64,000 bases of DNA from Azolla caroliniana. Its lineage: Eukaryota > Plantae > Polypodiophyta. A program made the position numbers and the translations under genes. The stretch is taken from positions 10,416,001 to 10,480,000 of the forward strand of contig JBHGNT010000016.1 in the NCBI GenBank assembly GCA_043228905.1, in the 5' to 3' direction. The notes under the pieces were generated by a model. That model did not search any database and was not told where the DNA came from. It saw nothing but the letters and a program-made list of their open reading frames with translations. Shown here one piece after another: positions 1 to 64,000 of this stretch. Numbering within the stretch: the first letter of the stretch is position 1; each line of letters opens with the position of its first letter.

Positions 1-348
1 TCACATGCATTCCATGCATTGTATGCATGTCTTGTACCCTCACATGCATCATATGCATGGGAGCATCTATAAAAGGGTAGATGAAAAAGATCAAAAGGGA
101 GCGATGTATTAATCAAGAAATTAATAAGAAGAAAATTCATTATCCTTTTAATGATTTATCTTGTTCTTCAAATCTAAAGTCAAGAATTCAATCTTACGCT
201 CTCTCTCCATTTCAATCTTAATCTCAATCTCTCTCTCAATCTATCTTAAATCCTTCTCGCTAAAGCTAGTGCGTACTTCGAGTCCTTCCGTCTAAAACCC
301 CGGCGGTTCCACCTCACGATCCGCACATAGTGACGGATCTTCACGACA
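1..348 (+). mobile_element. 3' part of an LTR of the tRNA-Trp-PBS Gypsy family (3' LTR or solo LTR), truncated by window start
   Basis: TATA (ctataaaag) near 67. Ends ATCTTCACGACA, the reverse complement of the TGTCGTGAAGAT start of the LTR at 46976. Shares the ACCCCGG(C/T)GGTTCCAC motif with the LTR end near 41684. No PBS follows. Confidence 0.65.
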
Positions 349-2662
349 CCGGCTAGTACAGGATGTCCGGTACACCGACAGAAGGGACACTTATGACCGG
401 GACCGATACGACAGGTACCGAGATTACAATGGTGACCGTTCTGATCGCGATCACTCTCCAAGTTACAACCAGAGGAGAGAGGATCAGCGCGGGGATTATG
501 AAGATCGCCGTCGACAGTGATACAAGAACCACCGACGTTTCAATAAGAAATGAAACAACTAAAAGGAGGAGCGTTAGGAACCGGCAAAGGAATACCCACG
601 AGAGCCGGCGAGAGGCTTGAGTGGCGCCCAACTAGAACAAAGACGAATGAAAGAGCCTAATAGACCGGCAACAGGATTTCAACCAAGTACCGGGCCACAA
701 GCAGAATCCAGCAATACCTGGATAGCGTATTGTTATTATTGCCGCAGGAAGGCCATTACAACAACCAATGCCCGGTGAAAAGTAATGAAAAACGACTGGC
801 AGTCAATATGGTGGTAGCAGAGGTCGTGGATATACAGCAAGTCACCACTAGGTCAAAAGGGAAGACGACCAAGTGGGAAGCGCAAGAGGCTATCCGGAAA
901 CAGGCCACTGAATGGGTGGAGAAGGCGAATGAGCGGAATGTGGCCAAGGTCAAACAACAAAAGTAGGCACCAACGGAGCTCACCGACACAATACAGTCAA
1001 ACAATCCAACATGAAGGGCATTACAAGAATGCCAAATTACATTGCCACTAGGCCGGCTACTACAATTAGTACCCTGGTTCACGGAGGGGCTGAAATCGGC
1101 AATAACACCACCAGACTCGTCGTCGGCTCCGGCTTTCTTTTCCAACCTAGAGGAAGGGCCGGCGGTGGTGGACACAAGCAGTCCGGCAATCACCGCCATT
1201 GTGAAAGGACGCGCGCTACCAGGAACGATCGTCGACGTAGGATCGAGTGTTAATGTAATCAGCCTCTGTACTTGTGATACTCTGGGAATCCAGGAGTGGG
1301 AGCCTTGCCCGTTTTGGCTCCGGCTGGTAGATACGAGTTTGGTAAGACCCACCGGTTTAATACGAGATCTGGAGGTAACAATTGGAGGACATGCATTCCG
1401 CATTTCTACGGTGGTTCTCCAATTAAATACCCAAGGGACTTACCCACTCTTGCTTGGATGACCATGGTTGCGCATGGCGCACATTAAGGAAAACTGGAGA
1501 AAGAACGTGATTATGTTCCGACGAGGCAAAACCAAGGTACGGATACCGACACATCCACAAACCGGAACCAGCAAAGAGCTAACACCATTGTACGCTGAGA
1601 GTGTTAATATGCTAGAAGGGCTCGCCGACGATGAAGTCGATCGGTATCTTGCGGATAATCCAAAAATCGTACCTTTGTTCGAAATAGATGTGGCCGAAGC
1701 AATCTCTCCGTATATGGCACAACTGGAAGATGTCGGAGAGGAACCGGATAGAGATGCCGTCAGAGAACTACGTCAAGCACAAGAGGCCCTAGAACGGGAA
1801 ATGGCGGTATCTCAAAGGGTAAAGGCGTCCCAGCTAGAGGAAGTAAACTTGGGAACTAGAGATGAAGCACGACCAATGCATATTGCCAAAGAAATGTGAC
1901 CGGAAAACAAAACGGCAATGATTACATTATTGAAAGAATTCCGGGACGTATTTGCCTGGTCCTATGAGGATATGCGAGGGCTGGATCCGCAATTGTATCA
2001 ACATCAGATACATCTCAGCAAAGATGCCAAACCGGTAGCCCAAAGGTGCTACCGAATGAACCCTAATTATGCAGTAAGGGTAAAAGAAGAGATCGACAAG
2101 TTACTCCGAGTCGGATTTATCCAGCCGGTAAAGAAAGCCACATGGTTGAGTCCGATAGTCGTCATGCCGAAAAAGAACGGGAAGATCCGGGTGTGTGTCG
2201 ATTACCGGAACCTGAATGCCGCAATGGTGACCGATGCCTTTCCACTTCCATTCACGGATGGAGTTCTGGACGTGGTAGTTGGTCATGAGGTATATAGCTT
2301 TCTAGACGGATTCAACGATTACAATCAAATATAGATGCACCCCGATGACCAAGAAAAGACGGTGTTCATTACCGAGTGGGGAGTTTTTATTGCCGTAGTA
2401 ATGATGTTTGGACTCAAGACGACGTCGGCTACCTTTCAGCGGATAATCATGGAAATATTTGGAGAGTTCATCCCGGCGTTTATGCAAGTAATCCTAGACA
2501 ACTTCGCGGTGTATAGCCGGCAAGGGGAGCACTTGGACCATCTCCGGTTATGCCTAGAGAAATGCAGGGGGTACCGGTTAAGCTTGAACCCGGCAAAGTG
2601 TGTGTTCGGGGTGGCTAGTGGTACCCTACTTGGCCATATTGTCAACAAGGACGGGATAGCAA
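349..2662 (+). pseudogene. Decayed Athila-like Ty3/Gypsy gag C-terminus, protease and RT fragment (same family as 49330-59187)
   Basis: Peptides collinear with ORFs 55949-58717 and 52874-55882 (AVNMVVAEV, LPLGRLLQLVP, IVDVGSSVNVIS, FAWSYEDMRGLDP, VCVDYRNLN). Several stops and frameshifts. Confidence 0.9.
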
Positions 2663-2965
2663 TGAATACCAAAATGGACTGGAATACATTTGCATTACGG
2701 TCTGCGCCTACCCTACCTGCACCACCCTTTGGTGAAGTGTCCTAGAGGGACACCCTGTGTTAGGGCTAGTCCGGCCCTAAGGAGTAACAAACTGTGTTCT
2801 CTCTCTGTGAATACCTAACTGTCTACAGGTGTCCGACTTAGACGACTGTGTTTTGTGTGTACACGCTTCCGCATACGTTATTCTTTTACATGTTTTTATA
2901 TAAGGAGCTCGGTGAGCACATTGTAAACAAGTCAACCATTTTTTGAAATATATTTTTGGTGTTCA
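2663..2965. mobile_element. Possible LTR fragment that truncates the Gypsy RT
   Basis: Starts TGAATACCAAA and has an imperfect inverted end TTTGGTGTTCA at about 2965; no TSD found. Confidence 0.35.
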
Positions 2966-3089
2966 TTGTGTACTTTCGCTCTCTCACTCTCTGTCTCACT
3001 CACTATGTGTCTATCTCCATCTCCGTGTATTTTCTTGTTCGGTTTAGTTGACCGTGTAACAAGCTTCTGCATCTTTTTACACTCAATTT

Positions 3090-3221
3090 GATACATTCAA
3101 ATGTATGGGGACTGACATAGAACGTGAGCCTGGGTGGCAACCGGTATTTCTTCTCATTCATCAATGATTTTTCAAGGCACACATGGGTCTTCCCTATTGA
3201 GAAGAAGAGTGAAGTCTTCCC
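3090..3221 (+). pseudogene. Ty1/Copia integrase fragment (N-terminal part of core)
   Basis: Translates IHSNVWGLT*NVSLGGNRYFFSFINDFSRHTWVFPIEKKSEVF. Confidence 0.75.
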
Positions 3222-4876
3222 TTTTCAGGTAGATGGGTTGTAGCATTTGTAACCCTTTTGTTCGAGCGAGTACCCCACGAGGATACATTTCTCCGACTTC
3301 ATGGCGAGCTTTTGTCGCGTCTTGTTGGGAATATGCATGTAGGCGATTGAGCCGAAAATCCGAACATGTGATAAGTCCGGCCTCTTTCCAAAAATCCTCT
3401 CATGAGGGGTTACGTCGTGTACCTCAGAGGTTGTACACCTGTTCATGAGATATACGACAGTGTTCACCGCTTCTGCCCAGTACAATTTCGACAGGTTCTT
3501 CTCATTCATCATTGCTCGTGCAACCTCTACTATGTGTCGATTCTTCCGTTCGGCTACACCATTTTGTTGAGGTGTATGTCGACACGAGAATTCTCATCGA
3601 ATTCCTTCCTTTCGGAGATACGCCGTAAATTTGTCCAAGAAATCCTCCTTTCCTCCATCTGATTGAAGGCATCATACGTGCCGACTCATGGCTTTTTTGA
3701 CTTCATTTTTAAACTTTTGGAAGTGTCTGAAAACTTCGCTCTTTTGCCGCATAGGGTAGATCTAGGTGTGCCTGGAGAAGTCGTCGATGAACGTGACATA
3801 GTAGCGGCAACCTCCGATTGTTGCAGTCTGGGCTAGTCCCCACATATCTGAATGTACTACATCCAGGATCCCTTTACTGACATTCCTGTCTTTTGGGAAT
3901 GGATGTTGGTTTTGTTTTCCGAATTGGCATGCCCCACATATGCCCGTAATCTCTTTCTCAGTAAATGTCGAGAGTTTGATTACGACTCCTTTCGACTACA
4001 TGTTCTAGAGCTTTTGGAGATCGATGTGGCCGATTCTCTTGTGCCACTATTTCAAGTCTGTTTTGACTTTGAGGTCTTTTGCGAACATAGCCGATTTTAC
4101 CTCCTCTGATTCGAGGATGAACATTCGGCCTTCTCGGCGACCATGCGCTATGATTTGATCGTCCTTTTCGATGAAGCACCCTTCATTATTAAATCGTACT
4201 TGCATACCTTGTTCAACAATCTGGCCGACCGAGACTAGGTTTTTTGTGATGGTTGGGACATGCAAGACGTTCTTCGGGTAGGTTTGTTTGCCATCATCTC
4301 CGAATGGAACATTTCCAACATGCCGAATTGGGTGAGTCATATCATCTCCAGTTTCGACATAGCCAGGTCGATTGGGCTTTCATAATTCTCGGAATCAATC
4401 TTCATGGGACGTCATGTGATTAGATGCTTCCGAGTCGACAAACCATATACTATCTGAAGAAGAGGTGCTAGTCGGGGCATGTGCTGACATCAAATGTGCC
4501 TCATGCCTCATTACGAACATCCCGCCACGATCGTCATAGTCGGAATTTGAAGCGTAGTTCATGAGTTGTTGACTAGTCGAAGCCGAGTCTCGTATCTTTT
4601 TGCCACACTCCTCTTCATAGTGGTCATGTTTTCCATAGTACCCGCATTCGATTGGGTTGTTACGATTGCTTGGTCCGGCGGGGTGGCTCCGCCTTTTGCC
4701 GAAATCTCTTGGGACTATTCCTATCCTCTTGCCATTGGTGGGAGTTACGCTCTTGGGTCGGCCGACCGTGTCGGCCTTGTCCAAACCAACCTCTATTTCC
4801 ACGACCGAATCCTCTTCTATCATCCGACTGTGAGTTGAGTATCTGACCATCATGTGCATTGTTCCTTTGTCGAATG

Positions 4877-5580
4877 TGTTGGGATTTCGGTCCCTCCGGA
4901 TGGGATGTCCGGAGATGAATGGCTGCAAGCCCGGAGACTGTTACGGAACCGGGTGATGAAGAGTACCCGGCATGAAGCCGGATGAAGAGTACCCGGCTAC
5001 GGATCCGGATGATGAAGACCCCGGTTACGGAGCCGGATGCTGAAGACCCCGGTTACGGAGCCGGATGCTGAAGACCCCGGCTTCGGAGCCGGATGACGTA
5101 TGTACCCGGAGAGAGATCCGGATGCGGGGACATATTTGTGAATATGTTTGCCAAGGGCCCTTGAGGCTATATTTGTAAATAGCCCGAAAGTCATATGTGT
5201 ATAAATATGACTTAGGGCAAACAGTTTGTTGTTGTTGCTCATTTTTTTATGTCTTCAGCCGAGAGAGAGAAAAGTTAGAGCAGCCGAGAGAGAGAGAGAG
5301 AGAGAGAGGAAGGAAGAAGTCGACGCCTCTGTGTAATACCGCCGCCTGTGGCGAAGGCAGTGAGCTCAAGGTTGTTGCCTTGTAGCTTCACCATTGTACA
5401 TCTCTGTGTATAGTGATAGTTGGAGTTTGAGGACTCCCGTGGTTTTTTTCCCATTTGGGGTTTTCCACGTAAAACATTCTGTGTACTCTTCTCTCTATTG
5501 TTTTCGTGCATTTCTTGTATTTCCCGTTTTCTGTGAATCGATCCTATTCCTCGGTTGTGGCCGAGCACTGTTGTTCAACA
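4877..5580 (+). repeat. 5' LTR (704 bp) with 28-bp CCGG-rich tandem repeats and a (GA)n tract
   Basis: TG...CA ends; GAAGACCCC recurs at 5014, 5042 and 5070; direct repeat of 9695-10396. Confidence 0.95.
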
Positions 5581-5583
5581 AAG

Positions 5584-5595
5584 TGGTATCAGAGC
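5584..5595 (+). promoter_or_regulatory. Primer binding site, initiator tRNA-Met
   Basis: TGGTATCAGAGC 3 nt after the 5' LTR. Confidence 0.95.
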
Positions 5596-5611
5596 GACGG
5601 TAACACAGAAA

Positions 5612-8600
5612 ATGGAAGGCGGCGGTAGTGGGCCTCCGGGCATGATGGTGTTGAACTCACAGAACTACGCCGACTGGAAGATAAAGATGGAAGACCTCCT
5701 CATCGTCCGAGACCTGTACGAACCGATCGACAATGCCGAGATACCCAAGGGGGTAATAGAGTCGGAGTGGAAGCTCCTGAACCGGAAAGCCGTAGCGACG
5801 ATCCGGCAATATGTAGATGTAAGTGTTCTGCAACATGTGGCGAACGACACCAACGCATATGAGATGTGGAAGAAGCTGTCGGGCCTCTACGAGAGGAAGA
5901 ATGCGTTGAACCGGACCTCCCTGATGAGGAAGATGGTGAACCTCAAGTACCGGGACGGCGAAAATATGGTGGAACACGTGAGCACGTTCATGGGATTCGT
6001 GAACCAGCTTGCGGCGATCAAGTTCCCGTTGGAGGATGCAATGCAAGCCATCATTCTCATGTGTACATTGCCGGAAAGCTGGGAGAACTTGGTGGTGACT
6101 CTCAGCACCTCCTGCACCGAAGATAACTTGTCTCTACAAACGGTAAAGACAAGCATTTTGAACGAAGAAGCGCGTCGGAGAGATAAAGAACCGGTTTCCG
6201 ATCCGAAGATGCTGCTTACCGAATCGGATCGGGGAAGACAATGGAACCGGAGTCCGCAAAGACGGGAGAAGTCGGGGACCCGGTCGCAGTCAAGAGGAAG
6301 ACCCACATGCTTCCACTGTGGGAAGCCGGGGCACTTCCGGAAGAATTGTCGGCTTACCGAAAGGACAACGGAGCCGACGACACCGATTCGAAGAAGTCAC
6401 CGGAGAGAAACGGTGCATACCGAGGAGCCACGGACCGGAGAGGTCCGGATCGGCGAGGGCAGGACCGGAAAGGAACGACGGCACTCGCGGCAAGTGAAGA
6501 AGAGATAATGCTCATTACCGAAGAAAGGGAGTTGAACCTTGCCGGTGAAGAGATGACCTGGGTGGTCGATTCCGGAGCGTCGTTCCACCTGACCCCGGAG
6601 AAGAAATACTTCTCATCCTACACAGCCGGTGAGCACGGCCGTGTCTGGATGGGAAATGAAGGTACATGCCGGATTGCCGGCATAGGAGACGTGTGGCTGA
6701 TGACATCAACCGGATGCAAGATGCTGTTGAAGGATGTCCGACACGTTCCGGAGGTTCGATTGAACCTGATTTCGGCCGGGAGGCTAGACGATGAAGGCTA
6801 CACGGGTAGCATCCGGAACGGTGTCATGAAGTTCAGCAAAGGGAGCCTGATAGTGGCTCGGGCCCGGAAAGTCAACACACTGTACCTGATGAATTCCCGG
6901 CTATGTCCGGAGGAGCTGAACGTGGCAGCTGACCCTGCCGGTGAGCTATGGCACAAGAGACTGTGCCACATGAGGGAGAAGGGGATGAAGAGGCTTGCAG
7001 AAGACAACCTTATTCCAGTGAAGCATGTGCACCTGGAGAAGTGCACCGATTGCCTGGCCGGTAAGCAGAACCGAACCTCTTTCCACTCAAGGCCACCGAC
7101 GAGACGTAGTGTACCATTGGAGTTGGTGCACACTGATGTGTGTCAGGTAGAAACGAAGTCACATGGCGGAGCCCAATACTTCGTAACATTCATAGATGAC
7201 CATAGCCGGAAGCTGTGGACGGCACCGTTGAAGACAAAGGACCAAGTATTGTCCGTCTTCAAAGAACTCCACGCAAGAGTGGAAAGGGAATCCGGCAAGA
7301 AGCTGAAAGCGATACGAGCGGATAACGGAGGGGAATACCGGGGGCAGTTCACGGAGTACTGTCGCTCGAAGGGAATCCGGCTTGAGTTTACTGTGCCGAA
7401 GACGCCGGAACTGAACGGGCTGGCCGAGAGGATGAACCGGACCATAATGGAGAGGGTCCGGAGTATGCTAGCGCATGCGAGATTACCCAAGGGGTTTTGG
7501 GCTGAGGCAATGTCGACGGCGACATACGTGATAAACAGATCACCCTCAGTACCTTTGGACGGAGACACACCGCAGAGAGTGTGGACCGGTAGGGAAGTAT
7601 CCTACCGGCATCTGAAGGTGTTCGGGTGTCTCGCATATGTGCATGTGGCAAAGGACCGGAGAGGAAAGTTAGATCCAAAGACCCGGCCATGCATATTCCT
7701 CGGTTACGGCGACGACGAGTTCGGCTACCGAGTATGGGACCCGGTCGACAAGAAGATATTCAGGAGTCGAGATATCATCTTCATGGAGGACAAGACACTC
7801 GCCGACTGGGAGTCGGAGAAGAAGATGAAGAGCTCCAAGTCGACCGGTGAGGATCAACTCTACGAGGAGCAGTCCCGACCGGCAAGGGACCGGTTAGCAC
7901 TCGAGGATCCGGCCGAAGACGGTGAAGAAACAGAACCGGCCGAGGAAGATGAAACTGATACCGGAACCGGCCCCGATCCCGAAATGGATTCGGATGAAGA
8001 GGAAACGGAGGAGTCGGTTACCGAAGCTCCGGAACGGAGATATCCTCTAAGAGAGAGAAGGGCCCCCCGGAGATTTCCGGAACCAGAGCACGTGCTACTA
8101 ACCGACGAGGGGGAGCCGGAGAGCTTTGAAGAAGCAAAGCTTGACACCCATAGCCGCAGGTGGTTGAGTGCCATGCAGGAGGAGATGGATTCCCTGCATG
8201 AGAACCACACATATGAACTTGTGGAGTTGCCGAAAGGAAAGCGGGCACTTCGGAACAAGTGGGTGTTCAAGCTGAAACCGGGAGATGCCGAAAAACCCCC
8301 GAGATACAAAGCCAGGATCGTGGTGAAGGGGTTCCAGCAGAAGAAGGGCGTCGATTTCGACGAGATATTTGCCCCGGTAGTGAAGATGACCTCCATCTGG
8401 ACAGTGCTGAGCATAGCGGCAAGCATGGACCTCGAGGTAGAACAGATGGACGTGAAGACGGCATTCCGTCACGGTGACCTCGAAGAAGAGATCTACATGC
8501 AGCAACCAGAAGGATTCGAGAAGAAAGGGAAGGAGCACCTGGTGTGCCGGTTGAAGAAGAGCCTTTACGGACTGAAGCAGGCTCCCCGGCAATGGTACCG

Positions 8601-9684
8601 GAAGTTCGACTCTTTCATGACCGACGAAGGGTACCACAAAACGCAGTCCGATCACTGCGTGTTTGTGAAGAAGTTCGAAGGAGGAGACTTTCTAATACTC
8701 CTCCTGTACGTGGACGACATGTTGATCGTCGGACGGGACCAGGTCAAGATACGGATGCTGAAGAAAGCACTTCACCGAACCTTCTCAATGAAGGACCTGG
8801 GTCCGGCGAGGCAAATACTAGGGATGCACATCATCCGGGTCCGGAAGAAGAAGCAGTTGTGGCTGTCACAGGAGAAGTACGTGACAAAGGTGCTTCAACG
8901 GTTCAACATGTCGGAAGCAAGACCGGTCGGATCGACCCTCCCGGTAAACTGCAAGTTATCCGGCAAGCAAAGTCCCAAGACAAAGGTTGAAAAGGAGGAT
9001 ATGATGAAGATACCATATGCCTCTGCCGTAGGAAGCTTGATGTACGCAATGGTGTGTACAAGACCAGACATAGGATATGCAGTCGGAGTGGTGAGCCGGT
9101 ACATGAGCAATCCCGGCAAAGAGCACTAGAACGCGGTCAAGTGGATACTCCGATACCTGAAGGGCACGGCAAACATGTGCCTCCGATTCGGCTCCGGTAA
9201 GCCCGAACTCGATGGATTTACCGATTCGGACATGTCGGCTGATGCGGATACCAGCCGGTCTACATCAAGGTACGTAATGACATATGCAGGGGGAGCCGTT
9301 TCGTGGCAGTCGAGGTTGCAGAAGACGGTTGCGTTGTCAACCACGGAGGCGGAGTACATGGCGGCTGTTGAAGCCGGCAAGGAAATAATATGGATGAAGG
9401 ACTTCATTAGAGAGCTCGGTATCCGGCAGGAGGAGTACCGACTCTACTGCGATAGTCAGAGTGCCATCCACCTTGCGAAGAACGCGGTCTACCATTCCCG
9501 GACGAAACACATCCAACGTAGATACCACTGGATCCGGGAAAGGATAGAAGACAAGGAGTTCGTGCTGACGAAGATCCACACGGACAAGAACGGGTCGGAT
9601 ATGCTGACCAAGGTGCTCACACCCGACAAGCTGGAAGCATGCCGGAAGAGGATCGGGTTGGAGAAACATCCCATGCCGAAGTGA
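5612..9684 (+). pseudogene. Copia gag-pol polyprotein with one frameshift (~6350) and one nonsense codon (9127-9129)
   Basis: Gag, zinc knuckle CFHCGKPGHFRKNC, PR WVVDSGASFH, IN LWHKRLCH and VHTDVC, RT LYVDDM, RH FTDSD. ORFs 5555-6508, 6241-9129 and 9175-9684. Confidence 0.93.
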
Positions 9685-9692
9685 AGGGGGAG
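9683..9692 (+). promoter_or_regulatory. Polypurine tract
   Basis: GAAGGGGGAG 2 nt before the 3' LTR. Confidence 0.9.
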
Positions 9693-9694
9693 TT

Positions 9695-10396
9695 TGTTGG
9701 GATTTCGGTCCCTCCGGATGGGATGTCCGGAGATGAATGACTGCAAGCCCGGAGACTGTTACGGAACCGGGTGATGAAGAGTACCCGGCATGAAGCCGGA
9801 TGAAGAGTACCCGGCTACGGATCCGGATGATGAAGACCCCGGTTACGGAGCCGGATGCTGAAGACCCCGGTTACGGAGCCGGATGCTGAAGACCCCGGCT
9901 TCGGAGCCGGATGACGTATGTACCCGGAGAGAGATCCGGATGCGGGGACATATTTGTGAATATGTTTGCCAAGGGCCCTTGAGGCTATATTTGTAAATAG
10001 CCCGAAAGTCATATGTGTATAAATATGACTTAGGGCAAACAGTTTGTTGTTGTTGCTCATTTTTTTATGTCTTCAGCCGAGAGAGAGAAAAGTTAGAGCA
10101 GCCGAGAGAGAGAGAGAGAGAGAGGAAGGAAGAAGTCGACGCCTCTGTGTAATACCGCCGCCTGTGGCGAAGGCAGTGAGCTCAAGGTTGTTGCCTTGTA
10201 GCTTCACCATTGTACATCTCTGTGTATAGTGATAGTTGGAGTTTGAGGACTCCCGTGGTTTTTTTCCCATTTGGGGTTTTCCACGTAAAACATTCTGTGT
10301 ACTCTTCTCTCTATTGTTTTCGTGCATTTCTTGTATTTCCCGTTTTCTGTGAATCGATCCTATTCCTCGGTTGTGGCCGAGCACTGTTGTTCAATA
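9695..10396 (+). repeat. 3' LTR (702 bp)
   Basis: By eye differs from the 5' LTR by one G/A change, one GA unit and terminal CA>TA. Confidence 0.95.
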
Positions 10397-11049
10397 GAAT
10401 GTGATTTTCTTTGACCAACAGAATCGATTGAAGGTTGAAAAAGGAGGGAGGGTTCTCCCCTGCAAGAATGGCCAATCTAATCGTGCCGAATCGAGGTGCC
10501 AAGCCGCTGAGGCATATTTGCACCATTTCTTCATTGTTGATGACGACATTAATCGAACCGAGGGCATCACACAACTCCTTGATCTTCAAGGTATAGCCAT
10601 GTTGTCGAGACTTGAGAATAGGAGAGAGAAAGATAAGATGACAATAAAAGGTATATATATAGAGAGAGAGACAACACTAGAAATGGAAAGAGAGTTTATA
10701 TTATAAGAGAGCAAGGATTACACAGAGTAGGCTAAGGGGCTACAAATTGGTGTTGAACTGAATGAGTTGTGATGAATGAATAGAAACCTATTTATAGGTC
10801 CTTATGGAGTATTCTAGAATGTTGTAGAATATTTTAGATATTTATGATATTTAATATAATCATGGAATATCCTAGAATGTTCTAGAATACTCTAAATATC
10901 CTGTAATAACTAATAATACATTTATTACAACTATACATTATGTATGTTATTATAATGGTTAAAGGTCTAACATATAGACCAATACGTCTTGGGCTTGAAT
11001 CTTTGTAAGGCCAAAATGTATGTCTTCATGACATTATCCCCCTTTTTTA

Positions 11050-11290
11050 CGATGAGTTCCACGAGTCGAAAGACAAGATTTCGGACTTGGCTTATGGGGA
11101 TATTTGTTGTGAAACGCAGCAACCATTTCGAAGGCATTAACAAGATTTTCAAGAGGTTCCTATGTTCGATCATTAGGTGTATAACCTAACTAGTCAACCA
11201 AATAATACAGTTTGTTGCGAACGATCTTGGAGTCGAGAATGACAACAACTTCATATTCGGGGCCATCCGAAACTTCGATTGGAGGTGGGG
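11050..11290 (-). pseudogene. Integrase C-terminal chromodomain
   Basis: PPPIEVSDGPEYEVVVILDSKIVRNKLYYLVD*LGYTPNDRT*EPLENL. Confidence 0.85.
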
Positions 11291-11835
11291 GAGATGTATA
11301 TAATAAATCTTGGCCTTACAAGGATTCGAGCCGAAAACGTCTTGGTCTATATGTTAGACCTTTAACCATTATAATAACATATATAATGTATAATTATAAT
11401 AAATATATTATTAGTTATTACAAGATATTTAGAGTATTCCAGAACATTCTAGAGTATTCTAGAACATTCTAGGATATTCCATGATTATATTAAATATCAT
11501 AAATATCTAAAATATTCTAGAACATTCTAGAATAATTCATAAGGACCTATAAATAGGTTTCTATTCATTCATCACAACTCATTCAGTTCAACACCAATTT
11601 GTAGCCCCTTAGCCTACTCTGTGTAATCCTTGCTCTCTTATAATATAAACTCTCTTTCCATTTCTAGTGTTGTCTCTCTCTCTATATATATACCTTTTAT
11701 TGTCATCTTATCTTTCTCTCTCCTATTCTCAAGTCTCGACAGTTTCAACCAAATATCTCTTTTTTCTTCTTCTCCAAATTTTTCTTCTTATCTTAACCTT
11801 ATTCAAGCAAATCTAGCAATTTTCTCTCGCAACTA

Positions 11836-13400
11836 TGGAGTCCGTCAGCAAGCAAGAATATATGCGTGTTCTCTCCGAGCTCAACATGCTAACGACCAAT
11901 TTCGTGGCACTGGAGCATGAAAATCAAAGATTGTTGGGAGACCTACAACAAGTGAGTACAACAATATAAAGAATTATCTCAACAGGTGCATCAATTGGAG
12001 ACTACTCTATTGCAACGACAAGCAGCGGAAGTTCAAACCTCGCCGAAGGAACCCAAAATTAGTCTACCGGCCAAGTTTGATGGTACAAGGTCTCAATTTC
12101 GTGGATTTTTAAATCAGGTACGGCTTGTGATTAAATTGCATCCTAGCCGTTACCCAATTGATGTTGCTCGTGTGGGACTAGTTGGTACCTTGTTAACGGG
12201 TACCGCATTAGCGTGGTTTGCACCACCCCTAGAGAAGCACTCACCATTATTACAAGATTTTGAAGGGTTTATTAATGAGTTCCAAGCCAACTTTGGAGAC
12301 ACTGATAGTATGAGGACCGCAATAAACAAAATTCGACGATTACGACAAGGAGATCGTTCTGCTTCCACTTATGCTGCAGATTTTCGGCTTCTAGCATGTG
12401 GTATTCCATGGGACAAGGCGGCATTAATGGACCAATTTCATCAAGGTCTGTGCAATGATGTGAAGGATTTACTTCTTACCTTCCATGATGATCCAAAATC
12501 TCTTACTGAAGCAGTAAGTCGGGCCATGTGATGTGACAATCGCTTATTTGAGTGGCATTTGGAGCACCAACAAATGTTATGTTTCCGACCAACAGAAACA
12601 TATGCTTCGGTGGTCGTAACTCCACCCCAACTATCAAAGTCAAGTGTGGTGGAAGGCCCTACTCCAATGGAAATCGAGACAACACGACGTTGAGAACCAT
12701 TATCGGATGTTGAAAAGCAACGACGGCGAGCGAATCGTCTATGCCTCTATTGTGGTGGTCCAGGGCATATTGATGTGAATTGTCCACATAAACCACGCCG
12801 ACAAGTTAACCAAGTAAGTGCTCATGACAATCCCATCTCAATTTTTGCCCCGCCTTCTCATAACCCAAGTAGGCCTAGTAGTCCCTGTCATAAAAATACA
12901 TTTGATGTCTTGAGCCAATTAGATGATGTGTTAAACGAGTAAGTCCGGCCAAAATCGGAGCCATTTGGTTGGACAACCCTAGGCATGTAACGTCCATCCT
13001 TAGTTGTGGTTCCATTTCATCCGGTCAAGTTAGTCGAGTTTTCTCTACACAAGTTAAGCTTCTGCCCTCTTAGACTTTGGAGCCAACTCTGGTTTCATGG
13101 ATCGTGAGTTTGCTGTAATGCATAATATTCAGTTGCATAAGCCCCCAAGCCCAGTGTCTGTCGGCGTCATCGATGGATGCCCGATAGCATCAGGTGATAT
13201 AGTTGAAGAGTATAAACCAATTCGTGTAGCCCTAGGAAATTTGGCTAGTGTCATCTCATTCAACATCATTAGTAGTCCAGAGCACTCCCTAGTTCTTGGT
13301 CTTCGATGGTTTGAGCTACATAACCCAACTATTGATTGGAGAAAAAGAACCATTGAAGAGGTCACAATACAATCTGAGTCTCTTAAAACTCCAACAAAGG
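11836..13400 (+). pseudogene. Tcn1-like gag (PEG10/RTL-type) with CCHC knuckle, and aspartic protease
   Basis: EPKISLPAKFDGTRSQFRGFLNQV, RLRQGDRSASTYAADF, LCLYCGGPGH, LVLGLRWFELHNPTIDW; several stops. Confidence 0.85.
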
Positions 13401-13876
13401 ACATGACACATGTTGTTTAGCTCCTGTTGAAGTTGGAGCTTTCGTGCAGCCATATTGGCCGCAAAAATCTTCTTGAGATTTCCCCAAGCTTCTTTCGGTG
13501 TTTTCAAATCTCGAATATAGCCGAGCATGTGGTCATGAACGCATGACGCAAGGCAGTACAACACACGGCTTGTGGCCTGCTCCCACGCTAGGTAGTCGGC
13601 GTGTGTCGGATTGGGTTGCGTTTCGTGAGCTCCCTCGATGTAGCTCCATTAATCCTATCTGACAAGATATTGATGCATCGTGTACTCCCAATATACAAAG
13701 TTTGTTCTATCGAGCTTCTCGGTGGAAGAGCGCTTCCCTTCTGGGTGTTCATTGTCGAACTTCTTCTACTCTTGATGTCAGCTGTGCAAAAATCGTTGCT
13801 ACAACGATCAGTTGGTTCTTTGCGAGCTTGAGCACAACACGCGTAAAGGAGATGGGCTTGGATCAAGCTACCACGC

Positions 13877-13888
13877 GCTCTGATACCA
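13877..13888 (-). promoter_or_regulatory. PBS (tRNA-Met) of Copia A
   Basis: GCTCTGATACCA on the + strand. Confidence 0.9.
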
Positions 13889-14034
13889 TCTAAAGCATCA
13901 AGAGTGATTTTGTGCAACGGAAGGACTGTGTGAGTGAGTGTGTGTGCACATGATGCAACAGAGAGAGAGGGAGGGAGAGAGGGAGGGAGAGAGCTCTAGG
14001 TAAGAAACTGTATATTACATCTAACAACAACTAA

Positions 14035-15042
14035 GCCGAGTTATGGTGGAAATGGTAAACATTTGGAGTTTTTCCAATATTCAGTTAAGGTAGGTAGAAA
14101 TTTATTGTTGCAATCAAAGTATAAATGTCCTACTGCCATGAAGCACTGGTCTGAGAATAATGTGCAGGAATTCCAACTTGCAAAATTTTGGAAATGGTTG
14201 TGGAGCATGCAATTGCCGAAAAAAGTCATTTGCTTTCGATGGCTGCTGATTCATTATGCTCTTCCTGTTGGTGATTGGTTGAGACAGCATCAACAATATG
14301 CTTGTGGATTGCATTGTGGCGCACCTACTGAATCGATTTTGCATGTGTTTTGGTTATTTCCCAAGATCAAGAAATCTTGGAGTAAGTTGTTTTTATTGTT
14401 GAGACAATACTACTCTCGATCAATATTCTCTTGGGGTGCAGTATTGTGGGGTGTCCTTCATGGAGAGGTTATGAGGTATGGAAGTATGCATGCTTCTCAT
14501 GTTTTTCATTTTTCTTATGGACACCTCTCTCTCACCTCGTTTCCTTCTTCTATTTCATGGTTCAGAATTAAAAATATGGTCATTTGGCGTACAATTACGT
14601 CATTGGCTCTTTGGATAATATGGAAAGCGAGATGTGATTCTATTTTTAACAATGCCCATATACAGGTGAACACTATGCTTATTGATTTTTGGATGTTGTT
14701 TGTTCACACACTTCATGGGCAATATGATGATCTGCAGGGTTCGGATGATGTTTTGTGGCAACGGCAGGTGGCCTTTAAGAACCGATGGCAAAGACTCCAA
14801 TTATTTTCAGAGACAACTGCTGGTCCAAAGTGGAATTATGCCATACCTTCGTTTATGTTAGATAGTGAATAGTAAGTATTGTTCTACTTGTTCATATATG
14901 ACATCATCTATATCATCAAATGTACTAGCTTTTGTATCTTACAAAAAGAAGTGAGATGAAATGTCTCCTTCTGTTTTTCCTATGTAAACTTTTCAAGTAA
15001 TATACTAAGGTGTATCTTCCTTTTAAAAAAATAAAATAAAAT
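14035..15042 (+). mobile_element. 5'-truncated L1-type LINE (zf-RVT C-terminus, 3' UTR, A-rich tail) inserted in the LTR of Copia A
   Basis: ORF 14063-14872 (FWKWLWSMQLPKKV, CGAPTESILHVFW, LWIIWKARCDSIF). A-rich tail ~15025-15041; CAACTA on both sides. Confidence 0.8.
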
Positions 15043-15156
15043 ACCAACTAGTCTAGGGAAAATGCCCTTTCTACTAATTATAGAAATGTCCTAATAAGTT
15101 GTCCACCATCTAGTGTGAACACTATTCCTATGGGAAGTTGAGTTCGATTCTCAACA

Positions 15157-15955
15157 CATGTTATCTGATGGAGGGATGGAGTACTTTTCCGACCAATTCA
15201 CCGGATACTCATAGAAGGAAGGAATCCGAAGGGAATTCTCATGCAAGTACATGCCGCAGCAAAATGACTTGGCGGAGAGGAAAAATCGGGCAATAGTCAA
15301 AGCCACACAGGCACGCTTGAAGAGAAGCATATGCTGAAAAGAGACTGGGCTGAAGTCGTCAAAGTGGTTGTATATTTGTTGAACCAAACTTCGGTAGGTG
15401 GAACACAGGTAACTCCACATGAGGCATATTTCGGGCGTAAGTCGAACATGACACACATACGGTTCTTCGACTACATAACATATGTGCATGTGCCAAAATA
15501 GAAAGGGAAGAAGATGGGCCCAAAAGCGAAAAGTGCATACTTGTCGGCTACTCACATGAGCAAAAGGGGTATACGTGCTATAACCCCTAGACCCGAGAGG
15601 TTGAAGTGAGCCACTGTTCTATTTGATGAATCTGCATCATGGTATTCAGCTCCAATCATTCTGACTCCTACAAGTTTAGAGCCAAATTCAAAAGACAAAG
15701 CTAGCATAATCAGCTCATTTGAGGGAAACCTTGGAACCGAAGAAGAGTGTCTGAGTTCATTTTGGATGAGTGGGCCGGATGTACAAGAGAGCCGAAATGA
15801 CAAGCGGGAGAGTGAAGAAGATTAGACTATAATGGCACCAAAGAGGATAAAGTGACAAAACAAGGGGAAGCAAAAGATGCCCCAATACTACAACAAAATA
15901 AGCGGGCTGGAGCAGAGTGACTCCGATAGCGCATTGAGCAGTGACGTTGGACCGC
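15157..15955 (+). pseudogene. Ty1/Copia integrase fragment, probably the continuation of 3090-3221
   Basis: SDGGMEYFS, PQQNDLAERKNRAIV, KCILVGYS, VLFDESASWY. Confidence 0.75.
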
Positions 15956-16575
15956 TTGAATTGTAGCTTCCCATCATCTCCATTCTGTGACAAGATACTT
16001 CCTTGTGCAAAATATGACGCATCAGCCTCAATGATGAATGGTTTTTCTAGGTCAGCATGAATGAGAATAGGATCATAAGTGAATGTTGTCTTTAGGTTAT
16101 CAAAAGCTTTGGCTGCATTGGAACTCCATGTGAAAGAATTGTTCTTCTGTGTAAGTTCCATGAGAGGCATCACGATGTTCGAATAATTCTTGATAAATTG
16201 GTGATAAAAACTTCGCAAATCCCAAGAAACACTGACTTCACACATCGAATGAGGTATTTGGTAGTTCAGAATATTCCACGTGGTTACAATCAAAGCTATA
16301 TTTCTCGAGTTTGGCATAGATCCCATATTCTCACAAGCGTTGAAGGGCTTCACTGACGTGTATGTCATACTCTTTTTGAGTCTTGGAGTAAATCATGATG
16401 TCATCAAGCTATGCTATGGTGAATGTATCCAAGAAGTCATGGAAAATATCATTCACCATGTGTTGAAACACTGCAAGTGCATTGGTAAGATCGAAAGGCA
16501 TAACTGTGTACTCGAAATGTCCATATCAAGTGCGGAATGTTGTCTTCCATTCATCGCTTGGACGTGTCTTTGAAC
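15956..16575 (-). pseudogene. Ty3/Gypsy (chromovirus-type) RT and RNase H fragment
   Basis: [42 protein letters not shown]. Confidence 0.8.
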
Positions 16576-16854
16576 ACCTCTCCCCCCCTCCAAAATGTGA
16601 CTCAAATATAAACTTTTTTTTGTGTAAGCAAAATTTGCCATAATCCCCAATATCTCAAGATCTCCACTTTTTGCCAAGACAAAAGCCCATAGGGATGATG
16701 GGGATTTTAAACAAGACCTACTATAGGTATATAGATAACCTCTTCAAGAGAGAGATCTCGTCTAGATGAGTAAAATGTCTCTCTCTCCCCTTGCTTCCTC
16801 ACGCTATCTTCATGAGTAGAAGAACTTAATCCAATGGAAACCACTTATATATCG

Positions 16855-16986
16855 ATATATATATATATGTATACATATATCATTATATGTATATGTACAT
16901 GAAGTACCTCTTTCTTTTTGTGTGTGTGTGTGTATATACATATATATGAAACACACGTCATTAAATGAAACCTCCCTTTTACCACT

Positions 16987-17020
<34 letters not shown>
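16855..17020. repeat. (TA)n, (TG)n and (CT)n microsatellites in the promoter/5' UTR of the epoxide hydrolase
   Basis: Directly visible; the (CT)n tract ends 14 nt before the ATG. Confidence 0.85.
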
Positions 17021-17023
<3 letters not shown>

Positions 17024-17034
17024 AGGGAGCTTCC

Positions 17035-17104
17035 ATGGAGGGTGTTACTCATAGAACTATCTCCACAAATGGCATCAACATGCACATCGCGGAAATGGGT
17101 TCAG
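17035..17104 (+). CDS. Epoxide hydrolase exon 1
   Basis: MEGVTHRTISTNGINMHIAEMGS, donor CAG|GTTAGT, phase 1 matches exon 2. Confidence 0.88.
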
Positions 17105-20100
17105 GTTAGTTTTGCTTCAATTCTGGTCGAATTGAAAGATGGTTCTAGAGAGGTTCTCTCTATTGCTTGCATGGAAAAGCTTTGCCTGGCAGGCTTATTG
17201 CTGATGCAAAGATACACGCTCATTTGGAAAATTGTTACAAAAGGCTTTCTCATATGAGCCAGAAAGGCTGAAATATTTTATCTTATTTGTATCACTGGAT
17301 GACAAGGGCACAAAACCACACTTTTTTAATGATTGCCTATATGGAATGCAAGAAAGGAGTTCTTCTTACTCTGATCTGTTTTGCAAACAGAATCTGATGA
17401 ATCATCTTTATTCTGATGCAAGTAAGATGCCATTTCAAGTTTCTCATCATCACATGTAGGGTTGTCTTCTGTACCGAGTTTCACATATGGAGACAGTGGA
17501 ACCCTAATTACTCCCCACCCTCCATATTGAAATGCTGCAAAACGTTGGAGACATACTTCTGTTGAGATAGAAAGAGTAATCCTTTTGACCAATTTCTGAG
17601 TGTCCGCATGCCCAATCTCCTAACTCAATAATCATTGTTTGCTGGCTGTTGAGCCTGCAAATTATCATTTTCAACTTGCTGTCCTGACATTTCAGCCTGT
17701 AAATAGCATTAACAGTTTGGTGTACTGGCTGTTCCTGCACATTTAGTGAGGCTCATTGTTATTGGCAACGGGTGGCTGATCATCATCAAAAGCCTTGTTT
17801 GATTACCGAATAATCAAGTGAACAGCTGTCATAACAGCCTCTGCCCACAAGCCATGAGTAATGCAGCATGAAAATCATAGTTCAGACCTTGTTCCGTGTA
17901 GTCCGATTCATACGCTCTGCAACTCCATATTGGAGTGGATTATGAGGGATGTTGAGCTCCCTCTTTGTCCCTTTCCTGTCACAAAATACCTGAAAAGCAT
18001 TGGACATGTATTTCCCACCATAATGCTGAGAATTTGTGAAACTAGTCAAGCACTTCTTCCTTGCTATGAATAGGCTAAACCCATACCATAATTGTAGAAT
18101 TGTCGATAAAAGTGACAACATATTTCTTCCCCCTACAAATAAACTTGGCATCTTTCATATATCTGGATGTACTAACTCTATAGGAGAATATTTTGGCAAA
18201 AGAGACCTCTTATGAGACATCTGAGCATGTTTATCATAACACAGATCACACTGCTCAAAATCAGTATGATGAAGACAAGGCAAGTAACCCAAATGAGAAA
18301 GCACTTACATTCCAGTTTGCTTCATGTGTTCCAACTGGCCATGCCACAAAGAAACACTCGGCTGCTCGGTTACGGTAACAACATGGTCACACACACTGGA
18401 TACATGGAGAGGATACAAGATATCACTTTTAGAAGGCTTGGCAATAATTCTAGGTCCTTCACAGATCTTCCATTTCCCATCATCAAAGGTGGTGTGAAAT
18501 CCATCTTCATCTAGCAGCCCTGTACAAATCAAGCTCCTCCGAGCTGAATTACATGCTGTACATGCGGAAGTATGAAGACATAACCATATTGAAACTGCAA
18601 CTGTACAGAGCCAATACTCGCAATGTCACATGCATTGTTGTTCCCGAGATTGATAATATGTTGACCCTTGTGTAGTTACAAAACCACTCACAATGAGGAG
18701 TGGTCCGAAAGGAAGTGCCTGAATCGAAAATCCAAGAGTGCGTGTCACCATCTATGTCTGCAAGTAAAACATGTGCACTAAAGCGTGAAGAGTACATTAT
18801 TCCACAATTGCTCTCATGAGTGACTACATTCACCTCTTCACTTTAAACATTGCTCTTCTTAGGTTGAATTTTTTTCATCTCTTCTTTGCTATTATCTTTG
18901 TCTTGCTCTTTCCTCTCTTCCTTCCATTTGTAGCAATCACGGTAAAGGATCTTTCTTGCCACAGTGATGGCATTCTACACGTTTGCCACAGGATTTACTG
19001 TGATCTTTGCTATCAAATCTGCCTCTCAGTACGATGTGACCCTAGTATGCAAAGTATTGGAGGATGTACTGGCTGCATTGTTCTTCCGATTATTCATCTC
19101 TTCCATAAGTAGAAAAGAAAGATATATTAATGTTTTTTAAGAGGCCGAAATGGGCTATAAGACCAAACAACAAATTACATCTTCAGAGTTGTCTTGTCTT
19201 TGAGAACAACCAACCAAAAAGAATGTTACTAAATAAAAAAGAAGAAAAGAAGAAAAGAAGAAAAGAAGAAAAGAGAAAAAGTGAGCATGGAATGTTGTTA
19301 TCAGTACATGTAAGATTCTCAAGTTAGATATATCGTGTTTTTTTCTTTGAAAGATAATTGGCATATGTTGATTAAGAATGGAGAGGTCTTTGAAATGAGT
19401 GAAGCACCTCCAATGGTGGCAGATAATTGCCTTCGTATGTTGATGACAAGGGTGGTGACACGAGGTCCATGAGGCTGGGGCTTACTTGCACTGTGAATTA
19501 CTATTGCCCAATCTATTGTAACCTCTTTGTTATTGCCCAACAAATGGTTGGCGGCCCATTTGTGTAGCCTATGATTGACTTGTAGCATGAGTATGAGTGC
19601 TGGGGGTGAGGAAAGTTGTGATTGTTCTTTATTGATGAGCTTGTGTGGCTATACTATTGTCTTTCAACAACTTTTCTCTATGTTTCTTGAGTTCTAGTAA
19701 GAAAAGCCCCAAGAGCCATTGGTTCTCGTATTCCGTTACTTTGCTAGTGGGCCAAAGCCTTGCTTAAAGAGGCAATGGTATATCCCCCTTGTTTCATAAA
19801 AAACATTACAATGACAAACACAGTGTTATTCAGATTACATGCCTTGATGACAGAATTGGCAAATTCTTTCTTCTAGAGGTATTTGTGCATATCAGCCTAC
19901 CTTAATCTCTAACTGATTTGATGAAGTTCGCAGCTTCCCTCACACTTTGTAGCCCAAAGGATAGATGTCTGACCATATAAGATGGCTTTATGTTGAATCC
20001 ATCCTCTGATGCATGAATCCAAAGTCCATATATTGGCCGAATCGATGTATGTCCATATGAGCCCCTTCTGAAACCCTGCTTGTCAAGCTAAATGGCTGCC

Positions 20101-23100
20101 CTCTTCCTCTGCCCATATACTTGATTCTGACTCTAGGATCAAGCCATATAGTTTAACAAAGTAATGTTCAATCATGATTGTCCTTTTCGTTGGCATTGTG
20201 GGGTCTCCACCCTTGAGGATTGGCACAATGGTATGTTCTGTCCATCTAGTAGGTAAACAAATGCAAAATGAACATTCTCCTTTCATTTATTCTCAATAGT
20301 ATACATTTATGTTACGACAGGAGAGAGAAAATACGGAGATCCCTTATCTCACTTGAGGAGAAGGCTCTTCCTTATAAAGGCCAATATATGGCCATTGGGC
20401 TAACTAGATGTTAGGGCTGGCAGCTGGTGGGCTACAACTTTAATCATTCTCAACACTCCCCCTCAAGATGGGCGAAAGATATCCACTAAGCCCATCTTGT
20501 CACACAGTCTAGAAAGACTTACTGGACCAAGTCCCTTTGTAAGACAATCTGCTACTTGATCTTCAGTAGAAACATGACTCAATTTTAATATTCCACTATC
20601 AAGCTTCTCCTTGATAAAGAATATGTTGATTTTGATGTGCTTGATTGCTGACTTATTGTCACACGACAGCCTCATCTGACTTTCTTGATTCATCCTTAGT
20701 TCTATTAGGAGAGTTCTCAGCCACAACATCTCCGCAATTCCTACAACAATAGCTCTATGTTGACCTTGCTGCTACTAACTGTTTCTTACTCTTCCAAGAG
20801 ACCAGATTGCCCCCAACAAATATGCGATATCCTGATGTGGATTTCCTATCATCAGCACAACTAGCCCAATCAGAATCACAATTGCCCGCAATGTTGAGCA
20901 TGTTTTCTAAAGATCAATCCCTTCCCTACTGCACCTTTGAGATATCTCAGATTCTGGTACACTGCATCCATATATTCTTTCCTCGGATCATGCATGTAGC
21001 ATCTTACAGCACTTCCTGCAAATGAAATATCTGAACGAGTGAGAGTTAGATAAATCAGCCAACCTACCAATCTTTGATACCTTTCACGATTAACTTTCTC
21101 CTGCAAGTTCAGTTAACTTGCTCTTTGGGTCAATTGGAGAAGCTACTGGCCTACAACCCAACATTTCAGTTTCTATGAGAAAATCTAATACTTAATTTTG
21201 TTGAGATAGAACAATTCCTTCTGCCCCACGAGCAATCCAATTCCAAGAAAATATCGTAGCAAGCCTAGATCCTTCCTCAAACTCTTTACCCAGTTGCACC
21301 TAGGGATCGACAACAGCTCCACTCAAGCCTAAATCGGTTTAAAATGACTTAGTGGCTCGGCTCGGCTTCGGTTTGAGGCTGCTTAAATGGTTTCAGCTCA
21401 GCTCGGCTTGACTTGAGCCTTGCCAAACTGGCTCAAACTGGTTAAACATGTCAAATTTGGAGAAGGATTGGATCACTGAGAATGAGGTTGCCATTGCCTT
21501 AGGGCTCGTGGTTCGGGTGGTGGGCAGCGGGGGATTCATGGATGTCAGCTGACCAATCGTAGTAGTCTACGGAGAGGGAATCATGGAGGTGGGACTTAGA
21601 GTTGAATTCCGACTCATTGGTGGTAAGGCTGAGGGTGTGGGAGTTATGAGGAGGAAGTGGTAGTGTTTTTTTGGTTTCTTCACACCTCTAAAGCTTTTTT
21701 GTCCCAAACTGGCTCCTAAACCGGTTTAGGCCAAACCGTCTTAGCCTAAACCAGTTTAGGGACTGGTTTGGTTCAGGTTTGAGAACCCCAAAATGGTTCA
21801 GCCAAACTGGTTAAGCCTAAACCGAACTGTTGCCTATTCCTAGTTGCACCTTCAGTTGGGCAATCTCTCCTTCATCGTCACCCGTGATAATTATATCATC
21901 CACATACACCGCAAGTAATGTAGTATTCTTCTTGTCTTGTCAGAAAAACACTGTATGGTCCGCATTGATCTGCTGGTATCCCATACCCACCAGAGCCCTT
22001 CTTAACCTGTCGAATCAGGCTCGAGGAGATTGCTTCAGTTCATAAAGGAACTTCCTTAGTCCGCAAACTTTGCCTACTGTTTGAATTGTACCAAAACTTG
22101 GGGGATATCCATGTACACTTCCTCCATCAACTCTCCATGAAGGAATGCATTTTTTACATCTAATTGATGTAGTTTCCAATCCTTATTCACTGTCAAGGAA
22201 ATAAGCATTCTAATAATGCTCATCTTCGCCACAGGTGCAAAAGTCTCATCGTTATCAATGCCATATGTCTGACTATATCCATTACCTAGTAATCGTGCCT
22301 TGTAACAATCTATTTTGCCCTCTAGGGTTTGTTTTACTACAAACACCCATTTGCACCCAATCACCCAATCACCCAATCTCCCAAGTTTTGTTCCTCTCAA
22401 GAGCTCCGAGTTCTTCTTGCATAGCTGTTTTCCACTTTGGATCTTCGTTAGCAACCTGCCAACACTTGGGTAAAGTGACAGAGTCCAATGATGCAATCAA
22501 TGCTCTATGTGTAGGGGATATGTTAGAAATAAGAGAAACTGAGCAATATTACGAGGAAAACCATAATGATCAGGAGGGACTCCTGCATTATTGTGAGAGG
22601 TCCTCCTAACTGCTACAGGAGAAGGAGAGGAGCTCATATCACCTGTGTTTTCTGGATTTGAGAGTTCTATAGGTATTTCAGAAGTTGAGGAAAGTTGGGA
22701 TATGGAACTTGATGGCAGAAATGGCACTGCAAACGTGTTGATATTTCCTTCCTTCTGCCTTCTCCTCCGGGTATACCCCCTCAGCTTGAGTTCCAACACA
22801 TACAGGTTCCTGTTCTTCTTTTCCTTCTTCTTCATCTCCTGCGCTCACTTGTTTCTCAGATGGTGTAGGGATCAACAAAGGAATTGATCTTATTTTCAGC
22901 AATCTCTCACCACTATCTCCTTCTTCCCTCATATTTTCAGTGTCAATTGAGTCATGAAAGTGAAGTTACCTCCCATTTATAATATGGCTCTGACTCTCAG
23001 AAATGCACATCCATGCTCAGAAATAATCTCTTTTCCACTCGACTCCAACAAACATACAATTTTTGTGTGGCAAAGTATCCCACAAATACACATTTCACAG

Positions 23101-26100
23101 CTTTGGGATCAAGCTTTCCTATAGATGGTCTACTATCCTTTACAAAACACACATCCAAACACCTTCAAAGGAAGGATCCCAGAGTTATCTCCTTGCAACA
23201 ACTCACATGGAGACTTCCACCCCAATACTCTAGAGGGCATTCCGATGATCAATGTGGCAGCAATCAAAACTGCTTGTCCCCACAACTACTTTGGGACATT
23301 CATAGAAATCAGCATGCTTCTTGTTACCTCTAGAAGATGTCCTTCTTCCTCTTTGCTACTCCATTTTGTGCTGGTATATATGGGGTTGTAGTTTGATGTT
23401 GTATTCCTTGATTTGACAGTTATTCCTTAAACGTGATGTTAGTATACTTTTCTCCATTATTGGACCTCAACACCTTTACTACTGCACCATATTGAGTTTG
23501 AACTTCTTATTTTTCATCAAACATAACCAAATAACACGTGAGAAGCAATAAATGAAAGAGACAAAATATTTATATTCATTCATAGAACTTGTGGAAGATA
23601 GTCCCCAAGCATCAGTGTATTATATCAAAAGTATGGGAAATCCTATGGCCTGAATTAACATACGACCTTCTAATAAGCTTATCAAATTCACATGCATCAC
23701 AAACAAGTTTCGATTTATCAACCTTTTCAAAAAGGTGTGGATACACCCAACACAAAACATCATAAGAGGTATGTTCCATACACTGGTGATAAAGCATCAA
23801 CAAGTCATCGCAACTCATTTATATGTTCCCTCTACCATAGATGCTAATGCTGAACCCAACCCTTCACGATCCAAATACCATAGTCCACTATGCCATGTGC
23901 TAGTCCCTAGTCTTGGACCTGTCCCTTTCTCTTGTCTCTGTGTTTAGCGTTTAGGCCTCTGTCTCTGTCTTTGTCTCTGCGTTTTCTGCAATGTCTGTCC
24001 TCTGCGTTTTCTACAATGCCTGATCCTCTATGTTTTTTGCCAAATCTGATTCCCTGCATTTTCTGCCAAATTTGTTCCTCTGTGTTCTTTGCCCAGTAGA
24101 AATTCTTGGAACCTATATTGTTCCATCTACCTATGCTAGAGATATTTCGAAGAAAAAAGCTACAATATACCTAACTTGAGAATCTCACATGTGCCAAAAA
24201 CCAAATTCACTCGTTTCTTCTCTTTTCATTTTATTTACTTTTATATTTACTGTGTAATATTTATTTTATTTTGATTTGTTCTCAAAGACGAGAAAACACT
24301 CAAGATGTAATCTCTTATTTGGTCTTATAGGCCATTTTGTCCTCTTAAAAGACGTTAATATATCTTTCTTTCTTTCTTCCTCTGCCCTCAACATCTCATA
24401 CCTTGTACCTGCTGTCCTAAGACACCATGGAGTCTGAATGGATAGAAAATGAAAAGATGGATCTTAACACGCATGACGAGGGTCCAGATCCATGGAAGAC
24501 CCAAAGAAGATACCATAGACGAAAATGACGGGATGGAAGCACCTCGAATAACATTAGGAGGGTGCATAAGGCACCCAGAACGCATGCCCCATTCGACTTT
24601 CCATTTGATGTCGAAAATGGGAAATATGATCTATTACACCATTTGATTGCGCAAGAGATCAATCTTATTAGAGAGGATATAGAAATAGCACTAAAAGAAG
24701 AAATGAAAAAGGAGATAGAGAAACAGAAAACAGAGTTGTATGCCTCTCTCAAGGCTGAGTTATTAGAAGAGATCAAGTAAGGTTGAGTTAGGAGCAATAA
24801 AAGTGGATTTAGAAAGATGCATCTGTACAGTGAAAGCCAAATGCAAACATGGGCAGACATGGCCAAAGATGCCAAAGCTCAAGCTGAGCACGCCCAAAAC
24901 GAAATTAAAGCAAATGCTCCTTGGATAGAGGTAGTGAAAAAGCAAAAAGGAACATCCATGGATAGGATGGCAATGATGAATGCTACAATAGAAGAAGAAG
25001 CCAAGAGGAAAGCTCGTGCGTTGCATGTACGAGTGGTTGGTTGGGCCGAAAAAGGAAGTCCACAAGAAGATGCCAAGAATCACGGAACAAAGATTGGAGC
25101 ATCAGATATTCCATTTGCTTTGCGTGGAAGGTGGGAAGAGATGAGTCTAGAGCTAAAGCCCTTATCATCTGCTTCATGGATATTGACAAGAAAAAAGCTT
25201 TCCTCCCTAAAAGAAAGGCACTCAAGGGTGAAAAAATATACTTAGATGACGATCTCACTCCTGCCCAAGTGGCACACCGCAAAGAAAACATGCCACGAAT
25301 GCTTGATGCAAGAAAAGAAGGAAAATGGGCCGTTTATAGAGATGGCAAGGTCATTATTACAGAGAAGAAGACCGCATGACGATATATGGCCTATGAGACC
25401 CTACACATGACCATATGGAATTGCAACGGCTCTCTACGGACAAATGTCGGATATTTTGAAAAACACAGATATTGCTATGTATACAAAGACTCACCAATGC
25501 ATGGCTAGCAAACGCCCTAAGGTACAAGGATATAGCTGGGAGTCAATATGTCGCCCCCAACCTCGGACACGAGGAAGCACTAGAGGTTCGGGAGGAGTGG
25601 CTGTGCTATACAAAAAGGAGCGCCATGATAGAGTGCATGTTGTCCATAAAGATGTAGATGCAATTTGCTACTTTCCACCTGCCTACTCAAGGTTTGCACC
25701 TCTAGGTGAATCACCATATCTACCACTATATGATGATATCATAAGATTTGCTACTATGGGGGACATAATACTATTAGGAGATGAACAAACAACTATGTTT
25801 AACACCAACGAGGCTGTTTATGGAGAAGTTATGGCAGAAGAGGTTGGTCTAAAGCGACAAGCTCAAGATATGAGTGCTATAACTGAATATGGAAAACACT
25901 TTCTAACCTTGGGAAGTGCTAATGGATTTGTGATATATAATGGCTTGTCACAATGGCCTGGATCAGATGCTTTGTCATGTTGGAACCCAAAAGGGGTTGC
26001 AAGCACAGTCAATTGTCTAATGGAATCTCCATCTCTTATACCTGACATAACAGTGTTCACAATATCAGGTAGACCTATTGGCTTGGCAGCAGATCATGCA

Positions 26101-29100
26101 TATCTACACTTCGAGGTAAAGGATGGATGCACAAAGGATGTATATGCTAAGGAGAGTGGGCTGGCTAAGTATCTATGTACTCGCGAGACAATTGATGTGT
26201 ATAGTTGTGGTATATACAATGGCATGCTAGATTTGGATCCTTTCGCACCCCTTGAAGAGCTTACCCAAGGATTGTCCAAATCGTTGCATAAAGCAGCCAC
26301 AAATGCCTTCCCTCACACATCGACCAATCCCCCCAAACTTGGTAGAGTAATACAAAATAGTTGGTATGATGAGGAATGTCGTAATACAAGGAGATGCTTG
26401 CAGCGTGATGTAACACGGGGCATTTATACACACAACCAAGCGAGAGCAACCTTCCAACGCCTCGTAAGGAAGAAGAAGAGATTTTATTTGGCTAAATTTG
26501 AAGATCATTTGTATCGCTTGTCTCTAGGACAAGAGAGTAAAAGAGCATGGAAAATATTTAATGAGAGGCAACCCACCACACAATTAACCTCACCATAGGT
26601 GTGGCATGAATATGCAAAGGTTCTATATGATATCCCGGGGCAACCTCCTCTTCCCCACCCGAATGCCTCACGCCCACATGAATCAACCTTCTTTACACCA
26701 CAAAATGTAAGAAATGCCATTGATCGGCTACAATTTGGGAAGGTCCAAGATCGTGATGGATTGGTGGGTGAGCACTTTATCTATGCCCGTGACACCTTGC
26801 TCCCATTGCTAGTACACATCTTTAATAGAGCCAAGTCTGAAGGTTTCCCTACTAGATGGACTCAGCATACCATTGTGCCAATCCTCAAGAGTGGAGACCC
26901 CATGATGCCAAGCAACTATAGGACAATCATGATTGGCCATTACTTGGCTAAACTATATGGGTCGATTCTAGAATCAGAATTGAGTATATGGGCAGAGCAG
27001 AATGGCTGCCATTCGGTTGGACAGGCAGGCTTTCGGAAGGGGTTCACAACTTTGGATCACATATTCACCCTCCGGGCCCTTATTGAGGGGGGGAGAGCCC
27101 ACAATAAGAGGATTTATTGCTGATTTGTGGATTTCCGAAAAGCCTTTGACATTGTGCCACGTGCTCGGCTTATGCAGCGGCTAGAAGCCCTTGGTGTTCC
27201 TACATATATGCAATGGGGAGTTTGTGCACTCTATGAATCTGTGTCAGGAAAAGTGCGGTCTTCCAAGGGATTGTCAGAGGCGGTGCCTAGCACAATTGGA
27301 GTGAAGCAAGGATGCCCACTATCCCCCACTCTCTTCGGTCCCTATATAGATGAGGTATCACATTACATAGAGAGATTCGGGGGTTCCGGAGCATGCCTAG
27401 CAGGTATAGATATACAAATATTACTATATGCTGATGACATTGTGCTAATTTCTGACTCTCCAGAGAGACTACAAAGACATCTAAATGCCTTAAAACTATT
27501 TTGTACAGACAAAGGTTTGTCAATCAACATGGACAAAACTAAAGTGATGGTGTTTAACACCACTCAAGCATGGATAACAAGATCAGAACCAGAATTCTTC
27601 TTGGGAGAGGAAAAGGTGGAATACACACGCTCCTACACATACCTAGGAGTAACATTTACAAGACCTAGGTTCTCCTTACAGGAGGCTGCTTGTGACTGGC
27701 TTTCTCGTGGATATGCAGCCCTTGGTGCTCTCGAGAGACAATGTGCACATTTGCAGTTCCAAGAGCCACGGACTAAGCTATGGCTATTTGATACACTTGT
27801 CACACCAACTCTTCTCTATGGAGTAGAAACATGGGGACCGAGACTTAACAAGGCAAATCATTGGAAAGATTTAGAGAGTCCTTTAGTGTCAATGATTGCT
27901 CGCATGATAAGGAGCAAATCATCGGTGCCCCACGAGATAATCCGGGCAGAGATGGGAGCAACACCTATAATAACCGAGGCATTGTTCCGATCAGTGACAT
28001 TTATCCACCGTCTTTGGGAGCTCCCTAAACGAAGGTACCCAAGGTTGGCACTTATGTCATCAAGACAACTGGCTGAAAATGGAGACATTCATTGTTGGTA
28101 TGCTGAAATGCAGCAATGGTTCGAGTCACATGGCATGAGTATAAATGCACTACCCCCGTTCCAATATAGCTTGGACTGTCCCCATCTAAATATGACCAAA
28201 GCGGAAAAGAATAGAGTGATCCGAATTATATTATTAACTTGGAAAACAAGATAACATGGATCAGCCCCAAAATACCACTTGGTACGACACACTTCTTACA
28301 TACATCGGAGGATGGATTCGTTATCAGGCCACCTTATAGGGACATACATCTATCCAATGCGCTACGTAGTGTGATAGGACAGCTGCGAACTTCATCACAT
28401 CAGCTACAGATTGAGGTAGGCAGATATACATGACTACCTCTAGAAGAGAGAATTTGCCAATTTTGTCATCAAGGAGAGGAATCTGAGGAACACTATGTTT
28501 GTCATTGTAGTCTCTTTTATGAAATCAGAGGGAGATACCATTGCCTCTTTAAACAAGTCTTTGGCCCACTATGCAAGGTAATGGAATATGAGGACCAATG
28601 ATGCCTAGGACTTTTCTTGCTAGACATCAAGAGACATCAGGAAAAGTTGTTGAAGAATACAGCCACACAATCTCATCCACAAAGAACAATCACAACTTTC
28701 TTTAGCCACTCCTACTAATGCTACAACTCCACCACGGGATACACAAATGGGCTCTAGACCAGGACATAACAAAGGGGTTACAAATGATCGGGCAATAGCA
28801 ATTTGCCGTGCATGTAGGCCCCGGACCCGGCCCCATGGACCATGACCTCGACAAAGTTGTCATCAATAGATATAAGCCATTATCTCCCGTCATCGTAGGT
28901 GCTTCCCTCGCTTCGGAGACATTTCCATTCTGGATCGACCTATGCTAGAGATCTTTTGAAGAGAAAAGCTACAATATACCTAACTTGAGAATCTCACATG
29001 TGCCAAAAACTAGATTCCCTCGTTTCTTCTCTTTTCATCTTATTTACTTTTATATTTACTGTGTAATATTTATTTTATTTTGATTTGTTCTCAAAAACAA

Positions 29101-32100
29101 GAAAACACTCAAGATGTAATCTCTTATTTGGTCTTATAGGCTATTTTGGCCTCTTAAAAGACATTAATATATCTTTTTTTCTTTCTTTCTTGGAATATCA
29201 CCTTGAGAATGTCAAAAGAAACAACACATTTTAGTTGGACTATGATAGTAGTTATGGATAATAGTTTACTAGAAAGGAGCACGCAACACATTAGACAATG
29301 TCACAAAGTCAGTACAATTCATTGTACCCATACTAACTACAGGTTAAAAGAGAGTGTAAAGAAGGGAAGGATTACTTTTAATCCTCGGGATTGAAACAAC
29401 CCATTAGGTCAAGTGTGAACTTGCCTGGGGGCCTTGGGTCTGGCTATAAATATGAGGTCTAGCTACCCTCATTTCATCATGTCTTGACTACGTCGAGACT
29501 CCGTTCTTGTGGTAGGTCAACTCTTGTAGCGAGCGCGCTAGCACCAGGTACGACTCGACGCCATGATGGTGGTATAGAATACTACGTTAAAAGTAATCCT
29601 TCCCTTCTTTACACGCTCGTTTAACCCTCACACTTTATCCACGTGTATAGAATACTACGGTAAATTCTCACCACAGGATATTATATGGTCATGCCTGTAA
29701 CATGTACTGTCAACAGTTTGAATGCTATCTGGCATTGCTAAGTGAGTATATGAGGAGAACTCGGTAGCATTACCAGACATACGTATAGATGCACCAGAAT
29801 CAATTATCTATTCTAGTGTAGAGGCAAGAGCATGTGTGTTACTAGTACCTTTGGCTGAATAAGCATAAGTGCCAACATTACCCCTGGGCATGAATGAAGT
29901 GGGTGTATTCTCAATCACACTCTTTTTATCATCCGTGGCTCTTTGCATCTATCTCATGTGTTCCATAATGTGATAGGCAAGCTGAGGATTTCCACGTCAG
30001 TTAGAAATTGAGATAGGCAGATATGCACGCAATCATATGGAAGAACAGGATTTGCCAATTGTGCTGGAACGTAGATCAGCCCTTCAACATCTCATGGTAG
30101 GAAGGTGGCCCCTCTACAAAGAACCTTTTTTACAAATGCCACAAGATGTATTTATTATGACCTCTTCTTATATAGATATACATCTATCTCGTACACTTTG
30201 TATGTGACAGGGCAACATAAATGAGATAGGTAGATATACATGCAAACCTATGAAAGAACAGATATGCCAACCGTGCTGTTAGGGGAGGAATCAGAGGAAC
30301 ACTATGATTGGCAATGTGATATATATTCTTCAATAAGAGGGAGATACGATTCTTTCTTCAAACAAGACTTCGGTGCATTTTGTGCCATGACTTCTTCAAA
30401 TAGCAACATATTGTGCATTTTGGGCCATGAACATCTGCATTGAATGTGCATCCCTCACTTTTGGGATCTCTCCTTCTTAAAGATGCCCATTTTGGAGATT
30501 TTTCAGAGACAAAGTTTTCAGTTCATCAAAGTTGAGAATCAAGTCCTTAATGTAGATCCTTTACTACCATAAGGTTTTTGTATTTATTTAGGTTTCTTGT
30601 TCTCAAAGACAAGAAACACTACTAAGAAATCTTTTGTTTGGTCGTTTAAGCCATTTTGGCATCGTAAAAGACGGTAATATCGCTTTCTATATATTTATGT
30701 TTCCGTAACATTGCTTCCAATGTTGCAGACCTTACTAGAATAGTACCCTCAACAAGGTTTACCATCGTAGAGATATGACAGTGTTGTTTCTCTGTTTTGC
30801 ATTATGTAACTTTCAGCATCTTGGTTGATATCCTCCCCTCAGACACATTCTATAATTAAAAAAAAATCTTTAGCCAGTCTATAATGCAATTAATTGACAC
30901 ATTCTATATTCATCATACCACATTCTCAAAGCCATCATGAAGTATAACTTGCTGCAAGTTCTTGAACCTGATGTCAATAGATGCATGATCTTTAGATCTC
31001 TGCTGCATAGCAAGGGAATAAATATTCCATTAGTGGCAGTTCTATTATGCAATTCAACACATTCTTCCTTCTTCATGCCACATTTTCAAAGACAGCATCA
31101 TGTATAACTTGCAGCAAGTTCTTGAAGCTAAAGTCAACAGATCCGTGAGTTTTAGATGTGTCCTGCATAGAAAAGGAATGATTTTTTATGCCTTATTTAC
31201 AATCCGGCAGGTCCAGTGGTACTATTTCTTCATGGTTTTCCAGAAAGCTGGTATTCATGGCGCAAGCAGATTCCAGTGTTTGCAGAGGCTGGATATCATG
31301 CAGTAGCTCCGGATTTACGTGGCTATGGTAATACTGATGCTCCAGAGGGTGTTGAAAAATACACTTATTTACATATTGTTGGTGATTTAATTGGACTTCT
31401 TGATACACTACAAGCTGAGAAAGTAAGAGCAAATGATCATTATCTTCATCATGGTTTATTTAATTTAGAAAATCTGGATTGATTAAATCTCAAAAGAGTT
31501 TCTCAACATTTTTTACAGGTATTTGTGGTTGCCCATGATTGGGGTGCTGTTATTGGTTGGAACCTATGTCTCTATCGCCCTGATAGGATCATTGCCTATG
31601 CCAGTCTTAGTACGCATATGATGCCACGAAACCCTGTTGGTAGCCCAGTGAAGCATCTTAGATCCATTTGTGGAGAGCATTATTATGTCTGTCAGTTTCA
31701 GGTATATCTTCAAGTTGTACTATTTATAAATATAAATGTCCTTAATGGCATTCGATGTATGTGCCGATATTCTTCTGTGTATGGACATTGGAATTCATGA
31801 CTCATCTATAGGATCCTTATCCTTAATGGGTAATCCAAGAACATGTATAATAAGTTAAAGAAAAGATTCCAATTTAAGCTGCTCTCAAAGAAATCCGGAT
31901 AAGCTGCAGTCCACTGCATGGTGTTATCTATCAAAGTCTTAAGACGAGAGATCATGTTTAGAATTTATAATATGTAGTAAGTAGACTCGTACTTATAAGT
32001 GTCAATGTTTAACAAGAGCTGGATGAGAGATTGTATGTTATAATTCCTGATATAATTTATACATTATCAATGACAATATATATCAGTGAATGCTTTGGTG

Positions 32101-32963
32101 TATATATACATATATATCATCTTTAAGATGTGGGCAAAATGAAACATTGTATTTTACTACGTGTATATTTTATCAGTTAAAGTATATTCATACTCATGCA
32201 TACGTGTATATGTCATCATTATATATATATATATATATATGTATATGTATATGTATGTATGTATGTATATGTAAATGGTTGACATGCTTACGTAGGTATG
32301 CACATGCAATTCTTATGAAACTCAAATTGGTGAGGATCATTCTCTAATTTTTAGGAACCTGGAAAAGCTGAGTCGCTTATATCAAGGATTTCTCCGAGAA
32401 GATTTTTCAAGAAGATATTTTCGAATAAGTTGACTTCTGACTACCGCTATTATGAAAGCAATGAGGACGAGGATGAGCTTCCAGATTGGATTTCAGAGGA
32501 GGTTATTGCGAACTATATCCACTCATTTAAGAAGAATGGATTTACACCAGCACTCAACTATTATAGGGCTTTACACTTGTAAGAACACGGGCCAAACGTG
32601 CACGATTATAATCTACGGCATGCTTGAATAAAATCTTTAATGGAATAATTTAATCTACAGGTTATTTGTATATTGATGAATTATGTATATCATTGAAGGT
32701 CTTGGGAGCTCACAGCACCTTGGACAGGTAGCAAGGTTATGGTTCCGAGTATTTTCATTGTTGGAGACAAAGATATTGTGTATAATATTCCTGGAGCTAA
32801 ACAATTTATACATGGTGGAGGAATGGCAGGTTTTGTCCCGAATTTGAAAGGCCCTGTCGTACTTGAAAATACAGGTCACTTCTTGCAAGAGGAAAAACCA
32901 ACTATAGTGAATGATCATATCTTAGCTTTCCTTAACAACGTTGGTTCAAAAAGCTATTTGTAA
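17035..32963 (+). CDS. Soluble epoxide hydrolase (alpha/beta hydrolase), 5 exons: 17035-17104, 31211-31422, 31519-31701, 32355-32578, 32699-32963; 954 nt, 317 aa
   Basis: GT-AG splicing gives an open frame with all EH motifs: NGINMHIAE, LHGFPESW, APDLRGYG, HDWG nucleophile, lid tyrosines YYVCQFQ and LNYYR, acid GDKD, base GHFLQEE. Confidence 0.93.
17790..18980 (-). pseudogene. Decayed Ty1/Copia PR-IN fragment in intron 1
   Basis: WIFDSGTSF, LWHGQLEHM, PLQYGVAERMNRT. Confidence 0.75.
19107..20270 (-). mobile_element. Deleted copy of the LINE family at 23935-29190
   Basis: Reverse complement matches the 3' UTR (AAGATGTAAT...GGTCTTATAG...CCTCTTAAAA) and the RT piece PTRWTEHTIVPILKGGDP. Confidence 0.8.
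21301..21842. mobile_element. Non-autonomous hAT-type DNA transposon (MITE), 542 bp
   Basis: 8-bp TSD GTTGCACC (21293-21300, 21843-21850). TIRs TAGGGATCGACAACAG / CTGTTGCCTATTCCTA (13/16). Subterminal AAACC/GGTTT repeats. Confidence 0.88.
24427..25379 (+). pseudogene. LINE ORF1 (coiled coil plus C-terminal IYLDDDLT motif), disrupted
   Basis: ORF pieces 24562-24780, 24817-25245 and 25041-25379. Confidence 0.75.
25386..28790 (+). pseudogene. LINE ORF2: AP endonuclease, reverse transcriptase, C-terminal Cys/His motif; in-frame stops
   Basis: TIWNCNG, RGSGGVAV, IILLGD, QAGFRKG, DFRKAFD, GVKQGCPLSP, LLYADD, YLGV, HQLQIEVGRY...ERICQFC...EEHYVCHC. Confidence 0.9.
29342..29702. mobile_element. Rearranged fragment of the LTR family at 43742-44195
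   Basis: 29342-29570 is the reverse complement of ~43893-44120; 29587-29702 is direct to ~44081-44195. Confidence 0.8.
29960..30690 (+). mobile_element. Highly decayed 3' fragments of the same LINE family
   Basis: GAAATTGAGATAGGCAGATAT, GAGGAACACTATG and the 3' UTR motif TTCTCAAAGACAAGAAACACT match 28400-29170. Confidence 0.65.
31211..31422 (+). CDS. Epoxide hydrolase exon 2
   Basis: CAG acceptor; PVVLFLHGFPESWYSWRKQ...LQAEK; donor GTAAGA. Confidence 0.93.
31519..31701 (+). CDS. Epoxide hydrolase exon 3
   Basis: TTTTACAG acceptor; VFVVAHDWGA...YYVCQFQ; donor GTATAT. Confidence 0.93.
32355..32578 (+). CDS. Epoxide hydrolase exon 4
   Basis: TTTTTAG acceptor; EPGKAE...LPDWISEE...GFTPALNYYRALH; donor GTAAGA. 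Confidence 0.9.
32699..32963 (+). CDS. Epoxide hydrolase exon 5
   Basis: AAG acceptor keeps the frame; SWELTAPW...GDKD...GHFLQEEKP...SKSYL*. Confidence 0.88.
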
Positions 32964-33184
32964 AAATTAAAAAGATTCAGGGGTTGGCTTGATTTTACGT
33001 AGACTATGTGTCATATTGGATCCTGAGATTGAGATAAACAAAATCGTTTGCTTGCTTTGAGTTCTAAATATATGATATATTAGTCAAGGCCACAAATTGT
33101 GTTATTGAGATGTATGGTTACCCATAAAAAGATTTCAATTTATTTGTTCTAATTTAGTGAAAATACCGGCATCTCTTAAAGGGT

Positions 33185-33720
33185 GTTGAGATCATGATTC
33201 ATGGGGCCGGGACCTATGTGCATGACAAATTGCTATTGCCCAATCTACCCTTTGTTATGTCCTTGTTGGGAGCCCATTTATTTAGCCCTTAATTGACTTG
33301 TAGCATTAGGAGTGATGGGGTGTCACAAAGTTGTGATTGTTGTCGGTCAACAACTTTTCCTCATGTCTCTTGAGTTCTAGCGAGAAACATTCTAGGCATC
33401 GTTGGTCCTTGGATTCCATTACCTTACATAGTAGACCAAAGCCTTATTTCATAGAAGACACTATTGTGACAAACATAGTGCTCTTCGAATTCCACTTCTT
33501 GATGATATAACCTGCAAATTCTTTCCAGAGGTATTTGTGCATATCTGCCTACCTCAATCTCCGACTTTTGTGATGAAATTCGGAGTTTCTCTATCACACT
33601 TCAAAGTGCATAGGATAGATGAATCTCCATATAAGATGGCCTGATGATAAATGCATTCTCCAATACGTGTAAAAAGTGTCTATCCAATGGGCTATCTTTA
33701 TACAAAATGGGAGAAGGAGG
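33185..33720 (-). mobile_element. Decayed 3' fragment of the same LINE family just downstream of the gene
   Basis: Reverse complement of ~28270-28850 (GGGCCGGG...CAAATTGCTATTGCCC; TATCTGCCTACCTCAATCT). Confidence 0.75.
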
Positions 33721-34399
33721 CACTTCTCCATAAGGCAACAATCCTAAAATATCCTAGTTGAGCAAAAGAAGCTTTACCCAAAATTGTTGTGTTGTTTCAA
33801 AGACCTCCCAATTTTGTTCTTAGAAGGTATGGTACTCCATTCTACCTTTAGTCCTTTCTGCACCTCGATTATTCAGGCTTGGTAGAATTGATGTACATAA
33901 TGGACAACGATCTTCTGGAGGAAAGTTGAAGAGAAATGCAAGCAAGCACTATATCAAATCAAATCGCTAAATAGTTGTTCACAATGTTACCATCCCAAGT
34001 CAATATTGGGATTTGTCAATATGTATGCATATGGATGGATGGATGGATACCTTAGTCATATTTTTCCGGGCTTTAAATTGGTTGATAATGATACACCAAA
34101 TAGAGTGAACTATACTCTAAGCTTATTTATGAACACAAGGTATCCAATTACATAGGAATGACTTTTGTCGAAGCGATGCAAAAGCGCAATTCTCCGTAAT
34201 GAACACCCAATTAGGGGTCACAATAATGGAGAACACAATGCTAATTTTGATAGGGACACCAAGAAACAACATGACCCTTCAAGATACCGACTTCGGTTTT
34301 GGATGATCGGTATTGTTTCTTTCGGCGTTGACGTTTTTGTGGCAGTTTCGGTTCCTCTCCCTCAAGCCTATGATGAAGGCTTGTCGTGCGAAATTGGCC

Positions 34400-37300
34400 G
34401 ACTACTTTCACCCATCGTGGGTTACAAGCTCTCGGGCTCTTGTTCGGCCGCTACCTTCATTGCGAAGGCGTAACGATGGGCCATATACTCGCTGTAGCCG
34501 AGCCGAGTGACAAGATTCTTCTCTCTAGAAGAGTGTCGAAGTTTTTCGCTCGCCGATGTGAGCGCCTTCTTTACTCCGGGTGCACGCATGATGGGTACAT
34601 CAAACTCACTATCTAGTGAGGGAGCCGACACATCCGAATCACTGTCGTCGAGGTGATCGACTTCGTATTCGGGCATCTTACCTTTGCCTTTATCCAAGTT
34701 CGTACTTGGCTGCGATGTGCTTGGGTCGCGTGGGGGCTCTTGTGGCCCACTAGGCCTTGCTGTAATCGGGCTGTCTTCGAACATGTGTTCGAAGCGATCT
34801 CCATCTTCTACCTCTTGTTCGGCGGATTCCGGGTCGTGCGGAGTCGGAATCAAAGTCGCATCTGGTGCGTACTAGGATGCGGACTCGTCGAAGACTACGT
34901 CTCAACTTACCCGAACCGCTTGGGTAGAAGGGTTGTAACACTTGTATGCCTTCTTCTCGGACGAGTATCCTATGAGGATACATTCCTTCGACTTCGCGTC
35001 GAGCTTCTGTTGTTGTTTGTTCGGGATGCGTACATTCGCAATGCTTCCGAACACCTTGAGGTGCGACAGGATCAACTTCCTTCTGACGAGGAGCTCGTAT
35101 GGAGTTAGCTCATGCACTCCATTAGTGGTGCATTGATTCATGAGATAGACGGCCGTGGATGCCGCTATGGCCCAATAGAAATTCGGCATGTGCTTCTCAT
35201 GCATCATGGCGCGTGCTACCTCAAGTATTTGCCAATTCTTCGTTTCGGCTACTCCATTTTGTTGGGGTGTGTGTCGGCATGAGAAATCTCTACGAATGCC
35301 TTCACTTTGGAGGTAGGAGGTGAATTCGTCAGAGAAGTACTCCTTGCCTCCATCCGATCGTAGGCATCAAATGTGCCGACCGGTTTCTTTCTCGACTTGG
35401 CCCTTGAGCTTTTGGAAGTGGGAGAGCACTTTGCTTTTCTTCTTCATCGGGTAGATCCATGCATAGCGGGAGTAGTCATCGATGAAGGTTACGTAGTATC
35501 GGCATCTGCCGATTGTCGGTGTTTGAGCCGGTCCCCATACATCCGAGTGTATGGCATCGAGGAGGCCTTTGCTTGCGGAGCTCTCCTTCGGGAATGGGAG
35601 TCGATGTTGTTTGCCGAGTTGACACGCTTCGCATACTCGGTCGACTTGTTTCGACTCGAATGTCGGAAGACCGATGAAGACTCCCTTGGTTTGCATAGCT
35701 CGAAGCCATTGGAGGTTTATGTGTCCGATTCACTTGTGCCACAACTTGATGCTTGTCTTGGTTCTAAGACTTTTAGCGTACATTGCCGATTTCACCTCGT
35801 TTGAATCGAGGATGAATATTCGGCTATCTCTCCGCCCCTTCGCTATGAGTCAGCCATCTTTCTCGATGAAGCATCCTTCTTTGTTGAAGTGGATTTGCAT
35901 GCCTTGCTCCACGATTTGGCTAACGGAGACCAGATTCTTTGTTATTGTGGGTGTTGTCCATAGGCCAGAAATATAAATACATTATGTAAACTCATCATTA
36001 GGTAGAAGAGTAGGTGAGGAAATAGGTAAAACTAGAGATAACCGAGTTTTAGCCCTCACAATCAGCTGATGGCTCGGCTCTGTCTCAAGAGGAAAACTAT
36101 ATAACCCGAGTAAAGCATAACTCAAGGGGGATATCTAGATCACTTTTAGCAAGATTAATATCGTAGCACCGAGCTCTGCACGAACTGTGTCCGACCGAGA
36201 GCCGTGTACTGTAATCACTGTGAGCTTTATCATTTAATATAAGTTTCGCTCCTACTATTCTTTTATCTGTGTATTCTCCCCGTTCTCGTAAACCGAGCTA
36301 CGTTTATGCCTAATGGGTTGTAGCCCGTATACGCTCCTCGTTCTCCTATCGTCTTCTCAGTGGAGAAGAAGCTTCCACGTAACACGATCCTTGATACCGA
36401 TAGCCTGTGGGCTCATCGAAGGTGTTTTCCTAGAAACGGTTAACAGTGGGCACATGCAAGACATTCTTGATGCAATTGTTCTTGCCATCATTGCCGAATG
36501 GAACGTTGCCGATGTGCCGAATGGGATGCGTGGTGTCGTCTCTCTTCTGTATGTAGCCGGGTCGATCCGGTGTACGCAAGTCATTGAACCACTCCTTGTG
36601 GGATGTCATGTGATGTGAGGCGCCGGAATCGACGAACCACACGTCTTCCGAATTGGAGGTGCTTGCAGAGTTGGAGGCCGTCATAGAGTTTGCTCTATGC
36701 CTCATTATGAACATTCCGCCACGGTCTCCGTAGTCGGAATTCGTGGCGTAATTTGTAAACATTTCACTACGATCGTCGTAGTCAAAATTCGATGCGTGAT
36801 TCGTGAACATTCCACTACGATTGTTGTAGTCGGCGTTCAATGCGTAGTTTGGGAGTTGTCGAATTGTTGAAGCCGACTCACTTCTCTTTTTCCGACACTC
36901 CGCCTCGTAGTGGCCGACTTTGCCGCAATAATTGCAAGTTGCGAGCCTCATTTGCTGACCATGTTCAGTGTGGAAGCTCCCCCCTTCTTCTGAAGGTTCC
37001 TCGATGGCTTTCGTGAAGGTTTGAGTTCCCTTCGTGTGATGGGTCAAATTGACCTCTTCTACCGCCGTGACCTCCTACTCGGCCACCGTCCGAATTCGAG
37101 AAGAACATTTGTCCTTCCGACGTCTTGCTTTTGGTTCGGATGTGGTTCTCTTCAACCAATCGCATTGATTGGAGGTCGAAGAATGAAGGAGGGTTTTCTC
37201 TCGTCAAGATTGCTGTCCGTAATGGATCAAATCGTTGTGCGAGGCCGCCCAAGCATACTTGAACCATCTCGTCTTCGTCAACGTTTATGTTGATGGAGCC

Positions 37301-38314
37301 AAGTGAGTCGCAAATGCTCTTGATCTTGGCGGTGTAGTCCGAGACGGACATGTCTTTTTGTCGAATGTTACTCAACTCTTGTCAGAGTTGAAGCTTTCGG
37401 GCAGTTGTGTTGGCGGCAAACATTTTCTTTAAGTTCATCCACGCTTCTTTAGGCATCTTGGCATCTCGAATATGGCTAAGCATGTGGTCGTGGACACATG
37501 TTGCCAAGCAATACATGACTCGACTAGCCGCTTGCTCCCATGTTGCGTAGTCGGCGTTCTTTGAGTCAGGTCGATTTTCTTGAGCGCCGTTGATGTAGCT
37601 CCAATACCCTTGGCCGACAAGGTATTGGGCCATCTTGTACTCCCAAGATGAATAATTGCTCTGGTCTAGCTTTTCACTAGGGAGCGAGCTACCCATTTGT
37701 GTGTTCATGTTGATTGTAGTGTCTTCTCTTCTTTTGATCACATACATGTGCTACGTAGCGGCACTACGGTAGCTGATAGCCGGATTTTGTCGTCGGCGTC
37801 TCGAACACACAATCAAAGAGTCGGGTGGGCTTAGTGGATTTTCTAAACCACACGCTCTGATACCATGTTAAGAATTAGGTAAGTAATTAAGCAAGGGTTA
37901 ATTAGTACCTAATTATGTGATTAGTTGATAAGCAGAAGATTAACTGATATGTGTGTGTATGTCTATGAGAGGAAGAGAGAGAGAGAGAGAGGTACACTTA
38001 TGAACAACACAAGATGGGGGATGAGTAACTATATTAAATTAGCATTATCTTCATCATCAAATACAAAAATACCATCAATGAGGTATATATAGATCTCATG
38101 TGCAAGGGTGCACATGTGTGAGGAGAATATAGGTACAAACGTGTAAGTTCTATATTAAATGACCTTGGGAGTGGAGGATCTGGAATATCATACTTAGTAC
38201 AAGGTCCTATTTAAGGCGTTATAGTCAGCACTTCTAACTAGATTCTATGTAGGTAACGATGAAGTTACATGGTTCACTAACTAACTAAACTAAGTTGAGC
38301 TTGATCTCTCAACA
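34400..38314 (-). mobile_element. Ty1/Copia (related to element A): 5' LTR 37866-38314, PBS 37854-37865, gag, PR, IN; 3' half missing
   Basis: GCTCTGATACCA, KLDQSNYSSW, CNYCGKVGHYEAEC, WFVDSGASHHMT, IHSDVWGP, AAEQEPES. Confidence 0.88.
35952..36445. mobile_element. Solo LTR (494 bp), TSD GTGGG
   Basis: TGTTG...TAACA flanked by GTGGG (35947-35951, 36446-36450); removal restores LHVPTITKNL. Confidence 0.88.
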
Positions 38315-38459
38315 AGATATAATCAATGATCAACCCCAAGTTGTAAATCTATCCCAATATGTACTCTTTAGAGTGCACATTTTGTGATAGTGCTCCAAAT
38401 GAGGAGTACCTATTGTGCAACTCGACCATATGGGTTGATAACGTGTCAATCTAGGAAAC

Positions 38460-39179
38460 CGTTGATGTGTAGGACACAATGTATTTAGGAAAGAGCGAAG
38501 TAGGCTTATAGGATTGGCTAATCAAGTCAACTAGGCAAGTTATGTTGTACTTAGTCTTGAAGTATGTGCCATTGACTTTAAGATAAGTACTATCTAGCAC
38601 TAGCTTGTATCTAGGGAGTTGGGTCATATTAAATGACAAGTTAGTTGACAGAAAAGGAATATCTCCACTACTATCAATTGACATGCACATTTAATGTTAC
38701 ACTCAAACCAAACAGAGAATATAATCCACTCCCTTAAACAATGGTGTGATGATGATCAGTCCCCACTAATTTTGTAGTGAGTTGGTCCAGATCACATCTA
38801 AGCTCTAAGGTGTGAGCACATGGGTGAACTACCATTGTGAGCTACTCTCACATAGAATAAAAGTTTTATTTTCATATATCCCTCTCTGTGATTGTAACTC
38901 TATACACCTATCTAATCAATTCTTAATATTTCTAACATGGTATCAAAGCTAAGAGGTTGATCTAGATTAGGTATATATGGGTAGTTTTTGTCTAGCAACA
39001 CAAAGAAATATAGAGAGAGCATTAATGGAATTGTCCACGAATGTTGCAGCTGCTCCCCTAAGGATTCACCCACCTCCGTTTTCTGATGGAAAGCTAGATG
39101 GAACCAACTACACTCTATGGAAGTTCAAAATGTCTGCCATTTTGGACTCCTACAAGTTGTTGGAGACAATCATGAGACC
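38460..39179 (+). mobile_element. 5' end of another Ty1/Copia (LTR to 38937, PBS 38938-38949, gag start)
   Basis: AACA|TGGTATCAAAGC; KLDGTNYTLWKFKMSAIL. LTR start approximate. Confidence 0.75.
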
Positions 39180-40932
39180 TGTTATCTCCTTCTTGGAAAA
39201 CACCTTCGATTACTCCCTCAATAATCGGGTCAAGGAATCATGGTTACGTAGGAGAGTACGATAGGTCCGAGAAAGCCAATCAATTATCTGATAACCAACC
39301 ACAACCGGTGTTCCACTTATGACTTAGGAATAACGGAGTCGAAAGTATAGATTACGGAAACAAACATAGAGATGACACAACAAAGTATGTATATTGATTG
39401 TTGGATAGAATCGATTACAAGGCACACAAGCCGATTATATTACTTACTTTCTCTCTTTTAATCTAACCTAGCATATGCTTATATTCATCCCCCCTTTTCT
39501 GTGCTCCAACTACTTCCTCCTAATTTCACGACCTTTATTCTTGACTGCATGTATTTCGTTCTCCTTCCTCAGTTATGAGTTCTCAGCCAATTCCCTTTTT
39601 ACCTATTTGACCTACTTGTCTCTTTAGGTTCATTTCACACCTTGTGCCCTTTGTCCCACGTATAACACCTAGCACGCCCATGGGATAGTGCCTTGCAGGT
39701 CGACCTCAAAATAAAAAGTCACTAAAAGAAATCGAAATCGTGAAATTCAGAAAAGAGCCGAAAATTGCTACTGTACACTCAATCTTCTTCCATAATGGAT
39801 GTAATGCCCTTCAATTGCTCTTGGATTGAGATCGGCTGTCAAATCGGCCCTTTGTGTCATGTTCTCCTAGGCTTCCGTTTGCTCTACAGCCTGTTGCGTT
39901 GCCTCATCCTGTTTTGGCTCGTCTGCGTGTAACTCGACCGACAAATCGCGTTATTGGTCTTGAGTTACCTCCGTGGATACCGAAGCGACTTCCACTTGCT
40001 TTGGCTTTGTGGACTATTCAACCACTCGTTCCATCTTTGGGCCGGGGCGTGTCACCTCTTCTTCTTTTAGCTCCTGGGTTGTTTCCTCTTTCGGCTCCTG
40101 GGCTGTTGAGGCCTGTGCCGTGGCTTTTGCTTCCTTTTCGGTTTGGAGGCGCTTGCGTTTGTAACCTTTTGTTTCGATCATGAGTAGTAGTTGATCATCG
40201 TTAAATTTCTCAAGGAGGTTTTTGATGGCCGTGGTGTATGTTCGGGCCAAGACTTGGAAATCTTTAGCGAGGTCTTCACACAGGATCTAAATGTTGTTTT
40301 CGTCCATTTTGTAAAATCCGCGACTTTCTTTTCTTCGGTTTTCGGCATCCGCTCGGAAGACCTGTAACTTGACTGCTTGAGCCGACCATTCATTCCATCC
40401 ACGAGCGAGTGCTTCTTCGACTTTTTGATTAAGCTTTAGCCGGTGTTTTGACACTAGTGCTTCACTCGGGTTTGGCCCATTTCATATTTGGTATGAAGGG
40501 TGTCCAGTTCATCTTTAGCCGTCGCAACGTCCCGTTCGAGCTTGACTTTGAGGATCTCGCACGATACGGGTAACTCCAACGAGCTTTTTCTCCATTTCCT
40601 TTGAATGTAGGTCGTAGCGTCGGAGGAGTCGATCTGAAATATCGGCTAACTCCTGCAGATATTGGTCATGTTGTTGTTCGAGTTCTAGTGTCATGGAGAT
40701 TTGCAATTGGTGGAGTCTAGTCCCTCCATATGCTTATATTCAGCCCCCCCTTTTCCTTCTGCTGTTCCACAATTTATATAGTCTCTTCCTCCTAATTTAA
40801 CGACCTTTATTCTCGGTTGCATGTATTTCATTCTCCTTCCTTGGCCATGAGTTCTCAGTCGATTCCCTTTTTTACCTACTTGACCTACTCGTCTCTTTAG
40901 GTTCATTTCAAACCTTGTGCCCTTTGTCCCAC
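39180..40932 (-). mobile_element. Internally deleted LTR element: 3' LTR 39180-39667, decayed extra ORF ~39780-40720, partial second LTR ~40727-40932
   Basis: TGTTAT...ATAACA ends; ~39472-39660 repeated at ~40727-40932; charged, coiled-coil-like ORF pieces on -; tRNA-like motif at 39670-39703. Confidence 0.7.
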
Positions 40933-40933
40933 G

Positions 40934-43741
40934 GTGTCGTGGGGAATTCCGGCTACTAGGAGAAAGGGAGCCGGAGAGCGCGTGAATGGGGGTGTGCATG
41001 GATGCACATGAAATAGGTCTTAGTTTACAAACATGTGTAAATAACATAGTAATAGTTGAGTGTTGAGGAATATTAGTTAGTAGGATTTTGATGGGTACTT
41101 TAATGTCCCATGAAAAGAGAAGCATAAAGCATGTGTGGGGAGGAAACCAAGGGAGAATCGCTGTCACAGTCGATTGTCTTCAACATGTTGTAACGTCCTC
41201 CCCTTGTGCTATAAAAAGGGGAGGCGTTGTCCGACCGAGCTCTACAGACTTCTATTTTCTCTCATTCTCTGTTTTCAGTTCTGGTTGTGTTGCAAGGCGT
41301 CTGTTTCACGTTGGTAGCCCGTGCGTTCCCAATTGGAGGCTCACTAGCGTCTCTATGTGTGTGTCAAAAACTCGAAGCTCTGTTGCCGACCGCATCTGGT
41401 TGTAATCTTTCCTGGTTGCTATTAATCATTAGTATTTTGCTGAGTCTCTCCATGTGTTGTGCATCCCCATATCCTTATCTCTGTTCTGCTCCCGTTTACA
41501 TGTTTGTATCCGAGTACCCGAGCCCATGATCTCTTTGCCACTATCCGGCGACTGGTCTAGAATAATATTCGATTCTGAGCCCGTGTGCTCACCGTCCAGC
41601 ATCCCGACATCGATCCAGAGCGGCCACGTGTCCGGAATCCGTTCTGGACAATCTTCTTCTCACACCGGCTCCTTGGTTTGGGACCCCGGTGGTTCCACTC
41701 CGTTCCGACATATAATCTTGGAAAGCTGCGACATATTTGATGAACCTGACGTGAAAGGGGCTGGTAGGGGAGTCCAAGATGAGAGGAAGTGAACTCGCTA
41801 AAGCAATGGCGGTGGGCGTCGACAGTCTAGTGAACGCTCGTGAGGGCACGAGTACCCTCGACAAGGCCGTAGAGGAAATAGTCAGCACGATAGACTGGTT
41901 CAATGGAAAGGACGTGACAAGCTACCTGGAAGCCTACTAGTCCAAAATGATAATGAGGGACATTCCGGAAGATAGGTAGTTATCTGGATTCCCGTTAGTA
42001 GTGACACCGAGCATCCATGCAGAGGTGATCGAGGTTCAGGCTAACTGCCGGAATTGGGTAGAATTTGAGGCACGGCTCCTCCAAAGGTACGGTTTCGATG
42101 ACTAGCTCCGGTTGTTGAAGCGGGAGTTCATGGAGTGGGTTGAGAGCCCCGGAAAAGGGGGGAATACATTGGTGCTCCTCCAAGAGTTCAAAAAGAGATT
42201 TGGCTGACTTTCGGCATTGGACCGAACCATGCTCGGTACGAGCAAGGGCTTGCTATTTATTAAGTTTGTCGATGTGTTGGACCGAGAGAAGGTGGGTCTC
42301 TTGTTGGAGATGGATCAAGGGCTCACAAACGACTGGGCCATGGCAAAGAGGGTCTACAACCGTTTTGATAAGTGGCTGGATTGGAACAACGAGGGGTCGT
42401 CTACGACTGGCCCGACTATAGGAAAGAAGTTTGAGGATCCGATTCCGAACTAGTCGGAAGAGACGAGACGGTGGCTCGAGTCGGGCATGGCCCCAACCAA
42501 CGTGGCCAAAGAACCTGCTGGGGGTGCGGCTCTGGAGGAGCTGACGAGGATGGTGTCCGATCTCCAAATCGCTCAAGCCCGGAGGGAAGGTGACGGTCAA
42601 GAGTGTGATCGGTGCCCACCGAATGATAGGAGATGCGTGTGGTGTGATAACGTCTGCCAAATCCGGAGAGGAACAACACGGTATATCTTTGGAATGGCAG
42701 GGTGGATACATGTGACACGCGAAGGACCCTAGAACTAAACATTGTCCGGGGTGGGATGAAGAGGTTGATGAAGGAGGCTACGACACGACACGCTGAAACC
42801 GAACATTACTCGTCATCTGCTGGTATTCGGGTCGGGGTGGAGAATAGCAAAACAATGAAGGACATCGGATTTTGGCCGGTGGTACTTGAAACCCTCTCCG
42901 GGAAAAGGCTACGGAAGGAAGAGGTGGACCACGCGGAGAGGCGGGGCCAAGAGGACACTGGATGGAATGATCCGGTAGAAAAGAAAACCGGCTTCGTGGA
43001 AGCCGTGTGCCAGAACTACGAGGTTCTAGTAGAAGATAAGCGGGCCGGAAAATCCGAAGGGGCTGGACCTTCGAACTGATATGAGACCCGGAGTGGTCCT
43101 AAGAGAAATGACGAAGGCCCGACCGGCTCACAAGAGAAGACGATGTTGCCGAGCTTCTGGTTGAGCTCGGAGATAGAAAGGGTGATGGACCTACGAAAGG
43201 TGTTGGAGGAGCGGATCCTCGACGGTTGCGTGGAAGTCACGTTGCAGCAAGTACTAGGGATAACGAAGGAGTTCGACAATGGAATCGTTGATCTAGTGAA
43301 GAGAAAGCGACTCTCGTAAGAGCTCGAACCGGAGAAGCTGATCGAGGTGAGGACAACGTTAATCGATAAAGTGGTTGTAGAAGATGAGTACGATGAAAGC
43401 CACTACATGAGATCACACTAGGCAAGAGCTATGATAGAGACGCCAGTCCGGATCGGGGATGTGCAGGAGCCAGTAGTAGCATTGATCGACCACGGATCGG
43501 AGATCAACCTAATGTCGATGGACTTCTACAAGAAGGGTAAATGGCTGATCAACACCAAACACGGGTGGAAAATATGCGAGGCGCCCCGAGCCACGGAGGA
43601 GCTACACGGAGCATGCTTGAATGTTAGAGTAAAGGTCGAGGATGTCGAGATCGAGCAACACTTCTTCATGCAAGAGATATCCTCCCATCTGGTGATTCTC
43701 ACCAAACCTTATATTACTATGGCTCGAATGGAGACCAAGGT
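40934..43741 (+). mobile_element. tRNA-Trp-PBS Ty3/Gypsy copy 1: 5' LTR 40934-41733, degenerate PBS, gag, protease
   Basis: TGTCG...CGACA; TTGATGAACCTGACGTGA; ALIDHGSEINLMS; collinear with 47608-49000. Confidence 0.82.
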
Positions 43742-46700
43742 TGTTAGAGTGTTGGTATAACGTAAGCATATAATAAGGATAAAAGATATATGAAACAAGA
43801 AAGGAGAGAGAGAAAGAAGGGCACTAATCCACATGACCACCCCCGAATGAAGGGATGGAGACAGACTCTAGCCTCGATCGACATCCCATACCACCATTGT
43901 GGCGTTGAGTCGTACCTAGTGTCGGCGTGCTCGCTCCAAGAGTTGACCCACCACAAGAATAGAGTCTCGACGTAGTCAAGAGATCATCAAATGAGGGTGG
44001 CTAGGCCTCATATTTATGTGAGACCCAAGGCCCCCAGGCAAGTTCACACTTGGCCTAAGGGGTTGTCTCAATCCCGAGGATTAAAAGTAAGACTCCCCTT
44101 CTTTACACTCTCTTTTAACCCTCACACTTATCCACGGGTATAGAATACTACGGTAAATTCTCACCACAGGATATTATATGGTCATGCCCGTAACATACTC
44201 CCGCTCTTTAAAACATTGCACTCTTGCAATGTAAAGTTAGGGAAGTTAGTTCTAAGAGTATTTTCGCGTTCCCATGTGGCATCTTTGATAGTTTTATCCA
44301 TCCATCTAATTTTAAATTCTCGGATTATTTTTGTACGTATATTTTTGTTTTACTATCGAGAATTCTTTTTGGTACATGTGGTTTAGAAGATAATTCTTTA
44401 GAAGTAACTAGAGTTTCAGTTGTAACTGCATTGTCGCCGGAACCTAGAAGTTCTTTTAGACGATGTACATGAAAAACTGGATGAACTTGAACGCCGTTGG
44501 GAAGAGTGAGACGATAGGCTGATGAACCAATGCGTTTGAGGACTTGAAAAGGTCCACAAAACCGTGTTGCTAACTTAGCGCACGTACCTGTAGCCAATGT
44601 CTTAGAATTGTTAGGTACACGTAGAAATACCGTTTGTCCAGAGTTGAATACATGAGGTTGCCTATTATCATCGGCGTAAAAATGCACTCTATCTTGAGCT
44701 ATTTTTATATTATCTCGTGCAATATGCAACATATCTTGCATATCCCAAAGAAAGTTTTGCGTATTTTGCAACTCATCATGATGGATATTAACATCAATCA
44801 GGGCTCGTGGCTGAAAACCATACATCAACATAAAAGGACTATACCCCGTCGACGTATGCTTGGAGCTCTTATAAGAAAACTCCAAAATTGGGAGATAACG
44901 TTCCTATTTTGTTGGTTTTGCACCAACGTATGCTCGAAGCATGGCCTCAATAATTTGATTTACTCATTCTGCTTGTCCATTGGATTGAGGATGATTTGTG
45001 GAGCTCATGCTGAATGTAGTTTCTAATTTCTTAAAGACTTGCATTCAGAAGTCACTAGTAAACTTTGGATCTCAATTACTCCCGATATCCATAAGTAACC
45101 CATAAAAATGAAATAACTCGTCAACGAAATTGTAAGCCAATTCAGGAGTTGTTCCATGGTTTTAGTAGCAATAAATCTGGCCATTTTAGTTAGTCTATCA
45201 ACCACAACCCAGATGGCATCATCACCTTTTTGGGTGCGAGGAAGGCTAACAATAAAATCCATGGATACACTTTCCCACTTATTATTGGGAATGTCCAAGG
45301 GATGTAAAAATCTTGCGGCTTTAAGTTGCTCGGCTTTGTTATCTTGACATTGGTGACATTTAGTCACATAACTATGTACGTTAGGACGCATCTTAGGCCA
45401 ATAGAATTGAGTGGAGATGAGAATGAGTGTACGATGTATTCCAGGGTGCCCTGTTGAGGGTGCATCATGGCATTCAAAAATAATTCTCTTTTTGACCTCA
45501 GGCAAATCTGGAACACAAACCTTCCCATTACGATAGAGAAGACCATTCGCAATGTGGAAGGATTCCTTCGAGGATGTGGTGGTGTCTGTTCCAAACTCAA
45601 CTCTTGCCTAGTATTTCGCAAAATAACTGTCATCAGGATACTTTCCTCAAAGGTGATCATAAAGATATGATGTTATTTCAGTGAAGGTAAGCATGTTAAC
45701 TTCACGGATGTGACTTAGTGCATCAACGACAATGTTCATGGAATCTTTATGATATCGTATGGAAAAAGCAAAGTCCTGGATGAGATCAGCCCATGGTGCC
45801 TTATGACCTTTCAGGTTTTGTTGGTCACCAAAATATTTTCAGGACTCGTGGTCCATAGTTACCACAAAACGATTTCCATAAAGATAATGGCGCCATGTTT
45901 TGAGCATGCGAACTGCAAATAATTCCTTTTCTTGAACGGTATGCCGACATTGAGCAGAATCAAGTTTCTTACTTTCGAATGCTATTGGTTTACCATCTTG
46001 ATATATGACAACACATATAGCATAATCGCTTGCATCGGTTTCAACCTCAAAAGGTTTTGAAAGATCTGGTAAAAGAAGCGAAGGAGCCTTGCACACCAGG
46101 TCCTTGAGTTCCTTAAAGGTGAGGTCTAGTGTAGCATTCTATACAATAGGTTTTGTAGACTTACGCATTTGACATTTTAGAAGAGCAGTAAACGACGTCG
46201 TCAATTGGGATTAATTACAAAGGGATTTTCGTGAAAACCCGACAAAACCAATATTCCAAACAATGGGCCAAAGTTTGATTTTCTCGATGCGAGAAGGAGC
46301 AATTTCAACTGCTCGTTCGGTTATGAGATGTTCAAGATAAGTAATTGATTTCTTGAAGAACTCGCATTTTGAGATCTTCGTGTAGAATTGCTTGTCACAC
46401 AATGTTTGTAAAACAAAGCGGACATGCTTAACATGTTCTTCTAATGTACGACTATAAACTAGAATATCATCCAAGAAAATCATGACAAATTTCCAAGTTG
46501 TTTCGGAAAATGTCATTCATTTCTTGTTGAAATGTGGTCGAAGCATTGGTTAAACCAAAAGGCATAACCAAAAACTCATAATGGCCATAGCGCGTACGAA
46601 ATGTCGTTTTAGGAATATCGTCCTCAATTATACGAATTTGATTGTAGCCCGTACGGAGATCAAGTTTCGTAAATACTGAGCTCCTTGGAGATAGTTAATT

Positions 46701-46975
46701 AGATCGTCAGCCTGGGCAATGGATATGAATTCTTGATCGTCTGCTTATTCAGGCGTCGGTAATTAATACACATACGCCATGACATGCCCTCTTTCTTTTT
46801 TACTAAGAGAATAGCTGCACCACATGGAAATTTACTATGACATATATAACCCATTCATAAATAGTCCTTGAGTTGTTTATATACCTCATCCTCTTCGGAT
46901 CGGCTTAAGCGGTAAGGAGGTATACTTATTGGTGCAACACCAGGTACAATATCTATACGATGGTCTATATTACGT
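43742..46975 (-). mobile_element. Decayed chromovirus (Ty3/Gypsy): RT, RH, IN, chromodomain, PPT ~44198-44209, 3' LTR 43742-44195
   Basis: [43 protein letters not shown]; LTR TGTTA...TAACA. Confidence 0.88.
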
Positions 46976-47611
46976 TGTCGTGAAGATTTCGGGCCATCGG
47001 TAGAAAGAATGTGAAACGTGCGGGAGCACTAGTGTTGACGAGTGCACGCCCCTAGTGAATTAAATAGTGTAAGTACTAAGCATGGGAAAAAGGGGGTGTA
47101 CTAGGTAGTTAAAGCATTAATAGGGATGTCATTTTTTTAGGGAGAAAAGAGGGAGAGAGGAGAAAAGAGAGAGAGAGAAAAGAAGACGAGGAGTCTTACG
47201 ACGTGCCACTGGAAGGTGCTTCCCCTACTCGCGTCAGACGCTCGAGTGCTCCCGACCAGGGGATCTACCTTCTGTGTGCCCACTCATCTCCATATCTGAC
47301 TACTGTAGAGCCTACACTCGAACACCAACACTGATCCCGTTGTAATCACCCATAGCGCCACACACATATATTGATTAATAGAAGCTTATCCACCAAACGC
47401 AAGTTGCCCTTAGCATATATGTCTGCGCATGTGTCTATGCACGTTCCTCTTACACTATCTCTCTCATTTCGGTAATCTTTTCTGTTTAAACCACGGTCTC
47501 AGGGATCTCATAAACCACAAACTCTTCCTCCTCACTTCTCGATTCCTTGGTTCATGACCCCCGTGGTCCTGCCCAACTTCTACGCATCCGCGAGGATTTC
47601 CTCGACATATT

Positions 47612-47628
47612 TGGTGAACCCGACGTGA
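47612..47628 (+). promoter_or_regulatory. Primer binding site complementary to tRNA-Trp
   Basis: TGGTGAACCCGACGTGA matches the plant tRNA-Trp 3' end (...UCACGUCGGGUUCACCA, recalled from memory). Confidence 0.8.
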
Positions 47629-49329
47629 AAAAGGGTGGCAAAGGAATTTGAAAATGAGAGGGAGCGAGCTGGCAAAAGCAATGGCAGTGGCGGATCACCG
47701 CCTGGTTAGCGCTCGCGAGGCTGCGAGTGCCCTCGATAGGGCCATAGAAGCAACGATCGACATGATAGGCCGGTTCAGTGGAAAAGACGCCACAAGTTAC
47801 TTAGAGGCCTAGAAATCTGAGATGCAGATGACGATTATACCCGAGGATAGACAACTAACAGACTTTCCTCGGGTTGTGACACCACACATCCATACAGAGA
47901 TGACTGAAATACAAGTGGGCTTCTATGATTGGGCGGAGTTCGCGGATGAAGTTCTCGAAAGATACAACTATGAAAACTCGCTCTGGCTATCGAGAAAGGA
48001 CTTTATGGATTGGGTCAACAGCCCCGACAAGGGTCAAAACGCTTCGGCGCTCCTCCAGGAGTTCAAGTCACGGTTCGCGTGGCTCTCTAGATTGGACCGA
48101 ACCATGCTCAAAACGAGCAAAGTCCTATTTTTCGTTACGTCGTTTGACTCGCGCGTCCGGGAAAGCGTGGGTCTTCTTCTAGTACCAATCGCGGTCTCAC
48201 GACTGACTGGGCGACTGTCAAAGAAGTATGTAGCAAGATTGACAAACGTTGAGATTGGAAAGAAAGGGAGTCCCCGCCGACCGGACTAGTTGTCGAAACT
48301 AGAGCCGAGCCGACACTGACCCGAATAGAAGAAACGAGGTGGTGGCCCGAGCTAGGCCGGCAAACGTAGTCACGGGGCCTGTAGGCGGCGCATGTTAGAA
48401 GAACTGACAAGGATGGTGCGTGATCGCCAAATCACCCAGGCCCGGCAAAGCGAGGAGGGTCAGTTGTGCGACCGACGACCGCCAGCCAATCAGAGGTGCA
48501 TATGGTGTGACGCCACCGGGCATTCCCGGAGAGATTGCGCTGAGCTCGGTGAAGTAATGTAGTCTTTCTCTCAAATGGCAGGATACATGCAAGCGACACG
48601 TGAAGATTGCTTGATGCGAATTTCGGACGGGGTGGCATGAAGAGGCTAATGGAAGAAGCCGCGTCATGGCACGTCGAAGTTGTCCACTACTCGGCTTCGG
48701 CCGGTATCTGCGTAGGCGAAAGGGCGGCCAAACCCGATTCAAATCCTGGGTTCTGGCCGGTTATTCTCGAGACCTTGTCCGAAGGAAGGTTGCAGAAGGG
48801 AGAAGCGGAGGGCGTGGAGGAACGTGTGCGCGAAGTTACCGGCTGGAGTGATCCCGTTGAGGAGAGCACTGGCTTTGTGGAGGCCGCATGCAGGAACTAC
48901 GAGGCCTTGATCGACGAAAGGCGAGCGGGGAAAACCGGGGGAGCGGGCCCTTCGGGGAGGTATGACACGAGAAGCACGCCAAAAGGGCATGATGCCGAGA
49001 TACGCTTAAAAGCGTGTGGAGCCTTGAGTCATGATGAAGGGATTGGGGAAGCCATGGAGGCGGTCTCGTTCGATGATACCCTTGGAGAAATCAGGAAGGT
49101 AGTCAAGGGAGGCCTAAGCGAAGATCGAGTCATACCGGTCAACTCGGTCGACATGTATGAAGTTATTGTAGACTTCAAAAGAAAAACCAAGGCGCATCGG
49201 ATTGCCCGAGTAGACACCAAGTACAAGATTGTCGACCGGAAGGTGAAGCCCATCGTGGCCCCCTTATCAGAGGGCAGCTAGGAACGAATAAAGGGGGTCG
49301 CTACCGACCCGAGCTTGCGAGATCGGGCA

Positions 49330-49748
49330 TGTTACTCTCTGACCGGACAAGGTCTAACACAAGGTGTCACGGAGACACTTCACCAAAGGGTGATTACGGC
49401 ATAGGATTAAGATTCAACGATTACACCGACTTACGTAGGTTACACGATTAAAGTGCTTTGGTTAATTACACGCGTAAGATATAACAGTAAGTACAGAACG
49501 GAAATCAAGACAGAAGTATAAACATCATAAGCTCTATTAATTATCCGCTGCCATTACAATGGGGTCCGGGCCTTTAAATAGGTTTCCGGCCCGTAGTACA
49601 AAACGGTGCCTATCGCACCTATTCGGGATCCGTCCGGATCTGGAACGGCATACCGTTTCCAGTCCGTCCGTCCACACTATGCTCATTTACAACCATATAT
49701 AATTAATTCCTTCACTCCGTATTTTGGACTCCTTGCCGGCCGGTAACA
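49330..49748 (-). repeat. 3' LTR (419 bp)
   Basis: TGTTAC...GTAACA; TATA-like CCTATTTAAAGG and T-rich U5 on the - strand. Confidence 0.95.
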
Positions 49749-49750
49749 TA

Positions 49751-49788
49751 TGGCACGCCCGTGGGACAGTACCTTGTACGTCGAACCC
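49751..49788 (-). promoter_or_regulatory. tRNA(Arg)-3'-end-like motif at the expected PPT position
   Basis: Element sense reads GGGTTCGACGTACAAGGTACTGTCCCACGGGCGTGCCA-TA-LTR; 28/34 identical to 39670-39703. Confidence 0.7.
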
Positions 49789-49848
49789 TTCTCAGCCCCT
49801 TCATTGTTCACCCGAATTGTCCAAAATATCTTGTTCCAGAGTTTCCAA

Positions 49849-52659
49849 TTATTCTTCCGGTTGTGGTTGTTGCGGCTGTGCTTGCTGCTGCTGCTGTGGT
49901 TGCGGTTGGGACTGAGGCTGCTCCGGCTGCTCTATAGGCGGCTGCTCGGCGGCTGCTCCGTTTGTTTCTCTATTCTCTGACTCCGGCATCTCCGTTTGAC
50001 TGCTTTCGGTCCGGTCTCCTTCCAGTACCGGTTCCTCATCACTGAGGTTGACCGTAACCAGTTCTCGTGCTTTCTCTTCCCGGATCCGGGACCTCTCATA
50101 GCTTTCAAACTGGATCTGCGCCTCCAGCCTGTCGTCGTCCAGCTGAGCTACAAGTTGCCGGACCTGCTCTAGTTGGTCCTCCGCCAAGGCTTGAAAGTCT
50201 TCGGCCAGCTCATCTCTTATGCCGGTGAAGTCTTCGGAATTCAGCATATAGCAATCATCTCCCTCCTTCCGCCGGTTCTCTACGTCGGCCCGGAGCAACT
50301 GGAGTTCCGCCGCGTTCGTGGCCCACTTGGTCCACCATTTGACGGACCCGTTGTCAATCAAGCTCTTGGTCTGGTTCAATCAGGCCCGCATGATATCCTG
50401 GATGCGACTTGCTCCCATTTGTGCTCTGCTTTCCACAACTTGTCGCTCCTCCTTCAACTGCTTGATGAGATTAGCCGTATCCTCCGCCTGCTCTTTGTAG
50501 CGCGTCATCTGCCTTTGATATGTCGTTTGCAGCCTCTGCAGTACCTCCGCCGCTCTTTCTTTTTCCGCCTGCTATTGCCTGAGGAGCTCTGTCCGAACCT
50601 TCTCCGCCTCTTCCAACCGTCTTCTGGTTTCCGCTTGTTCCTTGGCGAATGCGGTTGCGGTCCGATCAACTGCTTGCCGGAGCTCATCTGTCCGTTCCTT
50701 GTGCTCCGTTTGCAACCGTTTATACTCCCGGTGTAATTGCTCAAATTCCTCCGTTTTTTGTTTGAGCATGCCGTTGATCTGGCGATGGTTCCGGTCCTCC
50801 CGGTCCTTTACCTGCCGGAGTTCCTCTTTCAGGCGCTCTACTTCTGTTTCGGCGTTTCTCCGGAGCCTCTCCTTCTCTTGCAGCATTTTCTCCTTCTCCT
50901 CCTTGAGCCGGTCGTACGCTTGGTGGCCTTTCCGTAAGCTCTCCTCGACCCGGCGTAGATTCTCAGCAGTCTTTTTGAGTTCTGCCTCCGCTGCCGTCTT
51001 CAATTCTCTTTCGCGGCTCCTCAGCGCTTCTTGGGCAGTTAGCTCATCCTTTAAATCCGCCAGCTCTTGGGCTTGTGCTGCATTTCTCTCCGGAACGGTT
51101 TCCGTTGCCGGGGTCTGGTTGCTATGTACAGGTTGATCTGACGCCTTATTCTGTACATTGCCCGGAGTCACCGGTGCTTGGACTTGTGTTGTCAAAGCCA
51201 ATTGAGCCATTTCCCTTGTGACCCTGTCCTAGTCTTGTTCAAGGCTCCGGATTCTGGACCGGGCCGTCTCTAGATCTACGGTTGTGACGAGCAACCGTTC
51301 CTGGTGCGCTCTCTCCTCCGCCTCTATATACTCGACCGCTCCGGCGATTTGCTCGCCTACCCACCGTAGCCACATGCTACTGGTGCCTTGCTGCTGTACT
51401 GGTCGGGTCGGCTGGTTCACTGTGGAATTTTCTGGCCTGAGTGCCTGCATCTGCCGTTCTGGTTCTACTCCTTGGCCGCCGTGTGTGCTGGCTGGGCTCG
51501 CCGGCTGTTGAGTTCCGGTTCTCGCCGTCTCCGGAGCCGTTGGAATGACTTCTTCTATAGAAGTTGACAAGGCCGGTTCCCTACGCACCGGTTCCGGTTC
51601 CTCCCTTGTGGTTTGCTCAGGTTGAGTTGGGGGCGTTTCTGCCTCTCGCGGGTACGACCGCTCCCCCCCTGTCTCGGCGGTCCTACTTCTTGACCGTCGT
51701 TGGAGGTGCTCTTCTGGCTCCTCCGTTTCCTCTTCCTGTGTAACGGCATGTTTCTGTGCCGTCAAGGGTTCCGGTTCCTTCTGTCCCGGTCGCCGTATGG
51801 TTATCTTAACAGGTCGGGCCGGTGACACCTCCTCCGGTTCTGAGAGCCGTTTCTTCCCTTTCGTCGCCTTCGACGCCAGCAGCTGCTGTCGTTTGGATGC
51901 CGGCTTCGAGGTGCTTCCTTCCGATACTCTTGGCCGCTTCTTTGGCTGAACGGTCTCGACCGGCGGCACGAGCAATGTTATCCACTGAGCTACGGCATGC
52001 CACAGCGTCCGGCCCTCCTTGCCGTCCTTTCCTCGTACCATGTCGATTGCCATGCACAAACCGTCTGCAATCAACACTGGCCAATCCACCTTGGTCCCTT
52101 CATAGGTGGCTATGATCATCCCTGCCCGATTTTTTGGCATGACAGGGGGTTGGGGGTACACGTGGCCGTACTCATGGAGCACTCGAGCTATCTCCCTGAA
52201 TAGCGGATCTTCGCCGCCCTGCGTTCGATAGCCTTTGCCGGCAACAGAGTACTCACCGAAATATCGGATGAGTTGCTCCGAGGTTGGGTTATCGATCTGA
52301 AAGATACCTCCCTCCGGAAGGCCTGTTAGCGCACGGATCACTTCCTCGGTGATGACTTCTGTGTCGAGCTCCTTGATGACCCGGTCGGCTTCTCTGTGCG
52401 GTGGTGCCTCCATGATGGCCAAGAACCCCTCCAGTTCGTGTTGCCTGAACCATTTCCTGGCCGCTTCTGACAACGTTTGTGGTTCCATGTCTGCTTCGAG
52501 GTCGAGGAAAGATGGCGAGGTAGAGTGGTGATGAGAGTGAGAGCGAGAGAGAGAGCGTTCTGAACGCGGGGGTTCTCTGAGTGCAGGTTTGCGTTTGCTA
52601 AGCTTCCACTGCCTTGGTGCTTCTGTGCTTCTTGGCTCGCGAAAAAAGAAGGTCTCCAT
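49849..52659 (-). pseudogene. Extra (env-position) ORF, ~936 codons: globular N-terminus, disordered linker, long coiled coil; three in-frame stops
   Basis: ORFs 51229-52659, 50572-51210 and 49849-50379 share one frame, separated by TAG, TAG and TGA. Confidence 0.85.
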
Positions 52660-52873
52660 GCGCTCTTCTTTTTCTCTGTGCGTCTTGGCGCCTTTTTTCG
52701 AGCATGCGCACGTCGTGTACCGATTTAGTATTAAGTAACGTGGCGGCTCTTTAAATGCCCACTACGTACCTTTTCGCTCCTTGCTTTCACGTCCGTTCAC
52801 ACCTCGATTTTTAATGATTTTATTATTATTATTTATTTATTTATTTATTTATTTTAAATGACGGTATGTGACC

Positions 52874-55800
52874 TTACACATCCGTAGGTCCCCTCGGACC
52901 CTTACCGTTTTCCTTACGGGTTGCCGTGTCTTCCTTCGCCTCTGCTACGGGTTCCCCGTCGTCTTTTTCTTCCATCCGTACCGTTCCCGGTATAGTGCCG
53001 GTGGGCTGCATAAACGGGTTACTTGGCATCGGTCCTTTATAGGGCTTTAGTCTAAATCCGTTCACCCACTTGCCTAGTACTTCACCGGCAAGTGTCCCTA
53101 TCTGATAGGACCCGTTGTATTCCCGTGTCAGCCAATACGGGCCGGTCCATCTAAACCAGAGTTTACCCGGCATCTTGCCCATCCTTGTTTGGAATACTAG
53201 CACCGGCTTTCCGATTTCGAACATCTTCTCATTACCTTTCCGGTGACGGTCAACGAACGCTTTCCGTCGTCGTTGCTCCAGTTCCATGTGTAGGATGTTG
53301 GCCAGCCGTTGCTCCTCCAGTTCGCATAGTGCTGCTAGCCGCATTTCCTCCGACTCCTTTTCATTCAGCCGCTCCCGTAGTTGGATCCGTAAGCTTGGTA
53401 CCTGAAATTCCACCGGCATGACCGCCTCTAAACCGAACGCTAGCCGGAACGGCGTTGTCCGGATACTTGTTTTGTATGTCGTTCGGTACGCCCATAGCGC
53501 GCTATGGAGCTTTGTATCCCAGTCCGTTCGGTTTTCATTGACGATTTTGCGGAGAATGTTCTGCAGCGTTTTGTTGGTGGATTCTGCTAACCCGTTCGCT
53601 TGTGGGTAGTACGGTGTGCTCCGTTTATGGACCACGGCATAGAACGTTGTTAAGCTTTCCACTACCTGGCCGAGGAAGTGCCCTCCTTGGTCGCTGATTA
53701 ATTCAATCGGACATCCATATCGGCACCAAATGTTCTCGTACAGGAATTTTGCTGTGGATGACGCGGTATTGTCTCTCAAGGCCTTAGCCTCCACCCATTT
53801 AGTGCAATAATCCGTTGCCACGATGACATAACGATTACCTGTTCTCATTGCCGATGGCTTGAACGGTCCGACAAAATCCAACCCCCACTTCTGGAATGGC
53901 TCTAGTGGAAGTACCGGTTGGTGTGGCATCCGTGCTTGCTCCGTAGGCTGGCCCATTCGTTGGCATAGGTCACATTCCTTAGCATACTTGACGGCGTCTT
54001 TTAACGTCGTGGGCCACCACAAGCCGCTCTGCCATACTTTCCTTGCCGTCGCTTCCTCGGCATAGTGTCCTCCGGCAACCCCACAGTGTGCCTCCCGTAA
54101 GATTACTTCTTTCTCGTCACTACGGACTGCCCGTCTCCATATTCCATCTGCTCCTTTGTGGTAGAGAGTGTCCCGTAACAGACAGAAATTGTGGCTCTGC
54201 ACCGCCAGTCGTTTCCTCTCGTCCCGGTTCATTTCCTCCGGTGGCAGGCCCGTGCTTAGGAACTGGTGCATGTTTGTCAGCCACCTATCTTCTGATGCCA
54301 CCGTGTCGTCCGCTGCCGTTTCCGGGGTGATACGGAATAACTCTGCGTCCGGGAATTCATCCGATACTCCGTCGCCTGCTTCTCCGGACTCTAACCGGCT
54401 CAGATAGTCTGCTACGGCATGCTGGATACCGGGCCGGTGGAAGATCTCGAATTCGAACTCCTGCAACAGCAAGGTCCAACGAGCCAACTTACCGGTTAGG
54501 GACGCCTTGGACACTAAGTACAGGAGCGCCGAGTGATCCACATGAAAGGAGAACTTCCTTCCCAATAGGTAATGCCGAAACTTTGTGACACTGTAGATCA
54601 TGCCCAGGGCCTCCCGTTCCGTCGTCGAATAGTTCTTCTCCGCTTGGGACAGCTTCCGGCTGGCGTAATAGACCGGCCGGTACCATTTAGGCTCCGTAAG
54701 TTGCATTAAGGCGCTGCCGATAGCGATGTCGGACGCGTCAACGAACACGTGAAATTCCTTGCTCCAATCCGGAGGCTGCACGACGGGTGCTTGCGACAAA
54801 AGTACCTTCAGGGCATTGTATGCCTTATCCTCCGTATCTGTCCATTGGAACGGTGTCCGATGTACCGCGGTGTGTAATGGTGTAGCCAAGTCAGCCAAGT
54901 GACGGAGCATCCGGCTGTGCCACCGGATCTGTCCTAAGAATCGGCTTAGTGCTTTGGCCGTTTTCGGCGCCGGTGCCCCTAGTATCGCGTTTACTTTGTC
55001 CGGGTCGACCGCAATGCCCTCCTTACTTACAATGTGTCCCAGTAAGATTCCACTTGAAACCCCAAAGATGCATTTTGCTGGGTTTAAGCTTAGCCGGTAT
55101 AACCTACACTTTTCAAGGCATAACCGTAGGTGCTGCAAATGGTCTTTTCCCCGGCTATAGACTGCAAAATCATCCAGGAAAACTTGCATGAAGGCAGGAA
55201 TATATTCGCCGAAGATCTCCATGATGATTCGCTGGAACGTTGCTGGTGCCGTTTTTAGGCCGAACATCATGACTTCGGCCACAAACACCCCCCATTCGGT
55301 GACGAACGCTGTCTTCTCCTGGTCGTCCGGGTGCATCCGGATTTGATTGTAACCGCTGAACCCGTCTAGAAAGCTATAAACTTCATGGCCGGCGACGGCA
55401 TCCAGTACTCCATCCGTGAACGGAAGAGGGAATGCATCCGTAATTGTGGCTGCATTTAATTTCCTGTAATCTACACACACGCGGATTTTACCGTTCTTCT
55501 TTGGGACGACGACGATGGGGCTCAGCCACGTCGCTTTCTTTACCGGCCGGATGAAGCCCACTCTTAGGAGTTTGTCGATTTCCTCCTTCACTTTGGCGGC
55601 GTAGTTGGGGTTCATTCGGTAACGTCGTTGCGCCACTGGTTTCGCGTCCTTGCCTAAGTGGATCTGATGCTGATATAATTGCGGGTCCAGCCCTCGCATG
55701 TCCTCGTATGACCAGGCGAATACGTCGCGAAACTCCATGAGAAGTTTGATCATCGCCGCTCTATCTTCCGGCTTCATTTCTTTGGCGATGTGAACCGGCT

Positions 55801-55882
55801 TTGATTCATCCTTGCTTCCTAGGTTCACTTCGTCGAGCTGGGATGTTTTTACCCGTTGGGAAACGGCCATTTCCCGTTCCAA
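52874..55882 (-). CDS. Gypsy pol: RT, RNase H, integrase
   Basis: VCVDYRKLN, LDGFSGYNQI, FLDD, FVDASDIA, HHCC zinc finger, WGLDFVGP, SDQG, YPQANGLAE, WTGPY. Confidence 0.95.
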   Translation of the reverse strand: MEREMAVSQRVKTSQLDEVNLGSKDESKPVHIAKEMKPEDRAAMIKLLMEFRDVFAWSYEDMRGLDPQLYQHQIHLGKDAKPVAQRRYRMNPNYAAKVKEEIDKLLRVGFIRPVKKATWLSPIVVVPKKNGKIRVCVDYRKLNAATITDAFPLPFTDGVLDAVAGHEVYSFLDGFSGYNQIRMHPDDQEKTAFVTEWGVFVAEVMMFGLKTAPATFQRIIMEIFGEYIPAFMQVFLDDFAVYSRGKDHLQHLRLCLEKCRLYRLSLNPAKCIFGVSSGILLGHIVSKEGIAVDPDKVNAILGAPAPKTAKALSRFLGQIRWHSRMLRHLADLATPLHTAVHRTPFQWTDTEDKAYNALKVLLSQAPVVQPPDWSKEFHVFVDASDIAIGSALMQLTEPKWYRPVYYASRKLSQAEKNYSTTEREALGMIYSVTKFRHYLLGRKFSFHVDHSALLYLVSKASLTGKLARWTLLLQEFEFEIFHRPGIQHAVADYLSRLESGEAGDGVSDEFPDAELFRITPETAADDTVASEDRWLTNMHQFLSTGLPPEEMNRDERKRLAVQSHNFCLLRDTLYHKGADGIWRRAVRSDEKEVILREAHCGVAGGHYAEEATARKVWQSGLWWPTTLKDAVKYAKECDLCQRMGQPTEQARMPHQPVLPLEPFQKWGLDFVGPFKPSAMRTGNRYVIVATDYCTKWVEAKALRDNTASSTAKFLYENIWCRYGCPIELISDQGGHFLGQVVESLTTFYAVVHKRSTPYYPQANGLAESTNKTLQNILRKIVNENRTDWDTKLHSALWAYRTTYKTSIRTTPFRLAFGLEAVMPVEFQVPSLRIQLRERLNEKESEEMRLAALCELEEQRLANILHMELEQRRRKAFVDRHRKGNEKMFEIGKPVLVFQTRMGKMPGKLWFRWTGPYWLTREYNGSYQIGTLAGEVLGKWVNGFRLKPYKGPMPSNPFMQPTGTIPGTVRMEEKDDGEPVAEAKEDTATRKENGKGPRGPTDV

Positions 55883-55948
55883 CGCTTCCTGTGCTTGCCG
55901 TAATTCCTGAATCGCATCTTTGTCTGGTTCGGCTTCGGTTTCGTCCCG

Positions 55949-58717
55949 CTACGGCAAGTATGGCGCTACGGCTTCAGCCACGTCAATCTCGAAGAGTGGT
56001 ACGATCTTTGGGTGTTCCTCCAAGTACTGGGCTTCTTCGTCGTCTGCCAACCCTTCAAGCATGTTCACGCATTCCGCATATAGCGGTGTGCATTCCTTAC
56101 CGTTGCTCGTCCATGGTTGTGTCGGAACCCGGACCTTGGCTTTTCCGCGCCGGAAGGTAATCATATTTTTCCGCCAATTTTGCTTGATGTGTGCTGTTTT
56201 CAACCATGGTCTGCCCAGCAACAGTGGGTACGCGCCTTGCGCCTGTAGCTGCAACACTACAGCCGAGATGTGAAATGTGTGGCCTCTTATGGTGACTTCC
56301 AATTTCCGTATTAAGCCCGTTGGCCGTACAGAGCTCGTATCCGCCATCCGTAGCCAGAACGGACATGGCTCCCATTCATGTATACCCAAGGCATCACACG
56401 TGCGGAGGCTTATTACGTTCACCCCGGAACCTCCATCGATTACTGTGCCGGGAAGTTCGTGCCCTTTGACAATAGCTGTAATCACCGGACTACTTGTGTC
56501 CACCACCGTCGGTCCCTCCTCCGGATTCGAGAAAAGGACTGGTGCCGGTGGGGCTATACCGTTTGTCATGACCGTTTTTAGCCCTTCCGTAAATCGCGGC
56601 ACGAGCTGTAAGAGTCTTCCTAATGGCAACGTGATCTGACATTCTTGCAGTGTTTGCCATGTCTCGTTTTCTGGGTGGCTACCGCCGGCACTCCCTATGG
56701 TATTTGCCTTTTGCCGTTCCGTGTCCGCGACGTTCCTTTCATTGGCTTCCTTCACCCACTCCGTCGCCTGTTTTCGTATGGCCTCTTGTGTTTCCCACTC
56801 TTTGGCCATGCCTTTCGACCGTGTGGTTACTTGCTGTAAATCCGCCACTTCCGGAACCACCATATTAACTGCTGGTCGTTTATCGTAGCTCTTTGCCGGG
56901 CACTGGTTACTGTAGTGGCCTTCCTGCCTGCAGTAATAGCAGTATTCTTTACGGGTATTGCTGGATTCAGCTTTGCTGGTATCCGGAGTCGGTCCCATAG
57001 TGAGTGGTGCGTTCTGTGCCGGTTGGCTCCTTGGGGTTCCCTGTTCCGGGTCCCTAGTGTGACCACCTTTCTTGAAATTGCGTTTCTTATTATTCTTTTT
57101 ATTTCGGTAGTCCGGTCGTGGTGGATCGTAAAATCGGCCGTAGTCCTCCTGGTGCCTTTGGTAACCAGGGGAATGGTCTCTGTCGTATTGCTCGTGTCGT
57201 CTGTTGGGTTCCCGATAACGGTCCGATCGCTCATACCGGTCGTAGTTATCACGCCGATTCCCGTACCGACCATCATTCTCTTGTCTGTCTCCGTACCGGA
57301 CATCCTGTGCCGGTTGGTACCGGTTCATTCTTTGCCAACGATCGTCATCTTCGTCTCGGCTGCTTCTTGGCTTGATCCGTCGGACGGGTGGTGCTTGTCG
57401 GTTTAACAGGTTATACTCGCACCGGTCCGTTGTATGACTCTTGGATTGACAAATCACATACTGGGTTCGCATGGTGCACTCCACTGCCGAGTGTCCGGCA
57501 TTCAAGCAGATTGTGCATTGAATTGCCTGCCGGAACCGGAGATCTTCCTCGGTGGGTAACGCCCGTTGCAGCGTTCCCAGCGTAAGCCATGAGCTTGACT
57601 TTTCCATTTCTCTGACCCGGTCAATGACCTGGTCGATGGTGCATCCTCGAAAGTCGATCACCGTACACACCGTGCGTAACGGTTCCCGGAGTGCGTTTAA
57701 AAATATCGTCCGTAATTCCTCCTCCGGGGGTGCACGGGCAAGCTGGCTATGCATTCGTTGGAAACGGATGACGAATTGGGGAATGCTTTCCCCTGCCTCC
57801 TGTCGGATCGTATAAAACAGGCCCACCATTGTCGTCTGGTCGACCTCCTTGTGGAAAAAATGCAAGAATTTTGCTTTTAATTCTGCAAAGGTTGTGATGG
57901 TCGCCGGGTCCTGCGTCCGCCGCCATCGTGTCGCTGGTCCCTCCAACGTGACTCCGAATTCCGCTATCTTCGAGCGTTCTTCTTCCTCCGGTGTCATTCG
58001 CTGGGACGTGTGATTTGCTTCCCATGTCTGCTCGAAGTCATGAACATGCGCTTCCGCGTCCGGATCATCGCGATACTTTGAGTATTGGAACGGCATGTCG
58101 TCGTCCAGTATTAGGCCGCGGTTTAGTGGCGTTTGTTGATATCTTTCCGGTTTTCTCTCCGGTTCCACTTCCGGTTCTTTTGCCGGTGCTTTTTCCGGTT
58201 CCTTTTCCGGCTCTCCTTCCGGTACTTTTGCCGGCTCTTTCTTTGGTGTCGGTGGCTCTGCTTCTTCCACTTCCGGTGTTGGTGGGTTGACGGCTTCCGT
58301 TTGTGGTTCCGGATAGCCCTGGTTGAGCGGTTCCGGTTCTGGAGTCGGCACGGTATCCGACCCGTCGTCCTCCGGGCTGTCGGGGGTATCGTTGCTACTC
58401 CGGTAGTTCGTGTGCACGCTGTATCCCCCTTCGGAATCCGATTCGTAGGCTGAAAAGGCTGCTGCCTCGTTTTCTCCGCTTGCCAGCGCCTCCAGGAGGC
58501 TTTCGGTTTCCCGGAGACTACTTAGACTGCTTCCGTCGTCCTGGTCGCGAGTTTGCCGTAACCGAAGAGATTCCTCCGCGACTCTCCGGATCTCGTTGGA
58601 GAATGAACGATCCGAGCGAATTTCGTGCGCTGCTTGTTGGAAAGTCTCACGCTGTCTTTGCCGTTCGGCGAGGCGTCGAGCTCGGTCTGTAACCAAGTCG
58701 TGCGTTGGTCTAGTCAT
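55949..58717 (-). CDS. Gypsy gag-protease; in frame with pol across a single TAG
   Basis: IRQEAGESIPQFVIRF, knuckles CTICLNAGHSAVEC and CYYCRQEGHYSNQC, protease IDGGSGVN and LLLGRPWL. Confidence 0.93.
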   Translation of the reverse strand: MTRPTHDLVTDRARRLAERQRQRETFQQAAHEIRSDRSFSNEIRRVAEESLRLRQTRDQDDGSSLSSLRETESLLEALASGENEAAAFSAYESDSEGGYSVHTNYRSSNDTPDSPEDDGSDTVPTPEPEPLNQGYPEPQTEAVNPPTPEVEEAEPPTPKKEPAKVPEGEPEKEPEKAPAKEPEVEPERKPERYQQTPLNRGLILDDDMPFQYSKYRDDPDAEAHVHDFEQTWEANHTSQRMTPEEEERSKIAEFGVTLEGPATRWRRTQDPATITTFAELKAKFLHFFHKEVDQTTMVGLFYTIRQEAGESIPQFVIRFQRMHSQLARAPPEEELRTIFLNALREPLRTVCTVIDFRGCTIDQVIDRVREMEKSSSWLTLGTLQRALPTEEDLRFRQAIQCTICLNAGHSAVECTMRTQYVICQSKSHTTDRCEYNLLNRQAPPVRRIKPRSSRDEDDDRWQRMNRYQPAQDVRYGDRQENDGRYGNRRDNYDRYERSDRYREPNRRHEQYDRDHSPGYQRHQEDYGRFYDPPRPDYRNKKNNKKRNFKKGGHTRDPEQGTPRSQPAQNAPLTMGPTPDTSKAESSNTRKEYCYYCRQEGHYSNQCPAKSYDKRPAVNMVVPEVADLQQVTTRSKGMAKEWETQEAIRKQATEWVKEANERNVADTERQKANTIGSAGGSHPENETWQTLQECQITLPLGRLLQLVPRFTEGLKTVMTNGIAPPAPVLFSNPEEGPTVVDTSSPVITAIVKGHELPGTVIDGGSGVNVISLRTCDALGIHEWEPCPFWLRMADTSSVRPTGLIRKLEVTIRGHTFHISAVVLQLQAQGAYPLLLGRPWLKTAHIKQNWRKNMITFRRGKAKVRVPTQPWTSNGKECTPLYAECVNMLEGLADDEEAQYLEEHPKIVPLFEIDVAEAVAPYLP

Positions 58718-58752
58718 CCATTACCGTCGTTCGCTGCGAGAAAGCAGGAATC

Positions 58753-58762
58753 GTGGTCGCCA
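58753..58762 (-). promoter_or_regulatory. Primer binding site (tRNA-Arg-like)
   Basis: TGGCGACCAC 6 nt inside the 5' LTR boundary, element sense. Confidence 0.75.
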
Positions 58763-58768
58763 AAACTG

Positions 58769-59187
58769 TGTTACTCTCTGACCGGACAAGGTCTAACACA
58801 AGGTGTCACGGAGACACTTCACCAAAGGGTGATTACGGCATAGGATTAAGATTCAACGATTACACCGACTTACGTAGGTTACACGATTAAAGTGCTTTGG
58901 TTAATTACACGCATAAGATATAACAGTAAGTACAGAACGGAAATCAAGACAGAAGTATAAACATCATAAGCTCTATTAATTATCCGCTGCCATTACAATG
59001 GGGTCCGGGCCTTTAAATAGGTTTCCGGCCCGTAGTACAAAACGGTGCCTATCGCACCTATTCGGGATCCGTCCGGATCTGGAACGGCATACCGTTTCCA
59101 GTCCGTCCGTCCACACTATGCTCATTTACAACCATATATAATTAATTCCTTCACTCCGTATTTTGGACTCCTTGCCGGCCGGTAACA
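58769..59187 (-). repeat. 5' LTR (419 bp)
   Basis: Direct repeat of 49330-49748. Confidence 0.95.
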
Positions 59188-60094
59188 GGGCAGGCATAGG
59201 ACACCGTTTCACTGACAAAACACTATGAGAGCTGAAGATCGATGGGGGTGACTTCCTACTACTAGCGGAAGAGGACCGGTTCAGAAGGATGCTCGAGAGG
59301 CACGGGAAAGCCTTCGCATTCTCGCCGAGAGAGATCAGATGCGTCGACCCAACCATTGTCGAACCAATGGTGATCTTTACCGTGTCGCACGTGCCGTGGA
59401 GTCTCAAACCAATTCAAGTACCGAGAGCTCACATGCCAATGTTGATGGAGCTTCTTAAGCAGAAGGTGGAGCTGGGCATCCTCGAACCATCGAGTACCCC
59501 TTACTCTAACCGGTGGTTTACGATACCAAAGAAGAACGGTACATTGCGCTTCATCCAGGACTTACAACCGGTCAACATGGTGACCATCCGCAATATGGGA
59601 GTTGGGCCGTCGATCGATGAGTTCGTGGAAGCCTTCGCCGGAAGGTCCATATACTCGGTTGGAGACCTTTACTCGGGGTACGACCAGTTCTAGCTGGCCG
59701 TGGAAAGCAGGGACATCACAACAATGCGAACCCCTCTCGGCCTAGTTCGAATGTGTACCCTACCACAGGGAGGGACCAACTCGGTGGCACACATAGTAAA
59801 TGCAATGAACAGAGTCTTGCGGGATTGCATTCCGGACATCACAATGCCTTTCCTGGAAGACATCCCTATCAAGAGGTGTCCAAAGGACACCAAGGATGAA
59901 TCGATCGATGCGGACAGGTGCCGAAGGTTTGTCACCAACCATATCTCTGACTGCGAGAAAATACTATAGAGGTTCGAAGGCGCGGGGCTTACATTCTTGG
60001 GAGGAATGTCGGCCTTCGGACAGCCGGAGATCTTAGTGGTGGGCCATCTATGTGGGTCGTACGGACAGAAGCCATTGTCGACCAAGGTAGAGGC

Positions 60095-63000
60095 TGAAAA
60101 AGATTATGTACGGAAGCAATAGAAAACGAACACAGAAAACACGCAGATTTAATGGAAAGCTTTACAGTATGCGGGAGAGATAGAGAAAGAGCAAAACAAC
60201 TCAGTTCTATTACAAAACAATAATAGTTTTCTGTACATGAAACGTGCTCAACAACACTATTTATACAAGTCCTGAGAGGACTGACAGAAGTACCACGTAC
60301 TTCAATGATCACTCGAGCGTCTGGCACTGACTATGAGACTATTAACTCCCTAGTAGTCTAGCTGCTACTAGGCTCCCCATCTCACCGGCTTACTTGCTCA
60401 CCGGGTCACCGATCCGGCTCATCCTTCTGGATGCCGATGCTCAGGCTTATTCAGCCGATCCGGATCCGGTTGAGCTTGCCGCTCCACACTCCCCCTCAAG
60501 CTCAATTTGAGGTCGAATCGTAGTGTCAGTCTCTATGGTAGCCGGTCCTTCTACCTGGCTCCTTCTGGCGTCACTTGGCCTTGCTCGCGCTCCTCGTCCG
60601 GTCCGGTCCTGTTTGCCGCGACCCTTCTGTTCCAGCGCACCTCGACTTCCTTGGTTGGCTTGTTTGCTCAACAGGCCTAATTCAGCTCCCTCGCTATTGT
60701 GACTTCAGCTTTTGCCGATTCGCCGATCCCGTCGTGTTGGCATCAACTTTTTCTGCCTTCTCGTCCTCTTGGCCTTGAATTGATCCAGTTCTTCTGAATC
60801 CTTTTGTAGAACCGAATCGGCTGTCTTCGATTCGTTCCAGCTCTTGTCCGAATCGGTTGCTCCCGATTCGTCTTCCGGTTCCAGGCCCTTCACCACATCG
60901 GACCATGTTCGGTCGACTCTTCCCTTCTTGACTCTACCTCCGCTGCCGCTTGTTCCAACTTGTTCGGATGTGTCAACTGCCTTTGTCGACTCGGCTCCTT
61001 TCTTCTTCATGTCTCTCCCCTTGTCGGTTCTTCCCTCACCGGCGCAATCAGCAGTCTCTTTGCCTTTGCCCGATCCGGTGGTGTCTTTGCCCATTCTCCC
61101 CCTCAAGTGTGGCACATCAAGATGCTGAACACCAAGCATTTCGGTGAAGTGCTACAACTTGTCTGATTCGAGCGGTTTGGTGAAGATGTCGGCAACTTGC
61201 CGATCTGTATGAACATACCGAAGTTCGACTTCACCGCTCAGGACACGCTCACGCAGGAAGTGGTAGTGCACTTCAATGTGCTTTGTGCGAGCTTGGAATA
61301 CGGGGTTCTTGGCGAGCTGCATGCTGCTTATGTTGTCATAGTAGATCAGGGTCGGAGTCGGCACCTCGATCTGCAAGTCTTGCAGCAATCGCCGAAGCCA
61401 AATGGCTTCATAGATGGCAACTGTAGCGCCCCCGTATTTAGCCTCAGTGCTCGACAGAGCCACTGTTGGCTGCTTTTTGCTGCTCCACGCAACAATTGTG
61501 CTACCAAGGGAAAACATATAGCCGGAAGTTGAACGACGATCTCATGCATCGCCGGCCTAGTCGACATCCGTGTAACCGACTAGCTCTTCGGTCATACCTC
61601 GCCGGTATTACAGTCCCTGGTCCTTCGTGCCGCTCACATACCGCAATATTCGGTGTGCGCACTGAAGATGCTCTACAGTCAGCTTCTGGATGAATTGGCT
61701 AATCACACCGATCGGATAGCTGATGTCGGGTCGACTGATGGTCAAATATATAAGGCTTTTGACAATTTGTCGGAACCGTTTCTCATCGCAAACCGGTCCG
61801 GAGTTGGGACAGAGCTTCTAGTTCTGGTCTAGGGGTGTAGAAATAGGGCGGCATTCCATCATGCCGAACTTGTACAACATATTCAACACATAGTGTCTCT
61901 GTGAGAGCAATATGCTGCCGGGGGTTCGGATCACCTCGATACCAAGGAAGTAGTGAAGGTCCCCTAGGTCCTTCATCTCAAATGCGTCCAACAGTTGGGA
62001 CTTAACTCGATTGATTTCATCGAGTCCGGGTCCGGTGATGAATCATCAACATACAACAAGATGCATACCGGACCGTCCGAACCTTGCTGGATGCACAACG
62101 AAGAGTTAGACTTGGAGGCGGAAAACCCCATCTTACGCAACTGGTGCGTGATCTTCGCATTCCAAGCTCGGGGGTCTTGTTTTAGGCCATAAAGTGACTT
62201 CTTCAGCCGGCATACCGTCGACTTGTTCATCCCCGACTGGAAACCAGGGGGTTGGGTCATAAAGACCTCTTCTTCAAGATCGCCGTGAAGAAATGCATGT
62301 CGGGAACTCAAGGCTCCTTATGCACAACGCTTGGCCACAACCGAGCTTAGAATCATACACAGAAAACAGGAAACGGAAAACACGCGACACAAAGGAGAAG
62401 AAAAAAAAAATGTACACAGGATGTTTACGTGGAAAACCCAAACTAAGGGAAAAACCACGGCAGCCCACAGGCTGCAAACTATCGCTATGTTAGAATGTAC
62501 AACAGTGAGTTCACGGAGGCAACGACCTCGTGCTCACGATCCTCGCCACAGGCGGTGGTTACAACAGAGGCTACGACCTCTTCCTCTCTCTCTCTCAGTG
62601 TACACTATTACGTGCTCTCTCTTCTTCTTGCACCAACAAGAAATGACAACAACAAAATTATAACTAAAAGTTTGCACTAAGTCATATTTATACTAATATG
62701 ACTTTTCGGCTATTTACAAATATAGCCTCGATGGACTCTCAGAAACATATTTATGAATATGTCTCTTCATCCGATTCTCACCGGGTCTGCACCATCCGGC
62801 TCTCCGTAGCCGGGTACTCCTCATCCGGATCTCACTAGGTCTGCACCATCCGGCTCTCCGTAGCCGGGTACTCCTCATCCGGTTCTCACCGGGTCTGCGT
62901 CATCCGGCTCTCCGTAACCGGGTACTCCTCATCCGGTTCTCACCGGGTCTGCACCATCCGACTCTCCGTAGCTGGGTACTCCTCATCCGGTTCTCACCGG

Positions 63001-64000
63001 GTCTGCACCATCCGGCTCTCCGTAGCCGGGTACTCCTCATCCGATTCGGCACTGTTCTTCTCTCTTCCCATCCGGAGGGACCTGTCTCCCAACTATGCAT
63101 TCTTCACGTCCATTTGGTGAAGATGCCACCCCCTTGCCACAACAACTGCTACGTCCACACGAACCGTCGTCATCTTCGCTGCTAGAGCAAAGGTCTCGTC
63201 GTAGTTGATTCTATGGGTCTGCGCATATCCCTTTGCCACTAACCGGGCCTTGTACCGGTTAACTGAACCGTCGGTGTTGTACTTTACCTTGTACACCCAC
63301 TTGCACCTGATCGGTTTACAGTGATGGGGAGGGTCAACTACGTCCCATGTATCGTTGGCATCAAGTGCCCACATCTCTTCCTCCATAGCGGCACGCCAAT
63401 TTGCATCCCTTTCCGCTTCTGCATAGCTCTTTGGCTCACGCACTTCTGCCACCTTGGTCATGTATGCATAGTGATGCGCCATGTACTCATTGTACCCGTA
63501 CCGCTTAATAGGTTCCTTCTGGTGGGTTGACAGACGTAACCCACCATGACTCGGTTTGAGGCCCTTCTTGGCCGGTTTGGTTTTTATTGCCGAAGATCCG
63601 CCTCCTCTTATACCGGAGTTAGATCCGCTCCGATCCGACTCATCATTACCGGTTTCATAATCCGGCATCTTCTTCTTCCCCTTTTCTTTGCGCGTGAACC
63701 GTCTCCTCGGTTCCTTGCGCGGGGAGAGTACGACAGAGTCTTCACTACTTGCCGGTTCCTTATCTAACGGTCGGATTGACCCAGTCTCTCGTTCGGCCCA
63801 CTTAACCGAAATGAGATCGAACTCTCTTCTAGAGTGCCGACATCCTCATCTTCTAATTGGATTGGTTCAGGCTCACTAGCCTCATCCTCCAGTATCGGGT
63901 CGGGGTCGGAAGTCGGAGCTGGTAAGGCATACCATGATGCCGTCTCATCAAACTCAACATCCCGGCTAACTTGGAACTGCTTCGTCCGGGGGTTGTAACA
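60095..64000 (-). mobile_element. Ty1/Copia 3' half: RT, RH, C-terminal extension, PPT 60489-60497, 3' LTR ~60095-60488; continues beyond window
   Basis: [57 protein letters not shown]. Confidence 0.88.
62298..63094 (-). mobile_element. Solo LTR (797 bp) related to the LTR of 4877-10396, TSD ATGCA, with ~5 x 54-bp tandem repeat
   Basis: ATGCA at 62293-62297 and 63095-63099; removal restores DVKNAFLHGDL. Shares GGTCCCTCCGGATGGG, GGCTATATTTGTAAATAGCC and ATAAATATGACTTAG with the 4877 LTR. Confidence 0.9.

Follow-up and report, generated by a model that had tools for sequence, protein, structure and literature searches.

An antisense tRNA-Arg(UCU) block stands in place of the polypurine tract in Athila-like Ty3/gypsy elements and is a candidate priming site for the plus strand

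The window analysed here, a 64,000-nucleotide stretch of Azolla caroliniana DNA, carries a Ty3/gypsy element at 49330-59187 on the minus strand, recognisable by a gag followed by RT, RNase H and integrase, by LTRs with TG...CA ends and by a TSD. An earlier note on this DNA had placed the element on the minus strand, with near-identical LTRs and a perfect TSD, and this reading held: that strand carries gag, RT, RNase H and integrase, the 419-bp LTRs differ by one mismatch (at 49474), and the 5-bp TSD GGGCA is present on both flanks. The element is built as follows.

49325..49329, plus strand: left copy of the TSD, GGGCA
49330..49748, minus strand: 3' LTR, 419 bp, TG...CA ends, TATA-like box at about 49573-49581
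49849..52761, minus strand: additional sense-oriented 3' reading frame of 971 codons, interrupted by three stops
52874..55948, minus strand: pol (RT, RNase H, integrase), RNase H motifs DASD, TEREA, VDH and ADYLS present
55949..58720, minus strand: gag and a protease-like stretch; Retrotrans_gag and zf-CCHC by Pfam, protease by eye
58753..58762, minus strand: 10-nt sense PBS, 6 nt after the 5' LTR, fitting a tRNA that ends GUGGUCGCCA
58769..59187, minus strand: 5' LTR, 419 bp
59188..59192, plus strand: right copy of the TSD, GGGCA

The extra 3' reading frame (49849-52761) has no match in Pfam, and homologues of its last part, at 27-46% identity, adjoin the block described below in related elements. 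A Pfam scan of the window element found neither a chromodomain nor an aRH, with no RNase_H or RVT_3 match between the RNase H and the integrase. An in-frame stop (55949-55951) separates gag-protease from RT at a point where a relative at 745-2667 (+) reads through, and on account of this stop before pol the window copy is probably not autonomous. The element itself sits within a different gypsy-type element of the plus strand, whose pol region it interrupts (48604-49329 and 59188-59900). Elsewhere in the window, a second young LTR element occupies 4877-10394 (702-bp LTRs, 99.6% identity, a 980-aa ORF; copia-like by eye) and has a PBS that we take to be of the tRNA-Met type; a 54-bp tandem repeat in six copies (62709-63101) sits in a stretch related to the LTR of that element, and an inverted repeat pair of about 439 bp with 92% identity spans 10603-11741.

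At the 5' end the LTR is followed, in the canonical manner, by a tRNA PBS, the tRNA being likely of the Arg type. Among tRNAs ending like the partner of this PBS in a phage scan of 120 loci, 11 of 16 were tRNA-Arg, a count that is only suggestive for phage tRNAs. The neighbouring stretch, 58720-58752, contains a CTGC...GCAG hairpin and a short T-loop-like complement, as does the corresponding region of a metagenome relative (L047), and the sense PBS may likewise consist of two parts.

At the 3' end, no polypurine tract (PPT) lies next to the LTR. Its place is taken by a 38-nt block that stands 2 nt from the 3' LTR with its CCA end facing the LTR.

49749..49750, minus strand: 2-nt spacer between block and LTR (TA in the window copy)
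49751..49767, plus strand: 17-nt core of the putative antisense PBS, complementary to tRNA-Arg(UCU) from position 59 to 76 except for one absent C
49768..49780, no strand assigned: 13-nt insert after tRNA position A58; a covarying hairpin of 4 bp with a 3-nt loop
49781..49788, plus strand: 8-nt T-arm complement (tRNA positions 51-58), second part of the bipartite site

The earlier note had reported both the missing PPT and the exact 2-nt distance of the CCA end, and the sequence and coordinates agree with it; its figure of some 40 nt to the nearest purine run corresponds to 37-39 nt between the 3' LTR and the nearest purine-rich 15-mer (13 of 15 purines). Its description of the block as a mimic of the tRNA-Arg(UCU) 3' end stands insofar as 24 of the 26 3'-terminal bases match, and needs amending in that the match is not contiguous: there is one mismatch, one C is missing, and a 13-nt hairpin insert interrupts it. 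The reference used here was a CCA-bearing tRNA-Arg(UCU) copy from metagenome locus L005; it has a C where the sequence given in the note has a T. The single mismatch of the block falls at a site that is unpaired in the copy's own acceptor stem. When the 3' 26 nt of the tRNA were aligned with the 60 nt before the LTR, the score was 32, and the best of 5000 dinucleotide shuffles reached 23 (0/5000 at 32), which puts the motif far beyond the chance level against which the note had wanted it checked; the block region also ranks first of 6394 60-nt windows on both strands. ARAGORN detected no tRNA gene within the window, and a weak likeness of 49748-49799 (-) to the tmRNA 5' end in Rfam (4.7 bits, E 6.3) is attributed to chance. 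The insert begins after A58, the usual RT stop on a tRNA primer, and the block as a whole has the organisation of a bipartite PBS, with two tRNA-pairing segments and an internal loop. Since the element RNA is identical to the tRNA in these segments it cannot bind the tRNA, and it is the minus-strand DNA that can.

In an alignment of 17 hand-picked distinct versions with a 13-nt insert, whose relatedness may inflate the counts, 88.2% of the cells of the 4-bp insert hairpin are paired, with 10 double changes, a level that none of 500 shuffles reaches; slid controls are at most 60.3% paired. The tRNA-pairing parts are fixed and the insert varies in sequence with its hairpin kept, a pattern that, as judged from the alignment, is the design of a putative binding site with two tRNA-pairing segments and a looped-out spacer. 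An alternative fold of the RNA upon itself, in which the 3' half of the block forms a hairpin in the window RNA, was rejected, with 72.5% of cells paired, no double changes and 500/500 shuffles as good; the self-folding energy of the window RNA is ordinary (z 0.05 and -0.08). Comparison of G-U with A-C pairs as a clue to the working strand was uninformative, both lying at methylation-prone sites.

A trace of the tRNA itself is found at L005:2079-2154 (-), where a slightly decayed 76-nt tRNA-Arg(TCT) with CCA, the sole tRNA that ARAGORN detected in the 54 metagenome loci, stands 5 nt after the U5 end of an LTR and is followed by decayed integrase sequence. This copy is probably a retro-copied primer, the trace to be expected of one that was not removed, and it indicates that tRNA-Arg(UCU) has primed synthesis in this lineage; as a footprint it comes from a single decayed contig with 1.95x coverage, marks the U5 end as opposed to that of the block, and leaves the order of the two strands undecided.

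The block recurs widely among relatives. Depth in Logan peaks over 49728-49771 in four of four DNA runs (at most three samples and two organism labels), and 47-63 contigs per run diverge right after 49788 (agreement 0.46-0.50); the block is therefore common to many diverged copies. None of the 40 variants listed, out of 134, falls within 49751-49788. The sense PBS appears to be conserved too, as no variant of at least 3% among the 18 listed for three DNA runs falls in 58742-58773. The TA spacer of the earlier note is correct for the window copy and peculiar to it, position 49749 being C in more than 99% of Logan depth (74-95 contigs per run).

A pattern scan of metagenomes returned 55 matches in 54 loci, of which 15, all outside an ENA series, had no LTR-end context and no hit to the element proteins and were dropped (three that were checked have 59-66% GC). 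The 40 matches counted, in 39 loci of the ENA series, all contain the 17-nt core, though the pattern allowed 18; in 37 of them a 2-nt spacer separates the block from an LTR ending in AACA, and the insert measures 13 nt in 34 matches and 14 nt in the other 6. Their LTR ends, taken together with that of the window copy, form 14 clusters. The closest metagenome LTRs are 71-73% identical to those of the window, so the ENA-series copies may come from another host; belonging to one accession series, the 39 loci may represent one host species. Five further blocks beside LTR ends were found beyond this count: one in a second, diverged element of the window, and an additional block in each of L003, L007, L018 and L038, of which two are truncated where the contig stops.

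39670..39707, plus strand: decayed block of the second diverged element, between a 3'-ORF homologue and an LTR at about 39180-39667
40134-40433, minus strand: the 3'-ORF homologue of that element

The comparison with relatives that the earlier note had proposed thus finds the block in place of the PPT, these five included, in a scan that selects on the motif, is not genome-wide and so gives no count of copies with a normal PPT. Purine-rich stretches are present 36-110 nt upstream in many ENA-series copies. The viral contigs searched contained neither the block nor a pol relative, and a prokaryote scan for the tRNA end yielded 23 loci, mostly bacterial tRNA-Arg, which are uninformative on the host.

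Orientation is consistent across these copies. The 3'-ORF homologue points at the block in all 12 matches that have one, and in L047 gag is on the strand of the 3' ORF as it runs toward the block. Of 16 LTR stretches, 13 have a TATA-like box on the gag-pol strand at position 128-262, and such boxes are scattered on the other strand (7/16). As expected of a 3' LTR, the block-bearing LTR runs, by eye, into unrelated flank without a PBS in both window elements and in L011, L022, L023 and L026. Nine loci have internal regions of 1.5-3.6 kb without gag or pol, that open with a sense PBS and close with the block, in short-read contigs whose LTRs may be collapsed; their 10-nt sense PBS is for the same tRNA-Arg(UCU), with one mismatch in L012. 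These derivatives keep sense PBS and block just as TRIMs, by the account in PMC10886601, retain PBS and PPT. One of them, a Pack-like LTR element at L054:343-3990 bounded by two tRNA sites, contains host-gene-like pieces, by eye a fatty-acid desaturase-like stretch and leucine-rich repeats.

Based on these sequence features, we regard it as moderately probable that host tRNA-Arg(UCU) anneals to the minus-strand DNA and primes the plus strand. In the mechanism envisaged, a tRNA would prime minus-strand DNA at the 10-nt sense PBS; after strand transfer RT would copy the block and RNase H would clear the RNA; and the exposed minus-strand DNA would pair with the 3' 26 nt of the tRNA as three helices of 10-11, about 6 and 8 bp, the first two parted by a 1-nt bulge and the last two by the looped-out hairpin, probably aided by the zinc knuckle of Gag. 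Starting at the CCA end, RT would then copy the 2-nt spacer and enter U3, and RNase H would cut the tRNA off, the 2-nt end that remains being trimmed by integrase. A tRNA on DNA is a substrate of RNase H, and the breaks in the hybrid may, speculatively, keep the enzyme from destroying the tRNA before priming; protection of this kind is only argued. In favour of the model, the polymerase and RNase H sites of Ty3 are about 13 bp apart (PMC5371799), a distance just greater than the first hybrid segment of 10-11 bp.

The ends of the element constrain any such model. The left LTR edge is where the plus-strand primer ends in the established model, as set out in PMC5371799, and the 5' LTR starts directly at the TSD, with no block inside. 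The plus-strand primer must therefore end within a few nt of the LTR, and the upstream purine run is ruled out as the priming site, as the block would in that case be part of the 5' LTR. The earlier note had named plus-strand ends at that run as a finding that would overturn its idea; both the boundary between 5' LTR and TSD and the relatives contradict it, seven of 40 having no run of more than 6 purines within 120 nt, only runs of 3-6.

Alternatives differ in what would supply the primer. The element's own RNA, identical to the tRNA 3' end, might survive RNase H and be cut after CCA as a non-purine stand-in for the PPT, and this would dispense with a second factor in trans, provide a segment fully complementary to the new DNA at identical spacing, and suit an RT that, as we infer, may recognise a tRNA-like primer end. 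The window RNA does fold the 3' half of the block into a hairpin; that fold, however, is not conserved and its energy is ordinary, and a primer in cis does not explain why 14 LTR-end clusters keep a T-arm match 31-38 nt from the CCA end, or why the insert varies in sequence yet stays paired. Of the two mechanisms that the earlier note had offered we therefore favour the tRNA in trans and consider a primer in cis unlikely, as the tRNA-pairing parts are kept, the insert is kept as a hairpin, and the self-fold from which an RNase H-resistant piece would arise is not. That the missing C was never repaired does not decide which strand is primed, since Ty1 and Ty3 do not rebuild the PBS from the tRNA (PMC5371799).

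It is conceivable, if doubtful, that the packaged RNA is antisense to gag-pol, so that the block would serve as first-strand PBS and the 10-nt site would prime the second strand, both strands still being tRNA-primed. The block is built as a two-part PBS with an internal loop, comparable to that described for Ty1 (PMC5371799), and is nearly fixed, and the sense PBS is short, its tRNA type and its spacer (2, 5 or 6 nt) changing from one family to another, so that the block looks the better PBS of the two; the L005 footprint fits either order. Against this, every ORF runs the opposite way, TATA-like boxes are consistently placed on the gag-pol strand only, and an AT-rich spacer of 3-6 nt before the sense PBS is described as normal in ATHILA (10.64898/2026.03.20.713144). 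Still less probable, in our estimation, is a block that is no primer at all, being a captured tRNA relic or a regulatory element (a decoy or target of tRNA fragments, or a means of pairing the RNA end to end), with the plus strand primed by something unrecognised. Many copies do have purine-rich stretches upstream, and in the gag-pol-less family the sense PBS exactly complements the last 10 nt of the block, so that the RNA ends could pair; the two ends of the window family, however, are not complementary beyond about 5 nt, a primer lying upstream would make the block part of the LTR, of which the 5' LTR shows nothing, and the 2-nt spacing is fixed in 37/40 matches.

We think it quite likely that this lineage of plant Ty3/gypsy elements dropped the PPT, that both of its strands are host-tRNA-primed and its ends functionally symmetric, and that it perhaps replicates from either RNA strand.

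In a tree built on the RT-RNase H region from 115 sequences (the window element and 114 of 120 hits, midpoint-rooted and without REXdb-labelled references; six hits were dropped for short coverage, among them the only aRH-bearing one), the element groups with Marchantia, Riccia and Adiantum proteins with a support of 1.00, apart from the seed-plant hits, which we infer to be Athila-like and to which it stands in a sister position. We describe the window element as Athila-like in place of assigning it to Athila. With Athila, a non-chromovirus OTA clade of REXdb (PMC6317226), and with the Athila-like elements of seedless plants (PMC2864245) it shares the lack of a chromodomain and aRH, a 5-bp TSD, an extra 3' ORF and an AT-rich spacer (3-6 nt) before the sense PBS. 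The PBS of Athila is given as matching tRNA-Asp, -Asn or -Ala, and that of the window element differs from it in being Arg-type, with Arg(UCU) itself shown for a related family; the junction of PPT and 3' LTR is reported as kept in 97% of Brassicaceae Athila elements, where the window element has the antisense tRNA site instead (10.64898/2026.03.20.713144). The Tat group (Ogre, Retand, TatI-III), as defined in PMC6317226, needs an aRH, which the element lacks; Ogre, Retand and TatIII also use a tRNA-Arg primer, but carry an aRH, and the tRNA-Arg is there recorded for the sense PBS after the 5' LTR. Phygy and Selgy, described in the same source with a 4-bp TSD, a tRNA-Trp or -Ala PBS and no extra ORF, do not fit an element with a 5-bp TSD and an extra ORF.

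Known systems resemble the block in part. Like the block, the bipartite PBS of Ty1 pairs with its tRNA through two segments that a small internal loop separates; it belongs, however, to the 5' end of the RNA, where it serves to prime the minus strand, in an element that retains its PPT (PMC5371799), whereas the site formed by the block is confined to minus-strand DNA, lies at the 3' end and is a putative one for tRNA annealing. The 3' PBS of Drosophila gypsy and the 3' part of the Ty3 PBS are likewise second tRNA-related sites near the 3' end, but these are described as RNA complementary to the tRNA that binds internal tRNA arms and bridges the RNA ends, and gypsy cDNA synthesis is reported to need only the 5' PBS (PMC1635307). 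In the present element, unlike gypsy and Ty3, the RNA has the very sequence of the tRNA 3' end, CCA included. Helenus TRIMs also have tRNA-derived sequence in an LTR element, placed, according to PMC10886601, inside the LTR as a Pol III promoter, with PBS and PPT both present. In the literature searched, with Repbase, GyDB, the REXdb per-element table and most subscription papers outside its scope, no account was found of a PPT whose place is taken by an antisense PBS. The block is real, conserved across the lineage and apparently undescribed, and the second-strand priming route that we propose from it is probably new.

To our knowledge, the PPT is treated as near-universal in the replication of LTR retrotransposons and retroviruses. 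LTR pipelines based on PBS and PPT would mis-orient or drop elements of the present kind, which may explain why they are apparently undescribed. If the proposed route is true, there is a second natural way to start the plus strand, in a high-copy and recently mobile lineage without a PPT, and an RT is able to extend a tRNA annealed to DNA in a manner that spares the tRNA from its own RNase H; the block would offer a short, defined substrate for testing how RNase H chooses primers. Both strands of the replication intermediate would, in that case, be exposed to interference by tRNA fragments.
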